A stretch of 64,000 nt of DNA, taken from positions 75,386 through 139,385 of the forward strand of contig NIVC01002802.1 in the NCBI GenBank assembly GCA_002269645.1, in the 5' to 3' direction. This DNA is from Macrostomum lignano. Lineage: Eukaryota. The translations under genes were made by a program, and so were the position numbers. Each line of letters starts with the position of its first letter. Position 1 is the stretch's first letter. A model generated the notes under the pieces. The model was given only the letters and a program-made list of their open reading frames with translations, did no database searches and was not told the DNA's origin. Below, piece by piece: positions 1-64,000 of this stretch.

Positions 1-929
<929 letters not shown>

Positions 930-3900
930 CTCTGAGTGAGCACTTTAGCCCGGCCAATGAGCTGAGCAGCCTGATGAGCCACATCCTCGGCCAGATGCAG
1001 CATGGCCTCCCGGAACTGCGCCACCTCCTCGGAGCCGCCCGCCCCGCTGGCGTCGCCGGCGCAGTCCTCCTGCAGGGCGCCGATGAGGTACTCGCAGATG
1101 CCCGAGATCTCGTCAATGCCATCAAGCAGGCGTTTTCGCCGGCCAACTTCCATCCGTTCGCGGTCGGGCGTGTTCGGATCCAATGGCTGAGCAGCGTTGA
1201 GCAGATCGGAGAACGCGTCGGCCAGGTTTCTGGCAGCGTTGAGCAGAGAGTCTTTGTCCAGGACTGGCTGGTTGCCTGCGAGATGATGGCGTCAAAATAT
1301 TGCAGCACTGTGCTTTACTCATGATTTAGCTAATGGACCAATACACACTCTTTTGAGACGGTCTAAAGTAGCCAAAATATCTACCTCCCACTGGCTAGAT
1401 CTAATATCATGTCTAAATTAATTCCTACTCTGACTGAATCTGATTCTACCTTGCCTAGATCTAACCCTATTATCTAGATGTTGTCATCTAAATCTATAGA
1501 TGTGCGTATAGACCTATAAAACGTTGTCTAGATCTATCGTACATTGCTTAGGTTCATCCTAGTGTCTATATCTATCCTATAGTGTCCAGATGTACCCTAT
1601 AGTGTCTAGATCGATATTATAGTGTCTTCTAGATCTATCCTTTATTGTCTAGATCTATCCTATATTGTCTAGATCTATCATATATTGTCTAGATATATCC
1701 TATAGTGCCTTCTAGATTTATCTTTTAGTGTCTAGATCTATCCTATATTGTCTAGATCTATCCTACATTGTCTAGATCTATCCTACATTGTCTAGATCTA
1801 TCCTACATTGTCTAGATCTATCCTACATTGTCTAGATCTATCCTACATTGTCTAGATCTATCCTACATTGTCTAGATCTATCCTACATTGTCTAGATCTA
1901 TCCTACATTGTCTAGATCTATCCTACATTGTCTAGATTTATCCTACATTGTCTAGATCTATCCTACATTGTCTAGATTTATCCTACATTGTCTGGATCTA
2001 TCCTAGAGCGTCTAGATCTATCCTATAGCGTCTAGATCTATCCTATAGCGTCTAGATCTGTCCTATAGCGTCTAGAACTATCCTACGTCGTATAGTGTCT
2101 AGATCTATCCTACGTCGTATAGTGTCTAGATCTATCTTACATTGTCTAGATCTACCCTACATTGTCTAGATCTATTCTATAGTGTCTAGATCTATCCTAT
2201 AGTGTCTAGATCTATCCTGTATTGTTCTCTATTCTCCACATCCAGCTCAACACCAGAACATAAAACGCACAAAACGCTTACCAGCATCGCCAAACTGTTT
2301 CTGTTGTTGCTCTTGCAGCGATACCACAGCTTTAACATCGGTGAGAATGTGTTCAACATTAGTAGCAATGGTGTGCACAGCTGACCCCACAATCATGTAC
2401 ACATCGTCGCCATCATCCATTGTGGTTGTCTTCAACAGATCGGCAGTGGCAGCCGAGGCGGATGTCAAATTGCTGCTAATATTTGCTCGAGATAATTCAG
2501 ATTTCTGTTCCAGGTAGCGACGGCTGGAAACGTCCTTGCCTTTAAAATGGATATCGGAGTAGGGATGGGACGAGTGAGTGGCATCTCAGTTTATATGATA
2601 GACATGGTATGACAGGGATTTCAACTTTTATTGCAAATAGGGTTTGAACTTTTACAGTTGGGATTCGAACTTTTACGATTGGGATTTGAACTTTTACAAT
2701 TGGGATTTGAACTTTTACAGTTGGGATTCGAACTTTTACGATTGGGATTTGAACTTTTACAATTGGGATTTGAACTTTTACAGTTGGGATTCGAACTTTT
2801 ACGATTGGGATTTGAACTTTTACAATTGGGATTTGAACTTTTACAGTTGGGATTCGAACTTTTACGATTGGGATTTGAACTTTTACAATTGGGATTTGAA
2901 CTTTTACAGTTGGGATTCGAACTTTTACGATTGGGATTTGAACTTTTACAATTGGGATTTGAACTTTTACAATTGGGATTCGAACTTTAGCGATTGGGAT
3001 TCGAACTTTTACTATTAGGATTTGAACTTTTATTATTGGGATTTGAACTTTTACTATTGGGATTTGAACTTTTACTATTAGGATTTGAACTTTTACAATT
3101 GGGATTTGAACTTTTTACTATTTGGATTTGAACTTTTGCTATTGGGATTTGAACTTTTACTATTTGGATTTGAACTTTTACAATTAATTGGGATTCGAAC
3201 TTTTACAATTGGGATTTGAACTTTTACAATTGGGATTTGAGCTTCTACAATTGGGATTTAAGCTTCTACAATTGGGATTTGAGCTTCTACAATTGGGATT
3301 CGAACGTCTACAATTGGGATTTAAACTTTACGATTGGGATTTTAACTTTAAAGATTGGGATACAGTAATATATGAGAGCTCCTATATATCCTGATGATTT
3401 CAAGTCGAGGATAAACCAACCAATAGGCACATATTCGTCAGGCTCGTCCAGTCCATTCCTGGCCATTTGAATAACGCCAACATTCTCTTGCACACTGGTA
3501 ATGAGAGCTCGCTGTGCTGTTGGCAGCTCGTGCACCCGATAGCCGACCTGCCCGACCCGAGCCAAGTCGTGTCTTGACGACGCGTTGCTGATGTCGAATG
3601 GGGCGCCGACGCTGCTGCCGCCGCCGACACCGCTGACGCCGGCATTCATGGGTTCGGCCGATGCGAGACTGCCGTGACTGACTGGTCGCGCTGAGCTCTG
3701 AGCAGCAAATGCCGATACTATTTATGGGATTAGTTGGGGAGGGGATCTGTGTTGGATTCAGTTAGCGATAGGACAGATAAAAACCATGACGCTCTGGGAT
3801 GAGAGAAGGTAGAAAGGGAAAAATAAATAGGGGAAGAAGGGAAGAGGGGAAGAGGGGAAGAGGGGAAGAGGGGAAGAGGGGAAGAGGGGAAGAGGGGAAG

Positions 3901-6900
3901 AGGGGAAGAAGGGAAGAGGGGAAGAGGGGAAGAAGGGAAGAGGGAGGAGGGGAAGAGGGGAAGAGGGGAAGAGGGGAAGAGAGGAAGAGGGAAAGAGGGG
4001 AAGAGGGGAAGAGAGGAAGAGGGAAAGAGGGGAAGAGGAGAAGAAAGGAAGAGGGAACGAGGGGAAGAGGGGAAGAGGGGAAGAGGGGAAGAAAGGAAGA
4101 GGGAACGAGGGGAAGAGGGGAAGAGGGGAAGAGGGGAAGAGGGGAAGAGGGGAAGAGGGGAAGAGGGGAAGAGGGGAAGAAGGGAAGAGGGGAAGAGGGG
4201 AAGAGGGGAAGAGGGGAAGAGGGGAAGAAAGGAAGAGGGGAAGAGGGAACGAGGGGAAGAGGGGAAGAGGGGGAGAGGGGAAGAGGGGAAGAAAGGAAGA
4301 AACGAGGGAAGAGGGGAAGAGGGGAAGAGGGGAAGAGGGGAAGAGGGGAAGAGGGGAAGAGGGGAAGAGGGGAAGAGGGGAAGAGGGGAAGAGGGAAAGA
4401 AAGGAAGAGGGAACGAGGGGAAGAGGGGAAGAGGGGAAGAGGGGAAGAGGGGAAGAGGGGAAGAGGGGAAGAGGGAAGAGGGGAAGAGGGGAAGAGGGGA
4501 AGAGGGAGGAGGGGAAGAGGGGAAGAGGGGAAGAGAGGAAGAGGGAAAGAGGGAAAGAGGGGAAGAGGGGAAGAGGGGAAGAAAGAAAGAGGGGAAGAGG
4601 GGAAGAGGGGAAGAGGGGAAGAGGGGAAGAGGGGAAGAAGGAAAGAGGGGAAGAGGGGAAGAGGGAACGAGGGGAAGAGGGGAAGAGGGGAAGAGGGAAA
4701 GAAAGGAAGAGGGAACGAGGGGAAGAGGGGAAGAGGGGAAGAGGGGAAGAGGGGAAGAGGGGAAGAAAGGAAGAGGGAACGAGGGGAAGAGGGGAAGAGG
4801 GGAAGAGGGGAAGAAAGGAAGAGGGAACGAGGGAAGAGGGGAAGAGGGGAAGAGGGGAAGAGGGGAAGAGGGGAAGAGGGGAAGAGGGGAAGAGGGGAAG
4901 AGGGGAAGAAGGAAAGAGGGGAAGAGGGGAAGAGGGGAAGAAGGGAAGAAGGGAAGAGGGGAAGAGGGGAAGAGGGAAAGAAAGGAAGAGGGAACGAGGG
5001 GAAGAGGGGAAGAGGGGAAGAGGGGAAGAGGGGAAGAGGGAAAGAGGGGAAGAGGGAACGAGGGGAAGAGGGGAAGAGGGAACGAGGGGAAGAGGGGAAG
5101 AGGGAACGAGGGGAAGAGGGGAAGAGGGAACGAGGGGAAGAGGGGAAGAGGGAACGAGGGGAAGAGGGGAAGAGGGGAAGAGGGAACGAGGGGAAGAGGG
5201 GAAGAGGGAACGAGGGGAAGAGGGGAAGAGGGAACGAGGGGAAGAGGGGAAGAGGGGAAGAATGAAAGAGGGGAAGAAGGAAAGAGGGGAAGAGGGGAAG
5301 AGGGGAAGAGGGGAAGAAGGGAAGAAGGAAAGAGGGGAAGAGGGGAAGAGGGGAAGAGGGGAAGAGGGGAAGAAGGGAAGAAGGGAAGAGGGGAAGAGGG
5401 GAAGAGGGGAAGAGGGGAAGAGGGAAAGAAAGGAAGAGGGAACGAGGGGAAGAGGGGAAGAGGGGAAGAGGGGAAGAGGGGAAGAAAGGAAGAGGGGAAG
5501 AGGGAACGAGGGGAAGAGGGGAAGAGGGGAAGAGGGGAAGAGGGAACGAGGGGAAGAGGGAAAGAAAGGAAGAGGGAACGAGGGGAAGAGGGGAAGAGGG
5601 GAAGAGGGGAAGAAGGGAAGAAGGGAAGAGGGGAAGAGGGGAAGAGGGAAAGAAAGGAAGAGGGAACGAGGGGAAGAGGGGAAGAGGGGAAGAGGGGAAG
5701 AGGGGAAGAGGGGAAGAAAGGAAGAGGGAACGAGGGGAAGAGGGGAAGAGGGGAAGAGGGGAAGAGGGGAAGAGGGGAAGAAAGGAAGAGGGAACGAGGG
5801 AAGAGGGGAAGAGGGGAAGAGGGGAAGAGGGGAAGAGGGGAAGAGGGAAGAGGGAAGAGGGGAAGAGGGGAAGAGGGGAAGAGGGGAAGAAGGGAAGAGG
5901 GGAAGAGGGGAAGAAGGAAAGAGGGGAAGAGGGGAAGAGGGGAAGAGGGGAAGAAGGGAAGAAGGAAAGAGGGGAAGAGGGGAAGAGGGGAAGAGGGGAA
6001 GAGGGGAAGAGGGGAAGAAGGGAAGAAGGGAAGAGGGGAAGAGGGGAAGAGGGAAAGAAAGGAAGAGGGAACAAGGGGAAGAGGGGAAGAGGGGAAGAGG
6101 GGAAGAGGGAACGAGGGGAAGAGGGGAAGAGGGGAAGAGGGGAAGAGGGGAAGAGGGGAAGAGGGGAAGAGGGGAAGAGGGGAAGAAAGGAAGAGGGAAG
6201 AGGGGAAGAGGGGAAGAGGGGAAGAGGGGAAGAAGGGAAGAGGGGAAGAGGGGAAGAAGGAAAGAGGGGAAGAGGGGAAGAAGGGAAGAGGGGAAGAAGG
6301 GAAGAAGGAAAGAAGGGAAGAAGGAAAAAGGGGAAGAGGGGAAGAGGGGAAGAGGGGAAGAGGGGAAGAGGGGAAGAAGGGAAGAAGGGAAGAGGGGAAG
6401 AGGGGAAGAGGGAAAGAAAGGAAGAGGGAACAAGGGGAAGAGGGGAAGAGGGGAAGAGGGGAAGAAGGGAAGAGGGGAAGAGGGGAAGAAGGAAAGAGGG
6501 GAAGAGGGGAAGAAGGGAAGAGGGGAAGAAGGGAAGAAGGAAAGAAGGGAAGAAGGAAAGAGGGGAAGAGGGGAAGAGGGGAAGAGGGGAAGAGGGGAAG
6601 AAGGGAAGAAGGGAAGAGGGGAAGAGGGGAAGAGGGAAAGAAAGGAAGAGGGAACAAGGGGAAGAGGGGAAGAGGGGAAGAGGGGAAGAGGGAAAGAGGG
6701 GAAGAGGGGAAGAAGGGAAGAGGGGAAGAGGGGAAGAGGGGAAGAGGGGAAGAGGGGAAGAGGGGAAGAGGGGAAGAAGGAAAGAGGGGAAGAGGGGAAG
6801 AGGGAACGAGGGGAAGAGGGGAAGAGGGAACGAGGGGAAGAGGGGAAGAGGGGAAGAGGGGAAGAGGGGAAGAGGGAACGAGGGGAAGAGAACAAAACAG

Positions 6901-9900
6901 TGGAAGCAACAACAGCAAAGAAACAAAGCAGAAATACCGTTGAAACACACCTGGCATAACGACAGATCCCTCCCTGCTGCTGAAGCTGACATCCGGAACA
7001 TCAACGTGCCCAATGGAGGTGACGCATTTCTGCTCAACGCACTGCTCAATAATGGCCTGCTGCTCTTCTCCATCAGCGTCAACAACATCTTTGTACTTTT
7101 GCTTTTTAACAATCAGATCGATATAGGCGCTAATGAGTTTAGTGATGGATTCGCCTTCAGGAGTCTTGGCCGTGATTGCTCGGTCAGAGTAGCCGCCAAA
7201 ATCCAGAGTGAACCCGTGAACAGTGGCAGCCCATTTCTTCACAGATGTCAGTGGCCATTTCTTTAGAATTTGCTTAGTCTTCTGGTCTACGCTGTAGACT
7301 GAGTGCTTGGATACGCCAAATAGACGGGGCACGAGTTTGTTCTTGGATGTTAGTTTCTCCTGAGGGGATGAGAAAGTTAAATATATTTAAGATTTGCTAC
7401 GATTCTATTGTCATTTTACTTTGTTTACATCGTTTTAGAGGCATGCTTAGCGGCCTGAAGCATCTGATTATCAGCCTGAAGCATCTGATTATCAGCCTGA
7501 AGCATCTGATTATCAGCCTGAAGCATCTGATTATCAGCCTGAAGCATCTGATTATCAGCCTGAAGCATCTGATTTTAAGCCTGAAGCATCTGATTATCAG
7601 CCTGAAGCATCTGATTATCAGCCTGAAGCATGTGATTATCAGCCTGAAGCATCTGATTATCAGCCTGAAGCATCTGATTCTAAGCCTGAAGCATCTGATT
7701 TTAAGCCTGAAGCATCTGATTATCAGCCTGAAGCATGTGATTATTAGCCTGAAGCATCTGATTTTAAGCCTGAAGCATCTGATTCTAAGCCTGAAGCATC
7801 TGATTATCAGCCTGAAGCATCTGATTATCAGCCTGAAGCATCTGATTATCAGCCTGAAGCATCTGATTTTAAGCCTGAAGCATCTGATTCTAAGCCTGAA
7901 GCATCTGATTCTAAGCCTTAAGCCCCCATATTTCATTAGAAGTTAGATTATTAGCAGACAGTAACGACTCACCTTAACCAAGAAAAAGTTAATCCCGTAA
8001 GTCTCTAAAGAGCGGCAGAAGTTCACGTACTTCAGCTTGGCCTCAATCTCAGTGGCGCCCTGGCAGTTTTTCTGGGCGGCAAAAATCTTCTTTTCAATGC
8101 CCTTCACTTTCCGGTACTCGGCTGGTAGGAACTCGCGAAGACTGCAATTGGGAATTGAGCAAACTATTGGTGTATTTTAAATAGGCGCGACTCCACAAGA
8201 CACCCACAGTAAGAGAAAAAGACAGACAGACGTACTATAAGACAGACACTAAGACAGACACTGAGACAGACACTAAGACAAACACTGAGACAGACACTAA
8301 GACAGACACTAAGACAGACAATGAGACAGACACTAAGACAGACACTGAGACAGACACTGAGACAGACACTAAGACAGACACTAAGACAGACACTGAGACA
8401 GACAATGAGACAGACACTAAGATAGAAACTAAGACAGACAATGAGACAGACACTAAGACAGACACTAAGACAGACACTAAGACAGACACTAAGACAGACA
8501 CTGAGACAGACACTGAGACAGACACTAAGATAGAAACTAAGACAAAGACACAAACACAGATAATCACGCAAAGCCACCCGAGCACATCACTCAGACAGCT
8601 TCGCAACTTCACTCACTCCAAGCTGCCGCTCCTCTGCTTGCTGGGATCAAACGAGCCGAACTGCACGTGACACTGGAAACCAGCCAAGTCAACCGCCTGC
8701 TCCTGGGTGACCGGGTGCGACCCATTCAATATGGCCTCCTTTAGCTGAACGTAGAGCAGATTTAGCTGCACAGGGTCCCGGCCATCAATATTCTGATCCG
8801 AATAGAATAAGCGGCGTTTCAATAAAAGTACTTCGCGCTCTTGAATGCCCTGTTCGCGTAGAGTCTTGGAAGGATCCAACCAGTGCACTGAAACACATCA
8901 AAATGATGCGTGGTGATTCATTGGATTCGCATTTTTTTGGTCGAGGCCTCTAGGGCTCTAGGCTCATTTAATTGCCCCGGTGAGGGCTACACGTAAGGCA
9001 CACGTCAAGAGATGAAAGAAATGGGGAGGAGAGGGAGAGGAAAGGGAGAGGGAGGGGAGAGATGGAGAGTGATAGGGTAGAGGGAAGAGGGAGGGGAGAG
9101 AGTGATATGTAGAGTGAGAGGGAGAGCGAGAGTGACAGGGTAGAGGGAAGAGGGAGGGGAGAGAGTGATATGTAGAGTGAGAGGGAGAGCGAGAGTGACA
9201 GGTTAGAGTGAGAGTGAGAGTGACAGGGCAGAGAGTGAGTGAGAGTGACAGGGCAGAGAGTGAGTGAGAGTGACAGGGCAGAGAGTGAGTGAGAGTGACA
9301 GGGCAGAGAGTGAGTGAGAGTGACAGGGCAGAGAGTGAGTGAGAGTGACAGGGCAGAGAGTGAGTGAGAGTGACAGGGCAGAGAGTGAGTGAGAGTGACA
9401 GGGCAGAGAGTGAGTGAGTGAAAGGAGTGTCCTGGGACAGGGAGAGAGAGGGGGAGAAGAGAGGGGAAAAATGGGAAGGGAGATGAAAGGAATGGGAAGA
9501 GGGAGAGGGAGAGAGGGGGGGGAGAGGGAAAGAGAAAGGGAGAGAGGAAGGAAGGGAGAGGGTGAGGGGAGATGGAGAGAGTGGGAAAGGGAGGTGGAGA
9601 AAGAGAGAGCAAGAGCGGAGAGGCAGACGGGGAGAGGAAATTAATAAGAGAACTAATAAGCAGCAGTGGCAAAGGACTTTCATTTAAATTATTCAACATC
9701 AATCAAAAACCCAAAGTTATCCCAGTGGAGGTTTTAAGCCATATAAAAGTTTCCGAAAAGAGAAATCTGCAAGCTAGACTCAGAATATATTCTAAAATCA
9801 GTCTAAATATTTTTCTCACTACAACTGGAAAATAAAAGTTAGGCAAAAACTTCTTTATATATAAGTGCTATTCGAAAAATGAAGCTAAGTAGATTATTTT

Positions 9901-12007
9901 TCTTTAAGCAGTGCAGTGGAATGCAGTCCAGTGGAATGGAGACCTTAAAAAGCCCATAAATTTTTCTTATCTATCAACGACTATATATTACGTAACACCA
10001 GCGGTTAAGCGCACTTATTAAAGTAACACACACACACACACACACACACTGGTCTCCCCTGGCAAAAAAATAGTCATACTATAATAAATATTGCAACAGC
10101 TGACCTGACCTTAAACTAACACAAGAACGCACGACTAGGAACACAAATATTGGTTATATAATACGCAAATAGACCTACTGAAAGTAGATAACAGACACAG
10201 GCTCAAGTATAGATATAAATAATGGATTCTGTTCACATTTATACTCCACAGTCAGCTGCGCAAAACTTTAATTATCAAATGAATAATTTTGGCAAGATTT
10301 TCTTGTACGATTAGGCTTGACTAAGCATAAACAATCTTATAGTATAGTGTTTATAAAAAAGGCATTTTGGTTATTAATAAACTTACGCTGAAAGCTGGAA
10401 TTCCATAAATACGAGCGTAATTTGAGTTTTCTGGAAGGCCCTCTAGGGCCAGTCTAAAGACACCCAGACTAGATCACATGTAGCAACCAATAGCGATTCC
10501 CATAGCAACCAGTAGCAACTCCTATAGCAACCAACCATATTCACATAGCAACCAATAGCGATTCCCATAGCAACCAGTAGCAACTCCTATAGCAACCAAC
10601 CATATTCACATAGCAACCAATAGCGATTCCCATAGCAACCAGTAGCAACTCCTATAGCAACCAACCATATTCACATAGCAACCAATCCTTATTATATAGC
10701 AACCTTTGGCAATTTCCATAGCAACCAATAACAATAATTGTAGCAACCAACCCCGATCGCATAGCAACCAGTAGCAATTTGCATAGCAACCAGTAGCAAT
10801 TCCCATAGCAACCAGTAGCAATTCCCATAGCAACCAGTAGCAATTCCCATAGCAACCAGTAGTAATTCCCATAGCAACCAGTAGCAATTCCCATAGTAAC
10901 TAGTAGCAATAGCAAGAGCAACCAATCCCGATCGCATAGAAACCAATAGCAATCCCCATAGCAACCAGTAGCAATTGCCATAGCAACCAGTAGCAATTGC
11001 CATAGCAACCAGTAGCAATTGCCATAGCAACCAGTAGCAATTGCCATAGCAACCAGTACCAATTCCGATAGCAACCAGTACCAATTCCCATAGCAACCAG
11101 TACCTATTCCCATAGCAACCAGTACCTATTCCCATAGCAACTAGTACCAATCTCAACGCAGCTCACCTTCATCATCAGTGTGCCACTTTCGCTTGAGTTT
11201 GTTCATTTTTTCGTCATCTCTAGACAGGGTGCCAGTTTTACTGCGCAGTGTAGCCATCCGCTCCTGCTCGTCCATCTCCTGGATGAGGCCGTACTCGTCG
11301 TGATTGGCTATGCCTGTGGAATTCATAGGAAATTAAATAAAATAATTTTGAAACTTATTACATGATTTACAATTCCATCATTATACTCAACAGGTACTTT
11401 AAATACCATCATTATAATCCCTATTAGGTATTTCAAATCATATTAATATAAGCCTCATCAGATGCTTCAAATCGCATTATTATAATCCTCATCAAGTATT
11501 TGAAATCCGATCATTATAATCCTCATCAAGTACTTCAATTCTTATCATTATAATCCCCATTAGGTAATTCAAATCCCATTATTATAATCCTCATTAGTTA
11601 TTTTAAATCCCATCATTTTAATCCCCATCAGGTACTTTAAATCCTGTCATTATAATCCTCATCAATTACTTCAAATCCCATTATTATAATCGTCAAAAGT
11701 TATACATCTTATTAATATTATAAACATGTACAAATCACAAATCTACAACAATATAAACTGGCTGGCCTTAAGTACACACTGGCTTGCATCAAACAGATTT
11801 CCGCTCACCCATTCTAGCGCAAATGGTGGGCATCAGATCCCTCACTGACAGGGAGTCGTCAATTTCCATTGTTTTGCGAGTACCGTCCATGGTTCGAATT
11901 TGTAGTCGACGGATTCGGCTTTTGTAGACAACTAGGTCCTGTCAATGGGAGCATTATGTGTCAGTAGGTATTGCAGGTATTAAAGAATACTTGAAAATGA
12001 TAATCGA

Positions 12008-12070
<63 letters not shown>

Positions 12071-12105
12071 CTAAGACAGAAAGACACTAAGACAGACAGA
12101 CACTA

Positions 12106-12162
<57 letters not shown>

Positions 12163-12209
12163 CACAGACAGACAGACAGACAGACAGACACTAAGACAGA
12201 CAGACACTA

Positions 12210-12242
<33 letters not shown>

Positions 12243-14194
12243 CTACGACAGACATACACAGACAAGATGCCAATGAAAGACACAAACAAATGTCATATTG
12301 ATTGCCTTAAGCAACTCAGTTACATCATTACTAAACTGTATTAAAGCGACCCCAATCCCACCCATCAAAAATGTCTATAAAGAAATAAAGAACTGTAGCA
12401 ATCCACAGTAAAAAAATCCAAATGAATCAGCTAAATTACGAACCAACTTTAGTTACCCATGTGTTTAGTGAAAGATGGCGCACAGGCACACACACACTGG
12501 CTGAACTGTACCCCCAGTTTCTTCTACATCTGGCACATGACTGTAGACCAGTAACTTCATCCTAAGGCTGCATCACTTGAAACTGGGCGTACACACAGAC
12601 AGCACGTGGACACCCAGTGCAGTTAAAATCCTGTACAGCTATCCAGACCCTCAATCCTTTAATTCTCTTATCCATCTCTAGCCCGTTATTGAACCAAGGA
12701 TCGGTTAGCTGACTCTTTTTCGAACTTCGCTCTCGCTCCATCTCCCCCTCTCTCTCTCTCCTCCCCTTCTTTCCTTTCCAAGCCTAGTAGTGTATAATAA
12801 AGAGGAGGGTAGCGCAACGACGGTTCGAGGGTAAATGCAGAGAGGGAGTGGAGAGAGGCACAAATCCAGAATGCACACACACACACACACGCATATATAT
12901 ATATATATAATAGCCATAGTAACATATATAGTATACACACAGACCCTATTAGTGGCTGCAATGGTTGCAGCTAAATTACACACAAAGTCAGCTATAGAGC
13001 GGATACTGCGTCAAGCGCTTAGCCGCATACATAAATTAGCGAGTAGAACAGCTGGTCCCCCCTGCGCTTTGCACAAAACAAGACATGCTGCATACTTGAA
13101 ATGTTAAAAGCAACCCCTATTATAGATAATAAAAATTAAGCTTAGAATATTAATGCAATAATAGGGCACTTAATAAACCGAGAGAAGATTAATTTATAAA
13201 AAATAAAATAGAATGTTTGATGAGTTTAGCTCTAAATAACACTGAAGGTTAAAAACTATGCAAAAAGGCAAAGAAAATGATCATTAGTGACGATGAAGAA
13301 CAAAGACATGAAGCTTTATTAATATCAGAACAAAAGACTCGAAGCTGATTGCAAGTTGCAAGCAAGGACTAGAAGCTGATCGAAGGTTGCAAACAAAGAC
13401 TCGAAGCTGATCGAAGGTTGCAAACAAAGACTCGAAGCTGATTAGAAGTTGCAAGCAAAGAATATAAGCTGATCAAAGGTTGCAAACAAAGACTCGAAGC
13501 TGATAGAAAGGTTGCAAACAAATACTTGAAGATGATTGAAGGCTGTAAACAAAGATTCTAAGCTGATTGAATGCTATAAACAAAGACTCGAAGCTGATTG
13601 AATGCTATAAACAAAGACTCGAAGCTGATTGAATGCTATAAACAAAGACTCGAAGCTGATTGAATGCTATAAACAAAGACTCGAAGCTGATTGAATGCTA
13701 TAAACAAAGACTCGGAGCAGATTGAATGCTATAAACAAAGACCTAAGCTTTGGTGTCGAGTTAGAAAAAAAAGACCAACCGAAATCGTTGAGGCTGAAAA
13801 TCAAGAGAACTTAACAAAGACTAGTACAGTGATCAAATAACAATCAAAACAAAGACCAATAGGCTTGGAAATTCACATCGAGTCAGTTTCTTACCCCATC
13901 TTTAACGCCGAAAGATTCCAGAGTTTTTTGACCGTCCATCCACAAGCCTCGCCGATCATCTTCGGAATTGTAGGCATCCGGTAAGAACAGACCGAACTGC
14001 TGCACATTCACTGGGGCAGCGCTGGCACCACCGCCCCCGCCACTGCTGGCCTCCTGCTGTGCTTCAGTTACCTTCTCTCGAATAGTAACACAAGCTTCAA
14101 TGACAGTTTGATTGAGTCGAAACTGTACAGTTTTTGTTAAATCAAAATTGTCGCGAGGTATTCTAACACGAAGTGTTACACTTGATGGAGCCAT
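930..14194 (-). CDS. TLN: Talin, N-terminal part (F0-F3 FERM head, linker, start of rod); gene continues beyond window start
   Basis: Phase-consistent GT-AG exons: 14194-13895, 11938-11809, 11313-11167, 8887-8617, 8141-7973, 7359-6951, 3717-3421, 2539-2282, 1275-930. Talin motifs: [118 protein letters not shown]. Confidence 0.96.
1590..2220. repeat. 20-bp minisatellite TCTAGATCTATCCTACATTG
   Basis: Perfect units about 1745-1985, degenerate flanks. Confidence 0.95.
2625..3360. repeat. 21-bp minisatellite TTGGGAT(T/C)GAACTTTTACAA-type with 63-bp higher-order pattern
   Basis: Tandem units; three variants cycle regularly in 2640-2950. Confidence 0.95.
3830..6890. repeat. ~3.1 kb polypurine (GGGGAAGA)n satellite in talin intron
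   Basis: 8-bp unit, almost purely purine on the + strand apart from occasional GAACGA variants. Confidence 0.98.
7450..7920. repeat. 21-bp minisatellite AGCCTGAAGCATCTGATTATC
   Basis: About 22 tandem units filling most of the intron. Confidence 0.97.
8220..8555. repeat. 12-bp minisatellite AGACAGACACTA
   Basis: Tandem units in the talin intron. Confidence 0.93.
9010..9640. repeat. Purine-rich tract containing 25-bp repeat GAGAGTGAGTGAGAGTGACAGGGCA
   Basis: Perfect 25-mers about 9222-9420 within a GA-rich sequence. Confidence 0.92.
10480..11150. repeat. 21-bp minisatellite CCATAGCAACCAGTAGCAATT
   Basis: Tandem units with variants. Confidence 0.95.
11370..11690. repeat. Degenerate ~34-bp AT-rich tandem repeat (CATCATTATAATCCTCATCAAGTACTTCAAATCC-like)
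   Basis: Recurrent CATTATAATCC motif at a regular spacing. Confidence 0.8.
12008..12262. repeat. (GACA)n microsatellite
   Basis: Tetranucleotide array with ACTAA interruptions. Confidence 0.95.
13320..13745. repeat. 31-bp minisatellite AACAAAGACTCGAAGCTGATTGAATGCTATA
   Basis: Perfect units 13575-13740, degenerate upstream. Confidence 0.92.
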
Positions 14195-14333
14195 TGTTTG
14201 ATTAATAAACAATTTATGGTTATTAATTTGGCTACGCAACTGTCTACAGCTTCTTTAGCTTTACATGAAAGTAAAATTATTAAATATATGATTGTGTGAC
14301 AATAAGTAAAACTTGTCTGTAAAAATTATAGAT

Positions 14334-14540
14334 CAAGGGTTGGCAAACCATTTTTAACATAAGGGCCAGAAATAAAATCTAGTGCATGACAATGGGTCAT
14401 GAGCCATGAGCAAGCCAGATTTCTATTGTGAAGTTCTGAAGGACCTAAGGGCCAAATAGAGGTTCCTCTCTAAGATAGATAAAGAACTAAAGTTTCCCAA
14501 CATCTGGGTTAGATAGATGACTAGAGTTTGCCAACCCTTG
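14334..14540. mobile_element. hAT/Charlie-like MITE (short copy)
   Basis: Perfect 15-bp TIRs CAAGGGTTGGCAAAC / GTTTGCCAACCCTTG; internal AAGGGCCAGA motif; no clean TSD. Confidence 0.8.
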
Positions 14541-15603
14541 AATCTATAAACAATAAGCTGAAACATGATCATTAATATAAAATTGAAAGTTGAAATACTA
14601 TACTGTAAGATTTTTTAACTACTTAAACCTTATTATTAAAAATCCTCATTACAGAAAAATATAAAACTATATTTAAAAACAAAACTATCTAGGTAGGTAC
14701 TAATAAATAGGCTTATAAAAAATTCATTAATTTCACAAAAAAAGAATATTTGTTAAGCTATAAATAAAATTATAGCTATAGTATAATATATAGCTAAGAT
14801 AATAAAATAGATATCTGTGGTATCTGTAAATTAAAGAACTACTATTGTGACCACAAGTATAAAAATATAATATGCCTAATTTAAAAGCTAGCCAAAGTTT
14901 TTTACAGCAAAAGTTATAGAAGACCAACATTAAAAATATTTGTTTATATACATTTTTTGGCTTACAGTTGGCAATAAGTATTAGTTATTTTATTAGGTAT
15001 TAGCTATTTTACTATTAAGCTTTTTTTCTTTCTTAAACTGGTTAGCTACTAAGAAATAGACATAAGATAATGATAAGGACAGGAAAGTTAAGAGCTGCCT
15101 AACAACCTCTTTTAATATACTAATATTATTAAAATGCTATATATTATTAAGAAAATGATTTAGGAGAGACAAATTCAAAATATGCAATAACTTGAGAGAT
15201 ATGCATACAGAATACTCTTTTAAGACTGACATAGACATTTTTATTTTATTATCATTAATTGTTAAATTAATTGTAATTCTTACATTGTAAAGCTTTCTAT
15301 TAGGTCCTAGAAGTAAGTTAAGATGTTTTATATGTATTTAAGACTTTTTGAATAAGAAAAACAACTTGTTGCTATTTGAACCTTAGAAAAATTTTAAATA
15401 GAGTTTCTTTTTTTATTTTAGTTTAATTTATTCTAAACATGAGTTAAGACAATTCTGCAATGTTTATTCAGCAGTGCTTATATCTGCAATGCTAATATAA
15501 ACACACATATAGGCACACAAGATATAAGCACACAATTCTGCAGTGCTTAAGCCTATATCAGTCACTAAATATTTTGTTAAAGTGACAGAAATGAATGTAC
15601 AGA

Positions 15604-16550
15604 TCTCTACATATAAAAATCAAAACTCTGTGTGTGTGTGTGTGTGTGTCTGTCTGTGTGTGGACAATTTTGATCGCTATGGACTCCCAAACCGCTCAAC
15701 CAAATGACACCAAAATTTACACCCACCCTAAACTTACTACGGAGAATGACTTAGGCTACCTTTTAATTTCCTAAATTTGAGTCTTCCTACCTAAAAGTAC
15801 AAAAAACTGCTCAAAATGCGCATTTTTTTCACTAAATCCTCCATAGCGCCGCTCCACTTCTACCGATTCTCTTCAAATTTGACACAGACAATTTTCAACT
15901 ATTTTGGCACAATCGTATAAAATTTCAAGTCTGAAAGTTAATCCTGAACGGCGGTGTGCACTTTTAAAGTTTGGCTGTTTTTTTCAGCGAGGCCGCCACC
16001 CCAACCTCCGCCTGCCTGCCTCTCTTTCCCAATCTGGGCCCAGATGTGTAAAAGGGTTTCAAAATTGACTAACTTTCAGCTGCCATAAGTTTGCTCCACG
16101 TAAAGCGATTGACTTCAAACTTAACACAATTCTTTATTGACTCATTCTCTATCTAAATGTAAAGTTTCAACTCTGTAACTCAACCGAAAAAGAAACTGTA
16201 AGCATGTGAAGTTTGTCTGCTTTTTCTGTTGTTTGTGCCACTCACTCACTCTACTCATTCCCCCAGAGCCAGACAAAGGGTCAGGCGATAGGACTGAATG
16301 TACATAGCAAATGTACACAGTGTTTTGGAATAACTTTTTAATAGCCTTCTCTGTACCCCCGCGCATGGAGAGGCTACGTTTAGCCGTGACAGTTTAGTGA
16401 GAAATTCTAACCACTGTCCTCTGTATTGGCAAACTCTGCAGCAGTTTAACACTGGATGGCAATTGGCAAATCGAGGGAATCCAGCATGGTTTGTAAAAGC
16501 GAAAGATTTATGAAAAGGCGAAGCGATGCAATGCAATACAACCCTACTAA
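15604..16550 (+). mobile_element. Non-autonomous Helitron/Helentron-like element (right boundary uncertain)
   Basis: 5' TCTCTACATATAAAAAT followed by a (TG)n/TCTG microsatellite and recurring ACCGA..AAATTT motifs; a GCGAAGC motif lies near the 3' end. Pattern resemblance only. Confidence 0.45.
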
Positions 16551-16776
16551 ATTAGGCACACCATGGAAATTTTAGGTTTCTTTTAAAGGTACTGTGTAAA
16601 TTTTAAATGGCCTCCTAAGAAATGCGTATTTCCTTGGTTGTTAGACTGATGCAGACTGCAGTGGAGCTGAAGATACACAAATTCCTTTCAGGGCTGCAAA
16701 TTGGCAAGAAAGATGACGTGATCAAAGCATGAGAACAACCATGAGAGTACTACGTCCCACAAACTGGCTTTCCAAG

Positions 16777-17580
16777 CAGGGATGGGCAGACTTTTACCTC
16801 AAAGGCCAGATAAAGAATCCAGCTCATAGCTGAGGGGCAGATGAAAGTGGAAAGAAGAAAGAATAGACGATTCGAAGAGAGGAGAGGCGACAGAGGGGAT
16901 AAAAGAAAAGATAAAAGATAAAAGATAATAGGAGAGATGAGGGGGTGAGGACGATGAGAGAGAGGGAGAGAAGAGGGGAGAGAGGAAAAGCGAGATGAGA
17001 GAGCAGAGAGCTGCAGATGAGAAGAGAGAGGAGACAGCAGAGAGGAGAGCAGAGAGGAAACAGGTGAAAGAAGAGATGAGAGAGTAAAGGGAAGAGAGAA
17101 GAGATAAAGATACATCTCTACATCTCTAAGGTTGTAGAGATGAGAGAGGTGGAAGGAGAGATGAGAAATGAGAGATGAGAGATAACGGAGAGAGGAGAGT
17201 GGAGTGAGAGAAGGGAGGGAGACAGAGTATAGACAAGGGAAGAGAAGAGAAAAGAAGAAAGGAGAAAGGAAAGTGAGGAGTCAAAAGAGGGGAAATAAAA
17301 GAGTACAGAGGAGAGAGGTGAGAGAACATATAAGACAGAGATGCCAGATTAAAGAGGGGGATGAAAGAGCAGAGACGAGAGTGAACATATGAAAGATGGG
17401 AGAGTAGAGAGAACAGAGGAGAGTTTACAGAGACGAGAGGAGAGAGGAGAGACAAAGGTAGAGAAGTGAGTGAGAAGAGAGGAGAGGAAAGAGGAGAATG
17501 GAGAGTGGAGAGAGTAGAGAGAGGAGGAGAGATAAGAGAGAAAGACAGAGAAGAGAGAAAGACAGAGAAGAGAGAAAGAC

Positions 17581-17643
<63 letters not shown>

Positions 17644-18026
17644 GAACAGAGAGAAATGAGAAGAGATAACAGAGAAAAGATAAAAGAAGTGAAAGGAAAG
17701 ATGAGAGAGCAAAGACGAAAGAGAAAATAGTAGAGGAGAGAGTTAAGAGAAGAGAGAAAAGAATAGAGGAGAGAGGAGAGAGAAAAAGAAAAAGTAGAGA
17801 GAGAGGAGAGAGGAGAAGAGAGAAAGAAGAGACAAGAGATGAGATAAAAGAGATGAAAGAGAAGAGAGATGAGGGAAGATACGAGAGAAGAGGGGAGAGA
17901 GGAGAGAGGAGAGAGGAAAGACGAGGGACGAGAGAGAAGAGAGGAAACAGAAGAGGCGATAGAAATTTTAAAGGATCCAAGGGACATAGGGAGAGTCAGG
18001 GAGAGGCCAGAGTTTGCCAATACATG
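16777..18026 (+). mobile_element. Degenerate copy of the same hAT-like MITE carrying a ~1.1 kb purine-rich insert
   Basis: Left end CAGGGATGGGCAGAC..AAAGGCCAGAT, right end AAGGATCCAAGGG..AGAGTTTGCCAATACATG; both resemble the 14334-14540 ends. Confidence 0.6.
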
Positions 18027-19526
18027 TTTTAGAGTCAGACAGACATTACCTGACATTCTGTGCAGTACCCCAGCCAACAATATCAATGTTTGCCTCAAAT
18101 CCTTACACCAATGTGTCCATTTTATGTCTACCTCTATCCTACTAACTATTAACAAGTTTTTGTTTGTGTATGGCCTTAGATTTCAGAATTTCCGGGGATT
18201 CTCAGTTCCAGGGATTGGAATTCCCCGGGTTCAAAATCCGCGGGTATCAACAACTTGTAATATTTTAATTTTAAATGTAACAATGTTAATACTAAAACTA
18301 AAAAGGCAGTAGCTTAATTATTGTATTACATGTAAACTAAAAATAAAGGCAAAAAAGAGATCAAGATGATTCCATATATTATAAATTTACTTAAATGATT
18401 TGCACTTTTTAATAGAAAATATATACCTAAAAATTACTATCAATATCGTACTCATATTGAACTTGGATCACTCACAACCATGTCATTTGATTTTTTAAAT
18501 AAAGTATAAACAAATGTAATATTTATTATTGTTATAATTAATTTATTACTATTTATCAATGACAATAGTAACTATATTAAAGCTTAAAAGATGCTATACA
18601 TAAACTGTATACAATTTCTATGCATTATACAACAATAAAACAGACAAATTAAAAAACAATATTTTAAACAGCGCATTAAATTTTAAGTAGTAGGCCTAGT
18701 AGGCCTCCAACAATTGACTATTGCCAATTCCATTCTTAGCCATAGGCTTAGGCCGGGTTGGAATTCCAAAAAGCATAGGCCTAGAGTAAAGAACAAAAAT
18801 TCGTTATGCAAGGTACAATGCCAACAAAGTTTTGTTATTATTGTTATGCCCTTTAAAAATGTGACATACAATTGCGACGACTAAGTTTGAGAACATTACA
18901 AAACGTAGGGTCATGACCTAAAGTGACCTTTGACCTCACTGCCCCTGGCGAACTAAAAAACGACATAAACGTCAGCGTGATCTTCAAGACTGAGCTTGGG
19001 AAATAATAAAACAGTTTAAAATAATATAAGGCTTAATTATGGATTTTCTTCAGTCACCAATCGAAATGCATCAGCACGAGTCCACGACATCTAATATATT
19101 AATTCTATCAAATAATACCATATTCTTGCACTGTAGACGTAGCTCGATTTCAGGTTTTGCAGGAAACAGTTTCCTCGTTTAAAATGCACTATTTTTTTAT
19201 ATATTAACAAATATTTACAAAATAGTTTTTTAACTCCTATTAGTAAAGCAGCATAAATAAGTTTAGAAACTTATTAAAACTTATTTAACACGAAATAATG
19301 GACTTAAATTTAAAAGATCGCTGAGCAATCATACGTGCACATGTGCATGCACAATTGATCATCCGAAATACACCAACGCGCTTACATTGCATTTTTTCGT
19401 ACAGTCCTTACATTTTACCTTTATATGTTGTATATGAACGTATACTTACAATAGGCGTGCTAGTTGACATAGACAATGCAATAATTACTCTCGTATCAGG
19501 GCAGAGAGCCATAATCAATACAGGGT

Positions 19527-20845
19527 CAGGGGCGTCGGAACCGGGGGGGGGGGGCATGGGGAAGCCCCCCCTGCACTTTATAGCATGATCCTGCAGGTGC
19601 CCTTTTTGAATTTTAAGCAAGTGTCGGCCGGTGTTCGGCTTTGGCTTCTCTGAGTCTTGGAAGCTAAGGGTACCAGCTGATATAATAGTTCATGTTTTTG
19701 TTCTCATGCAATCCCATTCCATTAGTTTTTATCTAGTGCCTAAGCCTAGTGCTTTTAGGGGTCAGCAAACTTTTTACCTCAAGGGCCAGATTGAGAACAG
19801 CGCATGACTGCCCTTCTGGGTCCGCTTCGCTGAGCCCCCTAATTAAGCGAACGCGCGCCCAGCAGGAGTCCCTGGGCGGGAGAGAGGATAGGGAATAGAG
19901 AAGAGATCGAAATACGAGCGCAGGAGAAAGGAGAGGCGAAGGAATAAAGGAGAGGAGAGTAGACGAGAAAAGAGATAAAATAGGAGAGGAGAGAGGAGAG
20001 GAGAGATAAATGAGAAGAGGAGAGTCGAAAAATAAGAGAGAGGAGATCAGAGAAGGAGAGGAGAGAGGAGGGAAGGGAGAAGAGAATGGAGAGGAAACGG
20101 GAGATGAGAGGAGAGGAGAGTGGTGAGGAGAAGAGAGGAGAGGAGCGAGGTGAGGAGAGGTGAGGAGATGAGAGGAAGGAGAGGGGAGAGGAGAGGAGAG
20201 GATAAGGAAAGGAGAGGAGAGAGGTGAGGAGATGAGAGGAGAGGAGAGATGAGAGGAGAGGAGAGGAAAGGAGAGAGGAGAGGAGAGGAGAGGAAAGGAG
20301 AGGAGAGGAGAGGGGAATATGAGAAGAGAGAGGTGATCGGGAAGAGAGCTGAGAAGAGACACAATAATAAACATATCGAGCGGGCCGGATTGCTATTGTG
20401 AAGATTCAAAGGACCCAAGGCCGGATATAGAGAGGCTTTGCGGGCCACATTTGGCCCTCAGGGTACTGCAACTAAAGCACTAAAATGCCATCAGATAAAA
20501 GAATAAAGAGACAGCGCAAGAGGCAGGCAGCCAGGCAGAAGACAGGCAAGAGATCCAGAGAACTACTGGTCTTGCTCTGGCAATTTTCATTCATTTGAGA
20601 TATTTACTAAATAAATTGATAGTGCAGTGCAGTTGCGCAATGTTTGAATTAGTTTGAGAATTCAAACATTTTTCAGACTTTTGGCCACTTCCAACACAGA
20701 ATTGAATATTGGCGCGGTTGTCACAACTAATGTCACCTGACATAACAGCAGGAGTTTGGGTGCCCTTAGATTTAAAAAATAATGTGCAATGTGCCCTCCC
20801 ACCAATAGCCCCCCCCCCACTTTGAAATATGTTCCGACACCGCTG
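19527..20845. mobile_element. hAT-type MITE with nested element
   Basis: TIRs CAGGGGCGTCGGAAC / GTTCCGACACCGCTG (13/15); 8-bp TSD TACAGGGT (19519-26) vs TATAGGGT (20846-53), 7/8. Confidence 0.75.
19756..20470 (+). mobile_element. Nested Charlie-like MITE with internal (GAGAG)-rich tract
   Basis: TAGGGGTCAGCAAAC..AAGGGCCAGAT left end; GCGGGCCGGATT..AAAGGACCCAAGGCCGGAT..TTTGGCCC right part, shared with 14334-14540. Confidence 0.65.
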
Positions 20846-21180
20846 TATAGGGTGAGCCAAAAGTTTCCAGAATTTTAACAAATTTAAAACCTTAACTCTT
20901 TTTTTTCCATGGAGGGCGTGGCATAACACGTCTGTATCCCTCCCCCGCGCCATCCTCCGGTCGCGCCCCAAGGAACTGGCAACTACTGCCATAAAATACG
21001 CTGATCGTATATATACATTGAACAGAGAATTGAATTGTGTATTATACATGTATGTGTACCGTACACATGTATTTAATTGTATCGTAGTCACGTACATGTA
21101 CTGCACATGCAGTTGTTTTGTTGTTTTTGGTGCATGCAACTAATAACTGATCGAGCGTGGGTCACGCCAACCCAGAAAGT

Positions 21181-21950
21181 GACTATGCCGACGATCTCGC
21201 CTTTGCTACATGTATCTTCATGCCTCAACTCTTAAAGGACGCCTAGAGATTGCTAGCTGGACGTGTGCAGTCTGCTGTGGATGCTGTAATTGCGGCGGGA
21301 GTGTCGGCCTGATGGTCAACAAGCGCATAAAACCATGCATCATCGTGAGCTCTGCGTAGTGTAGCGGTCGGCATCGAGGCTAGCTACAAGTCCGTACCGA
21401 ACGCTAACGGACAGACGGCGAAATTTATACGCCATGTCAAACAATTGGTCTACATGTACATGTACCAGGCGATCTGGTTCCCTACGCCCGCCGTATAGGC
21501 TTTCCTGAGTTGCATTTCATTCTGTGAGGTTCCTGGCAGTCCGCGAGGCCCTTTCTACTAACCGCCAAAGGGAAACGTTTAAATTGTTCGAGGCGGGTGC
21601 ATGTGGAACGTACGTTTGTACCATCAATTGCTTTGCAGCGCCGAGGTACCTGCTGGTCGCTGACAGACTAGCTCGAACCGCCTGTTGACGGATGGATGCA
21701 ATATCGACGCCCCAGACAGCGTCGGTGAATCCAGCTGCTGGGCAGGCCATATCCTCATTCGTATACTACTCACAGCCGGTGTAGGAGGTGCTGCTGCTGA
21801 CAATGTTGCATGCATGCACCGTACCGCGGGGAGGACAGTCGCCAGCCTTTGCTAGCTGATACCAGAACCGGTTGTCGCTGTTCTCAAATTTTGAGACCTT
21901 CAGACAGAGGACATGTACATGTACGTATTGCATGCTGTTGTTGTTGTTGT
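21181..21950 (+). mobile_element. Decayed RTE-like non-LTR retrotransposon 3' fragment
   Basis: GACTATGCCGACGATCTCGCC = DYADDLA (RT motif), then a VGLMVNK-like segment; stops and indels; ends in a (TGT)n tail at about 21935-21950. Confidence 0.6.
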
Positions 21951-23109
21951 AGTCAGAAAACCGTGTTTGCGGAAAACTAGGAGCTATGAATTGTATAGCC
22001 GCTTAAACAAAAATTAGGTTTGCCAATGACCGTTCTAAGTGGCCTTAAATGTAAATACATACTCATAGCCATAATAGTAAAAAAATCAGAGCCAAAATCT
22101 CGTCAGAACTCATATGCAAAGCGAATTGCGTCCGATACACTCATAAATATATGTTTTGACAACTTTATATTATAATTTGTCTCTTTTTATCTGAACGCTG
22201 TCATTAGAAAAACAGTTGCGAAATGTCACAGAACCAACATTGAAAACTGCATAAATTCTAATAAAACTAGCCAAAATTCCAATTATATATAATCGACATG
22301 AATTATAACGATATAAAATGAAGCTCGATGAAATACAGTTTAAATTAGGCGTATACCAAAATACAGACTCCTACTTGAGCCACAGCATTAAGATACGCTC
22401 GCAAATACAAGTTAAAGAAATAACTTACTGCACGTAAACGTACATAATTATGGAATGTTAGCGAAAACACTAGCGGACAACAAAATGTCCTATTGGTTAT
22501 TACAGTAGTAGCATATATACTGTTTACTCAGGGTCAAGGGCAGTTTTAGCGTAGGCAGTGTATTTTAGTTTCGTTTTACTTGTACATGTATAGTACAGTG
22601 AACTGTAGTTGTAAAAATAATAAAGCATTCGTCATGATAATTCAACCATAATAGGTAATCATATTTAATTATTTATATATGAAACGTGGCGAGAATGGTG
22701 CAGCATAGCCAATAATACATGTAAATACGCTCGTATATATCATTTTACATATACTTCTGAGCAGCAATGGTGCAACAAATTTAGACATAAAATGAAAGAT
22801 CGGGTGCATCTTTTCGTTAAAAGAAGCATCGTTTAATATCGCGTCTGACACGGGGGCAAGCACAATAAAACTGACAAAAGTATAACAATTGATCGCTCAT
22901 AAATAGAAGTAAAACAAAATAAAAATTCAAAACAGTATATTTTGAAAGGAACGGAATGTGAGCAAATATGAATATGAACCTCTTAGAGTTTTTTCGAATG
23001 TTTGAGAGAATATTTGGGATTAAATATAAGTGACGGCAGTTGTCAAAAAATATTATTATTCTACGTTCACAGATCTCTAAACTCGTCATGATCCATCCAG
23101 TTGCTGACT

Positions 23110-23880
23110 CCAGCTGCAGTACCAACTACTGAACTCTAAACACTCATCAGAGCTGCTGAGACTTCCGTACCAACTACACTAAACTCTAAACACTCATCAG
23201 AGCTGATGTGACTTCAGTACCAACTATACTGAACTCTAAACACCCATCAGAGCTGATGTGACTTCAGTACCAACTATACTGAACTCTAAACACTCATCAG
23301 AGCTGCTGAGACTTCCGTACCAACTATACTGAACTCTAAACACCCATCAGAGCTGATGTGACTTTAGTACCAACTATACTGAATTCTAAACACCCATCAG
23401 AGCTGATGTGACTTCAGTACCAACTATACTGAACTCTAAACACCCATCAGAGCTGATGTGACTTCAGTACCAACTATACTGAATTCTAAACACCCATCAG
23501 AGCTGATGTGACTTCAGTACCAACTATACTGAACTCTAAACACCCATCAGAGCTGATGTGACTTCAGTACCAACTATACTGAACTCTAAACACCCATCAG
23601 AGCTGATGTGACTTCAGTACCAACTACACTGAACTCTAAACACCCATCAGAGCTGATGTGACTTCAGTACCAACTATACTGAACTCTAAACACCCATCAG
23701 AGCTGATGTGACTTCAGTACCAACTATACTGAACTCTAAACACCCATCAGAGCTGATGTGACTTCAGTACCAACTATACTGAACTCTAAACACACATCAG
23801 AGCTGATGTGACTTCAGTACCAACTATACTGAACTCTAAACACCCATCAGAGCTGATGTGACTTCAGTACCAACTACTTA
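23110..23880. repeat. 50-bp minisatellite GAACTCTAAACACCCATCAGAGCTGATGTGACTTCAGTACCAACTATACT
   Basis: About 15 nearly identical tandem units just downstream of the cadherin stop codon. Confidence 0.97.
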
Positions 23881-23993
23881 ACTCAAAGACTAGCCTGAAA
23901 ATACTATTAAAAGCAATAATACTAAGCATGCTGTATTCGCTTTTTTAAAATCCCCAGTGCTTGTAAAATACAACAGTGCAAAGGAATTACTAC

Positions 23994-26900
23994 TCAAATC
24001 TCACTAGTAGGCATATTTCGCAGAGTTGGGTGGTCGCTGAGGCTGTTTGGACCAGCCTCCACCGCGGCCGATAGAATAGCATTATTGGGATCTTCATCGA
24101 GGTTAATCCTTGGTCCGCTAGGACCCCCAGCGGTGGTGTCGTCTTCGTAGAAATTGACAGATTTTTCCAGTTCGTCGAAACGTTTGATGCAGAAGGCGAG
24201 TTGATTGTGAAGCTGGCTGTCATGGGAGATTCGGTCACTGAAGATGACAGGGTGAATCGTAAGAGAAGACATCAATAAAGACTTAAAACTTTGTAAATTA
24301 ATTCTCTTAGTTAATTTGATCTTACCTTTCAAATTCGAAGTTATCAAATTGTGCTCCATTGTGAAGATCCATCCAAATTGGATTGGAACTGAAAATTTGT
24401 TCAGTAAAAGTGGTGAACAGCTGATTTACTATTAGGAAGTATTGTGAAAGTCTGTTAAATCAACAAAGTTGTTTTTTTCTGGAGGTTAAAAGCAAATGTG
24501 TTGTTTAATTGTTTGTGCAACGCAACTGCAGAAGTCCACTCCATATCATATATCAGGTATTGAATGCATACATTTACTATAGTAGCCAAGTTTTATATGC
24601 CTCTTCTAGTAACAGAAAACTTTATGTTTGTCTCAAACACACGTTTCCATTCAAAGTTTGGTTAACTATTTCAGGAGATGCGATAAAGTTGTTGATAACC
24701 AATTTGAAAACACATGGATAAGCTAAAAGAATGGATGACGGATAGCCAACACAATAGCTGGGACAAATTTTCACACGATGCTCAAAACAAATATAAGCAA
24801 ATTTCAATAGTATACTCGTTGATTTCTGTGCATTTTAACAAACTTTAAATTTTGCATTAGTGGGTATTAGTGCGAAAAAATAATTTTGTTAAAAAAACTT
24901 GTCATGTGCTCAAACTCTCCGACATCATGCTCAATTAACTTCATTTTTGTCTAAGCATGCAAACACTTGTTGCGCGTGAAGGTGCTGCGTTCGATTATTT
25001 GACTGACTAACCGCTAAGAGCTTATATATAGTGTATTCAAACTTACGCTTGTTATATTATTTAATTGTGCAAACTGTCACACAAAACCTAAACAACACGA
25101 TTTTCATGTAGAATACGTTACGCTCACATTCATATACTAGCGATGATAATACTAACCTGAGTATGCAAATATATGTACAAATATCGAAATTTTTGTGTCA
25201 TAGTTTCCAAACTGATGCTGTTTGATGAGTGCAACTGATGATGAGAACTTGATATTTTTTGTTTTAAAATAATTTCTTGCTCTAAATTTCACTCCAAGAT
25301 GGCATCCTCATCTGGATCCGTGCATGCTCAGACTCAAAACAAAGTCTGACTTTCGTCTAGCACAGGTTTTGGCTGAATGCTGGCGGTGGTGGCGGAGTTA
25401 AACGCGGCATCCCCGCCGGTCTGCAGAGCACCGTTGTCGATGGCGTACGGATTCGAGTCGCCATTGGCGTGAGCTTGGCTGACTCGACTACTCAAAGCCA
25501 AGCTCTGGCTATTACCGTTGGCATCCTTGCCTTGCTGATGGCTGCTTCGATTTCGAAAGGTGGGAAAAGAAAGGGGATATAACACATTTGAGAGGTTGGT
25601 AAGTTTGTCAGTGAAGTCGGTCAGATCGCTGTGCGTGGACAGAATTATATTTTCTCTTGTTTTAGACGCCTTTAGAAAATGTTTAGGGACTGTCACACGT
25701 AGGTTAGTTAAAGGAACAAAAATATTACTAAAACTACAATCTATATCAGAATCGAAATAATAAAAAATGAAGGAACTAATTGAGTAAGTAAGTAAAACGA
25801 GAAATCAGAAATATCATCGAGGCTTACCCTTCATATGCGTGAGCGTTGGTTCCTGGCGCTTTTAAACTGTCTGAGTTACCGCCGGGACCTGCAAGAAATT
25901 AATCGAATCAAATTGGCTTTCTGTTCCGTGTGTTGAATTCTTTTTAACAGTCTTTTATGTAAGCACTGTACGGATACAAAAGCTGGCGCCCATGGTGCTA
26001 AAGCCCTTGGTGTTAAAGCTCCTGGTGCTAAAGCTCCTGGTACTAAAGGCCCTTGTGCTCAAACCACTGGTGCTAAAACCACTGGTCCTAAAACCACTGG
26101 TGCTACTGCCTCGGTGCTAAAGCTCCAGGTGCTAAAGCCCCTGGTACTAAAACCACTGGTGCTACTACCCCTGGTGCTAAAGCCCTCGCTAAAAAAACCT
26201 ATATCAACGCTCCTGCACTCCATTTCGATGCTACAGCGGGTTTCAAATCCAGCTACAAGTCCTTACCAAAGGCGACCGCAGTGGCAGCTTTCAGCTTTCG
26301 GCGATACATTCGTCTGCAGGACCAGAGCGATACGCAGGAGAAGAATAGCATTACGGTCAGACCGCAGGCGACAGCAATCAGGGCAATCTTCAGAATCTCC
26401 AACGTAGAATCCGTTGGCGCAGGTTGAACTGCGAGCCGGACCCACAGTACGTTGTAGGTTTTGTACAGCACCGGTAGTTCTGACCAGAGCTTGTCAATTT
26501 TGTCACGTACAGTTAGGGCAGAAATGATTGCGTTTGTTGTCTTATTGATCGCGTGAATGTAGATGTCGCTCCTATTAATTAGAGTGGATTCGTGGTTCCC
26601 GTTTCATTTAATCTTACAAATGTTGAGTGGAAATTGTTTGTGGATAAAAAGACTCACTTGGTATCATCCGCCGTGCCGTCCTCGCGTTTGTAAGTGACAA
26701 TATTGTTGGCCACAATTCTCCAGCCGGTGATGTTGCTCAGGTAGGCCATCAGTTCGTCTCGTACTGCGCCAGATCCACGCGTGTTGTCGCTAAGAGTGAC
26801 GACTATCTGCTGGTTAAGCGATAACAGATAAATAGTGCAACTGGCCCAAGAGGTGAAGCGCGAATCGCTAACGCTGACGTTGAAGATCAAAGAGCCCGAC

Positions 26901-29900
26901 ATTGTTTCTTGGAAATAGGTTTTATCACCGGTTCGTAAAACTCCGTTAGCCGCAATGCTTAGCACCGTGTTGGTGATGCCCAGCTGTTGCAGCTGGTTGG
27001 CTAGCTGGCTCGTGTCTGCTCGAATATTCGAGATGCCGAACGTTAGGGCGCTGTTATTGCCGGCATCTGCGTCGGAGACGTACTGGGAGAAGCTTAATAC
27101 AACGGTTCCTGGCGGACTGTCAACCGTGACACCGCCGAAGAAAGCGGCCGATCGCCATACCGGCGGATTATCGTTGACGTCGCCGATTTGCACGACAATC
27201 TGAGCCATCGACGGGTTGCTGGGATCGTAGGTTACGGGATCGGCGTCCAGGGAGCGGCGAGTTCGACTCAGCTCGTTAGGCGCCGCATTCCATTCGTATG
27301 CGCCTAGGAAAGAGGAATGAAGCAGTAAGACTTCCCCTTACCCTGAATTTTCAGACAACTGTGTATAGTTATAAACAAACTTTTTTAGAGTGGGCATTAA
27401 TTCGAAATTACAAATTAATTGCAAAAACATTTGATTTTTTTGAGCTACGCACGTACATGTAAAAATAAAAATTCTGTCCAATAGAAATATTTCTTTGCAT
27501 CCATTTTTCCAACGTGTAATTTTTAAGGTCTCCATGGCTGGGACGGGGTTTTTGATGATTAAGCGGTGGTAAATAGGTACGTTTGCTGTGAATATGCGGG
27601 TAATTTAATTTGCAATGGTTTTCTAAATAAGACTAGCGACTTACTAGATGAGCAGTAGCTCGCACTGACGGCAATCACGTGGATTGTATATTGAGGCTTC
27701 GATTCCCGATCCGCCTGTATTAGAGCGTAGAAATCTCCGTTGGTCTTGTTCACGAAGAAGTTGTCGTAAGACTTTGCTGCAAGATCAAGCATAGAACGTA
27801 ATGCTTAAGAAAGCGATAGATAATTGATCACACCAGCCTTAATGGGCAGATGTGAGACCGGGAGTTCAGCCGCAGCTATTGCGTGGCGGATCTGAAGGCT
27901 GCGTACGGCTGTTCAGTCCAAAGACTGGGCCGGGGTCGCCACACACACCCTTAATTACCCCAGCTAATGCTGGCACCCATTTTACAGCTGAGTGGACTGA
28001 AGCAATGGATAATTGAGTGTCTTGCTCAAGGACACACAAATTTTCCTTGTGGGTCGAGAATCTAACCCCCGAAATTCCAATCGTGAGTCCGACGCTCTAA
28101 CCACTAGGCTACAACCAGCCCTTAAGAAAGCAACGGAGATCTATTTGAAATCAAAGCAAATGAAAATCGCGAGAAACTTACATATCATGAAGTAGCAAAT
28201 CTGTGCAGTTGGGGTGCCCAGATCGGTATTGACAGCTTTGCCAATTGATCCAAGCCGAGTTCCCGTTAGATTCATGCCTTCTATAGTTGCTGCAGGCGGC
28301 AAGTTCTCCATCAGAGTGAACGTCTGCTCTCTGGACTGCTGCGGAAAGGCTGGCGGGCTCTCGTCCACGGCCCAGACTTCAACTACGACGCTGGTCTGAG
28401 AGCTCAAAGGTGACGCGCCTTGATCTGTGGCCTGTATCTGAAATCGGTACTGTATCTGCAGGGTGCGACGCAAGTTAATAGCGACAGTTAACAAACCAGA
28501 TACTGGATCGATGCGAAACGCCGTCTGATCTGTTGTCGACGATGTGAGACTGAATCGAACGACAGCATTAACTCCATAGTCTTTATCAGTAGCAACCGCT
28601 TGTAGAAGCTCCTTGCCTATAGTGCTCGATGCGTTTGTGGATTCGTTGATTCGAACGTGAATTTCGGAAACGTTTGGATAGATAAACTCTGGAGCATGGT
28701 CATTAACATCGCTGACTGAGATAGTCAGATGAGTAGAACCCGTTTGTCTTGGATCGCCTTTATCAGTAGCCAAGAGGATCAAGTAGAACCAACCAACAGC
28801 GCCTTTGAGATCAGTGCTGGTTGTCAAGCTGGCAGAGTAGCTGTCACCCGTCTGCTTAGTAGTGACCGTAAACAGTGACATTGCCCGATCGCTTTGACCA
28901 GGAACTGGTTGCAAAGAGAAATCTATCTCTTGATTCACGCCTACATCCGCATCTGTGGCTGATATTTCACGAATTAACTGCCCAGCAGTGGCGCTCTCCG
29001 TTAGCGTTGTGATGGTGAAGTTCGCTTGAGAAAATCGAGGAGCATTGTCGTTTACGTCAAGGATACTTATGACCATACTTCGACTGCTTTTCAGGCTGTT
29101 CGTACTCCCTGGATTGTCAAACGCTTCAATCACCAGGTTGTAGACGTCTCCGCCAGTCACGTCGCGATCCAACGGTGCAGTCAAATGTAGTTCGCCAGTT
29201 TCGCTGTTCAGACTGAATTTGCCGCCTCCACCGCTGAGGATTCGGTAGTTGACGGTGCCGAATGCTCCTGTGTCGTTGTCGTAGGCTTTAATAGTAGTCA
29301 GTAAGCTGCCAACACTAATGTTCTCTGGCACTGACAGCGTATCGCTGAACTGATAAAATGTCGGCTGCACGTCATTAATATCCAAAACAGTAATTTCTAC
29401 CGTTCCAGTGGTTTTATGCAGCGAATCTGTTACCAACACTAATAGGGTGTACCTACTCATTGCTTCACGATCCAAGGGCGTTTTCAGTGATAATTGGGCT
29501 GTATTGGGATCAATGCCAAAGTAAGGATCATTTGTTGGCAATGTACTATACTGCAGCTTGGTAGTTGAGGAATCTGCATCTGTTGCAAGGAGCTTGGTAC
29601 TGATTTCTACCGTTCCCTCGTAGATTGAAATTCGGAAGGTTCCGTTCACTGCTGGAGGTTGGAACACTGGCCATTCATCGTTAACATCGCTTAGTGTTAG
29701 AATAAGAGTCCCTGTGGCCGTTTGGATCGGTTGCACGGTTTCGTTTGCAAGATCTTGTACAAATATTGGTATAGTGATCTCGCCAGCCTGTTCACGATCC
29801 AGATTTCCAACCACCGTGATAGCTCCAGTTGTTGGAACGACAGTGAATAGGGATGTGTAATTGTATGCCGCGGGTTGAACAGGTTGACCGCTTGGTTGCA

Positions 29901-32900
29901 AAGCCGACATTTGGTCGTACAGAATACGATAGCTCAGATTGGCCGATGAATCGGGATCCTTGGCCGTGTAGGGAGGCGAAATCGGTAGTGAGAGCCCCAG
30001 CGGCAGGTTCTCTTGCACTGTTTCGCGTCTACTCAACACTTCAAAGTACGGCCGTTGGTTGTTGACATCCCTTACACTGACTACTAGAAGGCAGGACCCG
30101 CTCAGCTGTGGGTAGCCCTGATCATATACACCGATTGTCAAGTTGTATCTATCCCCGAATCTGTTTACATCCAAATCGGCTCCTCTTTCAACCTGTACTA
30201 TGCCTGTGTCACCAAATATGGTGAACTTGTCGGCGGCTCCACTTTGAATGCGATAGAACACCTTTGAGTTCTCGCTGACAGAAGGATCAGCATCCGTAGC
30301 ATTTATTTGGGCCACGAATGTTCCTTCGGGTGCGGTTTCGGCTACAGTTGCGCTAAACACATCCTTTATACAACTGGGAGCGTTATCATTCTGGTCAATA
30401 ACGCCCACCGTGACAGTTACGAAATTGGACAATACTGGCACGCCAGCGTCATAGGCTGCCACCCTCAGAACGATAGTCGGATGCGTCAGAGTCTCGTAGT
30501 CTAGCGGCTTCACAAGGCTCAGAGATCCCGTTGACTGATTGACGGCAAAGCTTGACCCATAGTTGCCGTCAACAATCGCGTACTGAACTAGAGTGTTGTT
30601 AGAACCTTTCTCGTCGTTGTCAACGGCCTAAAGTTAACAGTGGAAGTGCATGAACGACAAGCAGAAGCACTGGTAATGTCGATTTAATGATTTATCGAAT
30701 GGGGAGATACAAAAAATCCAACCAATTCCTTGTCTATACTAGTCATTAAAGTACAACGCCCACGAACTAGTCAGATACGATAATCCAAGCTCTTTGGCGT
30801 GGCCATCTGGATCATGGCTGAGAACAGCTCATCCTCTGCATCGGCCCCGCCCACTAAAGCAAGTCTTGTTACAAAAAGGTTTCATCGACAGAATCCTATC
30901 GCCTAGGAAGCGCGTGTTGGGTAGAGGGACAGAATGGAAAAGCATGAAAGTAATGTTTAGAATGGTGAGATCGAGGTAATGAAAAGGTACGGAGAGGAGA
31001 GTTAGGGATTTAGTGAGCAGCTAAGCCTGTGTTCTACTGTGCCAATCTCAATTAATCAATATCATTATTGCAAACGACTCTCTCCCAGATGTTTTTTCTC
31101 GTGTTCGTCAATAAGGGGATCACGGAGGGAATCCGAGTGGGTCATCATCTCCACAGGAGAGTCGCTGTCGAACAGAATGACAGACAGGCCGGTTGAAATC
31201 GGAAACGCAGCTACTGGTCGCTAATCAGGCATTAAGCAGTTACGAACCTCAACCTGCAGAGAGCTCTCAAATGTCAACGAGTTCTCTTTCACTAGTCCCG
31301 AGTAGCTTGGACGAGTGAACACGGGTGCATTGTCGTTGACGTCGGTCAGGTGGACCTCCAGTTGCACTGTGCTCACAAAGCCCCCACCGTCGCGAGCTCT
31401 TGCGGCTAAATAGATCACTGAAATGCGTTCGCGATCCAGCGGCGTTGTTGCGGGAGTTGTGGCAGGGTCTACGTTTACCGTTACTTCTCCAGTGTCAGAG
31501 TTAATGCTGAATCTGTAGTGCGAACGCGTGTTGACAAATGTAGCAAATTTATTTATGCTTCTTGAACAGGGGTAGCTATAGCAACTTACATATTGTTGTC
31601 TGTTCCATCCAAGCTGTATGATATTGCTCCGAAAGCACCACTGTCCAAGTCAGTGGCCTGAAAAATGTATAGTTAGTTTCGAATATTTAGTTTGCAATCA
31701 CACTGGTTTTAACAAACACAGAGCAGTGCGAAAAGCTTACTGTAACTCGTCCCACAACAACACCTTGAACGGAGTTTTCCAGGATGCTAAAGACGTACTT
31801 TGTCTTGTCAAATATTGGCCAGTTATCATTAGCATCGATGATTTGCAAAGCGACCGTGGCGGTGCTCGACCGAAGTTCCGTCGTTTGCGTCTCTCTGGCT
31901 ATCATCTACAATGAAAAAGTAATTTAATGTCATTATTTATTTGTACTTCTTTTGCGGCCAAAAAACCTGCTTTCTTACCAGAAAGTTGACACTCTTCACA
32001 GTTTCGTAGTCCAACAGTGTTGAATTCTTTACTCGGACGATCAAGGTAGCTTCCACCGATCCCGTTGCTGGTGCCACCTCAAAGTCTGCGTATGTTCGAC
32101 CGTCCTTCCACACCGTTATATTGAACAGAGCGTTGACTCCAGCATCGAAATCCTGTACGACAACTCGATCTGCGAAACTGATTGGAACTCCAACCTGGGT
32201 GTTTTCAACTACGCTAGCGTTGAAAGTAGCCTGATTGAAGGTTGGAGTGCGATCGTTCTGATCCTCTACAATGATGGCGACGCTGGTTCGCGTCTGTGAG
32301 ATATTTTCAGGCTGCGATACCGTCGAGACCTCCTTGGCGATGACGGGCAGGTCGATTGTTCCGTACACGGCTAGTAGCTCCGCACTCTCCCGGTCTAGCG
32401 GAGTTGAACCAACAGTCAGTTGGCCGGTGGACTTGTCTAGGCTGAAGTACTTAGAGAAGGCGTTGGCAGAATCCAGGTAGTACTCGACGGGGTTAGGCAC
32501 GCCGCGATCTCCATCTAAGGCTTGTACAGTCACTACAAGTGTATCTTTGGGAGAGTTCTCCGGGATTCTGGCGATGTAGGGCACTTTCTGAAAGAAGGGC
32601 GGCGTGTCCTGCTGATCGAGCACGTTGATAATGATGTCGGAAAAGACGGATGACCCGCCAGCGGAAGTATCCGTAGCGTTAACGGCAATCTGGTAGAACT
32701 TGTTAGTCTCATAGTCCAGCGCCTTTAACAATGAGACGTTCCGTTCGCAGGAGGCGCGACAATTGGGGCCGGTGAAGCTAAACAGACCGTCAATGTTGAT
32801 TCCTGACACCTCCTGTTGAGTAAATTGACCGGTTGATGGGATCAATAAAGGACAAATTATTCGGAAACTCGTTGCATTAGTTTAATATTAATATTAATAA

Positions 32901-34737
32901 TAATTTATTGCACCTGAGGTGCAACCGACAGTTCAGCCGCTGGCTGTGTACGGCTGTTCAGTCCAAGGCTGGGGGGTCGCCACACACACCCTCAATTATC
33001 CCAGTTAATGATGGCACCAATTTTACAGCTCAGGGGACTGAATCAATGCAGAGTTAAGTGTCTTGCTCATGGAGACAAATGGTTCCGAGTGGTCAAGAAT
33101 CGAACCCCCGACCTTTCAGTCGTGAGTCCGACGCTCTAACCACTACTCATTACGCGTTAGTTTAACATAATTGAGAGAACCAGCTGCGGTTCGTAGAAAC
33201 CAACCTTAAAATTCAGCTGGATTGAGCCAGCGTCCCGGTCCCTGTCAATGGCTTGCACTTTGAACGGCGCGACCGACAGGGTATTCTGTAAGAAGCATTC
33301 GAATAGATAAATAATACGTTTTCAAAGCTGGCCAAGAGCTTAGTTAACAGATCACCCGGGAAGGTTTCGGTCAAATCAAATTGATAGTCGATTCGCCCTT
33401 GAGCAGTGTCGTACGCAGGAACTTAATTGAAGGGGGCCGCAAGCCTACGGGGCGCCGATATTTGGTGTCTTGGGCGCCCCTGTCTCTTGATGTGCGTCCC
33501 CGTCTCTTGATGGGCGTCCCTGTCTCTTGATGGGCGTCCCTGTCTCTTGGTGGGCGCCTTTTGTCTCTTGGTGAGTGTTTTTGTTTCTTGGTGGGCGTCC
33601 CATGTCTCTTGATGTGCGTCCCCGTCTCTTAATGGGCGTCCATGTCTCTTAATGGGCGTCCATGTCTCTTGATGGGCGTCCCTGTCTCTTGGTGGGCGCC
33701 CCTGACTATTGGTGGGCGTCTTTGTCTCTTGGTGGGCGCCTTTGTCTCTTGGTGGGCGCCCCTGACTCCTGGTGGGCGTCTTTGTCTCTTGGTGGGCGCC
33801 CCTGACTCCTGGTGGGCGTCTTTGTCTCTTGGTGGGCGCCCCTGACTCTTGGTGGGCGCCTCTACCCCTGTCTCGGGGAGATGCCACGTCCAAGAAATGT
33901 CAAAAGTTAATTTCCCCTGTAATACGTCGCAGCCTCTAATAAAATGAATGAAGCTCTTTCATTTAGTTTCTGGGTTAGCTCACTTAGGCACAATAAACAG
34001 TCGTTAACCCTTAAGCTTACCCAGTTTCGGTGGAGAACTTACCTCGGGAATTTCCCATCGATACGGCTGAAGCAGGAACTCGGGCTTGTTGTCATTTATG
34101 TCGGTAATTATTACTGGATTAAACAGTTTAGAAATCTGTAAAGCGAATACCGAAGTATCGAGGCATGATGTTTAAATAATAAAACGAAGATTTTCAAAGT
34201 TAGACATACAACCGCCTTACTATATTTAGATTTCCATCGTTAAGTGTAATCTGTAATTCCATTGAAATCTTATTGTAGCTCTGAAAAATGATATTGAATT
34301 AGCATTCGGTATGATATTTTAGCTTGTATGTCACTGTAGAATCGATTACAAAATTAAAAGAATTAAATTCGGGACTAGAATTGTATCCAGCGCAAAACGT
34401 AGAAGAAATTAGTACGGAAGTCTCTTACAAACTCTTTTTTAAATCATGTGCTAAATAAAGAATCCAGCTGCGGCCCAAATAAAAGAGAAAAAATAGGAAA
34501 TAGAGGAGAGAGAGAATAGTTGAGAGTGAAGAAAAGAAAGGAGATGGGAGAGGTGAGAGACGAAATGAGAAAAGGAGAAAGAATTGAGAAGATGAGAGGA
34601 GAGATGAGATGAAAGGAGAGAGGCGAGACAGTAGATGAGAGGGAGATTAGAGAAGAGCGGAGACTGTAAAGGCGAGAGAGGAGATGAGAAAAGAGCAAGA
34701 TGAGATGAGAGGGAAGAGAAATTGAGAGGGGAGAGGT

Positions 34738-34773
<36 letters not shown>

Positions 34774-37427
34774 AGAGAAGAGAGGTCACGTCGTGTTTAA
34801 TTTTTTATTATAGGCTAAAGGTTTCAAGCCTCTGGGCTCTTCGTCAGGCCAAAAAATCTAAATCTAAATCTAAATCAAAAAGCCAAAAGAGCAAGATGAG
34901 AAAAGAGCAAGATGAGATGAGAGGGAAGAGAAATTGAGAGGGGAGAGGAGAGAGAACACAAAAGAGAGAAAAGGTGAGAGAAAAGAAGAGAGGAGAGGCG
35001 AGAGGCAAGAGAGGAGATAAAATAGGAGAGAAGAGAACTGATCGGAGTTTCAAAGAACCCGAAGGCCTGGATAGAGAGGCTTCGCAGACCCCTGCTCGCA
35101 AGAGAATTCGCAAAGATACACGGAAACACAAGATACACTAAAGAGATTGGAAAAGTAAATTTTGCCTAAACTTTTCTTGCTCTAGCATGTTTTACTTTTT
35201 GGTTGATGTTACATGTATGTGTGTACTTTCTATTTCCCAAAATCCCTACTGGAACGATATTGAATCAATTTCGAATCGAACCTCAGCATCGAGACGACCG
35301 CTAGAGTACAACACGGCGGTCCTGCTCGCACTATCCGACGTCAGCCGGAAGAAGTAGGTGGCCTGATCAGCGCCGACCAGCTGCATGGAGACGCTGTCAC
35401 CGTCGGCGTCTGCTGCAACAATGCGCATCAGCGGCACACCTGGAATTGAATTGAGCGGATAACTGCTGAATGTACTTTTAGTATTCTTTTAATAGGAAGT
35501 TCCATTTCGTTAGATTAATGGCGCCAATTCAATAGTTGATTAGCGCCACTTAATTTGAGAGAGAGAGAGAGAGAGAGAGAAAGGGGCGCCATTTCATTTG
35601 AGAGAGGGGCGCCATTTCATTTGAGAGGGGCGCCACTTCATTTGAGAGAGAGGGGCGCCATTTCATTTGAGAGAGAGAGGCGCCATTTCATTTGAGAGAG
35701 AGAGGCGCCATTTCATTTGAGAGAGAGGCGCCATTTCATTTGAGAGAGAGGCGCCATTTCATTTGAGAGAGAGGCGCCATTTCATTTGAGAGAGAGGCGC
35801 CATTTCATTTGATAGGTGGTGCGGTTTAATTTGATAGGAGGCGCCACTTCATTTGATAGGAGGCGCCATTTCATTTGAGAGAGAGGCGCCACTTCATTTG
35901 ATAGGAGGTGCCATTTCATTTGAGAGAGAGGCGCCACTTCATTTGATAGGAGGCGCCATTTCATTTGATAGGAGGCGCCATTTCATTTGATAGGAGGCGC
36001 CATTTCATTTGATAGGTGGCGTGGTTTAATTTGTCAGGAGGGGCTATGTCAATTTTGATGTCTAAAAAGCCAAAGTCCGTAGTCAAAAAATCTATATCTC
36101 ACCTGAAGGAATTTCTTCTTTAAAATAGATAATGTAGGACGAGCCCGAGCAGTCCTCTCCGCCAGGTAATGTCACGTAGGTGCTATTGAGATTTTCGCAC
36201 CTGCTCACAGCGGGCGGTAGATTGCCGAAACCTATCCAAGGGTTAATTGGATGGACGGAGCTTAGCAGTCCCTGCATCAATTCAAATTAATAATTAACTA
36301 ATTTAATCGAGATGGCCAGGGAGATTTCTATCTAACAAGATGAAAAACTTCAAAAACTCATGCAGTGGGTCATTTTATAGCTATGTATAGGTGATTAATA
36401 ATTAATTAGGCTTTAGTGAATAGGATTCCTTTCTAAAAGCTTTAAATTGATTGCTAGTTTAAGTATAGGAAACTTTTCAACTCAACCTTGGGTTAATTAA
36501 CCTTGCGGCTGCGCTATATTTAGCAACAATTAGTACTGTGAATTAAATTAAATTATATGACCGTGACTTTGTTTTACTTTTGATTTGATAATCAAAGTCA
36601 GACTTAAAGAGCAAATGATTTTAAAGTCTTACCAAGATTCAGTTCTAGAAAATTACATTTATTATTAGTTTTCTTAATTTGCTAATCAGATTTGAAATTT
36701 TTGTTATAACTTTATGATATAAATTTTAAAAGGATAAACTAAGTGGCTGTTCGAAGGGTCACCAGGGGCGCCAGCAGCGAGGACAGGTACCCTACCAGAA
36801 AGAGGACAGGTACCCTACCAGAGAGAGGACAGGTACCCTACCAGAGAGAGGACAGGTACCCTACCAGAAAGAGGACAGGTACCCTACCAGAGAGAGGACA
36901 GGTACCCTACCAGAGAGAGGACAGGTACCCTACCAGAGAGAGGACAGGTACCCTACCAGAGAGAGGACAGGTACCCTACCAGAGAGAGGACAGGTACCCT
37001 ACCAGAGAGAGGAAAAGCACCCTACAAGAGAGAGGATAAGCACCCTACCAGAAGGAGGACAGTTACCCTACCAGAGAGAGGACAGGTATCCTACCAGAGA
37101 GGGGACAGAACAGATACCCTACCAGAGAGAGGACAAGCACCCTACCAGAGAGAGGACAGGTAACTCTACCAGAGAAGGGAAAGACACCCTACCAGAGAGG
37201 ACAGGCACCCTACCAGAGACAGGACAGGTACCCTACCAGAGACAGGACAGGCACCCTACCAGAGACAGGACAGGTACCCTACCAGAGACAGGACAGGCAC
37301 CCTACCAGCGAGAGGACATGTTAGAAGCGAGAGACAAATAAAACCAAGTCAACTTACCTGGTTGCACAAGAGACAACCAAATAATAGCTAATACCGTTCC
37401 CGGTTGCTTTAAAATTTGTTGTATCAT
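23994..37427 (-). CDS. Large non-classical cadherin, Cad87A/CDH23-like (signal peptide, 13 EC repeats, membrane-proximal domain, TM, PDZ-type tail)
   Basis: Phase-consistent exons: 37427-37358, 36231-36103, 35439-35282, 34280-34221, 34135-34043, 33285-33205, 32812-31979, 31905-31741, 31657-31590, 31512-31248, 30627-28182, 27776-27645, 27303-26658, 26571-26267, 25888-25828, 24388-24326, 24237-23994. Repeated DxNDNxP, LDYE/LDRE and AxDxD motifs; TM IALIAVACGLTVMLFFSCVSLW; cytoplasmic RKLKAATA..PGTN..YEGSNPIW as in the CDH23/Cad87A family; ends TSEI*. Confidence 0.93.
25334..25541 (-). CDS. Candidate alternative terminal exon of the cadherin
   Basis: Pyrimidine-rich region then GCAG acceptor at 25543-25542 in phase 2, matching the preceding exon; open to a stop at 25336-25334; contains GDSNPY and ends QTLF*. 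Confidence 0.5.
25990..26190. repeat. 15-bp degenerate minisatellite CTGGTGCTAAAGCCC
   Basis: Tandem units in a cadherin intron. Confidence 0.85.
27829..28120 (-). mobile_element. tRNA-derived SINE with CORE-like domain
   Basis: Minus strand: A box TAGCCTAGTGG, degenerate B box, then GTGTCCTTGAGCAAGACACTCAA..CAGTCCACTCAGCTGTAAATGGGT, which aligns by eye with the MIR/CORE consensus. Confidence 0.8.
32905..33150 (-). mobile_element. Second copy of the same SINE family
   Basis: AGTGGTTAGAGCGTCGGACTCACGA head, B box GGTTCGATTC, CORE-like GCAAGACACTTAAC..CTGAGCTGTAAAATTGGT; shares the GGACTGAACAGCCGTAC body with 27829-28120; AT-rich tail. Confidence 0.8.
33470..33860. repeat. 20-bp minisatellite GGGCGCCCCTGTCTCTTGGT
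   Basis: Tandem units in a cadherin intron. Confidence 0.92.
34450..35095 (+). mobile_element. Further degenerate MITE copy with purine-rich interior
   Basis: TAAAGAATCCAGCT shared with about 16811; TTCAAAGAACCCGAAGGCCTGGATAGAGAGGCTT resembles about 20405-20440. Confidence 0.5.
34813..34850 (-). ncRNA. Degenerate minimal type I hammerhead ribozyme motif
   Basis: Minus strand GGC-CUGACGA-AGAGCC(CAGA)GGCUU-GAAAC-C-UUUA-GCC; stem III is imperfect. Confidence 0.4.
35565..36020. repeat. ~23-bp minisatellite GGCGCCATTTCATTTGAGAGAGA with variable GA run
   Basis: Tandem units in a cadherin intron. Confidence 0.92.
36770..37320. repeat. 21-bp minisatellite AGAGAGGACAGGTACCCTACC
   Basis: Tandem units in cadherin intron 1. 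Confidence 0.95.
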
Positions 37428-38504
37428 TTCTGACCGTTTTCTAAGATAAAAAAAATAAATATTCTAGTGCAAAGCCACAGAGCTGTCCCACAATCTCTGC
37501 AGTGTCTTCACTCTTGGCTCTCCTATATTATTTAAATTGCGCTTCTCAAATATGGGACTGCAGTTGGGAAGAGCTTTGAGCACGGGCGGAGGCGGATAAA
37601 TCCCACAGGATGGCCAAAGCCAGCTATTTCTTCCTGAGGCTGTCTCTCTCTTCTGCTGAACATCCGAGAGCCGCTGTCCTCTTTCCACTCTCTGTCTCTC
37701 TCTCTTTCAGTCAGTCCCTCTCACCCCTTCTTCTTCTATGTCAAACCTACTGACTCTTTGAAATGAACGGGGGAGTTTAGCGGGGTAGAGAGGCAGGAGA
37801 GGTGCAGAGGTGAGCGGGGTTGGGCGGGGTCCCGGATAGGGAGGCACGACGGGCGTCTAGGTCTAGGTGAGAACGAGCGTTGCCCGTCCCCACCGACGAG
37901 AGAGATTTGGGCAGGGAAATGAGTTTACAGAAACGGAGAGGGACTATTGGATTTGGTCAGGATCCAGAGCTGCTCCAGCAGTTCCTCCCTGAGCCTGTCC
38001 CGCTCCACCCCTACACGTAGCTTTGCGCGGCGAGACATTCAATCGGATAAAAGCGGTATGGGCGGTGCCCAGTTTCTTCTTCTAGACCTAATATTATTGT
38101 TTCTGAGCTGTGTTGTTATTAATAGCAACTGAGGCCGATGCAGTCAGCAAGATTCGAGCTTTAATGCTATAAAATTAACCAGTAATATAGCCATGACTTC
38201 TATAGCAGAGGGCGCCTACAGCATGCAGAGGGGTCCGCAAACTCCGACATACAAAGCCTCTCTATCCGGCACTCGGATTCCTTGAAACTTGAAGGTTTGT
38301 GTCCCTTCTCTTTAATCTCGTTTCTTATATCTCTCTTCTCTCTCCCCTCCTGTGGGCCGAAGTCATGCACTAATCTGGCCAGGGCCTGAAGGTCTTAAAA
38401 CTTTTCCGAACCCTGGTGTTGGGGAGACAGAGACAAGAATTCTTCATTTGCATGTACAGTACATTACTAAATTCCTACGTGTATATTATTTTGAGAACCG
38501 AACG

Positions 38505-39630
38505 TGTTGTTAGGCACTCATTTTGGCGCCGCAGGCACTCATTTTGGCGCCGCAGGCACTCATTTTGGCGCCGCAGGCACTCATTTTAGCTTTGCAGGCA
38601 CTCATTTTAGCTTTGCAGGCACTCATTTTAGCTTTGCAGGCACTCATTTTGGCGCCGCAGGCACTCATTTTGGCGCCGCAGGCACTCATTTTGGCACCGC
38701 AGGCACTCATTTTAGCTTTGCAGGCACTCATTTTAGCTTTGCAGGCACTCATTTTGGCGCCGCAGGCACTCATTTTGGCGCTATAGGCACTCATTTTGGC
38801 AAAGCAGGCACTCATTTTAGCTTTGCAGGCACTCATTTTAGCTTTGCAGGCACTCATTTTAGCTTTGCAGGCACTCATTTTAGCATTGCAGGCACTCATT
38901 TTAGCGCCGCAGGCACTCATTTTGGCGCCAAAGGCACTCATTTTGGCGCTACAGACACTCATTTTGGCGCCGCAGACACTCATTTTGGCGCTATAGGCAC
39001 TCATTTTGGCACCTCAGTCACTCGTTTTTGGCGCCATAGGCACTCATTTTGGCGCCATAGGCACTCATTTTGGCGCCGCAGGCACTCATTTTGGCGCCTC
39101 AGGTACTCATTTTGGCGCCGCAGGCACTCATTTTGGCGCCTCAGGCACTCATTTTGGCGCCGCAGGCACTCGTTTTTGGCGCCGCAGGCACTCATTTTGG
39201 CGCCAAAGGCACTCATTTTGGCGCTACAGACACTCATTTTGGCGCCGCAGACACTCATTTTGGCGCTATAGGCACTCATTTTGGCACCTCAGTCACTCAT
39301 TTTGGCGCCGCAGGCACTCATTTTAGCTTTGCAGGCACTCGTTTTTGGCGCCATAGGCACTCATTTTGGCGCCATGGGCACTCATTTTGGCGCCGCAGGC
39401 ACTCATTTTGGCGCCTCAGGTACTCATTTTGGCGCCGCAGGCACTCATTTTGGCGCCTCAGGCACTCATTTTGGCGCCGCAGGCACTCGTTTTTGGCGCC
39501 GCAGACACTCATTTTGGCACCTCAGTCACTCATTTTGGCGCCGCAGGCACTCATTTTGGCGCCTCAGGCACTCATTTTGGCGCCGCAGGCACTCGTTTTT
39601 GGCGCCGCAGGCACTCATTTTGGCGCCCTG
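38505..39630. repeat. 21-bp minisatellite GGCACTCATTTTGGCGCCGCA (~50 units, internal block duplications)
   Basis: Tandem units; variant blocks recur. Confidence 0.97.
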
Positions 39631-40303
39631 AAGCAAAACTATTAATTTCCACAACGGATCGCAACGTGGGTGGTGGGACAAAGCATTGGCAGGTCCCCCT
39701 TGTCCTCCCCCCCCCGGTGGCGACGCCTCTGAACTAAGCAGTTGTTCCGACTTTACAGGTGCCCAGCTCAAATCTCAAAGCCAAATTGCGCGTGCAGCGC
39801 CGAGTGGAAATCTAATTAGACTAAAATGTCCAGCAGCTTCTTTACTACTAATTGAGAAGCTCACACGAATGACGGGCAGCCTTTTTGAGGACGAACATAA
39901 TTGGAAACTGGGCACGGCAGGGCGCGTTGTCTATTAGGACAAATTGGCAAATTGATAAGCATTGTAGCAGTTCTTAGTCAGCTGAATTTTTTGAATAGGC
40001 TGCATTAACTTTCGTCATGACCATTTTTACATTTAGTTATTTGTAATCCCAAATGATATTCGTAGTTAACTCAATTTTGTTCTGTTTTACTTACTTACTT
40101 ACTACTGACGGGGGGCGCAGGCGCCGCGAATAGGCCGCGAGGCCCCTATCGCAACCCCAAGGTAAAAGAGCACAAGGATTAGCCTTGGGGGTGCGCCCAG
40201 TCCCCGCCAGTAGTCGGCAGGTCCGCAGTGGAGGCATCGGCGACCCTCATCCGGCCGGAGTCCCGGACGAAGGCGCGGAGGTCTCGGATATTGTCCGCGG
40301 TGG

Positions 40304-45000
<4,697 letters not shown>

Positions 45001-46519
45001 CTCCTACTGATAATCTTCTGTGTTATCTCTTTTCAGCTCGTCTCCTGTCCTCTATATCTTTAGAATCTTCTCGTCTCATTTTCACTACCCATTCAAATCC
45101 CCTCTTCAATTTTCAGTACTTTAGAAATTGGGGACTGCTTGATAAAAAGAAGCAAAGAAACAAAAGCAGATACGAATTTACATTTTTAACAAATCAAATC
45201 ACATCTTATCGTGAAAAAGCTACAAAATTAGCTCGTATTAATAGTAAACGAATAATAGCTCACAATAAAAAAATAAGTTTATTACATCGGTGTACACAAA
45301 TTAAAACAAAAGTGCAAACATTTTAGGCACATCTGCAGCAGTTAAAAGAGAAACTGTAAAATGTTTGTTTTTTCGAACAAAAATATTCTAAAGCTCTGAT
45401 CCTAAACAGCTTTATGCTACGCTTTTTCGTGAAAATACAAGTTAAAGAATTTTTACTTTTGAAACAACAAAAAGGCCCGACAAAATTGACACCGTAAAAA
45501 ATTGGACACATTAAAACAAATTTTTAAAAAAGTTACAGAAACACAAAAGCAACACATTGAAAGCAACGAAAAATCAAGAAGAAGCCAAAATCAACAAAAC
45601 AACACAAAAATTTAGGAGAACAACTCAATGATGCAGAAAATTTGCAACAGCTAAAAATTTCCAGCTGCGCGCAGTGGAGCAATTGTTTCAATAGCTTTTT
45701 AAAAGCGGAAAATAGTTAGCAGAATTATTCGTTACACTGAGCAATATTTTTGTTTTTAGTCGAGAACAAAGGGGCTGAGCAAAAGCAGCAGATGAGTTCA
45801 AATGAAGTAATAATCATGAAAAGATGGAAATAAGCAAGCATTTACAACTTGTACTTATAACTTGTGAAGCCTATGAAATAGACAGTCGAAACTTTGAAAT
45901 TTTACTAAAAGAAAACTAAAAACTAAAACAAAAGTATTGATGCAATGGCGGTAGAGAAGAAATGAAAATGCTATGCTGTGGTATACCGATATGTTGTGAA
46001 GTTAGCAAAAATTGTGATTTAAAAATTAGAAAGCAAATAACAAATATTTTTAATGTGAATTCAAATTTGCTGCATATAGAAAACAATTTTGTACGTTTTA
46101 AGCTACTGACATGCAGCTAGCAAGTAGCATTTATCACATTTTTCGCTATTTTTTATTGTTGAGAAGAAATAATAATAAATAGTGGATTATATTTTCCGAC
46201 AGATTTTGGAGTGACATCAAACGGGCAAGACAAGCGCAGTGCGGCATGATGCTTAGGCAATTAGGCAGAGAAAATGACAATATCGGTGCAAAAACAATCT
46301 GCAAGAAAATATTACGTATAGAGAAATGAACAAAAGAATTTTCAAAGGCACTTCGAATATCATTGCGTAAGCAGTTTCTATTTGAGAGCTTTAGCCATTT
46401 GGCATGAAGATAAAAATTTTAACAAAATTCCAAGCAAAGCACAAATAATAGTGGTTTCTGATTTCACCAAACAAATAAAGTAGGACTCTTTCTAAGACTG
46501 AGAGTAACTTAGGGTCTGA

Positions 46520-46745
46520 CTCTCAGGATTGAGCAGTTTGGGATCGAACTCCCAGATTCCATGGGATCAGGATTGAGCAGTTTGGGATCGAACTCCCAGA
46601 TTCCATGGGATCAGGATTGAGCAGTTTGGGATCGAACTCCCAGATTCTATGGGATCAGGATTGAGCAGTTTGGGATTGAACTCCCAGATTCTATGGGATC
46701 AGGATTGAGCAGTTTGGGATCTAACTCCCAGACTATGGGATCAGA
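46520..46745. repeat. 44-bp minisatellite GGGATCAGGATTGAGCAGTTTGGGATCGAACTCCCAGATTCCAT (~5 units)
   Basis: Tandem units. Confidence 0.93.
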
Positions 46746-46784
46746 ATTGAGTAATCTCGAGTAAATTCTCCAGTCGGTCGTTCG

Positions 46785-47471
46785 TCACAGCCGCTTTTTG
46801 GCGCTGGTGGCCGCCAGCGAGGATGCATCGAAGGAGGCTGAGCCGGCGCTGCCGCTGCGGTGCGCGGAGTACACCACCCCGCTGCTGAACATTCGGGCCA
46901 TTTCCGTGAGCCGCTGGCTCGGGGAGCGAACCCGGGCCGACACGGGCGGCAACGGTGCGGGATGCTGGTTGGTGTCCTCCGATTCTGGAATTTCCGTTGA
47001 AGCTTCAGCAGCCGCAGCCGCAGCCGCGGCAACTGTGGATCTGGTGGTTCTCAGCTGCTGCTGCTGGTGATGATGATGCGTTCCCATGGAAACGGTGCGA
47101 CGCAGGCCGCTCTGCGAGTGCCAATTAGGGCTCGGGATCTGTCTGGTGAGCAGTTCAGCCAGAGGGCTCTGTCTGGGCAGCCTGCGCAATCCACCATCGT
47201 CTGGTGGGACAGATGCTGTCGCAGCTCCGGTCGGGTGGTCCCTTCGCGTTGCAGTTGTGGCTGATGGCCGCCGAATCTGGGGTAGAGCCCGCGACCTCAG
47301 GGCCGGAGGCGGAGCGGCTGGTCCGCCATTTGGCACAAGGGTTGTCGGCTGCTGCTGCTGCTGCTGCTGCTGAGGATGCTTACTAGTGGGGTCGGCTGGG
47401 TGTTGCCAGTTTGACTGATGGCGACCAGTTGCACCGTTGGAGCGCCTGTCTGAGGATCGAGCTGGGTCCAT
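46785..47471 (-). CDS. Hypothetical low-complexity protein (poly-Q, poly-A, Pro/Ser-rich), or exon of an unrecognised gene
   Basis: 228-aa ATG-initiated ORF in a GC-rich island inside AT-rich DNA; no recognisable domain. Confidence 0.45.
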   Translation of the reverse strand: MDPARSSDRRSNGATGRHQSNWQHPADPTSKHPQQQQQQQQPTTLVPNGGPAAPPPALRSRALPQIRRPSATTATRRDHPTGAATASVPPDDGGLRRLPRQSPLAELLTRQIPSPNWHSQSGLRRTVSMGTHHHHQQQQLRTTRSTVAAAAAAAAEASTEIPESEDTNQHPAPLPPVSARVRSPSQRLTEMARMFSSGVVYSAHRSGSAGSASFDASSLAATSAKKRL

Positions 47472-49524
47472 AATATGTGGAATTTGTACGTCTCTACTGC
47501 ACCGGACAGCAGAGGCGGACGGTTAATTGTGTGGCATTGTTTCTCAGTAAAAGTCGGAATAGCAATAGTACAAGCTTTGAATAGAAATTATTTGATTTAT
47601 GAGCTAGCTTGATGTAGGTAAAATATTTATATAATCAGTGCAAATGGCTTTGTATTTTGACAATTGGGTAAATTTTTATTTAAATTTTTATGACTATGAT
47701 TAAATAGTTTAAGCCAATAAATAAGTATAACAAAGTGGAGCTTTTATAATTAAGGGATAAAATATGATACATGGTTAATCCTAAACTTCTAAGAAAATGA
47801 AAAAAATATGAACCTCTATTTTTCATATACTAATTTACTTAACCAACTTGTATCAAATAAATTGTTTTCCTAATTTTACTGATTTTTACTGTGTACTTAT
47901 TGGTTATTATCCCTTTTACTAGTCTATTATTTAAGGTATATTTGAAAGCATATTATATTTATGTTCAGTAATGTTCAGTAATTATTGAAAATCCAAAATT
48001 ACTTCTAACAGCAACCATTTTAGAATAGAGAACTTTTTGTAAATCATTAATTCATAGTGATTAGAAGATAGATCATAAATGAAATAAAAACTTTTTTTTA
48101 TTTTTTGAGATTTCGGGTTTATAGTTTTGTAGACTAATATTATTTTAAATCCGCACCAAACATATACAACAGTCTAAAAATAAATTCATCTATTCTGACA
48201 TCCAGAATTTCTTTATTTTCTAGTCACAGCAACATATGTTCAGAAGTCATAATGGTAATCGACTGTGAAAATGGTAATTGTACCAAAAGTAATTAAAATG
48301 TACAAGTTCTTGTACCTGTACCTGGGGGCGGGTTTTACGTTGAAAATAGGACCTAACTTCGCGAGTTAAAATGTCAATGTAACCAGCAAAGCGGTAAAAC
48401 AAATAAAGTATTATCCTATAAAACTTTAAATAGATAGCATACTTTGACGTATGAAAATAAAATTAAAAAGTAACAATCTACATTTACTAACTATTTAAAG
48501 CGAAGTTGGCATCCATTGTTGCTAGTACGAAATGCAGTTCCTAAGAACAGCAATTTCTCTTTGAATAATTTATATCAATACTTTATAGAATTCCATTGTA
48601 TTTCTAAAAAAAGCATAAATGAAACTTTTTCTATATCTGCTATCCGCAAGTCACTAAATCTGACACTGAGGGCAATGAGGGCTTGAGAATTCGTGTACGC
48701 TGGTAAAAAATGTACTTTTATAAAAACAAAGTACGCAGGCAATAAGGACTTCATCAAGTAAAAGGATGGGATACTACATTTCATCTTAAATTTAAGTAGG
48801 CAGGTTTTACCAAAAAATACATTACAGAGAATGGAAGTTTTCACGATATAGAAGGCAGACCGGCCAAATTATCTCTTGATTCTGTAACTTGTACATGTAT
48901 ACTTGTAAATTGTATATGTCCGGCCGTCTTCCCTTAGCTCTTTCTGTGTACGCCTCGCAGATGTCTATCATGCGCATTCGCCCCGTGATATTCTCGATCA
49001 ATCAACTGTGAAGCTACTTACTTCAGAGTGCAGCTATAATTTACCCGCATCACCCATGGAATCGATCGTATAAGCTGGGACGTTTACAATTGGATACGGT
49101 TCACGCGATAGAAATTTATCGAGATGCATATGCATGCAAGCTCCATTGAGCTTACATAACAATATCTTCGCATTTTCTAACAATGGGAGTCAATTTTTTC
49201 AAGCTTGGGTTCCCTAGCTGGAATTAGGCAGAAAGAAAATAGCGGATATTCTAACAAGGCTTCTTTTGGTAGTTGTTGATCGATACTTTTCACGCCTGTG
49301 AGTCTTCAATGGAAGGTAGCTGATGCAGATAACAGTCTAGCTGTGTCACCATGGCAAATATTTGATGTTTGATCGGTATCTCAGTCATCACCATCAAGCT
49401 ACAGTATATAGTTTATAAAAGTATAAAAACATTGAGGGTACTTGGCAGAACAAGTAGGAAGAGTTTGAATTAATCGAAATTGATATACCGTCAGTGTGAC
49501 TTGATTGAGGAAACTCAGATAAAA

Positions 49525-52500
49525 ATGCTGCTAACTCGTCCAATTCTGGGAGTTTTTCTCATTTTTTCACTTGGCAGGAATGCTGATGGTAAGTGTTGCA
49601 TCGTCATCTGTTATTTTCATGCGTGAGAGTCCATAAAGTTCAATGAAAATTTGTCTTCATACAGCAACTTTGATAGATGTTCAGCCGAGTAATAAACGTC
49701 GTTATATGCGTCGGTGTCAGTCATGTCGTTTATCAGCGACGTCCATCGACTTCGATCGTACATCGCATATATACAGTGTATGTGCGTAGACAGACATAGG
49801 AGTGTTGTCAATAAGGTTCCCGTTTTCAGTTTAGTGCATTTAAACAAAATCTGACGGAATTTTTTGCTAACGAAAAGATTCATGCATGTACTTGTAGGTA
49901 GTCACTGAAATGGCACGCGAAGGCGTATTCAGCATGCCAGTGAAGTATGAGACAGACTAGGCCTACGAGCTAAGGTCTGCGATGCTTCACGCCTGCCCCC
50001 ATCTTCAGCAGGTCAAGGCTGGTGGGAGGTCTGCACCCTCTATTTGCCTCTGGCAGCCGCAGACTCCCCCACGCTGTCTCGCAAGTCGACCCAGGGGTAC
50101 TCGTCCCCGCGTGTGTTCAAGGCAGACCCTAGGGCTGCTGGACAGACTGGGCTCCGGCGCTGGCGACCCTATCCAGTGGCTTCGGCCGAATTTGGGTATG
50201 CGGGTCTGGCTCACCAGCCTGCAGGCCGTGGTACTGCTTAACGTACCCTCTAATGCCTAAGGTGTTTGACCGTGCCGATGGGCTGGAAGGCCGGGGAGTA
50301 GTCCGGTCGCTAGCGGTCCTTTTTTCAAACCGGCTGGCTTGAGGTGTCGGCCAGTCGGGTACTCAACTCGCATAACGAGTAGCCCTCCCCCGCTTTTCAG
50401 CTATGGCCACTAACGCCACCATCCCTAAAGAAACTGACCCGGTCGCCTCTGGCTCACCGGGATCAGCCGCTCCGGTAGCTACCACTGGTAGCACCAACGC
50501 CCAACCTGGTCCAACCGGGCCAGCTGACGCTGCCGCCGATCACCCTGGCCGCCAGTCTAGCCGACCGCGCACGGCCGAGTCTCGACGACAGCGGAACATC
50601 CGCCGCAACCGTAAGCGGCAGGAGAAGCGGGCTGCTGCTGCGTCTGAGGAGGGCACGCAAGCCGCGGTGAGGCCTTCGGGAGCCACCGCAGCGGGGAGGC
50701 CCTCTGGGGAGTCCGGTGGCGCGGCTGGGCCGTCAGGAACCGCCGTGTCCTCGGGCTCTCAGGGGGGCAACCCTGCCGGCCTACCGCCTTCCAAAGACAA
50801 AGCGGCCCCGCTCAAGACCTCCGAGTCCTACGCGTCCAAGGTCAAGCAGCCGCTGCAACCCGCCGTGATGATCCTCGGCGGGGATTTCGACCTGACGCCC
50901 GAGCAGCTCGACGTCGCGTGGCGTACCATCGACGAGGGCTTGCTCAATCTAACCCTGGAGGGCGTCTTCGTGGACATCGTCAAGTCCACCAAGGCGAACG
51001 GGTGCATCCTACTGTGGTGCAAATCCGAGGAGAGCACCCAGCTCCTGCGGGATCAGCTGCCCAAGTTCGACTGGCACAGCGACCTGGGCCAGCTGACCTT
51101 CGCCTTGGAGAGCGAGCGGCCGAAGACCATCCGCCATCGGATTTGGGTCCCGGCCGACAGTGCAATCAAGTCCGGGGAGCAGCTGCGGCAGCTCCTGCTC
51201 AAGCGGCACCCGGATCTCGACGCCAGTGGTCTTGTGTACCACAGCACGGTCCGCAAGGGCACGACCGGGGCCACAGTCATCCTCGGCCTGACGGAGGGAT
51301 GGGCCAAGCGGCTACCGCACGGCACAAACCTCCACCTTGGTCTCCATCAACTGACCATCCTCCGCTGTGAGGAGGGCAAGGTGGAGACCAAGAAAGACGG
51401 GAAGCGCGCCGCTCCCGGAGCTGGGGCTCATGCCCCGCCGGCCAAGCGGCAGCAGCAACCCGATCCCGAGCCTAACAAGGCTATTCGCGCTGCTGAGTCC
51501 GCCTCGCGCGGACGTAGACCCGCCCGCAGTAGCCGGCGGTCCGGTCTAATCCAGCGCGCACTTGACGAAGCTCAGTCTCTGAGACTTCACCTCGAGCAGA
51601 CTCGTGCCGCTCGAAAAAACACTGAAAGCCAGCCGAGGGAACTGGACGACGGCACGGCTCAGCCTTCCAACTGGTGGGATTACCACCAGGAGGACGCTGC
51701 CGGCCGAGCTCAGACTCCCGACGGCGGGGCGCAAGGCGAAGGCAGCAGCCGTACCCCAGTCGCTGGGGAGGAGGGCGGTGTAGCGCGGCTAGGTGACTCA
51801 CCTGCCGTGGGCGCCGTGTCCGCCTCCGCGGCGGCTGGGGAGGCGGCTGAGCCTGAGCCAATGGAAATTGGCGACTCAACTCTCACCGATGAGGCTGAGA
51901 ATGAGTTGCTTTTCTCCTCCCCTGGACAGTAGACATGACTGTCTCCCAGGGCATCCACTGCTTGCAGGTCAACCTGCAGCACAGCATTGCTGCTTCAGTC
52001 AACCTCTTGAAGCACACTGACCAATACGTGCCAGGGATTATCCTTATCCAGGAACCTTGGACGCTTAGGGGCAGCCCCCAACATGTCCCCACCGGCTACC
52101 AGTGTTTAACCGCTGGTACCCGGGAGGGAAACCTGGCACCAAGATCCTGCATCATGGTGTCCAGTTCTATTAACGCATGGCTCAGATCAGACCTGTCCAC
52201 CAGGGACATCTGTGTCATCCAGTCTGAAGACATACTCCCTGGGAGGACTACCCTCATCGCCTCGGTTTACCTACCGGGCGACGGCGAGATGATCCCAGTA
52301 GAGCTTGTCACACTGGTCGAGCTCTGCTCCACCAGAAACTATGAGCTGCTCGTGGCAGGTGACATCAATGCCCACCACACCCACTGGGGCAGTTCTGATA
52401 TAAACCAGAGAGGTGAAGACTTCCTGGCTTATATTGCTACTACAACCCTTGAGTTCTGTAACTCGGGTAGTACCCCTACCTTCAATAACGGACGCCGATC

Positions 52501-55500
52501 GGAGGTGCTGGATGCCACCCTCGCCACGCCCAGGCTCTTCCAGAGCACTAGGGAATGGCGGGTGCTTCCTGAGGCGTCCCTCTCCGATCACAAGTTCATC
52601 TCTTTCACGCTGGCCAGCGCCCGTAACGCAGGCCAGCTTTACTGGAAACGGAATGCTAGGAATACCGACTGGACCGCCTTCAGGCTTGCCCTGGAGGAGA
52701 CCTATCGTTGCACTAGCGCTCCAGTCTCCATCAACACCTGCGAAGAAGCAGATGAATTTGCGGCCGCACTTACGGACTCGCTCACTGCTGCCTTCGAAGC
52801 CTCATGCCCACTAAAGGCATATAAAGGCAAACAGTCGGCCCCATGGTGGAACCCGCAGCTTGGCGACCTCCGTCGCAGAGCCAAAAGGCTTCACCGCAGG
52901 GCCCAAAAAACTAAAAACCCGGCCGACCAAACCGCCTACCTGAACTCTATCCACGAGTTCAAGAGGCAGGTTAGGAACGCCAAAACCAACAAGTGGCGCG
53001 AATACTGTGAGGAACTTGAGGGCTCCCGCCCCACCTCCAGAATCGTTAAAGCCCTCACCCTGGACAAAATGTCCAAACTCTCCTCAGTCAAGAGAGCCGA
53101 CGGCTCGCTCACTGAGAACCCAGGAGAAACACTGGAAGCGATGCTAACAGCGTTTTTCCCGAACGAGCCAGCTAGGCCCGGCCCCCCTGACCACTCAGTG
53201 GGCGGACACGTACTGGCTGACTCAATCATCACGGAGGACCGCGTTACTAAAGCTGTCTCCTCCTTCAAACCCTTCAAATCCCCAGGACCGGACGGCGTTG
53301 TGCCAGCCTTCCTGCGGGAGGCGGTGAAATGCACCGGTTTCCTGCGGAACCTTTGCCGGCTTCTGAAAGCCTGCATTGTGCTCGGCTTTGTTCCGAAATC
53401 CTGGACCGAGGCCAAGGTGGTCTTTATCCCCAAGCCTGGCCGACCGGACTACCGGTCCATTAAATCCTTCAGACCAATTAGCCTCACCTCCTCATTGGTG
53501 AAGCTGTTAGAGAGACTGGTGCTCTGGCGCCTCCTCTCTGTGGAACTGAAGAACAAGCCGCTCAGTGAGAACCAGCATGCCTTTCGGGCAGGCAGGTCCA
53601 CGGAGAGCGCGCTTCACGTTCTGGTTGACATGCTGGAGAAAGCCGTTCTTGGTAATGGCTACGCTCTCGCTGTCTTCCTCGACATTGTTGGAGCCTTCGA
53701 TAATGTCCTCTTTGAGGCCTTTGACAGAGCTCTACGTGCTAGAGGAACCCACTCGCACCTCACCCGGTGGATCATGTATATGATCAGCCACCGTACTGCC
53801 ACCGCACACCTGTTGGGCCACCAACGGACGGTAACCGTCTGCAAAGGCAGCCCCCAGGGCGGTGTCCTCTCTCCAGTTCTCTGGAACATGGTCATCGATG
53901 AGCTCCTCCAGGACAGCCATCTTGACCCCATCCTCAAGGTCGGTTACGCCGATGATGTCACAGCCGTGGCATCCGGACCGTCACCTGAAACCCTTAGAGA
54001 TCTTTTGCAAAACTTCATTCGCTCTGCTGAACGTTGGGCGGACAGGTGCGGCCTCAGGCTCTCCGAGACCAAAACTGTCGCGATCATGTTCACCAGCAGG
54101 GTAAACTGGCGTATTCGCCCACTAAAGCTTTACGGGGTGGAAATTCCATCCTGCAAGCAAACCAAGTGTCTCGGCGTTACGCTGGACCACCGGCTGAGCT
54201 GGTCCACCCACGTCCAGGCCAAAACCAAAAAAGCCCTCGCGATTCTTGCGCAGCTGCGCAGAGCCGTCGGCACCACCTGGGGCCTCACCCCAAAGCGTCT
54301 CTGGTGGATCTATACCGCAATGGTCCGACCGGCCGTTACATACGCCGGCCTGGTCTGGACCAGCGCCTTGCAGATTAAAACCTGCCACGAAGCCCTCAAA
54401 AAGGTGCAGGGACGTGCGTGCCGCATGATCCTGAATGCCCCGCTCTCTGCTCCCTTTGACGGCCTCAACGCCTTTCTCTGCCTCCCGCCTCTGGACATCT
54501 TTGTCCGTCGCGAGGCTGCTAAAACCACCCGCCGGCTCATCGAGGCTGGTGTTAGCTTCAAGCCACAAAGAGCGATGGCGAAGCGCAAGCTCCTGCCGCA
54601 CTCTGACCTGTGCCTTAAAGTTCTGGAGGAGAGTGGGAGTGCGGCTGTCCTTTCGGACGCTGAACCGCGCTCCCTCAACCTCTACCAACGCTTCAAGGTC
54701 ACGATCCCCTCCAGGGAGAACGCCAACGACAGCTGGGCCCCTCAGGAGGTTCACTGCTTCACTGACGGATCCTCCAAAGACGGTTTATCCGGCTTTGGAG
54801 TCTGCATCCTTATCAACGGCCGCGTGATTGCTACTCACGCCCAACACACTGGCAGACTCTCCAGCGTCTTCCAGAATGAAGTCCTTGCCATCAGCTCCTG
54901 TGCAGCTGAGCTCCACCGCAAGGACTTCAAGGACAGAAGAATCTTCTTCCACTCTGACAGCCAGGCCGCTTTACAGGCCCTGTGTCACACCACTACGAAC
55001 TCCCGAACAGTCCGCGACTGTATCGGGCAGCTCAACAAGCTGGCTCGGAGGAACACCGTCCGGCTCACGTGGATCCCAGGACACGCCGGCTTCAAAGGTA
55101 ACGAGCTCGCCGACTCCCTCGCTAAGGCGGGCTGTTCCGGCTCGCCCCTTGGCCCCGTGCCCCTGGCCCCCATCCCCGCCACAGTCATTAATCGTCAGAT
55201 TAACGACTGGGCGGACATCCTGCACTTGCGCAGATGGGATGGTATCTCCAACTGCCGCCAATCTCGTGCGGCAGTGCCCAATCCGTCCCTCAAGCTGCGG
55301 AGAATCCTTTTGAATCAAAATCGAAAAGATATCCGCGCTCTCACTATGACCTTCACAGGTCACGGTTGCTTTGCCAGGCACTGCTTCCTCCGATGTGTTC
55401 GCCGGAGTGAACTCTGCCCCTTCTGCAGCCTCGAGAATGAAGATGCCATGCACTTCGTCTGCTACTGCCCGGCCTTCAACCGAGACCGGCTCAACCACCT

Positions 55501-57645
55501 CGGGCCCAACCCGTCCCTGGACGACGTTTGCCGGCCCGAGAACATCCCACGGCTCATCCGGTTCCTCCGGGCCACCAAGCGAGCCTCCGTCTTCCCCACC
55601 GAAGACAACGCTGCAGACAGGACCGGCAGACCTCCCTGACCGGCCCCGCGCCCTAGCCTATGCGGGTCTTTCAGGGATTAGCGGAATGGGCGACGCTCGC
55701 CTCCCCGCTGCGTCTTCGGACCGCCCTGCAGCTAAGTCAAGTAAGTCAAAGTCACTGAAATGAAAAATAATATTTTAGTTGCATTTCAGTTAGCATTTTT
55801 AAGAAACTAATTGTCATTTTGGACCACGTTTCAGCCTCGTGCGGGAGATACAAATACCTGCGTCGTTTCAATTCCATTCTTATCAACACTTCAATCAGCA
55901 CCGAACTCGTCAACCTGACCGGGATGAACTCCGATCAAAGCTGTATTTACTCTTGCAAGCTAAAAGAATGCGCCATAGTTGTCGTCATGACAACCGCTAG
56001 CCTGTGCCAACTAGTTATCGTTAGAGACGCTTCGAAAACACCCGGACCACCTGATAGCCACGTGGAACGAATAATTGGAGCGGAACCGGGCGCCAGGATG
56101 TGGACAGTGGATGGATTCGAAAAGCTGCTTAGAAGGAGACAGATTAATCTGACATCTCTAGCTTTCGAAAATAGGAAAAAGTTTGAAAGTAAGTCGCGCA
56201 GCAAACTCAAGCAGTAGCATTCAAAATTCTTATAACAACAAAAAACGTGTTAAAGGAAGCGGAGCGCCACACGACCCCAATGCATTCACAATTGGCCAGT
56301 GTGTTGTTGTGCGATTCAGAACTATGAGGGCTGACCCCGGGCGTAGAGATGTAGAGGAGTGTACATGCCAGACAGGACTAGAACGTCAGGGGTCAGCAGA
56401 ATTGGAAGAATTGACTCAGCATTGAATTAGGGACGATGTCGCCCTAGGCGTTACGTCAGGGTGGACGTTATTCCGTCATGAAATTGTTATAAATATAGAT
56501 TAAGGGCCACGTCAACTGAAGCTACAGAATAGGAATCCTAAGTAGAGTTCCGGACTAAACCGGTTTACTCTCGTAGCCTTTAGTCTCACGCGCACTTTTC
56601 CTGCAGACAGCAACACGGGCAGGAGCGGCTCTGTTCAGTTCGCTCTGATCAACGTCACCGGCTGCTACCGCCTCGAGGCGACCGGAGCCAAAGGCGGTAA
56701 AATTCCTTCACAAAATAAAGGCGGATATGGAGCTGTGATTAGTGGCAGATTTAATCTACAAGCTGGTATCTCACTAAATATTGTTGTTGGACAAGCGGGA
56801 GGTGGAGGAGGCAATGCAGATAATGATGCTCGAGGCGGCGGCGGCGGCAGCTTTGTGTACAGAGCTGCGGACAGCCAACTACCACTCATCGTGGCTGGCG
56901 GAGGAGGCGGGGCTGGATTCGGAAAACCAGGTAAGAGAAAATTTATAGACTATTTATTATAGACTGGAGTTCAATTTTAATATCTTAATAGTGTTTCTCT
57001 TAGGGCTAGTTCATTTCTGGCTGTAGTGCCAAGGTAACCAGGCCATATTAATTAGCCTTAGGTACTTTTCGTGCGATCCATGCGCATGAGGTACGTCTCA
57101 CCTTTAAGGCTTGGGCTGTACATGCCTTTAACTAACTCCCTAATTATTGTACAGGCTGCCAAGGGGAGCCAGGCCTGAACGCGAGCAATGCTAATGATTA
57201 TCGCCCTGAGACGTTTGGTTTCGGAGGCGTCAACGGGAATCCTGGAAGTAATGATCCCAGCAACACGCCTTCTGATAGCTACCACGGCGGCTGCGGCGCC
57301 GGCTGGCTAAGAAGGGCCGTCAACCAGAGGCAAAGTGGCAAAGACGGAGAGCGAGGCGGCGGTCTGGCCGAAGTCTGGGTCGGAGGTCACGGCGGCGGCA
57401 ACGGAAACGATGGCGGTTTCGGCGGAGGCGGAGGAGGCGGAAGAAGCGATTCAATTCGCAAAGGAGCTGCCGGTGGAGGAGGCGGCTATAGCGGAGGCGG
57501 CGCCTCTCTGAACGGAGGCTCCGGCGGAGGCGGAGGCGGCTCGTTCTGCGGCGGAGTCCAGTGTTCTGATGGCGGCACTTCGGACAGGGATCATGGCAAA
57601 GTTGTACTGGAGTTGATCGCCCCGTTTGCTGACAGCTGCGAGTGA
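49525..57645 (+). CDS. Secreted protein: signal peptide, Cys-containing PAN/Apple-like module, ALK/LTK-type glycine-rich domain (no TM or kinase)
   Basis: All-phase-1 exons 49525-49588 (MLLTRPILGVFLIFSLGRNAD), 55835-56188, 56607-56930, 57155-57645. TGCYRLEATGAKGG, LNIVVGQAGG, GGGGGSFVY, PLIVAGGGGG, GGFGGGGGG, GGGGGYSGG, GGGGGSF; AATAAA at 57655. Confidence 0.85.
49913..50151 (+). ncRNA. HDV-like self-cleaving ribozyme at the retrotransposon 5' end
   Basis: P1 GCACGCG (49913-19)/CGCGUGU (50108-14) with G1.U wobble; P2 CCCAG (50090-94)/CUGGG (50147-51); P3 GGG (50095-97)/CCC (50105-07); L3 UACUCGU; P1.1 AC/GU (50099-100 with 50115-16); P4 hairpin 50117-50142; J4/2 CAGA with candidate catalytic C at 50143. 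Confidence 0.85.
50403..51932 (+). CDS. Retrotransposon ORF1 (509 aa; basic disordered N-terminus, central domain resembling LOA-type ORF1, no CCHC knuckle)
   Basis: Long ORF directly upstream of ORF2; central region aligns by eye with the ORF1 remnant of the second element. Confidence 0.9.
   Translation: MATNATIPKETDPVASGSPGSAAPVATTGSTNAQPGPTGPADAAADHPGRQSSRPRTAESRRQRNIRRNRKRQEKRAAAASEEGTQAAVRPSGATAAGRPSGESGGAAGPSGTAVSSGSQGGNPAGLPPSKDKAAPLKTSESYASKVKQPLQPAVMILGGDFDLTPEQLDVAWRTIDEGLLNLTLEGVFVDIVKSTKANGCILLWCKSEESTQLLRDQLPKFDWHSDLGQLTFALESERPKTIRHRIWVPADSAIKSGEQLRQLLLKRHPDLDASGLVYHSTVRKGTTGATVILGLTEGWAKRLPHGTNLHLGLHQLTILRCEEGKVETKKDGKRAAPGAGAHAPPAKRQQQPDPEPNKAIRAAESASRGRRPARSSRRSGLIQRALDEAQSLRLHLEQTRAARKNTESQPRELDDGTAQPSNWWDYHQEDAAGRAQTPDGGAQGEGSSRTPVAGEEGGVARLGDSPAVGAVSASAAAGEAAEPEPMEIGDSTLTDEAENELLFSSPGQ
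51935..55639 (+). CDS. Retrotransposon ORF2 (1234 aa): APE endonuclease, reverse transcriptase, RNase H, C-terminal CCHC
   Basis: LIQEPW, GDINAH, SDHKFI; [35 protein letters not shown]; [38 protein letters not shown]; CPFC..EDAMHFVCYCP. Confidence 0.97.
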   Translation: MTVSQGIHCLQVNLQHSIAASVNLLKHTDQYVPGIILIQEPWTLRGSPQHVPTGYQCLTAGTREGNLAPRSCIMVSSSINAWLRSDLSTRDICVIQSEDILPGRTTLIASVYLPGDGEMIPVELVTLVELCSTRNYELLVAGDINAHHTHWGSSDINQRGEDFLAYIATTTLEFCNSGSTPTFNNGRRSEVLDATLATPRLFQSTREWRVLPEASLSDHKFISFTLASARNAGQLYWKRNARNTDWTAFRLALEETYRCTSAPVSINTCEEADEFAAALTDSLTAAFEASCPLKAYKGKQSAPWWNPQLGDLRRRAKRLHRRAQKTKNPADQTAYLNSIHEFKRQVRNAKTNKWREYCEELEGSRPTSRIVKALTLDKMSKLSSVKRADGSLTENPGETLEAMLTAFFPNEPARPGPPDHSVGGHVLADSIITEDRVTKAVSSFKPFKSPGPDGVVPAFLREAVKCTGFLRNLCRLLKACIVLGFVPKSWTEAKVVFIPKPGRPDYRSIKSFRPISLTSSLVKLLERLVLWRLLSVELKNKPLSENQHAFRAGRSTESALHVLVDMLEKAVLGNGYALAVFLDIVGAFDNVLFEAFDRALRARGTHSHLTRWIMYMISHRTATAHLLGHQRTVTVCKGSPQGGVLSPVLWNMVIDELLQDSHLDPILKVGYADDVTAVASGPSPETLRDLLQNFIRSAERWADRCGLRLSETKTVAIMFTSRVNWRIRPLKLYGVEIPSCKQTKCLGVTLDHRLSWSTHVQAKTKKALAILAQLRRAVGTTWGLTPKRLWWIYTAMVRPAVTYAGLVWTSALQIKTCHEALKKVQGRACRMILNAPLSAPFDGLNAFLCLPPLDIFVRREAAKTTRRLIEAGVSFKPQRAMAKRKLLPHSDLCLKVLEESGSAAVLSDAEPRSLNLYQRFKVTIPSRENANDSWAPQEVHCFTDGSSKDGLSGFGVCILINGRVIATHAQHTGRLSSVFQNEVLAISSCAAELHRKDFKDRRIFFHSDSQAALQALCHTTTNSRTVRDCIGQLNKLARRNTVRLTWIPGHAGFKGNELADSLAKAGCSGSPLGPVPLAPIPATVINRQINDWADILHLRRWDGISNCRQSRAAVPNPSLKLRRILLNQNRKDIRALTMTFTGHGCFARHCFLRCVRRSELCPFCSLENEDAMHFVCYCPAFNRDRLNHLGPNPSLDDVCRPENIPRLIRFLRATKRASVFPTEDNAADRTGRPP

Positions 57646-58437
57646 TTTGTCGAAAATAAAACTTGCAAACTAAGGAACTTGAACAATGAAAGCACTCTTT
57701 ACGGTCGAGATTACTATCGGTAAGATTTACTTGTCAAAGGAACTATACTGACCAAAAATAAACCATGCATCAACTGGGAATATTCCCGAATACAACTATT
57801 GTTTACGAAAGATATGAAACTGTTTGTCTTTAGACGATTTTTAATCAAAAGTACATGAAGTGTAGTTTCTGTGAAACGGCTGCGCATCTACATCATAACT
57901 ACTTAACTACTGTTAGTAGTAGCTTCGTTTGCAGACCCAAATTTCTATCAATTTTTCCGATTGACGAGCGTAAACTGCCAAAGCAAGTAAGCTTTTATTG
58001 AAGCAAAGTTAAAAAACTGAATGTAAGACTACATTTACAGAATTGCCTAAACTGCTAAGCGTGATGCCACAAAAGCCAATATATAAAAAATAAGTTCAAT
58101 TTTCAAAAGCAATTATGACACTAAAAGCAAAGCAAGATCAGTGCATCCAAAGTATTTCTAATTAAAATCTGATTCTAAAAGCAAATCTACGAACGAAATA
58201 CGATACGAACGGTAAAAAGCGTCTCTCTCTTTCTCCACGAACTAATGAATGACGTCACAGACGTCAAAGGCGCTATATCAAGCTACTCATGTTTCGCCTA
58301 GTGCGCTGAATTTTGCTAAATTCAAATTGCGCTTTCTGTCAATGAGAGAACATTCCACGTGTTATTACATGTGGTTTCCAATCAAGCTGTTACTATTGAC
58401 TCTTCGCGTTCGGCCACCGATCGCAATTCTCTTCAAG

Positions 58438-61042
58438 TTATTTCTTTTCAACGGAGTTAACATCGATGTCCTTGCGACTTGGCGAAGAGTTTGTGTTGTT
58501 GTTCGAGCCTCCGTTGCTCGTAGCCGAACTATCACGTCCAACTGTTTCAACTGGCGGCATGCCGCTGCCACCTGCCGCGCTCATGGAAACCTGATGCCCA
58601 CCGACTGGACTGGAGCAGGACTCAACTCGGGTGGTTGGGATTTCCTCGGCTATGGCAAATTTTCCGCTATGAGAGCCGCAATTTTCAGCCGACATCTCGT
58701 CGAACTTGTGCTGATCAGTAATAGACTGCAGCGACGATGGACAGCCGGGCATGCAGGGAAGCGAGTCCTCAAAGCCGAGCTTGTTGAGCAGCCAATAAGT
58801 AGTCATCCTGGTTTTGCCCTGGGATCAATAGAAAAAAATTAATAGAGAAAAATTGAATTTCTCAGAAAGAAATCGGCTTGAAAATTCACCTTCACTTCAA
58901 TAATCCCGCGCTCCTTGATAACATAGCTGGAATCGTTGATGATGTAATTCCTGGCTGCTTCCGTCATCTGGATTGCGTTGCCTTTAAGAGGGATTAGGAA
59001 TAACGAAATATGTTACTCGAAGTTGCTTACGAAAGTTAAGTCCTACAGCACTTACCTCGGCCATTGGTTTCCATTCGGCTTGAAGTATTAACAGTGTCAC
59101 CGAACAAACAGTAGCGAGGCATTTTAGAACCAACCACTCCTGCGACTACCGGACCTGCAAAAAAGTATGTAGCAATCAAATTTCAACGCTAAAATTTTCC
59201 AGTCTGAAGCATCTCAATGAGATGAAACTTGCCCGAGTGCATTCCGCCTCGAAGCTGCAGCTTGTGTCCGGGCATGTGCTTGATCTCGATGTGGCCAGTG
59301 TGGTGCAGCAGGTCGAGGCCCATGCGACAGATCTCGTCAGTGTGTCGATTTCCGATACGAGTTGGAACGCCTGCGGTAATTAATTATACATGCAGTGAGT
59401 ACAACTAAAAGTTGTTTCGGGGAGTATACTCAAACTTTTACGCCAAATAAAGTTCAGTCAAACCTACCACTAGCCACCATGTAGGAATCGCCAATTGTTT
59501 CAACCTTGTACACATTGTAGAGGCATATTCTGGAGTCAAAGCAACTGTAAACAGCGTTGAGCATGTCAACTATTTGAATTGGCGCGCTCTCCGATACTAA
59601 AGCAGCGAAGCCAATCAGATCGCTGAAGAATATCGTAGATTGGTCGAAACTTTCAGCTGCAATGTTTTTTCCACGCTTAAGCTGCTCAGCAACGCTTCGA
59701 GGGATCATTTGGTAGAGCAGCTCGTTCGTTCGCTGACGCTCGTTGTTGAGATGATTCGTCTGCGTTGCCAGGGTTAAAGCGTAGGACTGAACATCCGACA
59801 TCACAGCCTGGATGGTAATAACGATCAATGGCAAACCAAGATGGTGATGCACAGAAAGCTGATTGTCACGGACAGATCTGCTATATCGTCCTGGCCGAAT
59901 CTTTCAGATCCAGAATCACAGATTCTACAAGCCTCAATTGCACTTCCAGAATAGCATCCATGTAGATTGTCATATTGTCGAACCATTTCGTCGACAATAC
60001 GCTAGATTTTCTTGTCAAATTCTTGTATAGAATCTCCGCTCTCATGACCGTCAGGCTTTTCTCCACCGGATGACTTGATTTATTTAGCGCCCTAGCCAGA
60101 TTGATGGTCACCTCTTCCGAGTAGAGACTAGCGGCTTTCCGGTTGCTGGTACTGACAAAGTGCTTCTGCAGGTACCATTGATAGTCAGCATGGCCGCGGA
60201 AGCTCCCATTTGAGAAGAAAACAGCTCCAAGAGAGCGTTCAACGCCCATGTTCTCTTTGCAGATAACAAGCATAACATAAGCAACCATCTTTCGCCAGAG
60301 TGAGCCATCCCGGGACTTTTGAATAGCAGTGTAAACCCAATCAATGAACACCTGTGTCAGTTCGGAATAGAACCTGATTTCCCGCGTACAGGCTGGTTTT
60401 GAAGTGGTCTAATTCTCTTCTATGCTTGCTTAATTCTTCCATGAAATTTTCCCGACTACGAAATGTGTCCTTGTGGTGCAACAACTGCTTCTGTTGCAGC
60501 TCTTGTCTTAGGGATAAGGAATACTGGCTTGGCCATACCGACAACTGCAGCAGAGCTCTGTCCGTCTCCGGGTACCGATCGGTCATGATCATGCGGGTCT
60601 CGGAGCTGCCGCTGCCGCAAAACAGCGCCGTCATGTCTCTTTCCCGTTGAAGCGCGTGAATAACCTGGCCAGTCTCCATCACGAATCGCATGGACTGTCG
60701 TACGGCCGCGTTCAGATCGTTCCGCTGACTCACAGCGGTCATTTCGCTGATGGTGATGCAGCCTAGAGCGATGATTGGTACAAGGATGAGGATCATGATC
60801 TTGGCCATCTGCTTGCGCTTGCCGCTGCGAGTCAGCGGGTTGCCATGGCACAATCGACCTAGACAGCCTCTGTCGGCGCTACTACTGCTGCTGCGAGAGG
60901 CACTGCGTCGATGCTTTTTGCCTAATTTTTCAATATTTTTCAGCGCCGTGGTTGTGCCCTGGCTCGCGGTGGACGATGACGAGACGTATGACTGGGCGCT
61001 GTCAGCGCGATGCTGCTGCTGATCGGCCTCGTTAGCCACCAT
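58438..61042 (-). CDS. Membrane guanylyl cyclase with NIT-like (nitrate/nitrite-sensing type) sensor between two TM helices; reading frame broken by three 1-nt indels
   Basis: TM1 [15 protein letters not shown]; [12 protein letters not shown]; TM2 [20 protein letters not shown]; coiled coil [11 protein letters not shown]; [57 protein letters not shown]. Exons 61042-59468 (indels about 60382, 59894, 59831), 59370-59233, 59154-59056, 58981-58890, 58818-58438. Confidence 0.9.
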
Positions 61043-62548
61043 TCTCGCGCTCTGAAGGAGGATGAGTGAGAGCTGGGTTCCTGACGGCAAGTCTTTGCTC
61101 CTGTATATATATATAAGCCTTAAGCCTTTGCGGCTTTAACTGATGGGTAACACACCCCTGTCTGTGTGTGCTCACAACAATCGAACAGCTCTTTGAATTT
61201 ATTGTGTCTTTCGGAGGTTCCTTTGAACGGCACACGAAGCGCGTTGTTGCTTCTACATCGGGCAACAGAAGCAAAGTGTAGCGCGTTGCCAATTAATTAT
61301 CTGGAGATGATTAACTCACCCAGAGATGATTCTCTGCAATCTGAGGATTGGGTAAAGTTGCTAATTGCTTTTCACTTCCCCCGAGGAGGAAGTCCCTCCA
61401 CAGAGGCCGACAAACAGGGCGATTTAATTATCCTGTGCTCCAGTCACGAAGCCCAGTGTTGTCCACTTCTTGCACCGCTTGAATACCCTCGACTCGCGCC
61501 CGATTATGGAATTTTTCCACCTGTTTTTCAGCCGCGCTTTCATCATAGGCGCAGATTTGCAGGCAAATTGGGCTAATTGTGGAGAGCTAGCTGATTCTGT
61601 TAGCTAGTAATTGGTCGCGTGTCCGGTTTAATAATGCATGGTTAAATTATAGATTCGGCCAGCCTCGTTTTACGCGGCATATTTTTTTTTCTAAGGTTTC
61701 TGGAGCGACATGCATTTTAAGCACGTAAAAAAGGGACTCAAAAAAGATTGACGTTTTCGTTCGAACCTGATTATTATTACTTTGCATCCTTATTTAGTAT
61801 TGCTTGATGACTTTACCAGGTAAGAAAAGACAACTGTACAGATTAGTTATAGTTACTTAGAGTCGGTGCTTATTAAAATGATAGCTCTCGCAGGTTGGTT
61901 GTATTCATGCAAACACGATGGGATTTTGTCTTAACAACGCTTGAGCTCAGGCTTGCTCAAATTATTTTGGGGGTAGGGTAAAGTAAGGGGATTTGTAAAT
62001 TGAGTAGCATGCAACCCATTATTAATAAAGAAATCTGAGTGACTGAACAAATGAATGCGAGAAATATTAAAGCAATCGGACGCATGCGTGGAAAGAGAGA
62101 GAAACTCAGTTTCCTGTACCTGTACTATCAAATGAATTTCAAGGTGTTGTCTGTTTTATATAAGCGTAACTCCACAGGTTACTGCCTGTATGTGTGATTA
62201 AGATAGACTGATGCTAGTTCGCAGAAGTGACAGAAAGATTAACTAGCTAACAGCATCCACAGGTCTATACTTGCTAATCAGTTAGCTGGTGTTTCAGTGC
62301 GATACCAGCTACCTAAATAGCAATTCCCGAATTACCATCAAAGTTTACTTCCTCTTCCAGCGAGTTTTCTTCACGTTTAAACTATAATTGCCGAGTTAAT
62401 CTAGTTCAGCTGTTACAACCGGCTCTCGATAGAGCTACTCTGCAGAGCCCGCACGGGTCGCTCTCTTGAGTTTGAATTTCGTCATCGTTGTAGTCCTCGT
62501 CGACGCTACTAGCCGCGGGACAGTCGTCATAGTCGATGTCATCGAAAG

Positions 62549-63510
62549 TCACGAAGCCTGACTGAAGAGGACATGCCCGCGACTTCGGCGGCCGTGGCAG
62601 TCACGACAATCAGGGAGCCCTTGGACGAGACCTCGTCGCCTGTGGGAGCTACGACGTTCTCGCTGATGCCGACGCCCTGCCGCTGCCCAAACGCGTCGTC
62701 TTCGTAGCTCCGCGTTTAACAGAGCTCCGGCTACTAGCATGGCAACGATCGATAGGGCTATTGTCAGCGCCCAAACTAAGGCGCACACTATGCGACTGAT
62801 ACTTCCAGTTTCAGTCGTTGTGGCAGCCAGACCTTTGACTGGTCGTCTCGGCCTCTGCTGTTGGCCCCTACCAACCACGGGCTCCGTTGACCGTGGAATC
62901 TCCTCATCAACGCCGGCTGGCCGACTGCAGACGGCAAACACGCGACTGTAGGCAGTTTGGCCGGGTGAGCACAGAATGCTCTGCGCTCTCGGTGTACTGG
63001 TTTCCGATCGAAAGTTTGCGCCGAGAAGTGTGAGACAGATCGGATCGGATCGGGGTCTCCACTGGTCGAAGATGTCTGGCGTCTGGACTAGTAAGCAGAC
63101 GGCGAGTCGCTCATTTGGCCGGTCGCTGCGATGCGCCTGAAACAGGGCAGGCGTAAGAGGTTTTCTAGCCGAGTCTCCAGCTCCGGCTGCATCCCCTCGG
63201 TAGAAGCGGAGCTGTCTTTGTCTAGTCCAGACACGCGAAACAGATCGTCGAAGCCTGCTCGCTTGCAGTCGGATTCTAGGCGTTGAAGGCAGTCGGTCAC
63301 TTGCATAAGGGTCAGCTGCTTACTGTCTGAAGATGAGGCTGCAACCGACGGTTCGTGGATAGCGGGCAGGGTGGCCAGGTCTAGATGATTGTAGCGGAAC
63401 TTTGGCGAAGCTTCAGGCGGTCGGGCAGACGACACTGAAGCTGCTGCCAGGACGTAGGCAAGTACAAGCAGCGAGAGCAGCAACAGTGGAAATTTTTGCA
63501 TCGGCCTCAT
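62549..63510 (-). CDS. Putative type I membrane protein (signal peptide, Cys-containing ectodomain, TM, basic tail), split over two frames
   Basis: 63510-63088 starts with a hydrophobic signal (FPLLLLSLLVLAYVLAAASVSSA); a second frame open from about 63320 to 62549 carries TM IVCALVWALTIALSIVAMLVAGALL then RRRR. Confidence 0.5.
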
Positions 63511-63826
63511 CTTCGAAGCACAAAACTATCTCTAGTCGAGCACTTGAGGCTTGTCCTTTTTCGTTAAAATAATTGCTCGCGTCGCTCAAAGGTGAGTTGA
63601 GTTGAGACGGAGGATTCTTTTATCGTTCCGCCTCGCTGCCATTTGACACGTGGCGCTGTCTCCTCGCTAGAGAGAGAGAGAGACGGATAGCAATAACGAA
63701 GAGGACAGTCCGCTGATCAAAAACAGATCAAGTATCGCGTGACTGCAGGCGATAAAAGATTAGTAGAGTTAGATATCGAGTGAATATTAGGAGGCCGAGC
63801 GCGATCACGGTCCTATTCTGGAGAAA

Positions 63827-63862
<36 letters not shown>

Positions 63863-64000
63863 ACGGCGCGAGGTGTCAAAAGAAATGAGGCAAATAAAAA
63901 TATTTCGGGGCTTCAAAGCTGAAGGCTGGTTGGCTGCGCACATCTTCCATTGGTTGGGTGGACGATGAACTTTTTTGCCACCTCTCACGGTGGCTCCTCC

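What the first reader, a model, noticed from the sequence alone, without database searches (positions are those of the whole stretch)
49913..50151. Complete HDV-like ribozyme whose cleavage site coincides with the retrotransposon 5' boundary
Seen: every element of the nested double pseudoknot is present in order (P1 7 bp with G1.U, P2 5 bp, P3 3 bp, 7-nt L3, P4, J4/2 C-A-G-A). P1.1 is A-U/C-G instead of the usual C-G/C-G, a compensatory-looking change. J1/2 is about 170 nt and has its own stems (AGGCGU..AGCAU/AUGCU..ACGCCU; GGGAG-GUCUGC/GCAGACUCCC). G1 (49913) is the first base after the 13-bp TSD. Known: HDV-like ribozymes define the 5' ends of R2, RTE, L1Tc and some LOA-clade elements. Inference: this element is processed out of read-through transcripts rather than needing its own promoter. 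The -1 base is G, which is usually the least favourable in HDV ribozymes.
Basis: partly seen in the sequence, partly recalled or inferred. Interest (0 to 1): 0.9.

Follow-up and report, generated by a model that had tools for sequence, protein, structure and literature searches.

The report
HDV-like ribozyme heading a flatworm LINE
The first 239 bases of an intact jumping gene (a LINE retrotransposon) in the flatworm Macrostomum lignano fold like a known type of self-cutting RNA. The predicted cut falls exactly at the element's first base, so this is a well-supported new example of a mechanism already described in other LINE families.

Summary
An intact 5,837-bp non-LTR retrotransposon (49913-55749, + strand) sits between exact 13-bp target-site duplications. 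It encodes ORF1 and an ORF2 with APE endonuclease, RT and RNase H domains.

Bases 49913-50151 contain every element of an HDV-like nested double pseudoknot, in the right order. P1 starts at the first base after the duplication, and J1/2 is 170 nt.

A strict descriptor finds this site only in the whole window, and in 0 of 200 shuffles.

Two relatives carry the same architecture with compensatory changes in P1, P1.1, P2 and P4, and no broken core pair except one U·U:
- L001: ORF2 60% identical, ribozyme region 63% identical.
- L002: lacks the P1 5' strand.

The L001 contig begins at the homologous G1.

J1/2 is a conserved, structured domain.

Rfam does not detect the motif. Cleavage itself, and independence from a promoter, remain untested.

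5'-terminal HDV-like ribozymes are already documented for R2, R4/Dong, RTE, Baggins and L1Tc, with P1-P1' spacings from 23 to over 700 nt. This is therefore a new member of a known kind, of moderate interest (0.35 rather than 0.9).

The parts
49900..49912 (+). 5' copy of the 13-bp target-site duplication AGTCACTGAAATG
   Evidence: Exact second copy at 55750-55762; 0 of 100 shuffles give two copies.
49913..49919 (+). P1 5' strand (GCACGCG). The predicted cleavage is 5' of G49913, which is also the first base of the element.
   Evidence: Seven pairs with 50108-50114, including G1·U. L001 keeps 6 of these pairs with two double changes.
49920..50089 (+). J1/2 peripheral domain, 170 nt: three hairpins inside a closing helix
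   Evidence: Same architecture in the window and L001. RNAalifold predicts 47 pairs, 12 of them with compensatory changes.
50090..50094 (+). P2 5' strand (CCCAG)
   Evidence: Pairs with 50147-50151. L001 has CUCAGA/UCUGAG and L002 has CCCAAA/UUUGGG.
50095..50097 (+). P3 5' strand (GGG)
   Evidence: Pairs with 50105-50107; invariant in all three sequences.
50098..50104 (+). L3 loop UACUCGU. A50099 and C50100 form P1.1.
   Evidence: L3 is UCUCCGU in L001 and UUCUCGU in L002. U1, C5, G6 and U7 are invariant.
50105..50107 (+). P3 3' strand (CCC)
50108..50114 (+). P1 3' strand (CGCGUGU)
50115..50116 (+). P1.1 3' strand (GU)
   Evidence: Window pairs are C50100-G50115 and A50099-U50116. L001 has U181-A195 and C180-G196, both double changes. 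L002 has C-G plus a U·U mismatch.
50117..50120 (+). J1/4 (UCAA)
   Evidence: GCAA in L001 and UAAA in L002.
50121..50139 (+). P4 hairpin
   Evidence: Folds at -8.9 kcal/mol. The L001 P4 is 10 bp with an unrelated sequence (-24.5) and the L002 P4 is 8 bp (-14.8).
50140..50146 (+). J4/2 (GGACAGA) with the predicted catalytic C50143
   Evidence: A C lies exactly 3 nt before the P2 3' strand in all three sequences: CAGA, CUGC and CGUG.
50147..50151 (+). P2 3' strand (CUGGG); 3' end of the ribozyme
50152..50402 (+). Remainder of the 5' UTR, conserved with L002 and L001
   Evidence: MAFFT alignment; blastn at 68-77% identity to L002.
50403..51932 (+). ORF1 (509 aa). No Pfam domain; the central domain is predicted to be tandem RRM-like.
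51935..55639 (+). ORF2 (1234 aa): APE endonuclease, reverse transcriptase, RNase H and a C-terminal Cys/His motif
   Evidence: Pfam; PDB sequence hits to LINE-1 ORF2p, R2 proteins and the TRAS1 endonuclease.
55640..55749 (+). 3' UTR ending in ...GCUAAGUCAAGUAAGUCAA, with no poly(A)
   Evidence: a conserved block is shared with L001.
55750..55762 (+). 3' copy of the target-site duplication

Best explanation
[quoted passage not shown] The LINE has an ORF2 with APE endonuclease, RT and RNase H domains.

Proposed mechanism:
1. Transcription enters the element from upstream.
2. The RNA folds into the nested double pseudoknot. The conserved 170-nt J1/2 domain brings P1 and P2 together.
3. C50143 catalyses scission of the bond between G49912 and G49913.
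4. This releases an element RNA whose first nucleotide is G1, bearing a 5'-OH.
5. Full-length cDNA copies inherit that end, so the DNA boundary of the element equals the cleavage site.

What is shown here:
- The motif and its rarity by chance.
- The TSD-defined boundary.
- Conservation of the fold with compensatory changes in two relatives.
- The same terminal nucleotide in L001.

What is inferred from established work on R2, RTE, Baggins and L1Tc ribozymes:
- Catalysis itself.
- Co-transcriptional processing.
- Any role of the folded 5' end in translation or protein binding.
For: - Exact TSDs place the element start at 49913.
- The full motif was verified pair by pair. It is unique in the window and absent from 200 shuffles.
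- 0.07% of element 7-mers could replace the P1 5' strand. For L001 the equivalent figure is 0.25%.
- L001 has a ribozyme region 63% identical and an ORF2 60% identical. It keeps P1 (A-U to C-G, C-G to U-A, G·U to G-C), P1.1 (both pairs double-changed), P2 (C-G to U-A plus an added A-U pair) and a P4 of unrelated sequence.
- L002 keeps P2 (G-C to A-U plus an added A-U), P3, L3 and P4.
- The L001 contig begins at the nucleotide homologous to G49913.
- The pseudoknot-free MFE of L001 recovers P1, P3 and P4, with z = -3.0.
- The window MFE recovers P2, P3 and P4. Forcing P1 and P3 costs 3 kcal/mol before P2 (-6.7) is counted.
- L3 keeps the invariant U and G, and a C sits 3 nt before P2 in all three sequences.
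- Literature: P1 of 6-7 bp, P1-P1' spacing of 23 to over 700 nt, J1/4 of 0-2 nt, and little primary-sequence conservation beyond the catalytic C and four other positions (PMC3774820). Structured J1/2 domains activate large HDV-like ribozymes (PMC4908430).
Against: - There is no biochemical or transcript-end evidence.
- No Rfam family, including the HDV-type ones, matches even at E <= 10 on the 501-nt or the 71-nt stretch.
- Only three sequences support covariation, and only two of them cover P1.
- P3 never varies.
- L002 has a U·U mismatch in P1.1.
- J4/2 after the C is not conserved (AGA, UGC, GUG).
- The window's unconstrained MFE uses part of the P1 5' strand in another helix.
- My descriptor was written after seeing the candidate.
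- The library type of the L001 sample is unknown, so its contig start may be a repeat-boundary break rather than an RNA end.
- No sense-strand host gene that would supply read-through transcripts was identified near this copy.
Confidence: 0.8

Rival explanations
1. Dual system. The element has its own internal promoter that starts transcription at or near G1, as in L1Tc Pr77. The ribozyme only trims the fraction of transcripts that start upstream, so read-through is not the main source of element RNA.
For: L1Tc combines an internal promoter and an HDV-like ribozyme in the same 77 nt (PMC3383444, PMC3185411). The 170-nt J1/2 domain and the remaining 250 nt of the 5' UTR are conserved beyond what the catalytic core needs. 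No sense-strand host gene was seen next to this copy.
Against: No promoter test is possible with these tools. A promoter starting exactly at the first nucleotide of P1 would be a coincidence, unless cleavage is what defines the end. Conservation of J1/2 is also explained by the known 'pinch' role of such domains (PMC4908430).
Confidence: 0.3
2. Non-catalytic structured 5' UTR. The HDV-like fold is conserved as a binding site for the element's proteins or as an IRES-like module, but it no longer cleaves, or never did.
For: R2 protein binds a pseudoknot within the R2 ribozyme region, and the ribozyme fold is proposed to act in translation initiation (review PMC6765202). Some R2 ribozymes with a correct fold show no cleavage in vitro (PMC3774820). 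J4/2 after the C varies, and L002 has a mismatch in P1.1.
Against: The residues needed for catalysis rather than for the fold alone are kept in all sequences: the C three nt before P2, the U and G of L3, and G at +1. P1 begins exactly at the element's first base in two lineages. That is expected if cleavage creates the end and is otherwise unexplained.
Confidence: 0.1
3. Chance resemblance in a GC-rich 5' UTR.
For: The core without P1 turns up in 16% of shuffled elements. A loose descriptor with a 6-bp P1 gives many hits in the window. Rfam finds nothing.
Against: The full motif appears in 0 of 200 shuffles. Placing P1 at the exact boundary has a chance of about 7e-4. There are at least six double compensatory changes across P1, P1.1 and P2, plus a resequenced P4, in relatives that are only about 63-66% identical in this region.
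Confidence: 0.03

Closest known systems
R2 retrotransposon ribozyme (Drosophila and other animals, including the planarian Schmidtea R2)
   Same: Both are HDV-like double pseudoknots at the 5' end of a non-LTR element. Both have a P1 of 6-7 bp, a long and often structured J1/2 (P1-P1' spacing of 23 to over 700 nt), a variable P4, and little primary-sequence conservation beyond the catalytic C and a few L3 positions. In Drosophila, cleavage falls at the exact 5' junction (PMC3774820).
   Different: R2 is a single-ORF, site-specific element with a restriction-like endonuclease, inserted in 28S rDNA and co-transcribed by Pol I. In many R2 lineages P1 uses upstream 28S sequence. The element here has two ORFs and an APE endonuclease plus RNase H, is dispersed, has a 13-bp TSD, and keeps P1 entirely within the element.
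L1Tc ribozyme (L1TcRz, ingi clade, Trypanosoma cruzi)
   Same: The host element encodes APE endonuclease, RT and RNase H, and is flanked by TSDs of about 12 bp. The HDV-like ribozyme starts at nucleotide 1 of the element and releases it from longer transcripts (PMC3185411, PMC6765202).
   Different: L1TcRz is compact (77 nt), overlaps an internal promoter, and sits in a single-ORF element of a protist. Here the ribozyme is 239 nt with a 170-nt J1/2 domain, in a two-ORF element of a flatworm.
drz-Agam-2 family (RTE elements of Anopheles) and other large HDV-like ribozymes
   Same: The J1/2 carries a stable peripheral domain, which activates the ribozyme by pinching P1 and P2 together (PMC4908430). 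The ribozyme is located at the 5' end of a LINE.
   Different: RTE elements lack RNase H and have a different ORF organisation. The J1/2 here is larger and multi-branched. No sequence similarity was detected, as Rfam gave no hit.
Baggins1 (LOA clade, Drosophila), R4 and Dong 5' ribozymes
   Same: [quoted passage not shown] LOA-clade elements also carry APE endonuclease, RT and RNase H.
   Different: I could not obtain these sequences, so neither clade membership of the Macrostomum element nor homology of the ribozymes was tested. ORF1 here has no zinc knuckles and is predicted to be tandem RRM-like.

Membership tests
HDV-like self-cleaving ribozymes | Nested double pseudoknot in the order P1, J1/2, P2, P3, L3, P3', P1', P1.1, (J1/4), P4, J4/2, P2' | tested here: met
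   All segments are present in order, with 17 of 17 core pairs standard. It is the only descriptor hit in the window, and 0 of 200 shuffles give one.
HDV-like self-cleaving ribozymes | P1 of about 6-7 bp whose first nucleotide (usually G, often G·U) is the cleavage site, with P1' immediately 3' of P3' | tested here: met
   G49913·U50114 plus 6 Watson-Crick pairs. L001 has 6 bp with G1-C. The P1 range of 6-7 bp is from PMC3774820.
HDV-like self-cleaving ribozymes | A 3-bp P3 closed by an L3 of about 7 nt carrying the conserved U and G (reverse wobble), with two L3 nucleotides forming P1.1 with the bases just 3' of P1' | tested here: met
   GGG/CCC with L3 UACUCGU. U1 and G6 are invariant in 3 sequences. 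P1.1 is C-G plus A-U, double-compensated in L001, with one U·U mismatch in L002. Conservation of the L3 G is from PMC3774820.
HDV-like self-cleaving ribozymes | Catalytic cytosine in J4/2, a few nucleotides 5' of the P2 3' strand | tested here: met
   C50143, C228 (L001) and C143 (L002) each lie 3 nt before P2'. Only the presence of the C is shown, not its function.
HDV-like self-cleaving ribozymes | Helices supported by covariation among homologues | tested here: met
   Double changes occur in P1 (2), P1.1 (2) and P2 (1 in L001, 1 in L002, plus a concerted added pair). P4 is resequenced. Limits: 3 sequences, P1 seen in only 2, and P3 invariant.
HDV-like self-cleaving ribozymes | Match to a curated covariance model of the family (Rfam) | tested here: not met
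   No HDV-type family is found at gathering score or at E <= 10, nor in L001 or L002. This is expected to be insensitive, because the 170-nt J1/2 separates P1 from the core and the models cannot score pseudoknots.
HDV-like self-cleaving ribozymes | Site-specific, divalent-ion-dependent self-scission giving 2',3'-cyclic phosphate and 5'-OH ends | not testable with these tools
   Needs in vitro transcription and a cleavage assay.
5'-terminal ribozymes of non-LTR retrotransposons | Located in a full-length autonomous non-LTR element | tested here: met
   Intact ORF1 and ORF2 (APE endonuclease, RT, RNase H), exact 13-bp TSDs, and a 3' tail repeat.
5'-terminal ribozymes of non-LTR retrotransposons | Predicted cleavage site coincides with the 5' junction of the element in independent copies | tested here: met
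   In the window, G1 is the first base after the TSD. The L001 contig starts at the homologous G. That is only two copies, and the second is a contig end whose cause is unknown.
5'-terminal ribozymes of non-LTR retrotransposons | Element RNA in vivo begins at the cleavage site with a 5'-OH | not testable with these tools
   No transcript-end data are available.
   No reference LINE sequences or names were available. Database relatives are unnamed. Only the domain order APE endonuclease, RT, RNase H and the similarity of the endonuclease to TRAS1 are known.

The most novel reading that the evidence does not exclude
The HDV-like ribozyme may be a lineage-specific acquisition of one group of Macrostomum LINEs. 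It is absent from the 29-36% identical relatives examined. Its conserved, multi-branched 170-nt J1/2 domain, together with the conserved downstream 5' UTR, may serve a second function such as an internal promoter, an IRES-like module or a binding site for ORF1p or ORF2p. That would make the 5' UTR a composite processing and expression module rather than a bare ribozyme.
Probability: 0.3. Interest if true: 0.5.

Novelty: new member of a known kind. Interest (0 to 1): 0.35.

Why it matters
- It adds a well-supported HDV-like ribozyme to a free-living flatworm (Macrostomum lignano, a regeneration and transgenesis model), in a two-ORF LINE that carries RNase H.
- Rfam-based annotation misses the ribozyme because of its 170-nt J1/2 insert.
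- The known LINE-associated ribozymes in the flatworm Schistosoma mansoni are twister variants (PMC8501958). I found no paper linking Macrostomum with HDV-like ribozymes.
- It gives a precise, testable definition of the element's RNA 5' end.
- It supplies a natural large J1/2 domain with covariation data for studying how peripheral domains activate these ribozymes.
- It does not change the current picture of how such elements are processed.

Tried and rejected
- **Rfam.** No HDV-type hit on the whole window at gathering score, in E-value mode on 49800-50300 or on the 71-nt core, or on L001-L004.
- **Other copies in the window.** Only a second, 39% identical LINE on the minus strand (ORF2 43996-40304). 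It is 5'-truncated inside ORF1, so it has no 5' UTR to compare.
- **Exact-protein look-ups** of the window's ORF2 and ORF1: nothing on record.
- **ORF1 homology searches**, single sequence and 3-sequence profile: only P0077 (L002).
- **P0002** (57% identical ORF2): the contig had no retrievable DNA.
- **Collection scans.** ORF1 profile against metagenome contigs. Core DNA pattern against metagenome contigs and genome contigs. ORF2 against viral contigs. None gave a hit.
- **Distant ORF2 relatives** L003, L004, L005 and L006/L007 (29-36% identical): no HDV-like core upstream of ORF1 and no usable TSDs. Clade-wide presence is therefore not supported.
- **Loose descriptor** (6-bp P1, no L3 or P4 constraint): too many chance hits to be informative.
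rejected in favour of a covarying hairpin.
- **Read-through source.** ORFs flanking this copy were scanned with Pfam. The only hit was a minus-strand gene with a NIT domain 4 kb downstream.
- **MAFFT alignment of the 3' half** of the ribozyme is structurally wrong because P4 lengths differ. Pairs were therefore tabulated by hand-assigned coordinates and checked by script instead of with the count of structure pairs.
- **Ruminski et al. 2011 (PMC3308841)** is not held in the library.
Full report
**What is in the window**

The finding lies at the 5' end of a complete non-LTR retrotransposon.

- The 13-mer AGTCACTGAAATG occurs exactly twice in the window, at 49900-49912 and 55750-55762. None of 100 shuffles gives two copies.
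- The bases just outside the two copies differ. The duplication is therefore exactly 13 bp, and the element is 49913-55749 (5,837 bp).
- ORF1 is 50403-51932 (509 aa) and has no Pfam domain.
- ORF2 starts two bases later, at 51935-55639 (1234 aa). It carries APE-type endonuclease, reverse transcriptase and RNase H domains. By sequence it resembles LINE-1 ORF2p, R2 proteins and the TRAS1 endonuclease.
- The 3' end is ...GCTAAGTCAAGTAAGTCAA, with no poly(A).
- The element is 60% G+C in a flank of about 38-46% G+C.
- A UniRef gene model of Macrostomum lignano is 100% identical to 39% of ORF2, and many other hits are from that species. The window is therefore M. lignano or a very close relative.
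- Intact ORFs and perfect duplications indicate a recent insertion.

**Check of the observation**

| Element | Coordinates | Sequence / note |
|---|---|---|
| P1 | 49913-19 / 50108-14 | 7 bp, including G1·U |
| J1/2 | 49920-50089 | 170 nt |
| P2 | 50090-94 / 50147-51 | 5 bp |
| P3 | 50095-97 / 50105-07 | GGG/CCC |
| L3 | 50098-50104 | UACUCGU |
| P1.1 | C50100-G50115, A50099-U50116 | 2 bp |
| J1/4 | 50117-50120 | UCAA |
| P4 | 50121-50139 | hairpin |
| J4/2 | 50140-50146 | GGACAGA; C50143 is three nt before P2' |

Chance controls:

- A loose descriptor is not specific. With a 6-bp P1 and no L3 or P4 constraints it gives many hits.
- A strict descriptor gives a single hit on both strands of the 64-kb window, namely this site. 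It gives none in 200 dinucleotide-preserving shuffles of the GC-rich element.
- The core without P1 appears in 16% of shuffles. I wrote that descriptor after seeing the candidate, so the independent tests below carry more weight.
- Only 4 of 5,830 7-mers of the element (33 of 63,993 in the window) could pair fully with the P1 3' strand and start with G. One of them sits exactly at the TSD-defined first base.
- Sliding the 3' partners by 1-3 nt drops the paired fraction from 17 of 17 to 3-10 of 17.

**Relatives and covariation**

Two related elements with 5' UTR sequence were retrieved.

- **L001** is a 6,492-nt Logan contig from run ERR14788467. Its ORF2 is 60% identical. Its first 237 nt are 63% identical to the window's ribozyme.
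- **L002** is a JGI metagenome contig whose ORF1 is 47% identical. It begins inside J1/2, so it lacks the P1 5' strand.

Both have the same architecture.

L001:
- P1 is 1-6 / 189-194.
- P2 is 170-175 / 232-237.
- P3 is GGG/CCC.
- L3 is UCUCCGU.
- P1.1 is U181-A195 and C180-G196.
- P4 is a 10-bp hairpin of unrelated sequence.
- A C lies three nt before P2'.

L002:
- P2 is CCCAAA/UUUGGG.
- P3 is GGG/CCC.
- L3 is UUCUCGU.
- P1' is CGCGAGC.
- P1.1 is C-G plus a U·U mismatch.
- P4 is 8 bp.
- A C lies three nt before P2'.

Changes mapped through the structure-blind sequence alignments, relative to the window:
- P1: A-U to C-G, C-G to U-A, and G·U to G-C. The seventh pair is lost in L001.
- P1.1: both pairs are double-changed in L001.
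- P2: C-G to U-A in L001 and G-C to A-U in L002. Both relatives also have an extra A-U pair next to P3, gained on both strands.
- P4: a different sequence in each, but a clean hairpin in all three.

That makes at least six double compensatory changes in the short core helices against one mismatch. P3 never varies, so it says nothing either way.

Thermodynamics agree:
- The pseudoknot-free MFE of L001 contains P1, P3 and P4, with z = -3.0.
- The window MFE contains P2, P3 and P4.
- Forcing P1 and P3 in the window costs 3 kcal/mol, less than the -6.7 kcal/mol of the P2 duplex that a pseudoknot-free calculation cannot add.

**The boundary coincidence recurs**

The L001 contig starts at GCCTGC. 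This aligns column for column with the window's GCACGC at 49913. In a second, diverged lineage the first recoverable nucleotide is thus again the first nucleotide of P1.

I cannot tell whether this contig end is an RNA end or an assembly break at a repeat boundary. Either reading puts the family's 5' terminus at G1.

A DNA boundary that coincides with the predicted scissile bond is what is expected if cleavage creates the RNA end that is then reverse-transcribed. It would be unexplained for a merely structural 5' UTR.

**The J1/2 insert**

The 170 nt are not a spacer. The window and L001 share a multi-branched domain of three hairpins inside a closing helix. Twelve of the 47 RNAalifold pairs show compensatory change.

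It covaries, becoming GGGGGUCCC/GGGACCCCC in L001 and GGCAGGAUG/CAUCCUCCC in L002.
It competes with a covarying hairpin.

**Comparison with what is known**

HDV-like ribozymes at LINE 5' ends are established.
- PMC3774820 reports them for R2 throughout its range, including a planarian R2.
- It lists 5'-end cleavage for R4, Dong, baggins, L1Tc and RTE.
- It gives the family's latitude: P1 of 6-7 bp, P2 of at least 5 bp, J1/4 of 0-2 nt, a highly variable P4, and P1-P1' separations of 23 to over 700 nt. The only rigid conservation is the catalytic C and four other positions, including an L3 G that pairs with an L3 U.
- PMC4908430 shows that stable J1/2 domains activate large HDV-like ribozymes.
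- L1Tc is the closest host element in gene content (APE endonuclease, RT, RNase H; TSD of about 12 bp; ribozyme from nucleotide 1) (PMC3185411, PMC6765202).

Against this background, the 170-nt J1/2, the A-U/C-G P1.1 and the variable J4/2 tail are all ordinary variation.

From my own knowledge of the HDV ribozyme structures, not tested here:
- The L3 U/G, the two-pair P1.1 formed by L3 positions 2-3, the spacing of the catalytic C from P2, and an xCAA-like J1/4 all have counterparts in the viral ribozymes.
In any case that base is target DNA and differs between insertions.

**What is not shown**

- No Rfam family matches. I regard this as insensitivity to the long insert and the pseudoknots, but it is a failed membership test.
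- Cleavage, its products and in vivo ends are untested.
- The inference that the element needs no promoter is not supported by any result here. L1Tc shows that a promoter and a ribozyme can coexist (PMC3383444). I found no sense-strand host gene next to this copy.
- More distant relatives (29-36% ORF2 identity; L003-L007) show no HDV-like core upstream of ORF1. The ribozyme may therefore be confined to this Macrostomum lineage, or it may have diverged beyond my descriptor.
- I could not assign the element to a LINE clade.

**Verdict**

- The interpretation as an HDV-like 5'-processing ribozyme is supported, at about 0.8 for a functional ribozyme and about 0.9 for the fold.
- It is a new member of a known kind. 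I found no paper linking Macrostomum with HDV-like ribozymes, and the known ribozymes of schistosome LINEs are twister variants (PMC8501958). There is therefore modest taxonomic and annotation value, but no conceptual surprise.

Noticed in passing
window 40304-44440 (- strand): A second LINE of the same broad group. It has an intact 1230-aa ORF2 (43996-40304) that is 39% identical to the focal ORF2. It is 5'-truncated inside ORF1 near 44440, where it abuts a GGAGA-type simple repeat (about 44450-45100).
   Followed up: partly
window about 3700-7000: A large tandem array with an 8-bp period, about 370 repeat units.
   Followed up: no
window 20100-20336 and 44500-44900: Purine-rich simple repeats in inverted orientation relative to each other, about 71-81% complementary over 90-217 nt.
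   Followed up: no
window 59881-61090 (- strand): Two adjacent ORFs match the Pfam NIT (nitrate/nitrite sensing) domain, with E = 3e-12 and 9e-8. They are probably exons of a host receptor-type gene.
   Followed up: no
window 50152-50402: The 5' UTR downstream of the ribozyme is also conserved with L002 and L001. Conserved features include CCGGGGAGUAGUCCGG and a hairpin just before the ORF1 AUG. The window copy lacks a block of about 55-90 nt that is present in both relatives. This suggests a further functional RNA module.
   Followed up: partly
window 55640-55762; L001 5880-5975: The 3' UTR block UUAGCGGAAUGGGCG...CCCUGCAGCUAAGUCAA is conserved between the window and L001. The tail unit (G)UAAGUCAA occurs twice in the window and once in L001. 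The DNA just after the element starts with AGTCAC (the window's TSD) or AGTGAC (L001). This hints at a target preference or at tail-target microhomology during priming.
   Followed up: partly
window 50823-51422 (ORF1 residues 141-340): The conserved core of ORF1 has no Pfam match. AlphaFold2 models it (mean pLDDT 71, from only 2 sequences) as two beta-alpha-beta-beta-alpha-beta units. All the top Foldseek hits in the PDB are tandem RRM proteins such as IMP3, hnRNP A1 and U2AF65, though TM scores are only about 0.3. ORF1p is probably an RNA-binding protein without zinc knuckles.
   Followed up: partly
window 51930-51937: The ORF1 stop codon and the ORF2 ATG are separated by only 2 nt. This suggests that ORF2 is translated by termination-reinitiation or a similar coupling.
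   Followed up: no
L003, L004, L005, L006/L007: Elements with 29-36% ORF2 identity from other samples show no HDV-like core upstream of ORF1. L006 and L007 carry identical ORF2s with a 5' UTR of at most about 125 nt. L004 ends in an (ACAAT)n tail.
   Followed up: partly
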